The translations under genes and the position numbers were made by a program. The notes below the pieces were generated by a model. It did no database searches and was not told the origin of the DNA. It worked only from the letters and a program-made list of their open reading frames with translations. From Fonticula alba ATCC 38817 (taxonomy: Eukaryota; Protista; Nucleariida), in assembly GCA_000388065.2 (NCBI GenBank), contig KB932204.1: a stretch of 64,000 bases of DNA; one strand, written 5' to 3'. Of this stretch, positions 1 to 64,000 are shown piece after piece. Position 1 is the first letter of the stretch. Each line of letters begins with the position of its first letter.

Positions 1-56
1 CAGAATAATCGAGATGAAACCTCGCCAAAGGAAGCTCAGAGGGGGAGGAAGAACGC

Positions 57-739
57 ACAAGGTACGCTGCCGCGACTTCGCTGGCGGTGGGGAGGGAGCA
101 CGCCGGGTGTCGCGGCCACGACCACCACGACCGTGTCGCGCATGGCTTGATGGGGCCGGCGGCGGGGGCGCGGCGGCGGCCGCCGCCTGCTTGCGCTTCT
201 GCAACTCCTCGTGAGCCTTCGCCGCTTCGGCTTGCCTCATTTGTTGGCGGAATTCCTGGTCTCGAAGGCGTCGCTCCTCGGCCTCCTTGGCCTCGCGCTC
301 GGCGGCCTGGCGCTCACGCAGCGCCCGGGGGACGAACACCGGCTGGTCGGGCGCGCGAGGCATGTTAGCATGTTGAAGGAGAAACCGCGGGGCTCAGGCT
401 CGTATGATGGCGGGGCGCACCTTGTCAGACTGCTTTTGCTCCTTCTGCTCGCGCCGCTGGCGGAGAAGCTCCGCCACGTCAATCGGGCCAGAGCGAGCCT
501 TGAGCGGAAAATCGGCATATTTGTGTGGAAGGGAGGCGGGCGAGGTGAGTAGATGGCACAGGCTGGAACACAGCCAGCGTGAGATCGAAAGAAAGGTGAC
601 GCACGGTCGGGGGAGCAGGCGAGGGGCGATCGACATCACGATCGGCATCGCGGACCGCGCTACGGGCAGACAGCGGGCTGGCATTGCTTCCACCGTCGCG
701 GGTGGTGCTACGCAGGGAGGAGCTATCCCGAGGGCGCAT
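57..739 (-). CDS. 5' part of a putative DDX23/Prp28 U5 snRNP DEAD-box helicase; the gene probably continues off the left edge
   Basis: Exons 739-605, 498-421 and 342-~57 join in phase at GT-AG sites (GCTAAC branch at 363-368). They give ...GPIDVAELLRQRREQKEQKQSDKPVFVPRALRERQAAEREAKE..., which resembles the DDX23 N-terminal segment [30 protein letters not shown]. No helicase motifs lie inside the window. Confidence 0.5.
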
Positions 740-994
740 GGCACGAGGTATGTGACGAAGGGGCAAATCCGGAAGAGGAGGGAGAGGAAGGGAGAAGTAT
801 GGACAAGTGGGTGGATCACCCAGGCACGGAGGGAGAGAAAAGGAGGAGGGGGGGGGGAGAGAGAGAAAAGGAGGGGGACGGGGAGGGAGAGAGAGAAAGG
901 GACTGTGAGCAGGGAACAGTCATTCTACGGGGGGCGTTGGGCCCGATATACTAGACAAAATGCCACCGGACTCGGTGGTCCTTTACGTCGGCAG

Positions 995-1003
995 TTGGCC
1001 AAT
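995..1003 (+). promoter_or_regulatory. Candidate CCAAT box in the DDX23/SmD3 divergent promoter
   Basis: TTGGCCAATC lies about midway between the two divergent ATGs, and a similar GGCCAATC lies near 43070 between METTL9 and the Vip1-like gene. This is a motif match only. Confidence 0.25.
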
Positions 1004-1298
1004 CCCCTCGCGTCCGTCCTAACCGTGCGAGCACCCCCGTCCCTGTGCCCGCGACTCGGCCGGGGGGTGCCCTCCTTTTTTTGGCCGCACTGGCGCCAGT
1101 CCTCGGCGGGCTTTCTTTTTTTTTTCCTTCCTTTTTCCTCCTTTTCAGGTCCCACAGTCAATACAGGACAGGACTCCTCCGCAGAGTTCCCTCGCCCTCC
1201 TCCCCTCTTCCCTCCCCTTGCCCTCTGCTCGGTAGCTGCGCCCCGGCTGCCTTGTCATTTTCCCGCCCCTCCCCTCCCCCCCTTCGGAAGCACGCGCC

Positions 1299-2266
1299 AT
1301 GTCTCTCGGGATCCCCGTGAAGCTCCTGCACGAATCGTGCGGCCATACCATCACCGCCGAGCTCAAGACCGGTGAGGTGCGTCATCTGGAAGCCTGGGCC
1401 GGGAATTTCAGGCTAGGGCCCTTGCTGTTGCTGCTGTTGCTGCATGACTGCCATTCGCTTTCCCCTTTTAACCTTCCCCTGCCTCCGCCCCCTTCCCCAT
1501 GCTATCCGCATGCCCTCCCCAGGTATACCGCGGCAAGCTTGTCGACGCTGAGGATAACATGAACTGCCAGATGGTTGACGTTACTTTCACGGCTCGGTGC
1601 GTTTACATTATTATTTTTCCTCCTTCCTATCAACCCCCCATGGCCTCCGCTGCTGCCCGGGGTTCGCGGGCGCACCACCAGAATGTCCAGGATATATAAG
1701 TCCTCGCGACTGACGTCAAACAAAATAACACCCACTCGCCTGCCAGTGACGGTAAGACCTCGCGCCTGCGTCATGTTTACATTCGTGGCTCGCACATTCG
1801 CTTTTTCATCGTCCCCGACCTCGTGCGCCCTGCTGTTCCGCCATTTTGTGCCTTGTGTCCCCTTCTTCCTTTTTCTCTCTAACACGCCTCCCTCCCCTCC
1901 CTCGGTGTTCTCTCTCGCTCTCTTTACGGCCTCCCTCCCCCCCCCCCTTCTCCTCCTCCCATCTGCGGACACGCGTAACCACAGCTGAAGCACGCTCCGA
2001 TGTTCAAGCGCGCTGGCATCAAGGGAAATAAGGTCCCCTCCGAGGAGAAGCCCGGGAGTGGTATGTCATAAGGGTCCTGCCATGGCCATGCTTGGTTCTT
2101 CGCCTCATCCTTGATCCCTTTCATTGTCGATTGGAGCCTCTCGTCAACTTACACACCCCACGCCCTCCCTTGTGTGTCTCTTTGCCGGGGTGGGGGAAAA
2201 AAAAAAAAAGGAAAACGCCCTGGGTCGGATGCTCCTGGTGGCCCGGCCAAGCGCGCCAACAACTAA
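1299..2266 (+). CDS. SNRPD3: Small nuclear ribonucleoprotein Sm D3
   Basis: Exons 1299-1376, 1523-1596, 1747-1822, 1985-2060 and probably 2211-2266 give [83 protein letters not shown], with canonical Sm1/Sm2 motifs. If the last intron is not spliced the ORF stops at 2071. Confidence 0.95.
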
Positions 2267-2639
2267 GTCCAATTTACGGGGTTCCCCACGCACGCGTGCA
2301 TCTTCGATGCCATGACTTTGCGTGACCAGGAAGAAACGGGGCCTGCCCTCTCTCCCTCCCCCTCACACGCGACGACGCCTCCTCTACTTTACCCACCATA
2401 TATCTCCTCCTCCCTCCTCTCATCTCTGTTCTGGGACTACATCAGCACGATTGCTCATTTCCCTGCCTCTCCCCTCATATGGGCGGGGGAGGCACATCGC
2501 CCGCATGATGGAGCCCTAGCACGGTCTGTCCTTTGTCCTTCATAATACTAAACATCTGAGTTTGCCTCTCTTTTTTTTGGATCATCCCAATGTTCTGCCA
2601 CACCGGGGCAGGGTCCTTGCCTTCCGGGACCGAGAGGGG

Positions 2640-2642
<3 letters not shown>

Positions 2643-2671
<29 letters not shown>
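2643..2671. repeat. (GA)n microsatellite; one of many GA/CT, CA/GT and poly-G/poly-C tracts in introns and intergenic DNA
   Basis: Seen directly; similar tracts occur at about 5822, 6366, 25895, 41161 and 43408. Confidence 0.9.
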
Positions 2672-2674
<3 letters not shown>

Positions 2675-3906
2675 AGGCAAAGGCAATTCCCCGGCCCTGC
2701 TCCCGGGGTCGACAGCTGTTGGCATACGCTCGCCTTGAGGCAAGGCATTCAGACAAGGTGGGAGGCCTCCCTGGGTCATGACACCAATTCGCGGCACATC
2801 GATGTGGGATTTGAGCGCGGCTGCGAACGGCGGGACACACGGCGCCAGAAGAATCCCGCGGGCGCGAGGGGCGGAAAGCCCGAGTGGCCCATCGTGTGGT
2901 GGGGATCAGAAAAACTGCCGCCCCCATTGGATGCTGGTGTGACTTCTCCGTGTGATTGTCGGATCTTAATATACAGAACGAGACTCCGCCCGGAAACCCG
3001 GGGGAGTCTCTGGGGCGGATTGAATCTCCGGTTCTTGCGGGGACGGGCGGAGGGGGGGGGGGGGGGGGGGAGCGAGTCGCCAGTTGCCCAGACAAGCGAG
3101 GATGAGTGCTACCTCGGCCAAGGGAGAACAAGGAAAACCCGCGGGGCCGTCCCTGGGGACGGGGGAGGAAGGGGGGGGCGGGGGCCAGCTCGGCTGGCCC
3201 GGACCTGTTCCCGAAGTGGCTCCGATCGCCGGCCATGGCCTTCGCGACCGGGGTCCTCCTCGAGAGCTGACTGGCTGCCGGCTGCGCGGGTACCCCCCAC
3301 CCCCTGCCCCGCCCTGGCCCTGCTTTTGGCCGGCCTCAAGCGAGTGTCCCTCGGCCATGGGGGAAGGGCGAAGCCCGCTCTTCGGATGTGGCCCGGGACG
3401 ATCGAAGAGATATGCATGCCCGCGGCCCAGGCGCGACCGCGGCCTTCTCTCGGGTCTCGGACACATGCGTAGGTCTCCCACCGGAGCGGTGCGAACCCCG
3501 GCACACCGCTCGCGCTCCTCCTCTCAAGGGAGGAGGGGCCCCGCTTCTTGGTGCGCAGCCTTCCTCCAGGCCCGTGCCCATCCTCATCCGCTGGGTATCA
3601 CAATTTGGGCGAGCCCTCTCCGTGGTCGACACCTCCTCGGTATGAACACCCCATCCCCTCCTTCTCACCCCCCATCCTTCTCTTTGCACGCCCTCCCCGC
3701 CCCCTCTCCCCTACGATTGTCGCCTGCTGCCCACGCCCCCTCCCCCCCTCGTCTTTCCAGCCCGTCTGTGCCCCGTCAAACCGTTCCCCGTTCGTGCGCA
3801 GCCTCGCCGGCCCGCACTTGGACCAGCCCGTGACCCCTGCTCCTTACTCCCGTCGCTGATCGGTCTCCCTCCCTGTGTTCGCGCGCGCGTACACGCACTT
3901 TTGATA

Positions 3907-5598
3907 ATGGCCACCCGAGACCGCTTCGACACCTTCCTTTCTTATCGCGTCCATGACCGCGTCCCCCTCCGGGTACATACGTCGCAATGATGCCCACCCC
4001 GGCTTTGCCCACTTGCTGACCGCGCGCTTTGAATACCTCTCTGGCATAGCCTCCTCACCAGGAGCACGAGGGGCTCATCGCCTCCAATCGCAACGACATT
4101 GAGCTCGGCCCGATGGCCATTACCCCGCCCAAGTGGTGCGTTCTACTTGCCGATCCCCGCCACCCTCTGCCTCTCCTCCCGGCAACATGCGAAACTCACC
4201 TCCCCCTCTGTTCCCTTCTCCGTCCGCCCAGGGTGCAGTTCTTCAAGGCCTCTAATGACATCATGGATGTCATCGATGTCCACCGTGCGTGCCGGTTTCT
4301 TTTCCACCCTTGAAGGTGTACTTGAGCTCCCAGTCGCTAATTTGTGATTCCTCTCTCTCTCTCCCCCCCCCTCCCCCCTCTCCTCCCTATTGTCCCCTCT
4401 CCAGTCAATGACCTCGAAAGCCGCATGATGAACGCCGCGATTACCACCTTCCAGGACAGCTCCGATCGTGCTCGTAGTGTCGAGGACCTTGGTCAGAAAA
4501 TCTCTTCGGTATGCAAGCATTGGCTTCGGCCTGCCTGACATATGCCCATCTCCGTTCTCTCGCCATTGCGCGTCGCTAACTTTGGCCCTCCATGTTCTGT
4601 CCCTCGCCCGCCTCTCGCTGGAACACTCCCGCCCAGGCCATCCGCGACGCCCATAAGGTGGTGAAGATGCTGAATGTGGCCGAGCGCGACGAGACCCCTG
4701 AGGTCACCCTGTCGCGGACAAATGCCCAAAAGAGCGTGGCTCTGCGTCTACAGGAGCAAAGCACCAAGTTGCGCCGTCTCCAGAGTGACTTCCTTTCTAG
4801 TACGCCTGGGTCCATGTGCCGTGGCCATTCATTTCTCCGCCTTTGCGACGCGAATGTGGCCACCTTTGTTCGCTCGCCAAAAAAAAAAAAAAGACAACCC
4901 TGCTGACCTCAAGAGTTACCCCACAGTCCTCAATGGATCCACACACTCGAACAATGTCCTTCTTGAGTTCGATCAGGATGTCGAGGACTATGTCGATCCG
5001 GTGCGTGTCTCCCTGCCACCTGGCGGCTGGTGGGGAATAGTGTGACTTCATTTTGGATCTTCCCTCTGCGCGCCTCCTCCGGCTGACCCTGTCGCACGCA
5101 CTCCAGGGCTTCACGCTTGAGCAAATTGCCGCGGTTGATAACCACGCGGCCTTTGTGACGGATCGCGTGCGCAAGATCAACGAGCTCAATCAGTCTATAG
5201 CCTCGCTGGCCGAGATTTTCAACGATCTGCAGAACTTGGTTCACATTCAGGGCACTGTGCTCGATCGCATTGATTACAACCTGGAGAATGTTGTTGCCCA
5301 TACGAAGCGCGCCAATGAGGAAGTCCAGCAGGTACGCCCGATACTTTGCCCGATTGAATGGCTGCATCATCTGTGCCACCAGGAAAAGAAGAAAAAAGGC
5401 GCCCTCCCGAACCCTCCTCTCTGACCACAACTCCCTGCCCATCCCATTTTGCCATTTGACCCTGCCTCCCGTCATGTTTGCCTTTGACAGGCCTCCAAGT
5501 ACCAGAAGGGGTCGCAGAAGAAGCTTGCCATCATCCTGCTCATTGCTGTGGCCATTGCGCTGCTGCTGTTCGTAGCGGCCCGCCCTCGGGGCAAGTGA
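3907..5598 (+). CDS. STX16: Syntaxin-16/Tlg2 Qa-SNARE
   Basis: About eight exons. N-peptide MATRDRFDTFLSYR, the PPKW motif, an Habc-like region, the SNARE motif FNDLQNLVHIQGTVLDRIDYNLE (5107-5331), and a C-terminal TM anchor KKLAIILLIAVAIALLLFVAARPRGK* (last exon 5491-5598). Confidence 0.9.
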
Positions 5599-6089
5599 TG
5601 CGCCAACCAGTGCCGACCTGGCCGGAAGGCGCCCCTGCTCTCCCGGCCGGCCGCATTGCCTCCTTGTTTTCGATCAACCGCGGCACGAATGTCTTGTCGC
5701 TTGCGAGTGGGGTGTCTCCATGCTCTCGGGAAACTGTCCCAGGAGCGACATGACCCGTAAATACAAATATGATAGCCGAGCCAGAATTCCGATCACACGG
5801 CCAAGGACAGGGAGAAAGGAAGGGATGAAAGAGAGAGAGAGAGAGAGAGAGAGAGGCGGTCAGGGTGAGGGGAAGGAAGTGAGGGGAACACGAGGGGGAA
5901 ACGAGCACTTGAGACTCGATAAATGGGCATCAAGATGCTCATAAAGCACACCACAGGCGTAGTCCAGGAGATTGGATTTATTTGGCTGGGGGGAGAGGGG
6001 GCAAAAAAAAACATACGGAGGCGAGAGGAGTGCCGCCATTGGTCGCTTCGGTCAAGCGTGAAAAGACAACAAGCGGTCGAACCAGCAAC

Positions 6090-6353
6090 CTACTCCTCCG
6101 CAGTGGCGGCGATGGTGGCGCTGGCAACATACTGAGTAGTCTTGACGGCGGTGGACTTAGCGGTAGCAGCGGCCTGGTTGAGAGCGGCATCGACGCGGTG
6201 CTCATGCTTGCGGAGGAAGGGCGACAAGATCTTGTCATAGATCATGACGGAGCCCTAGAGAGGAGGGGGGATTTGGGTGTATGTGCGTGTGTGCATGTGT
6301 GCATGTATGTGTATGCGTGTGTGTTGCGGGTATGTATGCGTGAGCAGGAGAAA

Positions 6354-6405
<52 letters not shown>

Positions 6406-6992
6406 AGGAGGAACAGGGGGAGGAGAGGTGCCATGTGTTGAGGGGGGGCAAAAGCATTGTTGGGCACAAACGCACATGAGTCCAGGGGGAGAAGAGGTAG
6501 ACAAGGAAGACGAGCTTGATGAAAAAGTAGCCAGGGAAGCTGTCAAGGGAAAGGAGAAAAGAAGAAGCGGGAGAGGGAGAGGTAAGTGTTGAGAAACAAG
6601 GCAAGGGCATGGCACCAAGGGAAAGTAGGGAGCAAGATGGGCACAGGGGGGGGGGGAGGGGGAGATGCTACGCACAGGAGCAGGATGAAGGAGATGAAGT
6701 ACTCGATGGTGGAGAAGAAAGCGTAGACAACCCAATAGGTCAGCCACAGCTTGTCATCCTCGGTCTCCTTAGACTCGATGGCCTTGAAGGAGGCATACGC
6801 CGGGTAGACAAAACCCACCAGGCTGGTGACCAGGCCAGCCAGGGAGGTCAGCAGGGACAGGAGAATCAGCGCAACGCCGGCGCCAAAGAGGTGGATCTTC
6901 TGCAGACCGGTCTTCTTGGAGATCTTATCCAGCATCTCTGACTTGTCCAGCTGCTTCTGGATGTCGGAGATGATCTTCTCGTAGCTGACCAT
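6090..6992 (-). CDS. YOP1: YOP1/REEP5/DP1 ER tubule-shaping protein (TB2/DP1/HVA22 family), 181 aa
   Basis: Exons 6992-6676, 6539-6476 and 6254-6090 total 546 nt in phase. They contain LVGFVYPAYASFKAIES...DDKLWLTYWVVYAFF and FPGYFFIKLVFLVYL. Confidence 0.95.
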
Positions 6993-7930
6993 GGTGAAGG
7001 GACGTGACGATGGAGGGAGAGAGGGGGGGGGACGAGTGGTGAAAGAGTAAGGGAGGGGGGGGGGGGTCGAGATGGCGGGGGACGGGTGTGTGGGCAACAC
7101 CGTGGTACTGCAACCAAGGACACGGAAAAATATCCCAGAGAAAGGCGAGACTTTCGGGAATGCGAGAGGAAAAGAAAAGGCATCCAGCACACCGTATTTG
7201 CCTCCCCCCCCCCCCCGGAATCCCGAAGATATCTCGGTTCACGCGGGTCCGCTTCCTGGTTGTAGGCGGGCCGGCGGAGGATCAGACCGCGCCCAGCTCC
7301 CACATGCACAGGGGGGGCAAGGCAAGGGGGCGCGAGGGACCACGCTTGACAACATCTAGCGGCGCGCGTAATTGAGGACCGCCCGGGGCGGTGGCCGGCT
7401 GCCTGTACAATAGGCCTTGTGATGTCGGCGAGATGCGGCCAGGGGGGGGGGGGACCGGGGGAGGGCAGATCGAGTTCCCAACGTCGGCCGCACCCGAACA
7501 CTCTCCATCTTTCCTGGAACGACCGGCTGGTCAGTGAGATCCCGCGGGCAGCCCCTCCCGCTGGTGGGGGCATGGTCTCTGAACGAAACCGAGAGCCCGC
7601 ACCCCCGAAAGGGGGATTCGCAGACCGCCAGACCGAAACTGAGCGGGCGGCGGCGGGGGGCATGGAACTTGTACTGCGCCTTACAACAGCTGGCCGGCCT
7701 CCCTACAGCATTACCCCGCGCCGGATAATTAGTGTCCGAACAAATATGCCCTCCCCCCGCAGGGAGACGGACCTCTTGGCAGGTGGCGCCAGCGAGGCAG
7801 GGCCACGGGAAAGGGGGGCACCTTCAATGCTCGAAGCGGGGACCGGCGCAATAGCCCCCCCCCCCCCCCCGACTATGGGCCAGGACAGGGCAGGCGGCGG
7901 CAGCGGCAAGAGACCCTCTAGCTCCCCACC

Positions 7931-8031
7931 NNNNNNNNNNNNNNNNNNNNNNNNNNNNNNNNNNNNNNNNNNNNNNNNNNNNNNNNNNNNNNNNNNNNNN
8001 NNNNNNNNNNNNNNNNNNNNNNNNNNNNNNN
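7931..8031. other. Assembly gap (101 N)
   Basis: Run of N. Confidence 1.
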
Positions 8032-8529
8032 CCCAGGAAGCCCCAGTCCCCCGGGCGCGCGTGAATGTGGGCCGCAAGCTGTCCAGAGGACTCCCCTCCG
8101 GGGGGACATTCCGCCAATAATATTCGGCGTGATTGGGTCACGCCTGTGCCTGGCGGTTTCTTTATACGTTGGCATCTGGGCGCCGATCGGATTTTTGAAA
8201 TTCGGCTGTCCTCCACGGGAGGGCGAGAGGTGGGACGGAACGATCTCGTCCGGGCGGGAACCTATTTCCGGCGCCTGCTCAAAGCCCAGATCCTCCTCCC
8301 GGCTTGTTTCCCGCTCCTCTCTCTCTCTCCCCCCCCCCCCTCGCCCAATTCGCTCTTTCTTCCATCCCGTCCACAAATCCACACCTGCCCCTGCACGCAT
8401 ACATCTGCACACACGCACGAGCACGCCCTGGCACACGGGTTCCCCCCCCCCCCCCTGTAGATCCGCTCCTGTCCCTGGGCATCTTTCTTCGGCCGGCGTG
8501 GGATGCTGTCCCGGTGACACCTGTGAACC

Positions 8530-11500
8530 ATGTCGAGTGCCACCTTGACCCCTCCGGGACCCAATGCGAAGCCCCTGGCGCGACTGGCTGCCTCTGAGCA
8601 TCGCCTGGATACGCTGAGCTCCTGGCGGACCACCCGGAGTACGATCATCAGGCAACGCTTTGCCGAGGAGGGCTGGTTTCACATCCCGCCACCGAAGTTC
8701 GCCAACCGCGGTCGGCCGCTCAACGACCCGTCACGCATTCCGGTGGACTATCTCCAGTGCTATGTGTGCCGGCAAGGCCGCGGCCACTGGGACCGGACCG
8801 AGGACCCGCGGTACGTCATGGGCTTCGGCCACTGCATATGCACACCTCGCCCACCCTCTGACCTCCTGTGCGCCTGCCATGTGTGCATGCTTGCTGACGT
8901 CCTGGGATTGACAGGCAGGCCCACGTGAATATGAACCCCGCGTGTCCCCTTCTGAATCTGCACTTGCAAGAGAGTCGAGTGTATACCTTCATGCTGCCCG
9001 AGGTGGCGGACAGCTCATCGGCGGCTGTATCAACTTGCGGTCGACTGACGCTGCCAATTGACCGGTATCCTCCCAGCTACTGGCCGCACTCTGGGGCACT
9101 TTCGCCGGAAGAAGTACGCCGACGGATGGCCCCTGGTCTCCGGCTGTGGCGGAAAGTCAGGGGAGAGCAGGGCAGATCTCTCTCGCGGAATTTGGCTGCT
9201 TCACTTACGCGGGACCTTGTCTTGCCTTTCTTTCCCCCCCCCCCCCCCCCCCCCCCTGTTGCCCTGACGAAGATGGCCCGAGCTGGATTTTTCTATTCGC
9301 CTCGCAGCGTGACACCTGACCAGGCATCCTGCTACAGCTGCGCCGTTTCCCTTGGCGGATGGGAGCCCACTGACACGGCGATGTGCGTTTGATCGGGGCT
9401 GCGGCCTCTTCTTTGGCGTGCTTTTCGCCACCTCCTTCGCCCACCCGCGTGCTGACACATTGCCGGTGTGACTGTGCGTGTCTGCGAAGTGGCGAGCACT
9501 CTCGGCGAGATGTGGCAGCCTATTGCGAGCATCTGCGCGCCCTCGATGCACAGGCCGCCGAATCCGATGCTCCTCGCGAGTCGGAGTATCTATCGCCAGC
9601 GGCCGCACCATCAAAGCCCGCCACCGCAGCCTCACCAGGCAACCCGCCGCAGGGGTCTCTATTGGATGGCCGCCTCTCCCCTGCCTCGCCCTTTGTCCAC
9701 TCATGCCCGGCGAGCCCTCTTTTTGAGATGATGTCGGCGGCGACACACGCCGAGGCGACATCACCAAGCGGCCGGACATCCCAAACAACAGATGCTTTGA
9801 CCCGTTCCCCTGTCGGTGTGGTGTCGCCCCTGAACTCGGGAAAGCGCCAACGTGCTGCTCCGGATGTGGAAGGAGCCCCACCGCGGTCAACGCGCAAGTC
9901 GCCTCGCCTGGCGCTTGCCTCCGGGGGCAGTGGCACCAGGGATTTGGACACGTCTCCCAGGATGGGCCCAATGGCGGGCCCCGAGTCGCCACTACTGTCT
10001 GACTCGGCAGCCATAATGACGCATCGACCGGTTCGTGGGCTCGATTCTGATATCAAGCCCGAGCCCAAGTCCGATACTGAGCCTGAGGTTGTCGATACTG
10101 AACCTGAGGCTGCCGACACTGAACTTGAGGCTACCGACACCGAGCTTGGGACTGCCGACACCGAGCCTGAGACTGCCGACACCGAGCTTGAGACTGCAGA
10201 CACCGAGCTTGAGGCTGCCGACGCTGGGTCCGAGATTAAGCTTGATACTGAGCCTGGGGTCGCCGTTAATGAGATTGAGACTCATGTTATGTCTAAGGAA
10301 CAAATCGAGCAGGAGGCTGAGATCGAGATCGACACCGAGATGCAGACCGAGATCGACGCCGAGATGCAGACCGAGACCAACACCGACAGCGACACCGAGA
10401 TGCAGACTGGTATTGCAAACGAGCAATCCACGCCCAAACTAGAAACGCAAGTCGAGCCGGTGCCAGGGCTTGAATCGCAACTGGTGCTAGGACCGGAGAT
10501 GGGGTCGGAGCTGCCCTCCGGACCCGAGCAGGAGCTTTCATTCTCGTGTAGGTCGAGAACCCAATCGATCTCCGATCAAGACGAACTGGTACGCCGGATG
10601 ACGGGCGAGCTGAGCCCCGAAGGGACATTGGCGCTGGCCGAACCGAAGGAGAGCGTTTCTCCGGCAAGCAGTTTGAACCGGGTAACCACCAGTCCAAGTA
10701 TGCGGCCGAGCTTAAGCCGGATCGCCCAAGCACCAGAGGATGGCGCCCGGGCCTCTTGTGTATCCTTCGCCCACCCAACACCCCGGACATACCCGGCCTC
10801 TCCGAGCCCAACGCCGCCCATTCCCCAAAGCCCGGCCCCTCCGACCCCAAGCCCGGTGCCTGGGTTTCGGGTGGCCGCATCTCCGGGCACCGATGGTCGG
10901 CCGTGCTCGCTGCAGTTGGTGACCGCGCCGGCTGGGCACCGGTCGCCAGTAACAGCCGAGCCGACTTCGGCCCCGCGGCAGCCCCGGCCTGCCTCCCCCG
11001 ACGACCTGGCCACACTGGAGTCGCCGCTTTTTCAGAATATCGGCCCCGCCATGGCGGCAGCCACCGGGCACGACCCATGGACGCATGCCACTTCATTGAC
11101 TGGCATCCGTGGGTTGGAAACCAGCCCGGACACTTGGCTCCGGCGGCGGCTAACACAGGGGCTGCTGTTGGCGTCCGAATCGGAGCCAGTGACCCCGGGA
11201 GGCAAGTCCCCTCGGCGCGGTGCTGGCGATGGTGATGCCGATGCTGATGCTGATGATGGCTGGCCGCGACCGATCACCGCCGGGGAGGATCCGCCAGCTG
11301 GTGCATCGACACCCATCGAGCAGCAGTCTCCATCGCCGCGGTTCCCGGCACACCCGCTGAATGTGCTGGCATTGGGAGTGGTCCTCCCTCCGGGGCGGCC
11401 GGGCCTGGGCGCCTCTCCCCAGCGACTGCCGAAGGGCCCGACGTCGGGCCAAACTCCGCTGACGCCGGACCACCGGGCAGTCCCGGCGGCGACCGACATT

Positions 11501-12275
11501 CCGGAGGCAGGGTGCCCGGCGAAACATGTGCCGGTGGATGATCAAACTGGCGTGCTCCTTCCCCCAGCTTCACGCCCTGTGGAGCAGGACTCCACGTCCT
11601 CGGCCGCGGCCTCGCCGGGCATGCGTGCGGACGCTGATGGCAGCACTGGCGACAAAAACCCCACCGATGCTGGCATCGGCGAAGGCCGTGGGGCCGGCCA
11701 TGAAGTCGCCAGCCCTGGGGAGGGGGAAATTTCGGCCCCCGCAGAAGATGACCCAGCCGGCGACGTTGAGCCGGGCAATGTCCTGTCCGGCCTGGAAGCC
11801 CTCCTTCCGCCGGATTTCACGGAAGATCAACTCCTTGCCCTGACCGTGGAGGACTTCCTGCTGATGGTGCGTTCGGGCAAGAGGCGGCCTCGTGCCTGCG
11901 CCTGTCCGACGATCGCAGCCGTGCCCGTGCCCGTGCCCGTGCCCGTGCCCGTGCCTGTGCCTTGCTCTGGGCCACCGTCCACCCCCCTGACACATTGTGT
12001 TGATTTGCGCCCCCTGCTTCTTCTGTCGAACACCTGGCTAACTAAATGCCCCTCCGCGCTCGGTGCAGACGTACCGCTTCGAGAACACCAGACTTTCACG
12101 CAAACTAGACCAGGCCATTGCCGACTACAGCCACCAGGCGTCGCTTGTGCGATCGCGCATTGTCCGTGCGGTGAGCGAGGCGAGTGCTTTCTCCCTGTCC
12201 GCCTCGGGAGGCGCCCAAGCCGGGGGATCGGCAGCCGGCGGGGGATCGGCGCCGGGCCAGCTCCCGCCGCATTGA
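8530..12275 (+). CDS. BIR1: Bir1/Cut17-like (survivin-family) protein with two BIR domains, ~1,057 aa
   Basis: Exons 8530-8810, 8915-9113, 9273-9382, 9490-11866 and 12069-12275 total 3,174 nt in phase. BIR1 reads CYVC...WDRTEDPRQAHVNMNPAC and BIR2 reads WPH...MARAGFFY...CYSC...GWEPTDTAIGEHSRRDVAAYC. A long Pro/Ser-rich linker precedes a C-terminal helix LTVEDFLLMTYRFENTRLSRKLDQAI. Confidence 0.85.
10073..10219 (+). repeat. Coding minisatellite, 7 x 21 bp (DTE(P/L)Exx heptads), inside the BIR1-like gene
   Basis: Units start at 10073, 10094, 10115, 10136, 10157, 10178 and 10199 and read DTEPEVV DTEPEAA DTELEAT DTELGTA DTEPETA DTELETA DTELEAA. Confidence 0.95.
11921..11960 (+). repeat. (GTGCCC)n hexanucleotide microsatellite in BIR1 intron 4
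   Basis: gtgcccgtgcccgtgcccgtgcccgtgcccgtgcctgtgcc is seen directly. Confidence 0.9.
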
Positions 12276-13562
12276 ACAAAGCACATGAACCGAAAGGCTA
12301 TCCCGGCCGAGTGATCTTTCCTCGTGATTTTCGTCGAAAAGTGGCATGCAGATCCGGGGTCCAGGCGTGCAAGGCCAGGCCCGGGGGGGCGGGGGGGAGA
12401 GAGAGAGAGTGGGTGCCCCGTTGCTGAGTGGTGTTCAAAAACCAGGTGTATTGTAATGATTCAAATATATCGAGGCCCGGTTGATCTAGGCCGGCGAAAG
12501 GAAAACCCGCTTCGGGTGCCGTCCATGCGGGGGCGTAATCTCCTTTGGTCGGTTGGACCGTTCTGGCTCCCTGGCCCCTGCTGCGGGGCCGAAAAGACAT
12601 TCTCTCGGGTTGACATTATAGCATTTCGAGGGTTTACCCCAGGAGCTTTGGGGGCAGGGAACCCAGTCCCGCATGAGGCTTACTTGGCATTCGAGCGTGC
12701 CTGCGCTTCCGCATGGGCGAGCCCTGCCGGAGTGGCGGTCGGCTGGGCAGGGTTTCTCAGGGGTTGTGGTTCCTTTTGGCCGAGGGGGATGGGGTTTGTG
12801 TATCGCGTCGCGCTGCCTCCGGCGCAGGAGCCCGCTCGGCTTCCGGCTGGCAGAAGGTGGCATGACGGGGCGGACCATGCTGCCGCCTTTCTCCCTGGTA
12901 TGTCTCTCCTGCGGAAGCTGGCCAGTCGGTCTCCGTCCGCGGTCTTGGCTCCGGACACACGGACGGACGCGGATGCGGCACCCCCGTGTGCCCCCCCGTT
13001 ACTTCCGTCCCCCCCCCCCCCCCTCGCCTTCGCCCCATATCGGGCGCATGTTGTCCCTTTCACGGTTGCTTGCCGAAGGGTGCCGAGCAGTGTGGGTCGC
13101 CTGTTGCGTAGTGTGTGGTATTTTCTTCGTTCCTCCCTCGGCTTGCGAGCCGTTTTCGCATGGGAACGTGCCCCCCCCCACTCCCGAGCCAGCTGGCCTA
13201 GCCAGGGCGTCTGTGTGGGGCAACGGGTCCTCTTTGTCCGTCCGAGTGAGTGGCCGGGGGGGCGGGGGGCGGGGGGCGGGGCCTGAGGGCGGGGGAACTG
13301 AGGAGGGGACCCGTGGCCCGGACGGCCCGACCGGTGAACGCGCCTCCTTGGGGCGGGCCATGTGTGCGCTCTTTCTTCCTGGGGGCCGGGGGGTGGGCGG
13401 AGGGGGGGGGGGGGGGGAGGGACTGGGGGGGGGGGGGGAAAACGGGGGGGGGGGGGGGGAGGTTGATGAGGCACTCCCGCGTTCGCACTCCTCCCGAGGG
13501 TCCCGTCTCAACGCTTGTTACTTTTGATTCTCCTCCACTGATCAAGTACTGCGAACGCCACC

Positions 13563-14606
13563 ATGGTTCAGCCCAACTACTCCAAGACCTACACCGTCCC
13601 CCGCCGCCCCTTCGAGAAGGAGCGCATCGACCAGGAGCTCAAGCTCTGCGGTGAGTTCGGTCTCAAGAACAAGCATGAGGTCCGTCCTTTCCCCCTTGTC
13701 TGTGCTTTCTCTTCCTTGCCTCTCCTTGTTCCGGTTTTTTGTCGCTCCCCGGCGATGCCGCTCTGCTGCCTCTGCCAGGCGTGTGGCGCGTGGCCGCATG
13801 TGTGAAGACCCGGTCTTTGGTCTTTTTCTTTCCTGCAGCGTGAATGCCCCAAGCCCCCGCCAATTTCTCCTCCTCCTCCTCCTCCCCCTCCGTCCACTCA
13901 CACGCCGGTGCTTGTTCCCATTTATCCTCGCTCTAATTTGTCGCTGCTCGCTGCGCCGCATCGTCCCACAGGTCTGGCGCGTCAACTACACCCTGTCCAA
14001 GGTCCGCAAGGCTGCTCGTGAGCTCCTCACCCTGGACCCCTCCGACCCGCGCCGTCTGTTCGAGGGTAACGCCCTCATCCGTCGCCTGATCCGCCTCGGT
14101 GTCCTGCCTGAGGACAAGAACCGCCTGGATTACGTCCTGGCCCTCACCCACCACGACTTCCTTGAGCGTCGCCTCCAGACTCAGGTCTTCAAGAAGGGTC
14201 TCGCCAAGTCCATCCACCACGCTCGTGTCCTGATCCTCCAGCGTCACATCCGGTATGATCCCCTATCGCCCCCTCAACCGTTGCGCCTCGGGCGCCCAGA
14301 GCTCCTCCTCCGTATATACAGTCCCTCCTTCGGGGCCGGCGAGAGAGCCTACTACACACCTCGTAGCTGACCAGCCCCCGTCCCCCCCGGCCCCCTCCTC
14401 CCCCGCCTCTTGTCCGTCCCTGCTCGCGTGTTGACAGTGTCGGCAAGCAGGTCGTCACTGTTCCTTCCTTCATGGTCCGCCTGGACTCCCAGAAGCACAT
14501 TGAGATCTCCTTCACCTCCCCGTACAACGGTGGCCGCCCCGGCCGCGTTGCCCGCAAGCAGGCTCGCCGCGCTGCTGGCGGTGGCGAGGAGGAGGATGAC
14601 TACTAA
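13563..14606 (+). CDS. RPS9: 40S ribosomal protein S9 (uS4)
   Basis: Exons 13563-13679, 13972-14252 and 14438-14606 give [39 protein letters not shown]...[53 protein letters not shown]...GRPGRVARK. Confidence 0.98.
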
Positions 14607-16222
14607 ATGTCTTCGCCCCCCCTTTCCCCCCCCACACCCTCCGGTGTTGACATGTGCATGAAAATTGCTCCCCTTTGACACGCGCATGTCATCTTTCTCC
14701 TCCCCTCGAGATGAGAGGCCCTGTGTGCTTGCTTTGCATATGGCCGCCGCAACGCGCGAGAGGGGGCAACACACGTGGATGGGAGGATGCGTCACTGCGC
14801 CGCCCCCCCCCCCTGCGTGCTTCCCCTCGCGCGATGTCCCCCTCTGCGCGCGCTTTGCCGTAGATGGATTTCCTGCCTGCCACACGCACTTGCTTTCTCT
14901 TTCCCCCCTCGGGGGTGGGACTGGAGCGGTCTCAGCTTCGTCGTTGTTTTGATGGCAGGCATCCTTGTTGTCTCAATAATATACCAGTTGATCCAGATTT
15001 TCTCACGTTTTTCCTTCTTCTTCGTGTCTGGTGTCTTGTGATAGGAGAGGGGATGCTGTGGGAAGTGGTGTTTGTGTATGGGGGCGACGCGCGTGGCGGA
15101 AAGAGAGGAGGGCACAGGGGAGGACCTGGCATGCTTTTTTCATGGCGCCGGGAGGTGGGCGCCGGGAGACAGGGGTGCTTTTTCAGGTGTGATGGCCTCC
15201 CCTCCCGCTCCCTTTCCCCGCCAGTTCTCCCCTCAGTGCCTTTCCCTCTCCCCCTCCTTTCTCTCCCTACTTTCATCCCCTACTTTCTATTCGTCTGCGC
15301 GTGGCTGGCCTTCCTTGTTCCTTTTTTTTTGTCGCGCCAGGAGCGGAGAGGTGCTACACCTTCGGGGCGCTGTGCCATTTTTACATGATGCACCCGCTGA
15401 TGTCCGATGAGGGGCGGGTAGTTGTGATCTTGCTGGCAGTCCCTCAGGCCATCATATGTGAAAGGCTTCGCACAGGTTAGCGGTGCCGTTTGGTCCCTGC
15501 TGCTAGCCCGTTTGAGGTGTCGGCACCTGCTGCGAGCTTCCTTATCTCGCAGCGGCATTTCCCCGGCCAGCCTGTCATCTGCTGCGACCCACTGAGCGGG
15601 AGGTAAAGCAAGCCGCCGCCGTCCAGCATTGGGGTCCATTTCTCCCTCCCTCCCCCCTCTGTGTCCCTCTCGGACACACGCATGAACGGGGAAGACGCGC
15701 CAGCCCCCCATCTGTGGGTGCACGCCGAAATGGTGGCAGGGCTCTCTCTCTCTCTCTCCTATGAATGGGACAGATTGCCCCTGCTCCTACCCTTCTTATT
15801 GCCTGATGGCGGCAACGTGTGTCGGAGAGGGATGCTATTCCGGGTGGTCTCCTACGAGGGGTTTCATTTTCCTTTCTTCCCTATGCCTGTCTCTCCAGCA
15901 GGGTGGGGGAGCCATCGTAGTGTGCGCGCGCGCGTGCGTACGCGCGTGCGTGTGTGTGTGTGTGTGGACGGGGGTTATTCAGCATGGGCGAGAGGGCACC
16001 TCGGCCAGAGGGCGGTTTGGACTGGGGTTACTCTGGTTGGGACACACTTCCGGATTGCATGGTTTTGTGTTTGTATAGTTGTGAAGGGATGCACAGTCGA
16101 CCGGGATGGGGAGAGCCCGACCCAGGCAGGTTGATGGCAAGTACAAGGGGGAAGGTGCATTTCGGGCGGAAACTATGTGCCGGGCCTGGCCAAGAGAAAG
16201 GGAGGAGAGGAGAGGGAGACTC

Positions 16223-16989
16223 TCAGATCTCAGAGATGGGGGCGTGCTCGGGACTCTCCATGAGATTATCCTGCTGAGCGACACTCTTGAGGATTGCCTT
16301 CTTGGAGGACTCCTGGAGCTCACCGCCGAGGAGAACCTCATCAAGGACAAAGTAGGCCTTGTGGAAGTTGAAGATGAGATCGAGCTCGCACACCTGTGTA
16401 TGGACGGCCGGGGGAGGGGGAATGGCGGCACAGGGTGGCAAGGTCGGGCGTGGTGATTTGTGTCAGACCGGGAGAAGCAAAGTAGGAGACGGGACCGAAG
16501 GGGGAAGAGGCACGCACGTTGCCGAAGTAGCGGTCGAGAACCTCGACATACTGGTGGATGGCCTCCAGGGCATACAGCTCGTTGTCGTCGTTGTCGACGG
16601 TGGTGATGAAGTAAAGGGAGGCATAGCGACGGTAGACAATCTTGCGATCTGAGTGTCGGAGAGGAGAGAGCAGGAAAAGAGGGCACGTGTGTGCGTGTGT
16701 TTGCATGTGCAGAGGGGGGGGGGGGGGGGGGGGACGGCAGTGGTAATCAGCACGTGTGGGGCACATCGTGGCACGAGAATGCCCATGTCTGTGTCTGTGT
16801 GTGTGTGTGTGTGTGCAAGCCCGTACCCTTCCAGTCGATGAAGTTGCACATCTTGTTACGCCGGCTCAGGACAAGCTGCGCGACCTCGCGGGCAATCTTG
16901 TTCTTCTCGGAGGTCGGGGTCGGCACGAACCACTTGGCCAGGCGAACCTTGCCCTGGCGATTGATGAGGAGGAAAAATTGCATCTGCAT
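16223..16989 (-). CDS. AP1S1: AP-1 clathrin adaptor complex sigma subunit
   Basis: Exons 16989-16827, 16648-16518 and 16393-16223 total 465 nt. [51 protein letters not shown] and QESSKKAIL match sigma-1 (RYASLYF) rather than sigma-2 (RYAGLYF). Confidence 0.92.
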
Positions 16990-18816
16990 GGCACGAGGGA
17001 CAGCATTCAAAGGGAGGGTGAGAGGGTCAGCAGAAAGAAGGGGCCAGTCATGGGGGTGTGGATGCCAAGTTGGATGGATGGCACATGCTATGGGCGTACC
17101 ATGTTGACGTAGAAATGGGAGAAAAGGGCGACTGGGCGCGCTGTGCAAAAGAGGGACAATGCCCGGAGGTGGGATGCCAGGGACAATCGCAGTTAGAATG
17201 GGGAAATGGTTGGCTGGGGTATGCGACCCAAGCCATGGTGCTATGTGCGACTGGCTGCGGCGGGGGTCAGCCAATTGCCGCCCCACAGGCTGCAAGTGGG
17301 TCATCCGTCCGCGCCAGCGGCAGTGGAGGCCGCGACAGCAGCGCAGGTGGCGAGACCTGGGGCAGACCCCTGCACATGAGGAGGAGAGGTGACACTCTCA
17401 CGGCAGCCCTTGATCCAGGAGCACCATGGTGAGGGGAGTATGTACGAGAGGGGGCGAGGAGGGGAGGAGGGGAGGGGGGGATGTACCAGGGGTGGGCAAT
17501 GGAGGTGGCGGGTGGGGAAGGGAGGAGAGGGCCGGGAGGGTCGCGAAAGGGGAGGGAGGGAGAGAGAGAGAGAGAGCCAGGGGGGAGGGAAGGCGCAGGG
17601 TGCCGTTGTGTCTGTTCCCCTCGGGCCCGAGGGCCTCGGGCGATGGTGCCACCGCAGAAAAATCCCGGCATCCCAAACTCTCAAGCGCGAGTAATCGGGC
17701 GAGGAAGAGCCAAACCGACGGGGGAATGGAGGGGCGGGAGGAAAGCAGAGCGAGCAGCACTGGTGTCGGACCTCGGGTCAGGGCCGCCATTTGCCGCGGT
17801 GCGTGAGAGACAGAGTGCGGAAAAAAGGGAGCGTGACAGAGAGTGCCAGGGGTGACATGCACCTCACCGACCTCCAGGCAGGGACGGTGTTGGAGCTGAA
17901 TCCTGTATACTCGCTCGGGACGATATTGCGCTTGTGGGCTGCTCCCACAGCCATACAGAGATGTTCTGTCTCTCTCTCTCTCTCCCTCTCTGCCTCTCTC
18001 TGCCTCTCTCTGCCACTCTGGAGTCTTCTCCGCTTCGTCTGGCTCACCATCCTACGTGTTTGAGCCTCACACCAGCACGCGTGCCGAGGTCTTTCTCTCT
18101 ACCCCCGGCCTGCCCCCTATCCCAGCCCCCCTATTTGGAAAGTGTGGGGATTGGTCAAGGACCGAAGTGGCCCCAGTGGCCCAGACGGCCGGTGGCGTTT
18201 CTGAGAGAAGGCCCAGGGGGGGGGGGGGGGGGGGGGCGACGAGGGCGGGGCCCTCTAAAGATCCAAGGCCTGGCAGTCCGCCCCCGTTGGCTGGCCAGAG
18301 CAACTGAGGGGGGGGGGGCATTTCCGCCCATTTCCGCCCTCTCATGCGTAAGATTGGCCGTGGGTGTTCTCCATCATCAGATCCCACCACACGAATCACG
18401 CCTGTTTGGTGACTGATCGACCAGGGCAATCATGAATGGTGTAAGCGCCGCTGGGGGGCGAGGAGTTGGAGGCTCGCTCCCCCGGTGTTATCCCCCCGAT
18501 CCATGGGCGTCTGCGTCCTGGATAATCCATGCCCCCCTGTTGGGGCAGGAGCGGACCTGAGATTGCCTTGCAGGTGCCAGGAAGCACCCCAACGTAGTCT
18601 CTGCATCACACGGCTAGGCGGGATGCGTTGATGGTCGTGGACTTGGCGGCTCCGGGGCACGGTGGGGAGATGTTATCCGTGCCTTAAGCGACCGAATGGA
18701 GGCGGCAGATAAAATCCCTCCCCCACTAAGCCCCTCACCCTCCCCGCTTTCCTACCACCAACTTCCCTCCTTCGTTTCTCCCCCCTCCCCCCCCCCCACA
18801 TCCCCCTTTTATCACC

Positions 18817-19729
18817 ATGGCCAGCGACCGCCCTAACCTGACGGACGATCAGATCCTGAGCATTGTCTTCGATGAGGGTACGCACCTGCTTTTGCGACAT
18901 CCGCCTTCTGTCTTTGGGTTTCTCCCTTCCGGCTCTCCCTGTGTGTATTTGCGCACTCACATTGCCTTCTCCCTTGCCGCCCCCTCCTCCCCAACGGAAT
19001 GTGTGTGTACACGCGCGTGTGTGTGTGTATGTCACCTTGCCAGACCCGGCCTCGACGCCGGCTGCTTCTGCCAACGACCTTGATGCCGTTGATTTCGAGA
19101 TGGCCCCCATCCCCGCCGAGGTGAAGGACAAGCACCTGCGCATCATTTCCCTGGCCGCCTCTGGCAAGCTTGATGAGGCCCTCCCCCAGCTGGTTGCCCT
19201 GACGCAGGAGCACCCGACCTTTGCCGGGGCTTTTAACGACCTGTTCGTGACCTTCCTCTGCCCGTCCCCGCCCTTTTCACGCCATCATTTCTCCCTCTAA
19301 CCTCCCTCTTCCCCGGTCCCTTGATTCTCTTCCACTCGCAGGGCTCAAACCTATCGTCTTCTCCGGCGCGAGGAGGACGCCATGGGTGCCCTGGATTTGG
19401 CCATTGAGCTTTTGACCAAGGGCGCTTCGGGGACGCCGGTGCTTATCCAGGCCGAGGACCGCAAGAAGGTCCTCGCGGCGGCCTTCACTCAGCGCGCGAT
19501 GCTTCGGCGGTTCCTCGGCGGCGCGTCCGAGGAGGCAGACGAGCTGGCACGAGTGGACTTCGAGCGGGCTGCCGCTCTGGGGAGCGAGTTCGCCAAGCGC
19601 GAGGCCGCCAAGCTCCACCCGATCGCCAAGCTTTGTGACTCGATGGTTTCTCAGATGATGAAGGACTACCGTGCCACTCTGGGGGGAGCCCCGGGGCCGG
19701 CGTGTTCTCGGCCGAGCGATGGCAACTAA
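18817..19729 (+). CDS. TTC36: Tetratricopeptide repeat protein 36 homolog, 215 aa
   Basis: Exons 18817-18877, 19044-19242 and 19342-19729. DDQILSIVF, AFNDLAQTYRL, AFTQRAML and ARVDFERAAALGSEFAKREAAKLHPIAKLCDSMVSQMM parallel the TTC36 segment [31 protein letters not shown]. Confidence 0.85.
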
Positions 19730-20257
19730 GGCATTTGTTTACTCCCCCCCCCCCATCGCCCACATGCCCTCTTTCTCCCAGGGCACTTCTCTTCCCAGCT
19801 GGCTGCCCCCCCCCCCCTTCCCACGGATGGCTCTTTCACCCGGAGGGCCTCTTTCACAGTCTTCTGAATACACCTTTCATTCCCCCCCTCACCTAATTGC
19901 CCCGTCCTTGTGTCTTGATGTGCACATCCATCGCGCTCTTCCTTTCACCACCTCCTCCTATCCAACCAGAAAGCCTCCCCTGTCAAACATGGATGTATAT
20001 TCTCTCTCTCTCTCTCTATCCACCACACGCCTCTGACCTGGACTTGGGCTCCATTTGCACAGGTGTGTTGGAGCCATGGAGAGGACCGAGGGAGGGGGAC
20101 GGAGAAAGGAGGGCAGAGAGATGGGACAGTGACCTTGGCCAGTGCGCGACGGTGCGCTGTGGCATTCTGACACGCGCCACCGGGTGAGGAGGCATCCCGG
20201 GGGGTCACTCGGACCGGATGACATTCATGCAGGAAATGCGCGCATTAGTATGCGCGT

Positions 20258-22025
20258 TCAGAGATCCTTCTTGTTCTCCACGACGCCGCGCTGCTGGTTG
20301 ACCATGCGCTCGAGCTTGTCGCGCTCATCCATGAGACTGACAAAGGTGGCGTTCTGGTTCTTGGCCTGGGTCTCGAGGGCGGTGTTGTTCTTCTTCAGGG
20401 AGGTGACCTTTAGCCAGCCATGGGGAGGGGGGGGGGCGGGAGGGCGAGAGGTGGGGTGTGTTACGGCGGTGACCTGTTAGTGCCAATGATGCGCGGTTAT
20501 CTGAGGGGAGGGGGGGGGGGAGACAGCACGCGGAGGGTGCGCGTGCGAGCCAGCAGGCAGACGTGTGTGCAAATATTCATGAGCGTGGGAGTGTGTAGGA
20601 GGCCGTGTGAAGCACAAGCCGGAGGGCGAAGAGCGTACCTCCTTCTCGAGGTCGGCAATGGTCTTGTTCAGCTCCTGCACGAAGATACGCAGGGGGGGCG
20701 GAGAGCGAACAGACACATACGGGTTGCGCCGAGGACGAGAAGGGGTCGCGCGCGGAGGGGAGTTCATGAGGCAGGTGGAAGGGGATATCGCGCGCATGAA
20801 GAGATATGGGCAAGGGAGGGGGGGGGGGCGGGGGAGGGGGCAAGAGACAAAATGAGGCGAACTAAGGTGAGCAGGGCTGAGGTGGGAGGTGGCTCAGCCG
20901 GACATGGGAGGAGGCAAGCCGCACGAGGTGGGCAGCAAATGTGTCGGCCTTCTTCCCGGTGCCGGACAGGCAGCTCGGATACGGACCTTGATGGAGGAGG
21001 AGGAGGAGCCGGACTCATCGATCATGCGCTTGTACTCCTGTGTGCATGGTTTGCGCAAGTAAACGTCGGTGGGAGGTGGGGGACCTGTCAGTTTCTGCGG
21101 GCACAACAGCTGGCAGTTTGGGCAGTCTTGCAGCGAAAGGCAGAGAGAGAGAGGGGCGAGGGGGAGCATGGGGGAAAGGTGCACCTTCTCGGAGTTGAGA
21201 TACTGCTTGTGCAGGACAGCAAGCTTGGCCTCCGAGGTGGAGATCTCCAGAAGCACGGCCTGGAAGCGGTGGAGGACACTGTTGATGGTGGACCAGGGAG
21301 GCCGGCCAGCAGAGTCGTGGTCAGAGGTGGGTTCTCCCGAGGAAGGCACGTGGCCCATTGCGAACATGGTGCTCGGGGCTGGCAGGACGTACAAGGCCAG
21401 GAAGAGAGTGATGCCAGTCAGGTAGACATTGCGCTCGGCGTAAAACTTCGAGGTGTAGAGGTTCATGAAGGGGTCGATCAGGGCGGTGCCCTTGTTGTAG
21501 ACGGCCTGCTGCTGGGAGATTTCATTCTCCAGGCGATACATGCGGCTGATGGACTCTGGAAGAGGATCAGCGAGGGAATGCGCAGGATAGAGCACACAGG
21601 TCAGAGGCATGTCAAAAGCAACACCGGCCCCGCATGGCTCAACAAGGGAGGCTTGTGTGACGGGCGAGGGGAGGGGCGGGAGCACAATGAAAGCTCTTTC
21701 CCCTGGGTGAGGCCGAGCTCCCGAGCGTACCGAGGAAGAGAAGAGTGACCAGGACAAACACCACCTGGACACCGATCTTGAGCTTTGCGGCGAACGGGGA
21801 GTTGGCGATGAGCGAAACGACCTTCTTCCGGCTGAGGATGGAGATTTGTCAGTCGGGCCATCGTCCGGGCAGGAGGGCACCAAAGGGGGGGGGGGAGGGG
21901 AGGGGAGGGGAGATTCTTTCCAATCTAATGGGAACGCACAAGGCCGGGGAGAAAGGCAGCATCAGCAGGAGGAAGGCAACCACCTCCATGACCAGGATGC
22001 CGAACACAAGGGTGTAGAGGGACAT
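20258..22025 (-). CDS. BCAP31: BAP31/BAP29/Yet-family ER membrane cargo chaperone
   Basis: About seven exons. Three N-terminal TM segments (MSLYTLVFGILVMEVVAFLLLMLP...), the signature KFYAERNVYLTGITLFLAL, a coiled coil LETQAKNQNATFVSLMDERDKL, and a C-terminal KKDL* dilysine ER-retrieval signal. Confidence 0.85.
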
Positions 22026-24591
22026 CTTCTCGAACGGGGGCTAGAGCAGAGGCGATGGGCTCAGGAAAGGAAGGAAGGGGCAAGGAGCGAGTGTGTGTGG
22101 TGTGTGTGTGTGTGTGTGCGTGCGTGTGGATGCAAGCGAGGGAGGGATGAATGGGGAGGGTGGCTATGTGATCGGTGCCTGGCCGGGCAGGGAAGCCTCG
22201 AAAGGCGGGCTTTTTTCACATGAAAAGTTTCGAGGGCCTTCTCCCCTTGGGCAAGTCGCCCCCCCATCCTCTGGTGATGGAAGAGGAAAGTAAAGATGTT
22301 ACCATGTTGCTGGCATGCATCCTGGATCGCGTGTGGTAGCCGATACCTCCCCCCCCCCCCCCCCGCAGCCGGCGGGGTCCCCCTCCCGCGTCCCCCACAC
22401 TGGCACGGTTGTCTGGCGGGTGACGAGATACACCAGGGGTGGGGATGTTGGGGGGGGGGGGGGGGGGGTCAAGGACAGTGGGAAGGGGGAGCGAAAGTGT
22501 ATTCTCACTGGGAGAAAGCGCCCTCTGACTTGCGCGTCCCCCCCTGATGCCAACAGTGACCGAGGCCTCTCCCCGCAAGCCGCCATCCTGCCGTTGGCCC
22601 GATGACACGCCAGGGCGTCTTTTTTGATCACCGCTATCGTTGGGTGTGTCTCTCTGACCCTGTTTCCCCTTGCCACACTGGAGGCGGAGTCGAGGCGGGC
22701 ATTCGGCTCGCTCTAGCTAGGGCATGCATGAGCCGCTCGGTCTTCTCTCCGCATGCCCCTCGCGAGCGGGCTTTTTTTTCATTCCGAGTGTGTGTGTGGG
22801 TGGGGGGGGGGGGGGGGGCTGGAGTCCTGACCGAGTGTTGCTGCATCTGGGCGGCGGGTGCGGCTCCAGGGCACCTTGTCAATTGTTGTCAACGCCGCTC
22901 TGGAGGGGCAATGTACATTTTCAATCACATGCCCCTGTGGTGCATAGGGCCTATGACCGGTTTATCATATGACCACAGCTTAGACCACAATGTCAAAGAT
23001 CATGCCATGTAAAGTCCACAATCAAACTCACAAACGACAGGACCCGGACCTTCTGTCCGGCGTTTGGAGCCTCTTGCTTGGGGTCCTGCCTCGCTGGCTG
23101 AAAGTCAGTTTGCTGAATCTCCCTGCCGACCTGCCGGCCCCTCGGCGCATGCAATCACCTTCTGGGAGGCCTCCCTCGAAGCGCTCGTTCGCCTTGGAGC
23201 CCGGGTGCGGTGTTCGGCTTGCTCCAGCGAGAGCCACCAGAGGCCATGCTCCTCGCGCGATGCTCCTGCTGGCCTCTCGCGAGCCCCTCATGCTGGGTGA
23301 CATTTGAGGTGGGCTCAAAACTATGCCGAAGGTTGGTAAAGGCCGGACCCGCGAGGATGGCTTCATCATCTGCCCATGGGGCAGTTGGAAAGCTGGCGAA
23401 TTCCCCGCGCTGATCTGGCTTCGGTGCACAGTGTGGCGGGTACATCACATCCAGGTATTTATATGAGCATCTCCTAGAAGGCATGGATTTGAGCACGCAT
23501 CAGCGTGCAATTATGCAAGAGCAGACACGTCTGGAGCTCTTCCTTCCCCCACTGTGCCACCATGAAGAGGACTGTCCCCGCCGGACAGGGACTTGAGCAG
23601 GTGAGCCCGGGAGTTCTCACCAACTGGGACGAGCCGGCGCCGAATGTCTGCCCAGGTCGCCAGCAAGCGTGCAAGATACTTGTCAGTGGGAGATGCGAGA
23701 GGGCCCGGCAAAATCCACCTTTGTGTCATGCTCCGCAGGCCCGGTGGGTTTCGGTCCCGCGAAGGGGAGTTAAAGCCACGGCGGGGCTGGGTCATTGGAA
23801 GAAAAAAGGGCCCTCTCAGCGAGGGCCAGGGGGCTGGCGGTTTTTGAAGTGGGCTTCGCCTCTTCCTCCCGCCCAGCATGTGGGAAGCTTTTGTCAGTTC
23901 GTTCCCTTCGCTTGGTTTGTCCATGCGAAGCCAGCGTGTTCCGAGGCTCCGGATGGCGCATCGCCGGGGCATCTGTGCAAATAGGGTTTCATGGCGTTGC
24001 GCACGAGCTGTGGATGCCTGCTTGGGCCGGGGGTGGGGGGGGGGACTGCTTCAAGCAACGCGTGGCTTCTCGAGGTCCTTTCAGAATGATCGCTTCGACC
24101 ATGGGGCGATGCGTGAGCCGCTCATGCCTTTGAAAATGCTCCCCCGAGGGTGGCAACAGCCGTGTGCTCTGCGGGGAGAAAGGCGGTCGACCTTTCGCCC
24201 GTATACGGGCATCCACTTCTTGCCGGCATCCGAGGGCCCTCTTGCCCGGACCCAGCTGTCCCACCTTCTGCCCCGAGGGGGTGGGAGCGGGGCTACAGGC
24301 ATGGTTGGCATTTTTTATTGCGCACCCTGGGCGGCCCCGCGAAAACCAGCATTCGGGGCCGCCCCGAGTCGTTTGACCGGGCTCAGGTGCACCGTAAGCA
24401 GGCATGTTGTACGGTCAGGGGAGGGGGGCGTCCCACAGGCGGGACCCCCAGGGGCATCACATGCAAGGGCTCGTGGGCCCGCGTCAAGTTTACGGCCCTC
24501 AGGAACGTGCCGTGCGGCTACTTTGCCGGCTTGGATTACGGCAGGCTTCGGGGTCCTTCTGCTGCTAGGGCCAATGGGCAGATCTCCCCCC

Positions 24592-24601
24592 NNNNNNNNN
24601 N
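24592..24601. other. Assembly gap (10 N)
   Basis: Run of N. Confidence 1.
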
Positions 24602-25888
24602 CCCTCAAGGTGGTGTCTTGGCCCGGATATGTGATTGTGTGCGCTTGGGAGCAGTCGGACGGGCCAGAGACGTTCAGCAGGAGCTTGCCAGCCCCCCTCG
24701 GCGTCCATTGCTTCAAGCGACCTCAAAGGACAGTCGCACACGAGAGTGGCCGTCTCATGCACCGAGCAAGCCACAGAAGGCGTCCCTGCTGCTCGTAGTG
24801 ATGAATGGCGAAGCCTGCGAGGTCCCCCAAGCTCACCCTTTCAAACGCCCCTCTTGCTGTGGGGCGCAATCTTCCCCAGCCATATGTGAACGGAGCCGAC
24901 GCAGGTGAGCGCTTGATGGCCGGGCAGTTTTGAAACAAATCGGAAAAGACAAGTGTCGGGCGTGATTTTCATGAGATCCCTTCGCCTGCCAGGGAGAGTG
25001 ACGGAGTTTTGATTCCCTGACGGACCCCCATCCCCAAGACTGACATGGTTCTCGGAGCTGTGTGGGGGACTATTGTGGGCCAAGGGCGTCCGAGTGGGAG
25101 AGGTGGGAGATGGGGCGTCAGGCAAGAAACTCCCCCCCCCCCCCCCCCCCCAAGCTGGAGGCTTCAGACAGACGGTGTGGCAGTGGCGCCGGGCGGCGTA
25201 TTCCCCGTCCTCCCTTGGCGGGAGATGCGCTCGCTCGGTGGGCCGGTCGTTCAACCTCTATGACCGGGGCGGGTATTCCTGAGCGACATACCAAGCGCCC
25301 CCGTGCTCCGCCCTGCGCGGTGGTGCATCCGTCTGTCTTCATGGATACCTCTGAGCATGTTCACGAGGGGAGGGGGGGGGGGGGCGGAATGCCACACCAG
25401 CCCTCACGCTCGAGTCTTTCCGCTTTCCCTGCGTCTCGGAAGCCCGCGCACGCCATGGCCACTGACTTCCGGATCTTATCCCGACCTATTCATCAGCATA
25501 TTCACTGCGGCAGTGTAGCAACTCGACGGGGCTAGTAATGGAGCAAAAATACCCCCGGATAAATACGCCGCGCGTCTAGGACCTCTGTGACATGCTTCCC
25601 CCCCCAGAGGAAGCGAGGGTGCAAATACTTCAAGGTATCTATGCCCTAGACGATCCAAACGACCACACATACTCGCATGCGCACACGCACTCGCACACAG
25701 AGGCTTCCCCCGGGCCGAAATTTGCTACAGAGCACGGACAAACATCGAGGCCGCGATGTTGCCCTGCCGCCCAGGCATGCGCTTGAAAAGCCGGCGGGTC
25801 AACCGCCACTGCGTGGCCCCCGCCATGTGTGTGAGTTATGGAGGGATATCGCTGTGTCCGCCATTATCATCTCGCTCTCCCTCCCTCT

Positions 25889-25919
<31 letters not shown>

Positions 25920-26184
25920 NNNNNNNNNNNNNNNNNNNNNNNNNNNNNNNNNNNNNNNNNNNNNNNNNNNNNNNNNNNNNNNNNNNNNNNNNNNNNNNNN
26001 NNNNNNNNNNNNNNNNNNNNNNNNNNNNNNNNNNNNNNNNNNNNNNNNNNNNNNNNNNNNNNNNNNNNNNNNNNNNNNNNNNNNNNNNNNNNNNNNNNNN
26101 NNNNNNNNNNNNNNNNNNNNNNNNNNNNNNNNNNNNNNNNNNNNNNNNNNNNNNNNNNNNNNNNNNNNNNNNNNNNNNNNNNNN
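25920..26184. other. Assembly gap (265 N)
   Basis: Run of N between a (CT)n tract and poly-G. Confidence 1.
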
Positions 26185-26737
26185 GGGGGGGGGGGCGGTG
26201 TCGTGCTGTGGCTGTGATGGCCCCTACCGCCGCCTGGTCGGATGGGAGCTCCGGTGCGCAGCCAGGGGCCAACCACCGGAGCCGTCTCCCACGTTCTACA
26301 CGTGTAAGCCCACATTCGGCCTTCGGTCCTGTTTCGGAACTTTGTGTGTTGGGAGTTGGCATGTGTTTCTCGCGAGAGTTTCTGCGTTCCGCCCAGTGCC
26401 GGTGTGAGGGTGCTTCTCGTTGCGCTCCTTCCTGACTTCCTTCTTTCTTTCTTACTTGCGCGCTCTGCCTCTCTCTCTCTCTCTCTCTCGCTCTGCATGC
26501 GAGTGTAAGTGTGCTTGTAAGGCGGAGGGGCGAAGGTGCTACCGGCCCGGGTCTCTCCCCGCAGACGAGGGAGTCTCTCACTCGGGCGCGTCTGAACCTT
26601 TGGGGCGTGGGCCGGGATGTTTTTAACCCCGGCGCAACGAACAACCTAGCCCTTGGCGTCGATCACCGGGGCGCCAGGCTGGACCGGGGCGGGGGAGCAA
26701 AGAGAGTCGGCCACTTACTCCACACCCGTCTGCCCCC

Positions 26738-26820
26738 NNNNNNNNNNNNNNNNNNNNNNNNNNNNNNNNNNNNNNNNNNNNNNNNNNNNNNNNNNNNNNN
26801 NNNNNNNNNNNNNNNNNNNN
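26738..26820. other. Assembly gap (83 N)
   Basis: Run of N. Confidence 1.
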
Positions 26821-27987
26821 CCGCGTCTGCGTGTGCGGGACCGGCCCCCCTAGTCTGTCGCCGAGCCAGGAATGCCCACTTGCACGATGGCCGAGGCGGT
26901 GCCGGGGGCCAGACGCGAGAGTGGCCCCCATCTTGCCCACAAGCGTCCCCCCTACCGCTCCGATCGATTCTTTTCTCAGAGAATGGTGGCAGGCAGGCAG
27001 GCAGCCTTCAGAGGGCCACCATCAACTGAACCCCATTTATTGTGACTCGCAGACCATCCAAGAAGATGGCCCGAGCAGGAGGGAGAGCAAAGTTAAGGAG
27101 GCCTATGTTGAGATCTAATCATGGGAGCCCGCCTGTAATGCCGGGAAGAACACCGTATCAGCAGGCCATGATGGTCTAGGGTCTGCTCTGGGGGCCCAAA
27201 GGTGTTGAGGATTGCATCCCCCCCCCCCCCGGGCGAACTCCCCTTTGCCGAGCGCAATTTCCCCCTTCCTATCTCCGGCGCCCGGCAGGCGGGTCGATCG
27301 TCTGGCCTTGGACAACGCACGCCATCGCTTGTTGGAACGCTCGTGCTGGGGGCTGCCGGTGTGTGGGTGTATGGGTATTCTTTTTTTGCATGTGAGGGCG
27401 TGTTTGTCTCGACGCGGCCTCCAGCCTCACGCCGCTTCCATTGCGCGTGGTTGAGGGGATCGTTTTCCTGGAATTATTTGAGGCATCTCCCTGGGACCTG
27501 TAGATGGAGGATGCCACCGCTCACGACGATGGTCATCAACGTCCCCTTGAAAGCATCGGGTTGACCTTGGTGGGCGGTGCATGCCCTGGGATGGGAATAA
27601 CATGTGTGAGCGGGAAAATATAATTCTGCCTCGGGGTGCGTGTGTGGCCGTGAAGGAAGATATGTCTCTGCGTGTGGCTGTGTATGTGTGTGTGTGTGTG
27701 CGTGCGAAAAAGTGCGCGCATGTGGGAATGAGGGCGCGAACATTCGCTGCATGGATGAGGGGGAAAGGGGCCCTTGCCGCCTGGACGACAAGAAGGCCAG
27801 AGCGATGAAGAGCAGCCCAGTTATGGCTATCCTACTCAAGCCCCGGTTCGCCGGCCGTGCCTCGTCACCCTCGCCAGACCCGGTCCCTGCCTCGGTCTGG
27901 CCTTCACCCTCGCCGGACCTGGTCCCTGCCTGGCCGCGACATGTGAATATGGGGGAGGGCGGTGTGCCCACACGTGCACCTTCGTAG

Positions 27988-28016
27988 GCATGCATGCATG
28001 CATGCATGCATGCATG
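27988..28016. repeat. (GCAT)7 self-complementary microsatellite
   Basis: Seen directly. Confidence 0.9.
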
Positions 28017-31000
28017 TGCGTGTGCGTGTGTGATAGTGCATGGAGATCTTGGAAACGCGAGCAAAGGAGCACATGTAGACTCATGTACGCATTTGCACAC
28101 ACACACACACACACACACATACACACATGCGCGCACATACGCGGGAATAATACATTGCAGGCCCGCAGACTTACAGGGCAGAGTCTTTCTTCCGGGGAGT
28201 CTGGACGCGGTGAGTGCAGACACGCATGCCTGCTCGCGCCCAGGCAAGGTCCCTTCCCTCTCGACGCAGGGTTCCCCAGGCGCATGGCCTGCTCCAAGCG
28301 TGGCAGTGCGCGGCAAGGGCAGGCAAGCGCATGGGCGACCTCAGCCCAGTCATAATGAGTTGTAGCCGATGTGAAGACGGCCACGAGTGTGCCCTTGGGC
28401 GATCGAGCTCGGTCAGCAGCGGTGCGATCTAGCACATGGCCATATGCATGCTCAGCGCACATACAGCCCGAGAGGCCACGCGTGAGATGGGCCGGAGACA
28501 GGGTGCCGAGCGGTGGCTTCATCGGCCGGCCTGTTCCTCAGCTTCTCGATTTTCCGCAGGGTGTGCTTCCTTGCCCTTCTCAGCTGGGTGCCCGCCCCAA
28601 GGGTTGCACCCATCGAGTGGCCCTCTCCAGAGGACTCCGGCGTGGCCTCCCTCGCCCCCCTCCCCCCCTGAGCCGGTCCTTGGGGCCCGCGGCAGGGGGA
28701 CCGGTCTCATTCCCCTTGCCGCCCCCGGGCCCGCCTGCGCATGCGGGTGGTTGTTTTCCGGGGCACAGAGGCGAATTGTTCAGCATGCTACTAATTCCGA
28801 AGCCCCGTGCATGCATGCGGGCAGCAGCAGCTGCTTGTCGCTACCAGCATGTTGGGACGGAAACTCAAGCCCCGGCGCAAATCAGGCGCGGGGCTCTTTC
28901 CGAGGGAATTTCCTCGGAACAGCGCCGCCATGTGCCGGGCAGAAGATTGCTCCTCGTCATGCGGGCCAGCTATTAAGTGCTTGGCCCCCGCCCCCCCCCC
29001 CAGTGGGAGACTGCTCACGCTTCGAGGCCCGCCACCCTTCTGGCATCCCGCATCCCAGGCGACCCCCGTGCGGATTCTTGGCTTCACGCCTCTACCCCCC
29101 CCCCCCCCCCAGGAGCGGGCACAAGGGCCGGGGCGAGGGCGCTAGAGGGTGTGGGCGGGCCCGGGTCGAGTGGGGCCAGCCGGTACCACCTGGCTGGCCG
29201 GGCCGGGTTCCGGGATGCGGGGCTGGGATCGCGTGCGGCCCCATATTTCTTACCCCACAATTACGAGCGCCCCACCAGAGCGTGCGGACCGACCCGAATG
29301 ATCCGCTTCCGAAGAGGCTCTCGGATGGGGGGGATTGGGTGACATTAATTCCGAGCACCAGGCGAGCCGGAGATCCCGACTCACGGGCCCAGATTTGTGT
29401 CGGGCCTCAGGCCGATCCGCTGCTTTCCGTTGTTCGCCCGGAGGCTCTGCTGCGCTGTTCCTCCTTCATGTGCCCGGTCATGGGCAGTTGTCGTTCTCGC
29501 TCTGTCCTCTTCCATGGGCTCTCTCTCGCTCGCTCTCTCTCTCTCTCTCGCTCCCTCCGCCCTCACCCCCGAGACACGCCTACCACCTTGACTCTCCTCT
29601 CAACTGAGGGAGGCAGAAAAGGCGAGGATGCCCAGCGCGCCTATTCGGTCCCTCCTTTCATGCCCGCCAGCTGGAAAGGGGCCCGGAGCGGACCAACATC
29701 GGGTCTGGCCCGAGGCCCTGGCTGCCTCTCCGGGCCTGCGGAGAATGCACATGGAAATGTCCCCCGCCACCGGGGGTCCATTTCCATTTACCGAGCGCGA
29801 TCGCGAGCGTGTGACCCCGGGCGCTTGCCTCTCGGGACCAGCGTCATCATTGGCTACCGCCGGAGATGGCTCGAGGCAACAGGGAGATCATCCGGCCGGC
29901 GATCTTACGTGGTGGATCCTCCAGCAGCTGGTGTGAGACTGTTGTCGAGGGCGCTCAGGGATCAAGGTGCGACCTGAGGCCGGCCTCGAGACCGGTGGGG
30001 TAGCCGCGTACGCCTTCGGGTCTGTCAGCATGTCGGCCTTGGTGAGGCGGCCTCCGTGTGCGTGTGTGGGGATGTTTGCTGTGCCCGGGTCCGGCTGCCG
30101 CATTTCGCTCGTTCCTCTTCGAGCATTTGTCCGGATCTCGAATGTGCCTGCCCACGATCGTTGCGCCACTCCGCATGTTCTCTCTGGTCCCAGCCAGCAG
30201 GGTGGATCAGCTTTGCCGTTGGCCCCCGAGAGCGCCGAAAGGGCTAACTCGGCGAGGAGGGGCCGCAGCGTGGAGACCGGGTGCTCGCTGTGTGTGTGTG
30301 TGTGCGTGTGTCTGTGTGTCTGGGTGGGAGGGAGGGGGGGGGCAGGGCAGGGGGGCGCCCATGCGGGGTGGGCCGGCAAACAGAATGCCAGACGAGACTG
30401 GCGCGCCGCGGGCCCATTCCTCCTGGGGCTGGGGGCGATGGTTCGCCCGGAGGAGCGGGCACCGGTGCGGAAAGGTGTAGGCCATAACTGGCGAGCGGGC
30501 GGGACTTGTCCCCCGGCCCCGCCCCTTCCACTGCCCCTTCCTACGACGCCCTTTTGGGATGTCGACAAAATCAAGAACATGACCATCTCGCATGTGCCAC
30601 GCCCCGCCCCGGGACCAATGAGCGCCCCGGCCTCCTTCGTTTATCGTGCCAGGCGCTGGCCCGCCCCCCCTCCCCCGCCCTCTGCTGCCCCTCTTTCCCC
30701 TGGCCTACAGTCCCGCACTTGACCGCCATCCCACGAGCAGCTCCCCCAGGACGGCAGTGGGGTGGGAGGGTGGGAGGGGGCGAGGCACGACCTCAACCGA
30801 AGGGCCCTAATAAGCAGACCCAGGACCATGGGGGGGGGAGGGGGGGGGGCGCGGAGGAGCGGGGGTGGCCTCGCACTTCCAGCCGCCAGGCTGCCCGAAG
30901 CATCTCTCAAGGTCTGGATGGAAAAACCGCAGGCACACCCCATTCCACTGGGGTCGAGGGTCACATTCAAAACAATCCGGTCCATGTCTCATTACCCCGA

Positions 31001-31934
31001 CCAGCGGCACCACGTTCCTCCTACCTCCCTCCACCTGAATCTGTTCTTCGTGCATTCATCCCCCCCCCTCCCCACCTACAGACAGACACACACAAACCCA
31101 CCGGCCAAGATTGCTCCGTCCCCACCCGCAGCCCTTCTGCCGCTCGCCTTCGGTGTGTATTGGTGTTGTCCTGGGCGTCGATTTGATACCTGGACCCCAT
31201 CCTGCGGGGCTCTCTTTCCTCTTCCTCGTTTCGCCTGCCCTTTCCCTCCTCTCGACCCCTCTGGCGCTTGCCCTGCCTCTCGGGCTCTTGTTCGCCCTCC
31301 CCCCCTCTCTCTCTCTCTGTGGCATCCGTCCTACAGGTGATCCAGCAGCGGATTTTGGCTTCGCCAGCGCGTGTAGAAAGGTGCAAACCCCGGACTACAG
31401 ATAGCTGGCAAAGGAGAGGCTTGCGCAGCGCGCACAGCCGCGAAAGAGTGGCCGCCACAGCGAAGCACAGAAGGCGGCGCCACATCCCTCCCTGGGAGTT
31501 GGACATTCCTCTTGTCTGGATCTGGATTGAGCGCCTCGCCTGACAGCAGGTCTGGATTGCCGATTTCCCATCTCGGCCCCCCCCCCCCCCCTTCGGCCAA
31601 GTAGGTTGAGCACTCCGACATATCCTGGCGGATGCTGCAGCTGCCTCAGGACAGACTCGGCTGCCTTTCTTTGAAGCGGTGAATTTATCCCCCCCCCCCC
31701 CCCCCCCCCCGGCTCCTGGTGACACGGTATCCCCGCTCTTCTAGGTACGCCATGATAGCTACCGATGCCGGACAATACGCCTGCACGGCTCCCTGCTGCA
31801 CCTTGTATCCCACGCCCAAGACTTGAACACACTGCCGGCCTGGGACACGCGCCCCTGCCCCGGCTCACAGATGTTTCCCCACGCGCCGATCCCTCCATCC
31901 ACCCTTCACTCACCCCACAATCTCACCCCTTGCC

Positions 31935-31949
31935 NNNNNNNNNNNNNNN
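31935..31949. other. Assembly gap (15 N)
   Basis: Run of N. Confidence 1.
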
Positions 31950-32013
31950 CCCCCCCCTCTCCCGACAGCCTCACATTCGGTTGACCACCTCTCGGCCTCC
32001 TCCAGCTGACATC

Positions 32014-33885
32014 ATGCTCAAGCTTTTCGGCATCGGGCTCTTGGAGTCCTCGGTCCAGTCGGCCATCCTACGTGCGGGGCTGCTCTTTGCCCTGCTGGCG
32101 GTGGCTGGCTTTGTGTGGGTGGTGGTCAACACCTGGCAGGTGTACATTTATCTGCGTCGGCATCGCGAGCGCGCGGCCGCCGTCAAGCGGGCCACCAAGA
32201 AGGAGCTGGTCAATGTTCGTCTCAGCCGCAAGCGCCTGGACCATGAGAAGGCCTATCTTCGCCAGCAGGCGCGCTTGGTGTTGAAGCCTCTCCGTCGGAC
32301 TGGAGCCACGGATGCCGCCGCCGGAGCCTCGCCCAGCTGCCAGCCGGCCCATTGTGCGGACGGCCCCCGTCCGGAGGCACGCCATCCCCTGGCGCCGGCG
32401 ATGACGGAGTCCGGCCAAGCCTCGGAGTCGATGGCGGCCGGGCAGCGCCGGGCATCGGACTCGGCGAAGAGCCTCTTTCGGCGCTTTTCCTTGCTGCACG
32501 ATCAAACCGGCGGCGTGCGGCCCCTGCACGAGTGGGCAGCCTCGCGGAATCAAGTCCGGGCCATTACTCGCCGTGCCAGCTCGGCCACAGGCCCCGCGAT
32601 TTCCGCCAGCCTGCTGGCCCGCCGGCGGGTCCTCTGCCGGACCAAGAGCGCCGGCGGCTTTGCCGAGGAGCCGATCGGCACCGGGTCCCCGGGCAATCTC
32701 GGCTCAGTCAGCTCCCTGGCCCGGGGTCCGGGGCCTCGGGCGACCGGGGGCAGCATGCTGCCGGGCCTTGCACGGTACACGGAGGCCCTGCGCCTGCAGC
32801 GGCCGCCGGTTGCCGGGCTGTCATCGGCCGCGGTCCCTGCGGCCCGACTGCCGCGTGTCAAGCGCACCCTCTCCTGTGACATCGTCATCCAGTCCAACTC
32901 CACGGAGGTGGTGCAGTTCCGGCACTTTGATCAGCGCTTTGTGGACGATCGGGTGTGGTCGCCGGAGCACGGGGCCAACCCGTTGCTGGCGGACCCCAGG
33001 TCCGGCGGGCTGGCCGGTGCCGGCTCGATCACGGTCCTGGATGACGACCATGAGTCCGACACCGACACCCATGGGGCCTCGGCGGCTGACGCCGCCGGAG
33101 CCGGCCCAGGCTGTGAGGGTGAAGGTCCGCTGGACATTTTCCGAGCCATTCGCCCGGCCACGTCCGGGCGTGGCTCGCGGCCGGGCAACCCCACTGGCGG
33201 CGGGGCCCCGGCGCGGACCTGCATCCCCCACATGGATCTCATCACCACCACGACCATGACCACCACGACCACCATGACCACCACGACCACCACGACCACC
33301 ACCCTGGCGGCGGCGGCGGCGGCGGTGGCCGGCGCCGGCGCCGGCGCCAGTCGCAAGGGGGCCCGGCCCATGCCGAGTTCCTGGTCGGCCCTGTCCGGGG
33401 GCCTGCTGTCGGTGGCGTCGCGGGCGCTCCTCCGCCGGCGGGCCTCCCTCGGCGGTGGCCCGTCCACCGGGGGGACCTTCTCCGAGCGTGGCATCAAGGT
33501 TTCGGCCGGTAGCATCAAGAAAACCGCCCACTGGATCATCAACCGCAAGCTCCCCTTCCAGGACGCGGTGGAGGACGACGAGTTCAGCCCCCACCGGACG
33601 GTGGACAACGAGACATACGATCGCATGGTGCTGAATGTGGCACACGATGCGCGGGAGCGCATCCTCGGCGCCTGTCAGGCCGGGGTCACCCCCGGGCCGG
33701 CCATCCGCACGGCCCCCCGCCTGAAGCTGCTGAGTGCCCGTCTGTCGTCACTGAATGAGGCCGGCGATTCGGCCGAGGCTCGGGCCACTCTCGCCGGCCA
33801 GACAGCCCCACTGCCGGCTCTCCCCCCGAAGCCCACCATGGGGTCGGTGATTGCCGGGCATGTGGCTGCCACGACGGCTGCGGCT

Positions 33886-33920
<35 letters not shown>

Positions 33921-35442
33921 GGGCGCCGGGCCCGGCTCGGTTAGCGCCCCTTCCGGAGCCCCGCCGGCCTCCTTGGCGATGCCCTCGATTCCCGAGGCTG
34001 GTGCCTCGCGCTCTTGCTCGCCCAGTCCCGCCGCCAACGGCGCTGGGGGCCCGACAGCAGCGGCCAGTGGCATGGGCGATGCCACGGGGCCAGCGACACG
34101 CACACGCATGCGTCGCGCCTCGCTCGGTCCCTTCCGCCTGACGTCGCAACAGTCTTCCCCCCTGCCGAGCGCCTATCCCGGGCCGACGCCCCACTCGGCC
34201 GGGCCCTGGTCTCATGGCTGCTCCTCGCCGTCGACTTCCTTCGATGCCCTTGCGGCGGCGGCGGCGGCGGCGGCGGCTGCTGCGGCGGCGGCAGCCGATG
34301 CCCCCGCCCCGATGACTGGCCCTCCTGCGGTCGCGTGTGTGCCCGCTGCTGGAGCGGCCAGCGTGGTGCCACCGGCTGGGCCTGCCTCGCATTCGGGCCT
34401 GACGCAGCCGATGGCGGAACTGCCACTGAAGCCGATCGAGCTGCCGCCCTGCCCGCGGCCGCGAGAGCAGCGGTCGCCCTCGCTGCCCGGGTCGCCGCCC
34501 ATGCGTGTGGCCGCCCTGCCGGAGCCCATTTCCGATCGCCTGGAAGCGCTGGCCAGTCCATCAATGTGTAATGGCAGCCCCTTTGTCAATAGCCCGCCCT
34601 TGACGCCGGCCTCGGTGACCCGGAGCTTTGCCGACGCCTCGATGCAGGCCGCCGGGCCGGCAAGTCCCACTTTCCAGCAGCCCCTGGCCCCCAAGCCCCT
34701 ACTGCCGGCGCGCCCAGTGGCCGAGCTACTGCTGGCCAATCATGCTCGTGGCTTCTCGGAGACCGGGACCCCGGAGCTGCCGCCGGCCCTGCCGCATGTG
34801 GCCTCGCAGTGCCCGGGCAATGTGGCCGGGCCGGCATCGGTGCTGGGCATGCCGGGCCCGAGGCCCTTGCCGCATGATGGGGCCCTTGCGGTGCCCGGCG
34901 GCCGGGCGGCTCAGGACCCGGCCCCGGCCCCGGCCCCGGGACCGATGCCGCCCCCGGGTCCAGCGCACCCGCTGGGCCTCCATCCGATGCAGCTTTACAC
35001 CCCGAACAGTCACCCCCCCGGGATGCCAAGCAACCCGGAGCACCGAGCCATGAGCTGGAAGCCGGCTGGCCTGAGTCCCATCCAGGAATCGGCCAGCCCC
35101 TATTCGGCATCGCCCAGCATCGGAGGCTGGGTCAGTCCCACGATGCAGGGCCTCGCCGGGCCTGCGGCCTCCGGCTCGCCAGCATGCGGGGTCCTTGCTG
35201 CTCGGCCGGGCCCCAGCCCGGGGGATAGCTTCTCCTGCCGGTCGGGACTGTCCATGGCCCTCGGAGGCCAGGTCCCCCTCGGCGTCATGGACGATGAGGA
35301 TGCCAGTGTCAGCATCATCAGCTCCCGTTGTCCGGCGGCCAGCGGCGGCGTTGTGTCTTTGATCTCCACCAGTCGCGTGGGGCCTGGCGTCCGGCCTCTG
35401 TCGCCCCCGCCCTCGCCTCCATCGCAAATGGCCGCAAATGGC

Positions 35443-35487
<45 letters not shown>

Positions 35488-38400
35488 GCCCCGACGACGA
35501 CGGCGGCTCCGACGCTGGCCGACCAGCCGGCCGTGGAGAGCCTGCCTGCCCGGATCGATGCCGACATGGTATTTTCGAGCCGCGGCAATCCGGCCACTTG
35601 GCGACCCCCTCGGGCCCGTGTCATTTCCGAGGTGCCCTTGCCTCCGGCTTTGTCCCGGCGCAATAGCCTGGCCAAGGGTGTGGCCAATGGCCGGCCGACC
35701 ATGCCGCAGGAACCGGAGGCCGGCAGCTGCCCCTTGCCGCCACGCATCCGGCCGGAGCCACGGCCGCCGGCCATCTCGCCGGATGGGCACATGGCGGGGC
35801 CGGCATCATCGCAACCCCTCTCGGCCTCCCTCCCGCTGGCTGGGCCGAATTTGGTGTCGCGGTTCACCGCGGCCACTCGTCGGGGGAGCTTCTCCGCCCG
35901 GCTGGAGATGCTTTCCACCTCGGAGGGGTTCACCCCGCTGGCCCTCGGGGCCCAGGGAGACGGCAGCAAGGCCGCCAGTCCGGAGAGGGGCCAGCTGCCG
36001 CCGCTGCCGCCGGCGTCCCTGCTTGCGGCCGGTCACCAGATCCTGGTTCAGCCCCCCTCGCCCCTCGTCCAGGTACCCCAGGCGGTGAGCCGGCCCCCAA
36101 CGGCCTCCCTGCCCCGGATCACCATCAACCCCAGCAACAGCCCGCCCCTGCCGCCGGCCCTGGTTCCGCCGCCGGCGGGCGTGGCCGACCCCGGTCGGAG
36201 TGGCGATTCGTCGGTGCTCAGCAGCCCGGCCGAAGCCAATAGCCTCCCCCGGCCGCGGCAGCGGCGGTCATACTCCATCTGCCACAGTTTGGACCCCTCG
36301 TCGCCGAATCGGCCCGCCGTCGACGAGAAGGGGCTCTGGTCGTTGGCGGCCGAGCGCCGCCGGCCGCTCACTTGGGACTGGTTCAAGTCCACCGAGGGGG
36401 AGATTTGGCGGGACATTCCCCTCTTTGCCCATGCTCCCAAGGGGTCGTACCTCATCTTGCCGGAGACGGCGGCCATCATGGCCGGCGGTGCGACCATCTT
36501 GCTGCAGTGCGCACATCCCTTTGTGGCCACTGCGGTGCGCAACCACTCGAAGATCGTCGACCGCCAGCCGGCGCCCGGGCCGCGCCATGGGAACTTGTCA
36601 TCCTCGGCGGCGGCCTTCGTCGCGGCCCCGGCCAGTGGCGGCATTACCAAGCGCTTTAATGGGACCCTGGCCATGATGTACCGGATCGGTGCGTGTGTGC
36701 AATGGGGCCTTGTCATTTTGGGGGGCCCTCCTTTTGTTCTTCTTCTTCTTTTTCCCCAACAAGCCCAAGGGGTCCTTCGCATTCCGGCCGGACCATTTCC
36801 CGCAACCTGTCGGGCGGCCGTCCTGCCGCTCTGAGTGGGGGGGGGGGCGCGCGGGGAATTGCCGCCACATTAAGACCTGCCCGCTTTTCGGGTGGCACTG
36901 TCCCTTGCTGACTATCGCCCTGGTCCCGGCTCTGGGGCACCCTCACCGCATCACAGCCTTCGGCACCTTTAATGAGGTTCTCTCGACCAGTCGCCGGGTT
37001 TATCGCATGCACGAGCGGGCGAAGGGCCTGATTCCGGAGCTGACGGTCGATGGGAAGCCGGCTCCGAATCTCGGGCCGCGGTACCCGCTCGGATCGACCT
37101 ACAGCGCCCGCGATCCGGGGGCCCTGCAGTGGATCGCGGCCACCGTCCAGTACATGCAGTTTATCGCCACCGAAATCGTGCGTCGAGAAGACCCGCCCGC
37201 CCGACCACACGGCCGCCAGAGTGCCCGAACACATGAGGGGACCAGGGGCCCGGGGGGGGGGGGGGGGGACACACCCGGCACGCCAGACCGAGGGATGAGC
37301 GCTTCTCCGCCGGGGCCAGATCATGACTTCGCAGGGAAGAGCCCCCGAGCCCGGTGTCCGCCCCCCCCCCCCCCCCCCCCCTTGGCTGTGTCTTATCATG
37401 CTGTGTGCTAACTTGCTTGTCGATTCCCCCCCGGAACAGATGCTCGGCCGGGAGTTCAGCGTCCACGAGAAGGACTCCGTCATCAAGCACAACCGGCAAT
37501 TCATCTATCCCTTCTTGGGCCTGGACCCGCGGAGTCCCGGGTCCACCAGCTGCTGGGAGGATCTGGAGGTGTATTTCCACTCGGTGTGTGATTCGATTTA
37601 CACCGAGATGACTACCAAGGAGGAGCCCCAGGTCGCGCGAGGCAGCCACAAAGGCAACCCCCTCCATAGGAAGGCCGCCCTGGCGGCCGGCACGGAGCCC
37701 GATGATGAGGAGTGGTTTGATGCTGTGCCTGCCATGCTGGCACCGCACTCGCTCGACGCCAAGTTCATTAGCGACATTGTGCTGGTGCCCTTCCTGCCGA
37801 TTGAGCGCTCGCTCGGTTTGAACAGCCTGGCCTCGATCACCGGTGCGTGTGATGCCCTCGGCGCCACTCTCGCGCTGCCCTCGATCCTCCATGTGGGTGG
37901 GCATATCTCATGAGCAGCACCGCCCCCTCGCCCCCTTTCCGACTCGCCCTTCCCTCCCTGGGAGCTTCTTGTGCTAACTGCCACGCTCCTTGCTTTGCCC
38001 TTCTGCGCGCCCTACATTTCGCTGCTTGGCTGCTGCTGCTGCCTGGGTTGCCCGGCATCGGTGGGGATTTTTTTCGCACCTGCTGCACGGGGAAACGGGT
38101 TCGACGCGTCGACTGATGTCTGCCGCCGGCGGGGGGGGTGGGGGAAGTACAGCCATCATGCTCCCGGACAAGATTGCCCATGCCTACAAGCTCCCGATGC
38201 GGCCGATCGACCGGCTGTATGGGCTGCTGATCTTGGGTGTCGCACGGTCCATGTATCGCCTTATGCCGGAACCCCTGCGCCAGTGCACCCCATACCGGGG
38301 GTTCCTGGCGCGGCTGCGTAGCTTGGCCGGGCGCTTCAATCGGACCTGGTCCACGCGTGCCCCGTCCAAGTACAAGTCCATGGGGCAAGGAATCAAGGTC

Positions 38401-38544
38401 ATGCGACAGCTGAAGGATGAGGAGTCCCGCGATTCGGCCAAGCCGCAGCCCGATTGGGCCAGCCGCGCGGCCAACTTCCTGGGAGTGCGCATCCTCGACA
38501 TGGCCCTTGCCCGGCTTGTGTCCACCTCGGACCAGATCAACTGA
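32014..38544 (+). CDS. ~1,896-aa protein: N-terminal TM anchor, ~1,450-aa low-complexity region, C-terminal MpaB/Lcp-type (DUF2236) oxygenase-like domain
   Basis: Exons 32014-36688, 36957-37177, 37440-37842 and 38153-38544 total 5,691 nt in phase. The C-terminal domain has ILLQCAHPFVATAVRNHS, RFNGTLAMMYRIAFGT, SRRVYRMHERAKG, YSARDPGALQWIAAT, TAIMLPDKI and MYRLMPEPLR, matching the DUF2236 pattern LLQxAHPxVAxGVxDHS...FG...VxxxH...YSAxDPxxLxWVHAT. Confidence 0.75.
33244..33303 (+). repeat. Poly-Thr (ACC/ACG) coding repeat with two Met interruptions
   Basis: Encodes TTTTMTTTTTMTTTTTTTTT in the oxygenase low-complexity region. Confidence 0.9.
35443..35484 (+). repeat. (GCGACG)7 coding repeat, Ala-Thr x7
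   Basis: Seen directly; encodes ATATATATATATAT in frame. Confidence 0.9.
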
Positions 38545-39409
38545 TGGAGGGCCAGAGGTGCACCTGTGTGAGGGGTGTGCGCGCGCCGCCACACCGACAT
38601 ACCGGAGATCGATGTCAGGCCGCGTGTTGCGCCTCGGGCGGAATGATTCCAAGCCCCTTCCCTTCAATAGCCCCCCTTTTCCTGACATCGTGCACTGTGT
38701 GTCCTTCGGGTTGGTGGGAGAAGGGGGGAAACCTCGAAACGGGGCTGCTCGCCGTCGGGGAGCCTCATATGCGGGTGCCTGGGCCAAGGCGAATCCCTCG
38801 CCCTGTGTGCCACAGGGAGTGACTCGCGTGTCTCGACACTCAGGCCGAAGGGAGGGGAGCACGCCTTTTTTTTGATGGAACCCCCCGGTACCTCATGCAG
38901 GGGCATCCGTGATCCATTCCCTGAGACTCTGCTTGTTGCAGGCCTTGGCCTCGTCCTCGCCGCCACGGTGCAACCTCCCCGGTGTAGGTGTGGGGCTTTG
39001 GCTGGGCAAAGGCGTGTGTGCGTGCTGCGGCCTCACGCCGCCTCTCCGCCTCCTGGTCTCGACCCCCCGTCCACGGTCTCCTCCATGGGGCTTCCCCTCA
39101 CACGGTCAGCCCTTGCGCCCCGGGCGCGCTCCCTATCTTCGCTTCTCGCGCGGTGAATCCACTTCGCTCCCGGCTTCGCCCCGGGCCCGGGAGAAACTCA
39201 GACAGGGGCGAACATGATCCCAGGGAGGGAGCGCCAAGCGGCCCGAGCGGACAATCCTTCCGCTGGAGGTTCAAAAATACACATCCAAAGCTACGAAAGC
39301 CTGGCGCTTTTCTGGACACGACACGGACATGCCTCCTTGCTTCCACCAGATCCGTCCGTTCCTTGCGGAGGCCATCTGGCGGGGAGGAGATCGTTCTTTC
39401 GCTGGATTT

Positions 39410-39445
<36 letters not shown>

Positions 39446-40401
39446 CGGCAAGGGAAGCCCTGTCGGCCGTGCGCCAGACAATTAAGCCATATCATCCCTG
39501 GTGCGGGTGAGGCCGGTGCAAGGTGTGCCGGGGCGGCGGGGCAGGAGAGCGCGGAGGAGCACATGTGAAGGAATCCCACCGCGAGAGGAAATGCCCCGGA
39601 CCCGCAGGGACACCCAGGGCATCCTAGACCGGATGGGTAATGCACGCGCGATCCAGAGCATGGGGAGGGAGGGGGTAAAATTGCTCGCGCAAAAATCCCC
39701 GGCCGTGCTCCAGCTGACAGCGCGTGCGGAGGTTGGCTCGATAGTACGCGAGCAGTTCCAGGAAATGTCTGTCCTCACACGTGCAATCGCACTTGGCTGA
39801 GCCAAGAGGCAGGCATGGGCTGCTTTTGGCACTCGGGAAGAGGGGGAAGCGGCAGGTGCGATGTAAACATGGCGGTTTCGCTGCCATATGGCACTGAAGG
39901 CCGGGATCGAGGCCGGCATGGTGTTGCCATGGTGGGACTATTTAATCCCGGCACACTTCATGCCCCTCTCCCCAGGGTGCACAGGCACTTTGCCCGATGT
40001 CTGGCAAATGCGCGCGCCCTCTCTCACACACGCACACACACACACGCGTATATATATATACATATATATAAACACACGCGCGCCCGCACGTGCGAAAACG
40101 AGACAGACGGCGAGAGGGGGGGCAGAGCGAAGCATCAAAACCGGGGCAGGATGCCGGGAGGATGTATTTGGCGGGCTGGCGGGCGAGGAAGCCCGTCCGG
40201 CATACACAAGGACAGGAATACATGCGGTACATGCGCGATAGATCTAAGCCCCAGGCGCGGCAGCATGCGCTCGGGGAGAAAAAAAAGCCCCTCCGAAGAG
40301 GGACAGAAGACCCAGGCGGGAAAGATAGAAGGCGCATGGGAAGGGGGGGGGGGGGTTATACCGCGGCCTGCCGCGGTACGGGAAAGCCCAGAGCACGGAA
40401 C

Positions 40402-41161
40402 TCAGCGCAGCGGGGCCCGATCGACCACCCGACACAAGATCAGCAGGTCGCTGAGGTAGGCCGCACCGAAGAGACTGCCACATCGGTGCGAGAGGTACGG
40501 CGCCCGAGCGATGGACACCGCACGAAGGCCGGCCCGGGGGAGGACGTCGCGCACAAACCACACCGCATGCCGTTCGAAGGTGTCTGGACGGCTGTAGTCA
40601 AGCTCCGTGCGCACGGGAGTATCCTCCGGCGCGGCCAGGAAAGTCAAATGCGACTGAAGCTGGCCCGGGAGACGCTGCTTGGAGCAGGAGCAGATGGTCG
40701 AGTGGTGTCGGGACGAGCCGGGCGGAGGGACCGGCACCCCGGTCAGGGGATTGCTGGGTCGCGACCATGAAGAGCCGCCCTCCACCTGGGGGCTAAAGGG
40801 CAGGACCACGGCCAGCAAGATGAGGCCGCCGACGCGGGCCGGGTCGTCGGCTGGTGGCCGGGCCAGGCCACGCAGCTGATGCATCAAGGCCAGAGGGTCG
40901 TCAACACGATCCAGGACATTGAGACACATCACCAAATCAAAGGGATCGTGCTCGGTGATGACCTCATCTTCACTCGGGGGAGAGTGGGGCACGGGGGGCG
41001 GGGAGAAAGAGAAAGGGTCAGTGTGAGCGTCATGCACACGCTTGGTGGCGACGGTGGGGCCTCAGGGACGCAGGCACGCGTGGCCCCGTGTGCCTTCATG
41101 TCCAATGGCATGGGCATCCACATATACACACATCAGTATGCGGACACGCATGCACATGGGA

Positions 41162-41192
<31 letters not shown>

Positions 41193-42450
41193 TACACGAG
41201 CATGCATGCTCGCGTATTTGCCCTCTTGGGACGGCAGGCCAAACAAGCGGCATCCCCCTCTTCGCGGCCCAGGCCTGTAAGTGTGTTCCTGCCTTCTTGG
41301 CGACAAGGAGAGTGGACAAATGCGCACCCAGATTGGTCCCTCCGAAAACCGCGTCGATGGCGGGATTCTGCTGGAGAACGCGCGTCATCCAAGTGCTAAA
41401 CTCGGTCGCCATGCAAAAGTCCAGGGCCAAGTGGCTGTGGCGCCTGGGAGATCCATCCACGGCGGTGGCTTCGGCCGTCGGGGCCGGCGGGCCGAAACGC
41501 AGCTCCCGCAAGACCGACCCATCACCAGCGCCGACATCGATGGCCCGGCGAATGGCGTCGCCCGATCGGTTGAAGGCACTCGGTAGGTGTCCGGCACGTA
41601 CGGCCGCGGCCACCATGGCTCCGAGTTGCGCACGCGACACGACGAACATTCCGCCGACTGTGCTCCGGAAGGCCAGGTCCGTGGATTGATCCAGGGAGGT
41701 GGAGGCCGAAGGAGCCGGCGAAGGCGCCAGAGCTCGAGTCAGCCAGCCGGGGCTGAAGCGAGACAGCAAACGCCGACTGACGGCCGTGGCCGTGGTCATG
41801 CCTTCCATGACCAAGGTCAGGGCGGCATTGGCATCGGTGGTCGACAGGCCGAGGGCATGGTGAAGGATCGGAAAGCCAAGACGGGCGCGCAGGCGGTCCG
41901 AAATGGACCGGACCCGCCCAGCAGTCGACTGTCGACCACGCATCAGAAAACGCCGGGTGGAGGGATCGCCACAGGCATCGAAGAGCTCCGCCTCGGCGAG
42001 AATGGCCGGGCAGGGCTCCCGGCCGGCTGCCGCCATGGCGCCAATCTCCGACCCTACCAAAAGTGACCGCACCGACGTGTGGAGCATGGTCTCCCGGAGC
42101 TCGTAAAGTGGTGGGGCTCGGTGGACACGAGCACGCGAGCCGACCGGCACTCGGCCACGCCGGGGCCGTGCGCCGAGGAACAACACCCGGGCCACGTCGA
42201 AATCCTGGCGGCCGAGGGTGCCACTAAACAGCGGCCCAAGATCCTGGGCGCAGGAGTCCTCGTGGAAGCGCCAGGCGGCCGACTGGGACAAACGATCTAG
42301 GTCCAGGGCAGATGGACCCCCGGCAGGCAAGGGTGGAGAGGGGGAAGGAAAGGAAGACACCGGCTGGTCAGCCAGCGGGCCGGCTGGCTGGTCGGCCTCG
42401 GCGCGCGGCGGCTGAGACCGGCGCTTGCGTGCCTTCTGGCTGGGCGACAT
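40402..42450 (-). CDS. METTL9: METTL9/DREV-family protein-histidine methyltransferase, ~609 aa
   Basis: The simplest model has exons 42450-41192 and 40972-40402. Motifs GGMFVVS, IDVGAGDG (SAM motif I), ATEFSTWM, FDLVMCLNVLDRVDDPL, LAVVLPFSPQVEG, WSRPSNPL and ARAPYLS match METTL9 GSMFVFS/LDLGAGDG/ATELSETM/CLNLLDRCDQP/LALVLPFHPYVE/RLPYLC. The start codon and intron structure are less certain than the family call. Confidence 0.88.
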
Positions 42451-43406
42451 TTCCGCAGGGAGAGGAGGACAACAACTGGCCGGGCGGGGGGGGGAGAGAG
42501 AGAGAGAGAGAGAGAGGAACGGAGAGCCAGGCAGCGATGGATGAAAAGCCCGAAGAGGAGGAGGGGGAAGGAGGCAATTGGACTCGGGTGGGGGGACCAG
42601 CAACCCGGACCGGCAAGGGGCCTTCAAATGCCCTGGATCAAGGGAAGACAGGAGCGCTGGGGGATAGGGCAGTTGCGCCTGTTGGCAGAGGATGCTCCCC
42701 CCAGCGCCTGCCTGTGAGCCTGGCAACTCTGCATGGGAGATGGCTCCGTTCGCGGGGGGGGGGGGGGTTCCCTCGCGGGAGGGAGCCGGTGATTGCGGGT
42801 GCCGGGAAATGTCGACAGCCGACGGAGCTGCATGAATATGTGCCCCAATTTTCGGCATTAGCATCGTGGCACATATACCCTTCGTAAGCATGTGATCCCC
42901 GACCGCGCTCCGCCACAGGCCCAGGCCCCGCAACGAAGCCAACTGTGGCCAGGCCGCCCCGGGAGCCGCGGCTGGTGGGACGGGTGAGGGGGGGGGGGGG
43001 GGCAGTGGGGCAACAGGCCAGCCGGAAAAGGGCGGGGCTGGAGACCCTCGGAGGGGCCCAAGGTAACCGGCCAATCGGGAAGGCCGTTGACCGCATCTTA
43101 TATGCCTCACTTGTGTTCATATCTCGAGCGTGCCGCGGAGAGATAGCCTCTCAGGGCGATACATGCGGTGGTCTTTTGTGATGCACCCCCCCCCCCCCCC
43201 CCCGGAACGGGGAGCAGGTGTGAGAAGGTGCTGGCAGTTCCTGCTTGCAGTTCTTTTTTTTTTGACCCGAGTCTCGACCAGTTCGACAACCGCGCCAGCA
43301 AGCATATCTCTCTCCCCGTACCGGGGCCTGCCGCCTTCATGACTGTCTTCCTGGAGGTCTTGAGGCCGTAACTCCTGCTTGCATCTCGAACATACCCAGA
43401 GAGGGG

Positions 43407-43445
<39 letters not shown>

Positions 43446-44232
43446 CGAGAGGACAGAGAAAGCCCGAGGATATTCACAGAGAAACAAGGCCAAATCCAAT
43501 GTGCAGTGTCGCCGACAAACATCCAGGGATGGGCTGATCGTCCTTTTTCACATGGTGACGGTATGGGGCTCTGAGTGCGGTCTTTCTGAGCCTTCCTTCC
43601 CCCCCCTCCTCCCGCCTTGGCCGGCAGGACCGTGGATCGTGGGCCGCGCACAGAGCAGCAGGGGGGCCAGCGGATCCGGATTGACTCAGAGGTGTACAGT
43701 GCTCTCGGGCCCTGGTGTCCCCCCCCCGCCCCCCCCACGGGCGAAAGCCCGACTCAGAGACCGCCCGAAGTATGCAGGTGCATGCGTGTGCACGCACGCG
43801 CGCGCGTGGAGGGGGGGGGGGAGGCACCCGTTGCCGCGGCTCCTGAATTCTTTCTCCCCAGCCACCTGGGATCTGCCCCCTCCCCTCGGAAAGGTACGGG
43901 GCGGGGATCCCGATGATCGGCGGCCCCGGGCTCTCGCCCCCCGCCCCCCCCCCCGGGGGGGGGGGGGGGGGGAGGTCCTCCCTTGGGGGGGATCTCGAGC
44001 TCCCCTCCTGGGTTGGGAACAGAGGAAGCCGGAGGGGCGAGGGGGAATGGAGGCTGGGGGAGGGTGTTGTCATTTTTTCCGCGACCTCCTCCCTCGCAGC
44101 CTCCACCCGACTCACTCTTCATCCCTCTCCCCCTCTTTCCGACCACACCTACTCCTTTGTTTTCAGTCTCTCCACGACTGGACACCCTGCATATTCCCTC
44201 ACTTTTTCCGCCTCCTTCGCCTCTCGTTTGCC

Positions 44233-44271
<39 letters not shown>

Positions 44272-44330
44272 CCTCCCTGCTCTTCCTTAAGCGGCCGTCT
44301 CCCTCGAGAAACACCCGCATCCCACGCAGC

Positions 44331-46108
44331 ATGAGCTCATCTCCATTCTTCGGCAAGGGGAAGTTCTATGGCTTCCCCGAGTCGGCCATCCCTGCCACTC
44401 CGACCCCCTCGGCCATGTTGGTTACCAACATTGCCTCCGAGGTCAAGGAGAAGGATCGTGCGTTCGCTTTGCCCGTGTTCCTTTTCTGCCCCCCCCCCTC
44501 CCTCCGCTCCCATCTCGTCGTCGATGCTGACACTCTCGCTGCCCGCCACCGCACACGACACACCCACACCCACACCCACAAACACACACAGTTGACGACT
44601 TCTTTGCATTCTGCGGGGAGATCTCCGCGATCCATGTCATTTCCTGGCCACCCCAGTCGTCGGAGGAATCGAACCAGGACTTGCCTGCTGTGGCTGGCGC
44701 TGGCCTCAACTCCCGCACCAAGCGCGCCATCATCCTCTTCAAGCGTCCTCAGGCCGCCAAGACGGCCATCCTCTTGCACCAGGCCCTGATCAACGGCCGC
44801 CCGGTGGAGATCACGCATCTGTTCACCAGCGAGCAGCTAGCTGCCTCGCTGGTAATCGACGGCTCGGACAGCGTGGCTGCCAGCGATACGGATGGCTTCA
44901 TTGAAATTGACGATTCCGGCTCGGTCATGACCACCCGGGCCTCGCGCATCGCCAAGGAGTACGGATCGGCCGGCGAGGAGGATCTCCTCCTTGGCCCGGA
45001 GGACAGCATTGAGGATGGCCCTCTGCGCCAGGAGCACAAGGTACGGGCCTGTGTGCTTCTTTTTTTCCCTCCTTCGAGGATCTTTTGCTCCAGCCATGGA
45101 CGTCCCTTCCCTCAGCCTTCCCTCGGCCGGCCTTCCTTCTCCTGACATATCCTCCCCCTCCCCCTTTGTCAACCGCTCACTTTGCTTTCTCTTTCTTCCT
45201 CTTTCGCGCACGACACCCTCCCCTCCCCCCCTCCCTTTTCTGCCCGCCAGCCTAAACTCAGCATCATGGCCGAGCTCATGGACCGGGGTTACAAGTTGAC
45301 CGAGAAGATCCTTCAAGATGCCAAGGCCTTCGACGCGAAGCACGGCATCTCGGCCAAGTTCGCGTACCACCTGGAGCAGGCGCGTGCTCTGGATCGCGAA
45401 TATGAGGTTGGCGCGCGGGCCGACGCGGCGGTTGAGGCTGCCCGCGTGAGTGCGGCCACCGCTCTGGCCGCGGCCCAGGACGCCGTTATGGCGGCCGCTG
45501 GGGCTGCCCGGCAGCTTGATGCCACTTACGGCCTGCAGCAGCGGGCCCAAGCCGCGACGGATGCCATCAAGGAGAGTGATGCCGCTCGGGCCGTGGCCGA
45601 TGCCTTCCGTGCGGCGCAGGCCAGTGAGCCTGCCCGTCGGGCGGCCGCTGCCCTGGAGGCCCTGCAGGAAAGTGAGCCTGCCCGGCGGTTGTCGGCTTCG
45701 GCCACGGCTGCGCGAAACTCCGAGGCCGGCAAGGCCTTCGAAGCGGCAGTTCTCGCGGCGGCTGCCGCTTTCAATGCTGTTGGTGCCGCGGCCTACGAGG
45801 CGGCCACCGGGCAAAAGCTTCACCCCTCATCGGCTGCTGCGGCGGTGGCTGCCGCCCATGATCTTGACTCGCAGCACCCCGAGGCCCTGGACCTGCTGCT
45901 CAATGCCGACGATCTGGCCGCTGCCCGGCGCTGGATGAACGAGACGGACCCGGATTCACCGCTGGTCGACGCGGTCGAGGGTCCTGCGGTCGGAGCAGCC
46001 GCCGCTTCCCCGGCGGCGGTCGGTGCCGTGCGTGATGTTTCCTCCTCGCCGGAGTTGCTGGTCGACGCGCCGGCGCCCGGGGGGAAGGAGCAGGAGTTCC
46101 AGGCCTAA
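44331..46108 (+). CDS. Vip1/BPA1-like RRM-domain protein, 477 aa
   Basis: Exons 44331-44457, 44592-45040 and 45251-46108. RRM: LVTNIASEVKEKDLDDFFAFCGEI...AIILFKRPQAAKTAILLHQALINGRPVEI. It is followed by RQEHKPKLSIMAELMDRGYKL...AKAFDAKHGISAKF, typical of fungal Vip1 and plant BPA1. Confidence 0.75.
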
Positions 46109-47582
46109 TGTCTGACACGCGCTCCCATGCACAAGGACCGAGGGGAGGGGAGGGGGGGGGGGGGGGGCAGGGGGAAGAGAGGGAGAGGATGGTCTCCACC
46201 CTCCCAAGTCTTCTCCTATGTGGTGGTCCCCATACTGAGGGAACTGTCTTCCCCTCGCCCCCTCGCTCCCCCCTCCTCCCCCCCCCCCCGACCACCTCTC
46301 TCTCCCCTCCTTGTTTGAAAGAAAAAAGAATTTAACCGCACCCTGCATTCTCTTTCCCCATGAGTGAGAGGTTCTTTCCGCTCCTTTTTTTGGATATGTG
46401 CCCTGCGTACAGCAGCCCTGCTTTTCTAGCAGCGAGAGGGGGAGGTGCTCCAGGGAGTGGGTGGGAAGTGGGTGGGAAGTGGGTGGGGAGAGGAGGGGGA
46501 GGGACAGGGAGAGAAAGAGAGCGACATGTGCCTCCTCCTTCATTCATCAAATGCTCGCAAAAGCAAACCACATCTCCCCCCACTTTTGGGTGAAAGAGGC
46601 AGGAAGAGAAGGAAACACACAAGAAAGGGAGGAGGTCCAGACCAAGGGGGAGGGGCTATTAAATTTCTACCATCTATTAATCTTTGGCGGTTGGTTTGGG
46701 GTTTGGGGGAGGAGGAGGGGAAAGGATGGAGGGTGTACTAGGCGTGAATAGAGCATGCACACGTGGGAAAGCATGCATGTGTGCGCCCGTAGGGACGCGC
46801 GCATGCTTTCACGCCCCCCATCACATGTGGCCACAGTGGTGCAAAATCTTCGGACGTGGATCAAACAGGGAGCAGAGCGGGAGAAAGCAGGCGAAGGGGG
46901 AGGAGGAGGGAGGTCTGAAGGGGAGGGGGAGGGAGAGGGAGGGAGATGCCTCCGGCCGGCCACCAGGGCAAGAGGGGAGAGAGAGAGAGAGAGAGAGACA
47001 GGAGGAGGGGAAAGGGAGGAGAGGAGGGGGGGAACTCATCAACAAAACTGGCGTGGATCCTGGACGCCCTGGCGCCGATGTTTCTCCCCCTGGCCAGAGG
47101 GAGAGAGAGGGAGAAACACAGGAGCATAAGGGGGGAGCACACAGGAATCCGGGGGTCGAGAGAAACCGGCGCCCAAATCACAAACAGGACACAGCCCGCA
47201 CGCTGAGAAAGAGGGGGAAGGGAGGGGGGGGGGGACAGGGGGGAGGAGGGAGAAGTGAGGGGAGAAATGTATGGCAGCCTCTCTGCACCACTCTCTCGCC
47301 ACTTTCCCATTTTCCTCCCTCTTCCTCCTGCCCGCCGGGCCTCATCGGCCCCACGCCCCCAGCTGTGGGGAGAGCAGGGAGGGACGGGTGGGGGGTAGGG
47401 GGGGGGGGGGGGGGGGCGCGCGTACAGTAAAGTGCGGTCAAAATCAAAATGCTGAAAACAGCGAGCGGAGAATACACAGGGAGGAGCCACTCTGGCGGGG
47501 CTCCTCTCCTGTCCATCGGACCTCCACCTCACTATTACAAGTGGAAGGGGCGAGCCGGCTTCGGGAGGCGAGCAGGGGGCTC

Positions 47583-50500
47583 TTAGATCTCCGACGAGGG
47601 GATGTAGTAGTCGATGTGGGCATGGACGAAGAGCTTACTGGTGGGCAGTGCCTCATAGCGGTAATCGAAGAGGGAAATGTTGCGGTAGCCCGGGCGCATG
47701 CAGCGCAGGGGGATGGTGGCGGTGGCAACGAAGTCGTCATACTCCACGTCCTTGTCCATGATGGTGAAGTGCAGCAGGGCCACCGACGGGTCCGGGATGT
47801 CGAAGCAGAAGACCTCGCCCCACACCGGCGTCAGGCCGTTGTCGGAGCAGGTGCGCGTCCGCCGACGGTGGCGCGTGGCAAAGGCCGCCTGCTCGGACTG
47901 GGAGTCACGCTGGTCGCGGGTGGAAGAGCGCGAGGACATGGACCCGGCATTGTTCAGAGAGGAGTTGGAGGAGGCGTGCGAGTTGACCGACGCCGAGGAG
48001 GAGGACACCGTCGGGGGGACGGATGCCACCGAGGTGGAGGAGGCCGCCAGCGAGTCGCCCACCAGGCCGGCCGACGCGGCGGCCGAGGCCGAGCTGAAGG
48101 ACCCGGAGGTGGAGATGCCGGAGGAGACCGAGGTGGTGGACGCGTTGCAGGGGGCCACCAAGCCGCCGCTGGCGCCAGCCGAGCGAGCCATCTGCGCGGC
48201 CTCCAGCGCCAATTGCGACGCGGCCGGGAGCTTGTTGACCGCCGGCGGGGTGAAGCACCGCGACCGATCGGACAGGATCTCCATCACCACATACGGGTCA
48301 ATGACCTCGGTGGTATCCTCATGGCGAGGCTTGGGCAGGTGATAGCCGGACATGACCACCAGCGTCAGGCGCCAGTGCTTCTCCAGGCGAGAAGACTCGG
48401 CGGTCGGCTCCGGCGGGCTGGCCAGCAGGTGCCGCGGCTTCAGCAGGTACCCGGACCGACCGTTCTCCAGGAACCGGCCGTGGTTGATGCGCAGCGGCCG
48501 ATCAATGCGCTGATAGTTCATGGCCACCATCTGCACGCCGGCAGCCCAGTGCAGATGCGGCTCAATGTTGACGGTATCGAAGCGAACACCCAGCGGATAG
48601 ACACGAGCAATCTGTCGGCGAGTGAACTCGACTGTGTGCGTGTGTGCGTGTGTGTGCGAGAGAGAGAGAGAGAGGGGGGGGGGAGAGAGGGCGTGAGTGG
48701 CGAGAGAACGGAAGAGAGCGGCAAAAAACAGAGTCGAGGATGAAGTCCCGATGGGGGGAGACACACGCACCCAGCTTGGCATGGCTCCGACGGGCAAGGC
48801 GGCTGGCATGGCGCTCGCCGATGGTGCAGAAGTTGTCAGCATAGTGGTTCTTCTTGCTGTGCTCGAAGCCCTGGAACTGCGTCGGGCGGCAGTAGTTCAC
48901 CAGGGAAGACAGCTCCTTGGAGACCTGGCGCTTGGGCTGGCCGCTGGAGGAGCCACGACTGAAGCGCGACCGGCCACCGGAGGAGGAAGAGGTGGTGGAA
49001 GAGCGCGTGGTCATCGGGTCCTTCTCGTCGTCGGTATCATCATCGGTCTCGGCGGAGGAAGACAGATCATCGGCGGCATCACTGAAGAAGGCGCTCTCCG
49101 GCTCACCGGACTCGAAGATGCCCGCCGGCAGGGGGTGGGCCTTGATGATGATCTTGTGCATGAGCTCCTCCGGCGAGGGCAGCTTCTGGATCATACCGCC
49201 CGGGAACTGGGGAGTGGCAAGCTGAGCCCCGGAAGAGCGGGATACAAGTGAAGAGTGTCAGAAAGGGAAGGGGTACACCGGGAAGGAGGAGCTGTTCGGG
49301 GGGGACACCAGCAAAAAAGGCGGCACATAAAGCCCCCCCCCCCCCCCCGGGAGGAGGGGGTCTCCTTGCGGATGCATATGCGCACCATGCCGCTGAGCTC
49401 TTCCTGAATGATCTCGACCATGCGGAATTGCTGGGTCAGGCTGCAGTGATTGACCAGACTCAGGAAGATAGGGTAGGGCGAGGAGTCGAAGCCATCCTCA
49501 CGAATGGCACGCAGGACCTCGGCCAGGGGAACGCGGTTGCTGGACATGCGGCCATGGTGGATGACCGGGCTGTCACCCGGGCCATCGTGGCAGTCGAGCT
49601 CCAGCATCCGGCACCCGGAGCGCAGGGCATGAATGAGCGAAGCGATCGGGGTCCGGTGGCAAATGATGTCCGTCGAGTGGTGGTTGTTGTGGGCCGCCGC
49701 AATCCAGTAGTCCGTCAAGGGCCGGGTCATGTCGTGGTGGACCTTCTGGTTGACAATGTCATAGAAGGACGCCTGATGCTGGATGTAGGAAGCAAAGCGA
49801 TCCATGGGAATGCGATTGCCGATGGAGTGATCGACGTAGTACTCGCAAATGCGGTAGGCCTTTGTGCCAGGGGGGGGGCGCAGGGGAGAATCATGTAAGA
49901 GGGGGGGGGAGAGAGAGAGGGAGAGAGAAAAAGCAGGCAAAGAGGCAAGGCAGAGGAGGGCGTACATCCTCCTCGGTGTGTTGCTGCTCGACCAGAAGGA
50001 ACTTCATGAAGAGGTCGCGCGAGATGCCCGGGAGCTCCGGAGTGGAGACCGAGTCGGCCAGAGTGCTGGACATGGAAGTAGACTCGCTGAAGAGCAGGCG
50101 CCGGTAGACGGCCTCCACGTCACCACGGCTGCTGATCTCGCAATACAACTGGAAGAAGGAGGTGTAATCCAGGCGGCGGGAGCGGCGCGAAAAGAGCCGC
50201 GAAGGGGCGCTAGACTGCTCCTTCTCGGAAACCGGGGCCCCGGAGGAGTCCACCACACGGGAGTACTTCTCAAAGAGGGCGGCCACCGAGGCGCTCGGGA
50301 CCCGGAGGTTCAGGGTCACCAGCAGACGAGTCAACTCCTCCAGGGTCATACCACGATCGCCATCGCGGTCGGCCATGAGGAAGGCCGCACGGGCCTGGCG
50401 GTCGACGCTGACCGACTCGTCGCAACGCCAGCTCCCGGCGGGCATCTGCCCGGCCACCATGGACACATTGGCCGCGTCCACAAGGCGACGCAGGCCGCTG

Positions 50501-52492
50501 ACCCACTTGGCCCGCATGGCCACAGTCGGGGCCACGACGTCCACGGTGGACGTGCCATTGAGAGTGGCATAGACAATGGAGAAGGCGCGTCCCTGGTAGG
50601 AGTCACGGCGCCACTTGGGGAAGCTGCAGTCCCGGGATGGCGGNNNNNNNNNNNNNNNNNNNNNNNNGGGGGGGGGGGGGGGGGCATGAGAGGGCGGGTG
50701 AGCTGGAATGCGCGGCCCCGGGGCGGTTAGCCGTTCAGCCGGAGGGCCAATATGGCCGAATTCCAGGCGGATTCCCCGGTGGCAGAATCCCAGAGAAATT
50801 CCACGCCGCGCCCCCCCCCCCCCCCTCCGGCCCGCGTCGCCCCGGCTACGCCGCATGTGGCGGACGAGGGCCGGGGGCCAGCCGGAGTCGCGCGCGCGCG
50901 CCCGGGCGGAGCCTTCCCGGCCGCGGCCGGCCCCGATGGGTGTGTATTCTCCACACGTCCGAAAGGCTGGCCTGCGCGGTCCCCCTTTCGAAGTCGGGGG
51001 GGGGGGGGGGGAAGCGGGGGCGGGGGTAACCCAGACATGGGTGAGCCAGTGGCCTCCGGTTGGACCAAAGAATGTGCCCTCCTCATTTCCAGCGCTCCGG
51101 TCCGCCGGGCGTGGGCCCGAGGCAGGAACATTGGCGCCCAAGGGGGCGACGCCGGCGCGGCGGACGCCGGGACCCGGCGCAGACAGGGCGGCAATATACA
51201 TGCGCCCGCCGTCGACGCCGGTGGCTCGTACATGGCCGCGCCCGGGGGCGACGGCGCCGGCGGGCACTGTGCGGGCCGCGAGCGCCCCGGCGGCCCCGGG
51301 TTGCCGTTTCGTCAATTGGGGAATGCTCTGCCGGGCCCTGCGCCGGGGGGGGGGTCCTCGCCCGGTGTGCCTGTGCCCAGGGCCGAAGACCTGACGGGAC
51401 ATGCGTCCTGTGGGGCGACCTGCCCTGTCTGTCCTCATTTGGCGGCCCCCCCCCCCCCCCCCCCAAGGGCCGCCCCGGCGCGTAGCCCTGGCCCTTGGGT
51501 GCGGTGCGTTCGTGCAGCTGCTCCAGGGCGCGGCTCTTTGGCGGGCGCGCTGTCCGGCGGTCGGGCCATCCTTTCCCCCGGGCCCGTTGCCCGGGGTGCC
51601 TTGTTTGACCTTTTGCCCTCTTTCTCTGGCGAGGGGGAGCTCGGGGGGGGGGGATGACCAGTGGCGGGCGGTGTCGCCCGGCAGGCCAAGACGCCCCGGA
51701 CGGCCCAGCCCCCACCTGGGCCCTGGGGCGGTCCTTTGCCGGCTGATGCTCCGGCGCTCATGCCGAGAGGCCTGCCGGGTGGGGTGAGCTGGAAGTCGCC
51801 GGGGAAGTCGCCGGCGACGTCCCCCCTGGAGGCCGGCTCCGGCGGATGCCCCGACCCCGGGCTTCGCGGTTTCGGTGGGCGCGCTCCTGCCAGGCAGGGG
51901 CAGGAGACGGACCCGGAGACAGGTCGGCCTGGCTGGGGGGGGGGGGGGGCGGAGATGGGGCCCGAATGACGAAGGGGGAGATATAGGAGCACGCACTGGC
52001 CCAGGTACTGGCCCTCGTGGACACCGATGATCATCGGGATCTCGATGAGAGTCTGATGTGAACGTTTGTTCGGTGACGACCAAGCCACCGCATAGCAGGG
52101 AACACCGGCGGCATGGAGCGAGTGCTCCTGGCGAACAACCGAGAAGCCGCGCTCGTGTGGCCGGGAGGATTGGCTCAGCTGTGTGTGTGGGGGGGGGGGG
52201 CGGGAAAATGAGCGGAGGCGAGGGTAAGAGGCAGATCGCGTCAACAAAGAGGAAACCCCCGCCACACAGAACACGGCACAGGCTCCGCCCCACGCAGACG
52301 CACCTTGATGAAGATGACGGTCTTTGACAGCTCGGACACCACGGCCTCCACCGGGGTCGAGGGGGGGAAGGCGTGCTCGGCACCGGAGGCCTCACTGCCG
52401 GCCAGGCCAGCATGGCCGTTGGACGCGGCCGAGGCAGAGGGCGACATGGCCAGGGAGGAGGCACTAGAGGAGGCAGACCGCAGGGAGGCCAT
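47583..52492 (-). CDS. PLC1: Phosphoinositide-specific phospholipase C, delta/Plc1-like (PH, EF-hands, X, Y, C2)
   Basis: Exons 52492-52304, 52178-51997, 50623-49966, 49859-49386, 49206-48771 and 48631-47583. PH (AFSIVY...WVSGLRRLV), EF-hand (DRDGDRGMTLEE), X-box (DMTRPLTDYWIAAAHN, GCRMLELDCHDG, VIHHG), Y-box (ELSSLVNY, RVYPLGVRFD, MVAMNYQ, NGRSGYLLKP) and C2 (DPYV, NGLTPVW, GYRNISL). Confidence 0.93.
50644..50667. other. Assembly gap (24 N) inside PLC intron 2
   Basis: Run of N next to poly-G. Confidence 1.
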
Positions 52493-52596
52493 CGTGATCG
52501 GGGACAGGCAGCTGGGTGTGCGTGCGGGTGTGGGTGTTCTTGCCGGGGAACTTTCTTATGTCTCTCTCTCTCTCTTTCTCTCTCTCGCACTCAAAT

Positions 52597-52815
52597 GGCA
52601 GGGGGCGACTGCGGGGCTCGGCTGGGCGCGGCTGCGGGGAGGGAAAAAGACGGGAGCGGGGCAGGAGCAAGGGGGAAGGAGTAGGGGGAAGGGGCGAGAT
52701 CGGAAGAGCACACGTGGCAGGGGGCGACTGCGGGGCTCGGCTGGGCGCGGCTGCGGGGAGGGAAAAAGACGGGAGCGGGGCAGGAGCAAGGGGGAAGGAG
52801 TAGGGGGAAGGGGCG
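52597..52815 (+). repeat. Two identical 100-bp direct repeats (52597-52696 and 52716-52815) separated by an Illumina adapter fragment; probable assembly artefact
   Basis: The copies are identical by eye. The spacer 52697-52715 is AGATCGGAAGAGCACACGT, and an N gap begins at 52820. Confidence 0.9.
52697..52715 (+). other. Illumina TruSeq adapter read-through sequence
   Basis: Exact 19-nt match to the adapter start AGATCGGAAGAGCACACGT(CTGAACTCC...). Confidence 0.92.
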
Positions 52816-52819
52816 GGAG

Positions 52820-52847
52820 NNNNNNNNNNNNNNNNNNNNNNNNNNNN
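52820..52847. other. Assembly gap (28 N)
   Basis: Run of N. Confidence 1.
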
Positions 52848-53230
52848 GGGGGAGGGCTGTGGTGGTGGACATGGACCCACCAGATGGCGAGCGATGGCTC
52901 CCGTTGAATTGTGTGCCCCAGGAGGAGTCGCATGCGAGACTGCCCCAGGTCCAGCGCCAGAGCCCGCTGGACAGGCCTCTATCGGGGGCAGGAGGGGGGT
53001 GATGGGACAAACCCACCTGCCAGAGGGAGGGGCGAGCCAGGGCGGCTCCTGGAGGGGCTCGTGGCGCCGCCCGGGAGGCGGGGGCTCGTCCACCGTGTCG
53101 CGGTCTTGATGAGGGTTGGCCGGCGTGCCGGCTTGGCGCGGCGCAAGCACACGCCGAAGCATCGTCGGGGCGACTGAACTGGGCGCCGGGCGCCGGAGAA
53201 AAATGTGTCACAGAGCACAGGTGCTCGGTC

Positions 53231-53254
53231 CGCGCGCGCGCGCGCGCGCGCGCG
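53231..53254. repeat. (CG)12 tract
   Basis: Seen directly. Confidence 0.95.
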
Positions 53255-56200
53255 AGCAAGCGCGCGAGCGATCGTGCAATATTGGCGCGCGGTCCCGGAC
53301 GCCGGGATGAACTACTGGGGGCCAAGCGCGGGGGTTTGAGGGACCGGAGAATGGTTGGGGCCCCAGCTGGGTGTGGGCTGGCGCTCAGCGCGGCGTCCCC
53401 GTCAAGCCAGCAATCGAGCGAGGCCAAGGGGGCCGGCACTTTCGCGCGCCGAGCCGAAGGGGAAGACATAGTGGTTGCAAAGGGCGCCGGCAGGGGCGCC
53501 CAACCCTTGCTGGGGCTGGTTGGCCCTGCGCGATCTACCGTCGGGCCGGGTGCCGAGCGGCGGGCCCCACCGCCGGCCGAGCCCATGTAGTGTCTGGCCG
53601 CCGTCTTCCCGAAAAAAGGAGGCAGACCCCCCTCTCCCCCAAGCACGTAGAGTTTAAGGGGGGGGGGGGAGAGAGAGAGAGAGAGAGAGGGAGAAAGCGA
53701 GGGAGGGAGACACCCACGTCCCCGGCCACCATCCAGTGAGGGGGGGGAGGGGCGGGCGGGGGAGACAGGCGTCGGCCGGGAATGCCTCGGACGGCCAGGG
53801 CGGGGGGGGGGGGGGGGGGGTGTTTCCTCGTGCGTGGATATCGGGGGAGTGTGTGCACGCGGGAGGACGACCCCTGAGAGGAATGAGCCTGACCGGCGGG
53901 GGGGGGGGCCGAGAAGAAATGCTTGGCAAGTTGGGGCCCGGCCGGTCCGAGTGCTTCGGGCTGCGCGGAAGGCTGTGTCAAGGCGCGGGATCATCGCCAC
54001 CACCGGCTCCACTGGCGCATCCATCCGGGGGACCATGTCCGCACATCGGCGAGGGGGTGCCTGTGTGTGTGTGTGTGTGTCTGCCCTCCTGACTCCGCCC
54101 CGGAAAGACCCCTCCCCGGGCCCTCGGGGGATTCTCGGGGGGGGGGGGGGGGGGCGCGGACGGGAACAGCCAGAGGAGTTACCCCGGCTGGCTGGCAACC
54201 AGCGGAATGACAGCTCAAACCGGGAGGGTGGGAAAAAGGGAATTGGCTCGGCCAGGGGGAGGGGCTCCGAGAGAGCCATGCGGTGAGGACACCCCGCCCC
54301 GGAGAGGCGGGCCTGCGGGGGGGGGGGGGGGGGGGCCCCGAGGGGGCGCCACAGCCCTACGGGCCGGGGGGAAAATGGCCCATGTCTGCCTCCTCTCCCG
54401 GCCGCCCCGCCTCTCCGGCCGACTCCTCCAAGGGGCGGGGGGTCTTTTCCCAGAGCGAGGCGGCCCGCCGCGGGGCATGGCTGGTGGCGAACAAGCCCTG
54501 TCCCTCGGTCCCCCCCTCGCCTGTTCCCGCCCTCGTCCGAGCGCGGAGCGGTGTTCGCCTGGGCCATATCTCGCACACCATGTCCGGCGGCGCGGGATCG
54601 CGTTGTCTGCGGGCTCCGGTCGGGCCTTTCATATTGGCCGAGATCCGGCGGGTCGGCCCCGGTGGCCGCCCAGGCGGTGGTCGCCGGTCCGGCAGTCGGT
54701 GGTTCTTGCCATCCCCCCTCATGCCCCCCCCCCCCCCGCTCCCTCTCCCCTCCCTGCGCCCCGTCCGGGGACCGGCAGGAAGGGAACAGGGGTGGCGATG
54801 GCCGGCTGTGGTGCCGGAGGTCCAGGTACGGAGGAGTCTCGACCTCACTGGCCGGGCGCCAGCCAAACATCCGAGCGGCCGGGGAGCGTCGGCCGACGTA
54901 CCTACCCCTGCAAAGGGGCGGGGCTGCCGCCAGCAGCAGGATGACCGTGCGTCGGTGGAATATCGAGCGTGCGCTCTGGAGTATGATGGCCGGTCGCCCG
55001 GCCGAGCCCCTGACCGGTGCCAGGCTGTCGACACCTCCCTCCATCGAGGGCGCGGGATCGGGGGGCGGGCTAGGGTTGCGGCCTATGCAGGGGGAGAGGG
55101 GGGGCGAGCGGCGCGGATGGGCCGGTGTGGGGTCTTCCACTCCGGATGGCGCTGGCCTGGGGGCGCGCTCGACCTTACAGGGAAAGGGGTCGGTCGCCGG
55201 GCACAGGGGCACCCCTCCCGAGGGCGGTCGGCCCGAATTTTGCGCCCTCGCCACGCGCATTCCAAGGCCGACGAGAGCCGCCCGGCCGGACGCGAAGGGC
55301 CAAGCGGCGGGGCAGCACACGATGCATGGTCGAGGCCGGCAGGGGGAAGTGCCCGGATCACGTATCGGCCGGCCGCTCGACGGATACACATGTCTGGCGC
55401 TCCTGCAGGCGCGCCAGGCCGGCTGACACCAAGCAAGCGGGAAATAATAATTCCCCCCCGCGGCAATGATGACGGGCCAATATCCGACTCCAACCTGGAG
55501 GCGAGGCCGCGTGTATGCATGTAGGCCCCCGCGGCTGTCGCTATGGTGCCCCCCCTTTTCCCCGCCGCCCGGTGCTCTCTCTCTCTCTCTCTCTCTCTCC
55601 CCCTCTCTCGGCTCGAGCATGCCCCGACCTGTGGCGGCTGCGTTCGGGATGGTGACGAGGAGGGGGCCCGGCAACAGGTAAATCTTGGTCGGTGGTCTAG
55701 CAATATCATAGTTTCCATTTAAATGCGGCTTTTTCGGGCCACAAACAGGGAGTGCCCGCCTCATTCCGTCCCCCTCCCGCCCCGGTGGCCGAGCGCCAGG
55801 GCGCGCGCAGGCGACATCATGCACACACGAGGACGCACATCACAGGCACCCGGGGCCGTGGGTGACGCGGAACACACCCTTTCCCGGGGCCCTGGCAGTC
55901 GTATGTCGTTCAATGGTTCCCCCCTGGCCAGCAGGGCCCGCGTGTGTGCGTTACCGCGTGGGTGCCCGCGTGCATGCGGCATGCGAGAGGGAGCGTGTGC
56001 GTGCGTGCGTGCGTGCGTGTGAGTATATTATGTCCGCGCTCATGATGTGCCGAGCTAACTGCCTGTTCCGCGCCCCTCGCCCGCCCCCCCCCCCCGGGGG
56101 GGGGGGTGGCAGCGATATACAGGTGGGCGCCGAAGGAGCGAGCCCAATGTGGCGGCGCCATTGACGAGGCGGCGACACGGGCTTGGCTCTTCTTGGGATC

Positions 56201-58187
56201 GGACGAGGGGTCACGCCGCAAGAAACGCGTCAGACTCTTCTCCCCCGCCAGGGATGTCCCCTGCTCTTGGCCCCCCCCCCCCCCCCCCCCCCGCGGCCAC
56301 CCCCACGCATCCGAACGTGCTGTCTCCCATGGCCCGGGGACAATGTGTCGTCCCCCTCGGAGGAAGCCCGACCGGGGGTGGCCAGAGGCCGGGGAGAAGA
56401 TACAGAGGCCCCCAAATTCGGCGGCGTGCCTGCCGGACTCACCCGGCGGGCGCCGGGGCTGCCTTTTGAGGGCGCCCAGCGGGGGCGCGCACGCCTCTGT
56501 TGCTTGGTGCCGGTGGTCCTCAGGGGACATTGCGCTTCCCTTGTGCCCGGAGAGGGAGACCCGGCCTTGGATCGGCACAGGGACTCGCGGGGCGGCCAGG
56601 CCCCGAGGGCTTGAAGGGCCCGCCTCCCGCCCCCAAGCATGGGATGTTGTGGAAGGGGCGGCGGATCCCCACCGGGCGGGAAGCGGCGCATGGCACTGGT
56701 GAGCCCGCGGGTGCGGCCAGTTCCTCGGGAGGAATTCACGGCCCCCGGGTGCAGTGCGCTTGACCCCCTTTCCCCGGCTGGGGCTGGGAGCACTCAGCCA
56801 CATCGCCGGCGCGCTTCGCCCACCGTGAAGGTCCATAATATTTGGACCCCTTAAATGATGGTTTTGACACCGAGGGGGCTGGCCCGCGGCGTGCTGGCCT
56901 GGGTCGGCTGATCCTCCGACATATCACACCGGCCGCCACGAATCAGGCGGTCACATCCAAGAGCCCGGATCACGGAACACCACATGTCCGAGATAGTGGA
57001 CCAATCTTGATGCCAAAGATCGGCCCTCCCGCCTGCGCCGCACACCGACGAGGATACGCGGGCTAATGGGGGGGCTATTGCGGCCGGGGGAACCCTGCTT
57101 CTGTGCCCTGATCTTGAGGGGAGTCCTGCTTTTTCAGCTGTTTGTGCCTCCCTGTGTTCGCTCCTCCAGTGCGGGGGGGGGGCGAGACTGACGCCCGCCT
57201 ATCGGGCGTTGGTTGGCCGCTAGCGACCCCACGGCCGCCGGCTTCGGCGTGCCCTCTTTGTCCGATCCCCCGCTGAGGGGCGGGGGCGGGGGCAGGGTGG
57301 CGGGAGTGAGGGAGGCCCCTCATGCCCGGCAATGTCGGGGTTTCACCAGTATAATCATCGAGATACTCATTGGAACGCGCCGATGAGGGCACTTTTGAGA
57401 AGGGCCTGTGTGTGGGCGTGGTTCGGCCACCCGACCAGGGGTCGAGGTCTCTCCGGGCTTCCTCCGGCATCTTCTCCCCTTCCCCTCTGGGCGGTTTGCT
57501 GGATGTGTGTGGATGTATGTGGTCCGGCCTTCCGGCTTCTCAGACATGGAGCCCCGGGGCTTGAAGACACACCGTCCGACGAGGGGCAGTCGCGGCGGCG
57601 GAGGGGTGCACGTCGATCTCCTCGAGACAAGATCTCCTCCGCTTCGCAGCATCGTCAGAGCCGCCCCCCCGGGGGGTGGCCCCCCCCCCCCCCCCCCCCC
57701 CACCCAGGCCGGGACCCGGGCAGGGACAGTGCAAGCGAGCAGCCGCAGATGCCCGCGTGCCGCGACGTACGCGCCCCTGGCGCTAATTCGTCGGTTGCCG
57801 GGCGCGTGAATGTCGACTGGCATCATCCACACATGCCTTTTCTCGCTTTCCCGCTCCCGGCATTTGCTCGCCCTCGCTTCGGCCCCCTCCTACAACAACA
57901 CCCCCCCCCCACACCCCCACGCACACAGAAGACCCGGCCCCATCCCCCCTCGACGCGCAGCCTCCTGACAACCGAAGCCACCTTGGCGACTCCCCCCCCC
58001 CTCCCTTCTGTCCCCCTCTCCTTTTGCCCCTCGCTCGCCTCCTCCGCCCAATCATAGCTCGCTCCTTCTCCCTCGGCCCGCCCCCGCCCCCCTCCCCTCC
58101 CCCCCTTCGGTTGCCGGGTCTGTCGCCTGAGGAGGAATATCCCACTCCTCGCCTCTCTCTCTCTCCCCCCCCCTCCCAGACTGCACC

Positions 58188-58981
58188 ATGTCCCTCTCCG
58201 ACACCGGCATTGAGCTGAGCAACTTCAGCAGCCCCTCAGTGCAGTCGGACATCCCCTCCTCAATGGCCTCCTCGGTGGAGGCCTTCTCAACGGTCCCCAG
58301 CGAACCGGGGCTCAGCATGCCAAAGAAGTACGGCTCGCCCCTATCCGGCCACATGAGCAAGGCATCCCTCGGAGCCGACCTGGAGCCCGACCTGGATCCC
58401 ACCACGGACCCGGCCGATGATGCACGCCTCGCGGCGCAGGATTACCAGCAGCAGCATGCGACCGCCGGGTCCGGTAGCCGGGGTCGCACCCTCTTGCACC
58501 AAAGCGTGGCCACCATCCGGTTCTACTTCACCCAGACCGCTCGTCATGTTACGCGCAATCCCGGATCCGCTTTCCTGGCTTTGCTGGCCGTGACCATCGC
58601 CGTGCTGGCGGTGGGTGTGGCCCTGACCGCGCTCGAGGTGGCCCCAGTCCTGTTCCTGGGCATGGCCGAGTCCAAGGCCGCCGAGATTGACCTGCTCTTG
58701 ACCCCGGCCCAGCTGGGCGGTGACATCGACTTCCTGGCCTTGAACTTCACTCTCCTGGACCAGGAGCTGGCACGGGACAACTTGGCCGACGCACCGGCCC
58801 ACGGTGCCGAGGCCGCGGTGTCCGTCTCGCCCGATGGCCTGGAGCAACTGGCCTCCGGGCAATTCTCCGGCGCCTGGCAATGGCGTGCGCGCACCGGGCG
58901 CAAGAACATCCGCGTCAATATCAACTCCCTGGGCACTTGCCTTGTGCAGTCAGATGTCAGCGCCATCGGTGGTGCTGGTGG

Positions 58982-59013
<32 letters not shown>

Positions 59014-62000
59014 GCAACAGCAACAGCAACAGCGGTGGGGCCGGGGCGCGCATGCTGGCCGACCCGGGCCCCGCATCGGACTTCGAATCTCCCATTCCCG
59101 ATGGCGAGGCCCCTCCGGCCGTGGAATCCTTTGTCGATGGCCAGGCCGGCTGGGCGCCGCCCTTGACCCCGATCGACCGGCATTCACGGATGAATTTCAG
59201 CACCTGGACGCGCGCGCTCGGCCGCTGGACCGGCATCACCCCGGCCCCGGCATCCCCTCGTCGGATGGAGCCCTTCCGCATCGCGGAGTACATTCCGCCC
59301 GACTCGCAGCAGCAGCAGAACCTCTGCATCGAGGACGCCCGCCAGTGCCGGGAGCTCCTCTGTCCCCCGTCCATGACCGGCAGCATCCTGCTGGTGGATG
59401 CCAAGCGCGAACGGGCCATGGGCCTCGGCCGTGGCTGGACCAACACCCTGGAGCGCGGCACGTGTGTCATCCACCGTGAGGTGGCTCGAACGGTCGGCCT
59501 GCAAGCCGGCGACCATCTGCTGGTCACTTTCCATGTGGACTCCAAGGCTACCCTCCTGCCCTACTTCCATGCCATTGGCCTGAACATCACCGAAACCGAT
59601 GAGGAATCTGGCAGCCTGGCCATGCCGTTGAACACCGTGACCGTGTCCCTGCCTTTGCGCGTGTCCGAGGTGGTTTCCTCATCGAAGGGCAAGTGGCCTT
59701 CCCGCAATCGAGACGGTGCGTGGCGCCCATCTTCCGGTCCCCTGCTGCCTACTCTGCTTTCCTCCGGGCCCCCTCCCCCCCCCCCCCCGGGAATCTGCCC
59801 TCGGTCTTTCACTGGCTGTCTAATCCTCCCCCCTCCCCCGTCCTCTTGGCCCCCATCCTGTCCATCTGTTCCCTCCCCCCCCCTCCCTCCTCCCCCCTCC
59901 TCGCCTCCCCCTCGACCGACCCTCCACGCCTGTCCCCCCTTGCGGACCACCTCGCTTCAGTCATCATCATGGACATCCACAACTTCCTGCCACTGGCCAG
60001 CAGCGGCATTGAGCCGGATGCCAAGTTCACCGAGCAAGTCCTGGCGGACCTGGCCGCGTTGGACCCACTGGTCGCCGTGGACAGCGTTCTCTTTGCCATT
60101 CCCCCGGTTGGGGAGGAGTCGCTGCGACTGAGCCAGCTCGAGGGGTACTACGATCCGGCTTTGGGGCAAACGTCGCCGGCGCTGCTCGACCGGCCCGGGC
60201 TCCAACGGCACGAGGCCTACATTCGGTCGAACTTCGACACCTCGGCGCGCGAAGTGACGCGCTGGGCCTCGCGCATTGCCACGCGCTTGGGTCTGACGCA
60301 ATTTGAAAACCAATTGCCGGTGCTCGTGGAGTACGAGGAGACGGCCTACGCCACGGCCTTCCTGAGTCTGGCCCTGAACATCATCATCATCCTCCTGGCG
60401 GCCGTGAGCGCGCTGCTGGTGGATGCGTTGTTGATTGCCGCGGCCGAGGCGCGGGCCTCCGACTGGGCCAAACTCCGGGTGTTGGGGTTGCGGCGGACGC
60501 CGCATGTGGCGGCCCTGGTGCTGATCCACGCCCTCGGGGCGGTGGGCATCCCGGCCACCGTGATCGGTCTCTGCCTGGCGCAGGCTCTCCATTCGGGGGT
60601 TGTGCGCTCGGTGCTCGGGTCCTTCGTGCCCGGGGTGACCATTGTCCGGGGGCTGACCCCGGTGGCGGTGGGAGTGGGCCTCGGGGTGGGCCTCGGGGTG
60701 CCGCTCATTGTGGCCATTCTCCCCGGCGGCCCGGTAGCCACGGCGAATGCTCCACGCCTGCACGACGCGCTGTATGCCTCCAGCCGGCCTCAAACCCAGG
60801 CCGTGGAGATCACCGTGTCCCGGTCCAACCCGGATCGCGCGCGCTCGGCACTCCTGATCACCGGCGCCCTTTTGGGCGGCTTCGGCGCCCTGGTGTACTA
60901 TGCCCTGCCGTTGGCACTGATCTCGGGCAACTTGGGCCTTCTGTTTGACATTTTCTTCATCATCCTAGCCGGCCTGATCCTCGGGTGTGTGCTTATTGCC
61001 CTGAATGCCCAGCCGCTCGTCGAGCGGGGCCTGGTCTCGGCCATGCTCTTTGTGGCCCGGTTCATCGGCGAGTCGGCGGCCACGGCGGGGCTGGTCCGGT
61101 CAAACTTGATTTCCCACCGCAAGCGGTATGCCCCCTCTTCCCTCCCTCCCTCCCCTTCCCAGCAACTGGCCGCCCCGCTTCGGGGCTGTCTCATTTTGGC
61201 CCTCTGTTCCCCTCCCCCCCCCCTCCCCCCGCCTCGGTTGCGGCCGCTCGCCCGTCACACCTTCACTGACCCTCGGCCCTCCGTCTGGCCTTTCAGCAAT
61301 CGCAAGTCCGCGTTGATCTACGCCACGTCGCTGTCGTTCGTGGTCTTCCTGGCGGTCGCCGCCGACATCGAGCTCCGGTCCATGGAGTATGAGACCATTC
61401 GTTGGTTTGGTTCGGATATTCGAATTGACTCGCGCAACATCGATCGCGGTGGCCCGACTTCCGGGATCCGCGAAGTGGAGTACGTGGCCTGCCTCCCGGC
61501 CACCATGTCTCCGGCCTTCTCGTCTGTGCCCTTTTCGATGTCTTCCTCCGGGCAATCCCACTGACAGACCCCGCGACCATGGTGCATGTACCTGCACAGG
61601 AAAATTGAGGCCTGGTGCCATGACAACCGGGATCTGATCGCCGGATGCGGGTGGATCAGCACCAGCACCTCGAATGCCCTGGTGGATAGCAGCTGGGAGT
61701 CCAACCGGCCGACGCGGCTGCAGACCGTCGGTCGGGCCATTCGCGAGGATCACTACGTGTATGGCGTCACCCCGGACCTGTTCAGTGCCTTCCCCGGGAA
61801 CATGTATGTCGAATCGCCCACCACATTGAACATGCGGCGGTCGATGCGCATGGCGACGACGGCTGAGATGGCCGCCGCGGCCGCCCAATGGGGCGCCGTC
61901 AGCTCGACGGCCGAGCAGCAGCGCGCCCTCTCCCAGGCAAAGATGGCCCACACGCCGGAGCTCCTGCTCTCCGGGGCCGGTCGAGGGCGCCTGGTCATGG

Positions 62001-63493
62001 GGTCCTACGCCCGGCAGGCTTATGGCCTGGAGCCGACGGCCATCCGAGCGGTCGAGCATGTGGCCCGCATCTGGGACACGATCCCGATCTCGCGGAACTC
62101 CTCGGCCATTCTGGTGGACGAGACCGACGGCCCGTATAAGCCGGCTCGGCGCCAGCTGTCCATCTTCCATCGTGTGCGCCCGATGGTGGGCGTCTTGACC
62201 AGGTGCGCGGTTTCATCATCCTCATTTCGGTGTATCTGGTCTTTCCAACGTTGTCCCTCTGCTGGCTCTTCCGCCACCTTCCCGGCCAATCGATCTCCTC
62301 CTGACACCCGGTCCCCTGGCCCGGCCCCCTCCAAAAGCCCCATGTTCACGGGGATGTCCAGCTCGACCGATGGGTATCGGCATTCGGTGACCTCGCTGCC
62401 GAACCAGCTGCGTTTGCTTTCCGGCTCCATCCGATCGGTATCACAGACGTGGGGCGAGTGGGATGAGGCTTTCGTCCAAGGCCCCTCGGCCTTCGGCCTG
62501 CCGCATCGGCTAGACTGGAGCGAGCGCGTTTACGAAACGGTGTCCGACTTGCCTCTGCGTACTTTCCTGGCGAAACTCCGGCCCAGTATGTGTCCCCGTT
62601 TGATGCATTTCCCCCCTGTCTCCAAGCATCGCCCCCCCCCCCCGGTTCCTGACCGACCATGCCATTGCTTTCCCCCCTCGCCGGCCGCCTTCCGCCGGGA
62701 ATGTGCCTCGGTGCTCAGACGTCACGGAGGCCCAGCTGGAGTACCTGATTGCCGCGGCTCCGACGGACTCGCAGCATGTCGTGCGCGATGTGCGCGATGA
62801 GATCCCGAGCCTGGCTGGGAATGCCCCGCTCTTGACGTTCCTCTTCCAAGGTGTTACCATCATCGTGCTGGTGGTGGCCTTCTTTGCCCTGTACACGGCC
62901 ATGGCGGCCAATGTGGCCACCCAGCGGTCGTTCCTCTTCCAAGGTGTTACCATCATCGTGCTGGTGGTGGCCTTCTTTGCCCTGTACACGGCCATGGCGG
63001 CCAATGTGGCCACCCAGCGGTCGGAGATCGGTGCCATGCGGGCCATCGGCGCCGGGCGGTGGTTTGTCTGGCGCGTGTATGCCTATGAGGCCTTTGTGCT
63101 GGTGGTGGCGTCGGCCATCCTCGGCTCGATCGTCGGGCTGCTGATCGGCTGGTCGATCAGCGCCCAGCGGGCTCTCCTGACAGGCATCCCGCTGGCTTTC
63201 CTCTTCCCCTGGTTGTCTGGCGCGTGTATGCCTATGAGGCCTTTGTGCTGGTGGTGGCGTCGGCCATCCTCGGCTCGATCGTCGGGCTGCTGATCGGCTG
63301 GTCGATCAGCGCCCAGCGGGCTCTCCTGACAGGCATCCCGCTGGCTTTCCTCTTCCCCTGGACGCTGGTCCTGACCGTGGGAGCGGGGGCGGCCCTGTCG
63401 GCCCTGCTGGCCACCGCGGTTCCGGTGGCGCATCTGGTTGCTGGTGGCAATGGCACCGTCGTGCGCATCATGCGTGGCGGAACGTCCGACTGA
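58188..63493 (+). CDS. Double-FtsX-domain (MacB/FtsX, ABC type VII) membrane permease, ~1,419 aa once the two duplications are removed; frameshifted as assembled
   Basis: Exons 58188-59715, 59961-61125, 61297-61479, 61600-62202, 62338-62585 and 62719-63493. Layout: TM (FLALLAVTIAVLAVGVAL), large extracytoplasmic domain, FtsX module 1 (LLVDALLIAAAEARASDWAKLRVLG), linker TMs, RSNLISHRKRNRKSALIY plus TM, second extracytoplasmic domain, FtsX module 2 (FALYTAMAANVATQRSEIGAMRAIG...VYAYEAFVLV...GSIVG). Confidence 0.8.
62838..63023 (+). repeat. Exact tandem duplication, 2 x 93 bp, in frame
   Basis: 62838-62930 equals 62931-63023; FLFQGVTIIVLVVAFFALYTAMAANVATQRS is encoded twice. Confidence 0.95.
63064..63361 (+). 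repeat. Exact tandem duplication, 2 x 149 bp, frameshifting
   Basis: 63064-63212 equals 63213-63361, and 149 is not a multiple of 3. Confidence 0.95.
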
Positions 63494-64000
63494 GTGTGCA
63501 CGCGCGCCGTGCGGGCGACCCCCACCGAAAAAGGTGCCGAGCGGGAGGAAGCAAGCCAACTCGAACAATGGCGCCGCGCCCCCTCTGCCTTGGTGTTCTC
63601 TCTCCCTCTCTCTCTCCCTCTCTCTCCCTCTCGTAGACATCCCCTCTTGTAGCAGTCTCCCTGATAGCCTGCTTCCTTCCTCCCCTCCCTCCTGTCCCCC
63701 TGAAAGCCGCCGGCTCCGAGTTAAGGCCGGTCGGTTAATACACGTGATGGGGCTCCTGAAATGGCGTCTCTCCATTACCCTGTGCGGGGCCGTGCCCGCG
63801 GTCGACTCTGCTCGCGGGGCCTTTCGGCGTGAGGGGGGGCCCGGGCGGCCAGTCATATGGGCGTGGTGGATAGCCGCAGCCGGCTTCCCGCCCCCCCCCC
63901 CCCCCCCCCGGCGAGCGTGTGGGGAGAATCCCCGGCTCCGGCTCTGTGTGGAAGTGGTCCTGCGTCCGGGTGGCCGGGGACGGTGGGGAATGTGCTTGGA

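What the first reader, a model, noticed from the sequence alone, without database searches (positions are those of the whole stretch)
58188..63493. Intron-containing eukaryotic MacB/FtsX-type (ABC type VII) double permease with no ATPase in the window
FtsX/MacB/LolCE permeases are bacterial envelope mechanotransducers that work with a cytoplasmic ATPase. This gene has five spliceosomal introns and the full tandem layout, but no Walker A/B or ABC signature, and no ATPase gene is adjacent. The first extracytoplasmic domain is Cys-containing (CLVQSD, CIEDARQCRELLC, CVIH) with an Asn/Ser insert. Similar proteins are, to my knowledge, annotated in some protists but uncharacterised. This may be an undescribed eukaryotic lipid/lipoprotein-extraction or signalling system that is ATPase-independent or uses a trans-encoded partner.
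Basis: partly seen in the sequence, partly recalled or inferred. Interest (0 to 1): 0.7.

Follow-up and report, generated by a model that had tools for sequence, protein, structure and literature searches.

The report
Fonticula YbbP-like double FtsX permease
This is the Fonticula alba copy of a catalogued but unstudied eukaryotic family of fused "type VII" ABC-transporter membrane subunits; the gene is real and has five introns, its ATPase partner is simply not next door, and the public sequence carries two suspicious perfect duplications at its 3' end.

Summary
Window 58188-63493 (+) is Fonticula alba gene H696_03056, in KB932204.1. It has five GT-AG introns with consistent phases. It encodes a roughly 1420-1490 aa, 10-TM protein made of two MacB/FtsX-type units joined by two linker helices.

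- **Second FtsX domain:** passes Pfam (E 8e-16).
- **First FtsX domain:** degenerate in Fonticula (14.6 bits, below cut-off), but clear in orthologues and in the fold.
- **Fold:** an AlphaFold model of the closest named full-length orthologue matches E. coli YbbP (YbbAP, 9ge7) over its whole length.
- **ATPase:** no ABC ATPase lies in the window, in the flanks of four orthologues, or fused to any of 155 homologues.

The family is not undescribed: UniProt labels this protein by its ABC3/FtsX domain, and TCDB lists a "Eukaryotic ABC3" family (3.A.1.207). Missing adjacency means little in a eukaryote. The prokaryotic relatives checked have a roughly 240-aa ABC_tran gene directly upstream, and both coupling helices are conserved here. 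A trans-encoded ATPase is therefore the likelier reading, but it is untested.

New here:
- the family is spread across eukaryotes and looks vertically inherited;
- ectodomain 1 has four conserved Cys and a conserved N-glycosylation sequon;
- the last exon has perfect 93-nt and 149-nt tandem duplications, the second frameshifting, which are probably assembly artefacts.

The parts
58188..59715 (+). Exon 1. Encodes the cytosolic N-terminus (aa 1-95), an elbow helix, TM1 (about 58560-58679) and most of ectodomain 1.
   Evidence: ORF and junction read from the sequence. The junction peptide matches P0001. Helices come from the AF2 model of P0001:95-935.
59716..59960 (+). Intron 1 (245 nt, GT..AG, phase 1, CT-rich).
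59961..61125 (+). Exon 2. Encodes the end of ectodomain 1, the first FtsX unit (TM2-TM4), linker helices TM5-TM6 and the second elbow helix.
   Evidence: The HMMER search with this exon found 745 homologues.
58743..58751 (+). N-F-T sequon (N186) in ectodomain 1. N-x-S/T is present at this column in 35 of 42 family members.
58938..59363 (+). Span holding the four conserved ectodomain-1 cysteine codons: C251 at 58938-40, C380 at 59325-27, C387 at 59346-48 and C392 at 59361-63.
   Evidence: Conserved in 38-40 of 42 members. The codon position was checked.
58998..59189 (+). Fonticula-specific insert beginning with a low-complexity Asn/Ser run (aa 271-334). The model has low confidence here.
   Evidence: Listed as a P0001-specific insert against 41 homologues. 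pLDDT is below 50.
60377..60733 (+). First FtsX domain (aa 649-767), divergent. Coupling helix 1 lies at about 60455-60481.
   Evidence: PF02687 E 0.035, 14.6 bits, model positions 1-114 of 120; orthologous segments score E about 1e-15. The alignment keeps the conserved E, R, R, G and R.
60845..61063 (+). Two linker transmembrane helices (TM5-TM6, aa 805-877) joining the two units, as in YbbP.
   Evidence: AF2 helices H711-737 and H740-783 of P0001:95-935. YbbP topology is from PMC12646458.
61126..61296 (+). Intron 2 (171 nt, phase 2). Splicing recreates the invariant H-R-x-R-N-R-K motif before TM7.
   Evidence: The orthologue tblastn breaks exactly at 61126/61298.
61297..61479 (+). Exon 3. 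Encodes TM7 and the start of ectodomain 2.
61480..61599 (+). Intron 3 (120 nt, GTACGT..CAG, phase 2).
61600..62202 (+). Exon 4. Encodes ectodomain 2.
62203..62337 (+). Intron 4 (135 nt, phase 2).
62338..62585 (+). Exon 5. Encodes ectodomain 2.
62586..62718 (+). Intron 5 (133 nt, GTATGT..CAG, phase 1).
62719..63493 (+). Exon 6. Encodes the end of ectodomain 2 and the second FtsX domain (TM8-TM10, coupling helix 2), then the stop. As assembled it is interrupted by two tandem duplications.
   Evidence: PF02687 E 8e-16 (62949-63221) and E 1e-5 (63224-63436). PDB sequence hits to YtrF, LolF, FtsX, MacB and LolE.
62836..63021 (+). Perfect 93-nt tandem duplication (2 copies, in frame). It duplicates TM8 (31 aa) and is absent from all 41 orthologues compared.
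63064..63361 (+). Perfect 149-nt tandem duplication (2 copies, not a multiple of 3, so it shifts the frame). The same 49 orthologue residues align twice, in frame 3 and then in frame 2.
63152..63183 (+). A 32-nt 'intron' in the public gene model, inside conserved FtsX coding sequence. It is most likely an annotation device to restore the frame.
   Evidence: Derived from the P0001 sequence against the DNA. The five real introns are 120-245 nt.

Best explanation
The gene is the Fonticula alba member (H696_03056) of an old, widely but patchily distributed eukaryotic family of fused type VII (MacB/FtsX-fold) ABC permeases. The family most probably corresponds to TCDB's 'Eukaryotic ABC3' family. 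The protein has 10 TM helices: TM1, ectodomain 1, TM2-4, two linker helices, TM7, ectodomain 2, TM8-10. This is the pseudo-dimeric architecture of E. coli YbbP. The N-terminus and both coupling helices face the cytosol. The two ectodomains face the cell exterior or the lumen of a secretory or endocytic compartment, as the conserved disulfide-type cysteines and the N-glycosylation sequon suggest. Inferred mechanism: two copies of a separately encoded cytosolic ABC ATPase dock on the two coupling helices. ATP binding and hydrolysis is passed through the stalk helices to the ectodomains (mechanotransmission). The ectodomains then either extract a hydrophobic or lipid-like substrate from the outer leaflet or drive an extracytoplasmic partner protein. 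Shown: gene structure, domain and fold identity, family distribution, and absence of a local ATPase. Inferred: topology, the trans ATPase, and the substrate class. The two perfect duplications in the last exon are most likely assembly artefacts, in which case the real protein is about 1419 aa.
For: - **Identity.** The window piece is 100% identical to XP_009495219.1 / A0A058Z9U2 of Fonticula alba, and the locus is KB932204.1.
- **Domains.** PF02687 hits. All 42 aligned family members carry FtsX, and P0003 carries two copies. The family profile hits MacB, YtrF, LolE, LolC and LolF in the PDB at 1e-8 to 1e-12.
- **Fold.** The AF2 model of orthologue P0003 (pLDDT 83, pTM 0.76) matches E. coli YbbP (9ge7_A, 9ge6_A) over about 1070 columns at E 1e-19. 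BceB, LolE/C, MacB and HrtB follow. Fonticula's own N-terminal half (pLDDT 74) matches LolC/E, MacB and HrtB at E down to 7e-7.
- **Eukaryotic and vertical.** There are five introns. Neighbours are PI-PLC and DAO genes in Fonticula, and ribosomal S28e, Nup84, VPS13 and XK-related genes at orthologous loci. In the tree, eukaryotes separate from sampled prokaryotes (SH-aLRT 100), and Amoebozoa, Preaxostyla, Discoba, aphelids, Blastocladiomycota and chytrids each cluster together. The profile score falls from at least 663 bits for eukaryotes to at most 89 bits for prokaryotes.
- **Exposed ectodomain.** Four Cys are conserved in 38-40 of 42 members, and the N-x-S/T sequon in 35 of 42.
- **ATPase in trans.** The coupling-helix motifs are among the best conserved columns. 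The prokaryotic double-FtsX relatives checked have a 239-250 aa ABC_tran gene immediately upstream. Fused permeases always use a separate NBD (PMC5985334). YbbAP has a 2 YbbA: 1 YbbP stoichiometry with two coupling helices (PMC12646458). NBD-only 'ABCH' proteins exist in Dictyostelium and Tetrahymena (PMC3743828 and PMC2984421).
- **Artefact reading of the duplications.** Both are 100% identical and absent from 41 orthologues. A third perfect tandem duplication in the same window carries an Illumina adapter at its junction, next to an N-gap.
Against: - No partner ATPase has been identified in Fonticula or in any eukaryote that carries the family. I could not search eukaryotic proteomes for one.
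- None of 155 homologues is fused to an NBD.
- The Fonticula copy sits on a long branch (1.52 against a median of 0.83), and its first FtsX domain falls below Pfam's threshold. One half may therefore be losing function.
- The ectodomains do not hit PF12704 by sequence; only 1 of 42 members does.
- Membership of TCDB 3.A.1.207 was not tested directly.
- As assembled the reading frame is broken, and I have no reads to prove this is an artefact.
Confidence: 0.62

Rival explanations
1. The family is ATPase-independent. It has lost its NBD partner and now acts as a passive receptor, scaffold or lipid-handling membrane protein.
For: No NBD is fused in 155 homologues. None lies in the window or near four orthologues. 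The first FtsX domain is degenerate in Fonticula.
Against: Both coupling helices keep their conserved charged and Gly positions across deeply divergent eukaryotic lineages, Fonticula included. Adjacency is not expected in eukaryotes. Every structurally characterised relative needs an NBD dimer. NBD-only ABC proteins without a known membrane partner exist in amoebae and ciliates.
Confidence: 0.15
2. The Fonticula gene is a recently inactivated pseudogene. The 93-nt and 149-nt duplications are real. They duplicate TM8 and part of TM9, shift the frame, and destroy the second FtsX unit.
For: As assembled, the frame breaks at 63213 and a stop follows at 63291-63293. The public model needs an implausible 32-nt intron. 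A duplicated TM8 would put coupling helix 2 on the wrong side of the membrane.
Against: The rest of the gene is intact, with all family-invariant residues and correct splice phases. The copies are 100% identical. The same scaffold contains a perfect duplication with an embedded Illumina adapter beside a gap, so the assembly makes this kind of error.
Confidence: 0.2
3. The gene is bacterial contamination, or a recent horizontal transfer of a bacterial YbbP/MacB-type permease.
For: FtsX-domain permeases are overwhelmingly prokaryotic. The window is GC-rich at about 65%.
Against: The gene has five spliceosomal-type introns and eukaryotic neighbours on a 3.07-Mb scaffold. The nearest relatives are all eukaryotic, and the tree is largely congruent with eukaryote taxonomy. 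E. coli YbbP shares only generic FtsX-level sequence similarity.
Confidence: 0.02

Closest known systems
E. coli YbbP of the YbbAP-TesA complex (PDB 9ge6, 9ge7; PMC12646458)
   Same: Both are single-chain, pseudo-symmetric type VII permeases: TM1, periplasmic-type domain, TM2-4, two linker helices, then a second copy. Both have two coupling helices and no fused NBD. YbbP is the best full-length structural match of the family model (E 1e-19).
   Different: Sequence similarity is only at the generic FtsX level (hhalign E 0.011; NF041854 scores 14 bits against a cut-off of 999). The eukaryotic proteins are 200-650 aa longer. Their ectodomain 1 is larger, with conserved Cys and a glycosylation sequon. 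No adjacent ybbA or tesA equivalents are present, and the genes contain introns.
TCDB family 3.A.1.207, 'Eukaryotic ABC3 (E-ABC3)'
   Same: It is a catalogued family of eukaryotic ABC3 (MacB/FtsX-type) membrane porters with no characterised function (PMC7997004). That description fits this protein.
   Different: I could not compare the protein with the TCDB entries, so membership is inferred. The paper reports homologues in Heimdall and MK-D1 archaea, which I did not recover.
MacB, LolC/LolE, FtsX, HrtB, YtrF and BceB (bacterial type VII ABC systems)
   Same: They share the FtsX domain, the 4-TM unit with an extracytoplasmic domain between TM1 and TM2, and the stalk and coupling-helix arrangement.
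   Different: Those are single units that dimerise (BceB has one ectodomain), and they work in the bacterial envelope with partners that eukaryotes lack, such as MacA/TolC, LolA and EnvC. None of the NCBIfam equivalog cut-offs is approached.
NBD-only 'ABCH' proteins of Dictyostelium and Tetrahymena
   Same: They are orphan soluble ABC ATPases in lineages related to carriers of this family. [quoted passage not shown] They are candidate trans partners.
   Different: No evidence links them to this family. I did not have their sequences and did not test whether they are MacB/LolD-like. The family's presence in D. discoideum itself was not checked; I found only Polysphondylium.

Membership tests
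Type VII ABC (MacB/FtsX-fold) permease | FtsX domain (PF02687) formed by the last three TM helices of a unit | tested here: met
   The C-terminal unit scores E 8e-16, 58.6 bits against a cut-off of 25.5.
Type VII ABC (MacB/FtsX-fold) permease | A second FtsX domain in the N-terminal unit (the tandem layout) | tested here: inconclusive
   In Fonticula it scores only 14.6 bits (E 0.035), below the 25.5 cut-off, although it spans model positions 1-114 of 120. The aligned segments of three orthologues score E 4e-14 to 2e-15. The fold of the Fonticula N-half matches LolC/E and MacB. It is homologous but degenerate.
Type VII ABC (MacB/FtsX-fold) permease | A large extracytoplasmic domain of the MacB/LolCE periplasmic-domain type (Porter plus Sabre in PMC12646458) between TM1 and TM2 | tested here: inconclusive
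   PF12704 does not hit the Fonticula ectodomains, and it hits only 1 of 42 members. The orthologue model matches the isolated LolE and MacB periplasmic domains (5udf, 3ftj) at E 6e-6 to 1e-4.
Type VII ABC (MacB/FtsX-fold) permease | Works with a cytoplasmic ABC ATPase dimer | not testable with these tools
   No NBD lies in the window, at four orthologous loci, or fused in 155 homologues. A search of the whole Fonticula genome was not possible. The coupling helices are conserved.
YbbP-type fused 10-TM permease | Two 4-TM units joined by two linker TM helices in one chain | tested here: met
   AF2 helix maps of P0003 and of P0001:95-935. Full-length Foldseek match to 9ge7_A.
YbbP-type fused 10-TM permease | Sequence equivalog of YbbP (NCBIfam NF041854) | tested here: not met
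   14.2 bits against a cut-off of 999. hhalign of the family against E. coli YbbP gives probability 3.8%. The architecture is the same, but this is not an orthologue.
TCDB 3.A.1.207 Eukaryotic ABC3 | Significant similarity to the TCDB reference members | not testable with these tools
   The family's existence is known only from PMC7997004. No TCDB sequences were available.
LolCE / FtsX / MacB equivalogs | NCBIfam trusted cut-offs (TIGR02212, TIGR00439, NF007826) | tested here: not met
   Scores of 13-25 bits against cut-offs of 255-966.

The most novel reading that the evidence does not exclude
Eukaryotes inherited a type VII ABC mechanotransducer from very early in their history. It carries glycosylated, disulfide-bonded ectodomains. 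It either runs without any ATPase or is powered by the so-far orphan NBD-only 'ABCH'-type proteins. It performs an unrecognised extraction or remodelling step at the outer or lumenal leaflet in amoeboid and zoosporic lineages, and was lost in animals, Dikarya and plants.
Probability: 0.15. Interest if true: 0.75.

Novelty: new member of a known kind. Interest (0 to 1): 0.42.

Why it matters
The type VII ABC papers I read treat these systems as bacterial envelope machines; the 2025 YbbAP paper contains no occurrence of "eukaryot". This gene belongs to a conserved, apparently vertically inherited eukaryotic family with the YbbP architecture and secretory-pathway hallmarks. No experimental data and no known energising subunit came up in my full-text searches. 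Identifying the partner ATPase and the substrate would define a new eukaryotic membrane process, and could give a function to orphan NBD-only ABC proteins.

Practically, the public protein model XP_009495219.1 probably contains about 70 residues of artefactual sequence. The scaffold also carries adapter contamination.

Tried and rejected
**Searches that led nowhere**
- Word-indexed protein searches with the exon-2 ORF and with P0001 residues 590-1000 found nothing but the protein itself. This is a method limit caused by hydrophobic words and length windows, not absence of relatives: the exhaustive HMMER search found 745.
- Pfam and NCBIfam on whole exon ORFs missed the first FtsX unit. It appeared, sub-threshold, only when cut out.
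- A phmmer search of exon 2 against PDB sequences found nothing.
I did not pursue the closest prokaryotic source or the reported Asgard homologues.
- hhalign of the N-half against the C-half (A2 against A3) returned only the stretch that I had left overlapping between them, so it says nothing about the internal duplication.
- tRNA and Rfam scans of the window found nothing.
- Pfam on ten long ORFs elsewhere in the window gave no usable hits.
- Anjard & Loomis 2002, on Dictyostelium ABCH, is not held. One literature query was too broad to help.

**Explanations rejected**
- Bacterial contamination or recent HGT.
- LolCE, FtsX or MacB orthology.
- YbbP orthology.

Full report
**What is there**

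The window is about 65% GC. On the + strand, 58188-63493 holds a run of long ORF pieces in changing frames. Reading the DNA gives six exons:
- 58188-59715
- 59961-61125
- 61297-61479
- 61600-62202
- 62338-62585
- 62719-63493

They are separated by five GT..AG, CT-rich introns of 245, 171, 120, 135 and 133 nt, with consistent phases. An exhaustive HMMER search used a referenced piece, window:59963-61477, which is exon 2, the in-frame intron 2 and exon 3. It returned a 100%-identical public protein, P0001. P0001 is XP_009495219.1 / KCV70703.1 / UniProt A0A058Z9U2, 'hypothetical protein H696_03056' of Fonticula alba, on the 3.07-Mb scaffold KB932204.1.

All five of my junction peptides match that protein. 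tblastn of four orthologues against the window breaks at 61126 and resumes at 61298 on consecutive residues. The splice there recreates the family-invariant H-R-x-R-N-R-K motif. The organism is a holomycotan amoeba, not human. The gene is a normal nuclear gene, with a PI-PLC gene upstream and other eukaryotic genes downstream.

**Domains and fold**

- **Second FtsX domain.** PF02687 (FtsX) hits the last exon at E 8e-16. The same piece hits YtrF, LolF, FtsX, MacB and LolE chains in the PDB.
- **First FtsX domain.** No whole-exon scan detects it. Cut out as P0001:620-800, it gives a sub-threshold but end-to-end FtsX match (E 0.035, 14.6 bits against a cut-off of 25.5, model positions 1-114 of 120). 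The aligned segments of three orthologues score E 4e-14 to 2e-15.
- **Family.** All 42 aligned family members carry FtsX, and the closest named full-length orthologue, P0003, carries it twice. The family profile hits MacB, YtrF, LolE, LolC and LolF in the PDB.
- **Orthologue model.** An AlphaFold model of P0003 (Paraphysoderma, about 28-35% identical, depending on the region compared) built with the family alignment is confident (pLDDT 83, pTM 0.76). Its best Foldseek match is E. coli YbbP in the YbbAP complex (9ge7_A, 9ge6_A) over about 1070 columns, at E 1e-19. BceB, LolE/LolC, MacB and HrtB follow, as do the isolated periplasmic domains of LolE and MacB.
- **Fonticula model.** The model of Fonticula's own N-terminal half, P0001:95-935, has pLDDT 74 and is poor only in species-specific inserts. 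It matches LolC/E, MacB, HrtB and YtrF.

The helix maps give this layout: elbow helix, TM1, ectodomain 1, TM2, coupling helix, TM3, TM4, two linker helices, a second elbow helix, TM7, ectodomain 2, TM8, coupling helix, TM9, TM10. This is the 10-TM pseudo-dimer described for YbbP (PMC12646458; PMC5985334). At sequence level it is not a YbbP orthologue: NF041854 scores 14 bits against a cut-off of 999, and hhalign gives probability 3.8%.

**No ATPase nearby, and what that means**

I found no ABC ATPase by any of these checks:
- No Walker A, signature and Walker B set occurs in any frame of the 64-kb window.
- tblastn with E. coli YbbA finds only noise in the window and in the flanks of four orthologous loci.
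- The called neighbours at those loci carry no ABC_tran domain.
- None of 155 homologues has a Walker A or LSGGQ motif.

It is weak evidence for ATPase independence, for four reasons:
- Eukaryotic genes are not organised in operons.
- In bacteria the NBD of fused double permeases is always a separate polypeptide.
- The archaeal (Methanomassiliicoccus) and Chloroflexota double-FtsX relatives I examined have a 239-250 aa ABC_tran gene directly upstream.
- The two coupling-helix motifs are among the most conserved columns of the eukaryotic family, and Fonticula keeps the key E, R, R, G and R positions even in its degenerate first unit.

NBD-only 'ABCH' proteins without a known membrane partner are reported in Dictyostelium and Tetrahymena. 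That is a lead, not a result. I could not search the Fonticula proteome for a stand-alone NBD.

**The family**

The HMMER search found 745 homologues at E<=1e-3 and 84 at E<=1e-30, mostly 1000-1200 aa. Named members come from these groups:
- **Holomycota:** Fonticula; the aphelids Paraphelidium and Amoeboaphelidium; Paraphysoderma, Blastocladiella and Sorochytrium; the chytrids Borealophlyctis, Fimicolochytrium and Rhizophlyctis.
- **Amoebozoa:** Polysphondylium, Mayorella, Rhizamoeba, Dracoamoeba and Planoprotostelium.
- **Preaxostyla:** Paratrimastix and Trimastix.
- **Discoba:** Naegleria and Ploeotia.
- **Glaucophytes:** Cyanophora.

Several of these are transcriptome-derived, so family members are expressed in other species. 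Transcription in Fonticula itself was not testable.

In a profile search, eukaryotic members score at least 663 bits and the best prokaryotic double permeases at most 89 bits. A quick maximum-likelihood tree separates eukaryotes from the sampled prokaryotes (SH-aLRT 100). It also recovers Amoebozoa, Preaxostyla, Discoba, aphelids, Blastocladiomycota and chytrids as clusters. This pattern fits old vertical inheritance with losses better than recent transfer. Two cautions apply: the search was short, the prokaryote sampling was thin, and Fonticula sits on a long branch (1.52 against a median of 0.83).

**Ectodomain features**

C251, C380, C387 and C392 are conserved in 38-40 of 42 members. C426 ('CVIH') is conserved in only 7 of 42. 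An N-x-S/T sequon at N186 is conserved in 35 of 42. Together with the predicted N-in topology, this argues that ectodomain 1 is exposed to the secretory-pathway lumen or the cell exterior. The Asn/Ser stretch lies within a Fonticula-specific insert, aa 271-334.

**Prior knowledge**

The family is catalogued. UniProt names this very protein by its ABC3/FtsX domain. TCDB lists a 'Eukaryotic ABC3 (E-ABC3)' family, 3.A.1.207, and reports homologues in Heimdall and MK-D1 archaea (PMC7997004). Full-text searches found no functional study. The 2025 YbbAP-TesA paper does not mention eukaryotes. I therefore rate it a new member of a known but uncharacterised kind.

**Sequence problem in the last exon**

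Two 100%-identical tandem duplications lie in exon 6: 93 nt (62836-62928 / 62929-63021) and 149 nt (63064-63212 / 63213-63361).
- Both appear as Fonticula-only inserts against 41 orthologues.
- The same 49 orthologue residues align twice, first in frame 3 and then in frame 2.
- The 149-nt copy shifts the frame, so the continuous ORF ends at 63293.
- The public model restores the frame with a 32-nt 'intron' at 63152-63183 inside conserved coding sequence.
- A duplicated TM8 would also put coupling helix 2 on the wrong side of the membrane.

A third perfect tandem duplication in the same window (52596-52815) has the Illumina adapter AGATCGGAAGAGCACACG at its junction and abuts an N-gap. This assembly therefore produces such artefacts. 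I judge an artefact more likely than a real, very recent inactivation, at about 75:25. Reads are needed to decide.

**Verdict**

- The most likely function is the membrane subunit of a YbbAP-like type VII ABC machine with a trans-encoded ATPase. The identity is near certain; the mechanism is inferred at about 0.6.

Noticed in passing
window 52596-52847: A perfect 119-nt tandem duplication whose junction carries the Illumina adapter start AGATCGGAAGAGCACACG (52697-52714). An N-run gap (52821-52847) follows directly. This is adapter contamination and an assembly artefact in scaffold KB932204.1.
   Followed up: yes
window 63152-63183: The public gene model for H696_03056 contains a sixth 'intron' of 32 nt inside the conserved FtsX-2 coding sequence. 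It apparently serves only to bridge the frameshift made by the 149-nt duplication. As a result XP_009495219.1 carries about 70 aa of duplicated or out-of-frame sequence.
   Followed up: yes
window 52492-58188: A stretch of about 5.7 kb with no called gene lies between the PI-PLC gene and this gene. It is 68-71% GC with strong positive GC skew. It contains long minus-strand ORFs (52591-55824, 1077 aa; 55910-56836, 308 aa) with no Pfam hit. These may be chance ORFs in GC-rich DNA or an unannotated gene.
   Followed up: partly
window 31765-36834 (+) and 9383-12427 (+): Very long ORFs (1689 aa and 1014 aa) have no Pfam family at E<=0.01. The first lies in the most GC-rich part of the window (71-73%). 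A degenerate tandem array of 21/42/63-nt periods at 10071-10222, and a separate 24-nt array at 10320-10401, lie inside the second.
   Followed up: no
L003 and P0012 (Paraphysoderma sedebokerense): Paraphysoderma has at least two paralogues of the family (P0003, 1096 aa; P0012, 1344 aa), and they do not group together in the tree. Gene duplication within Holomycota may be old.
   Followed up: no
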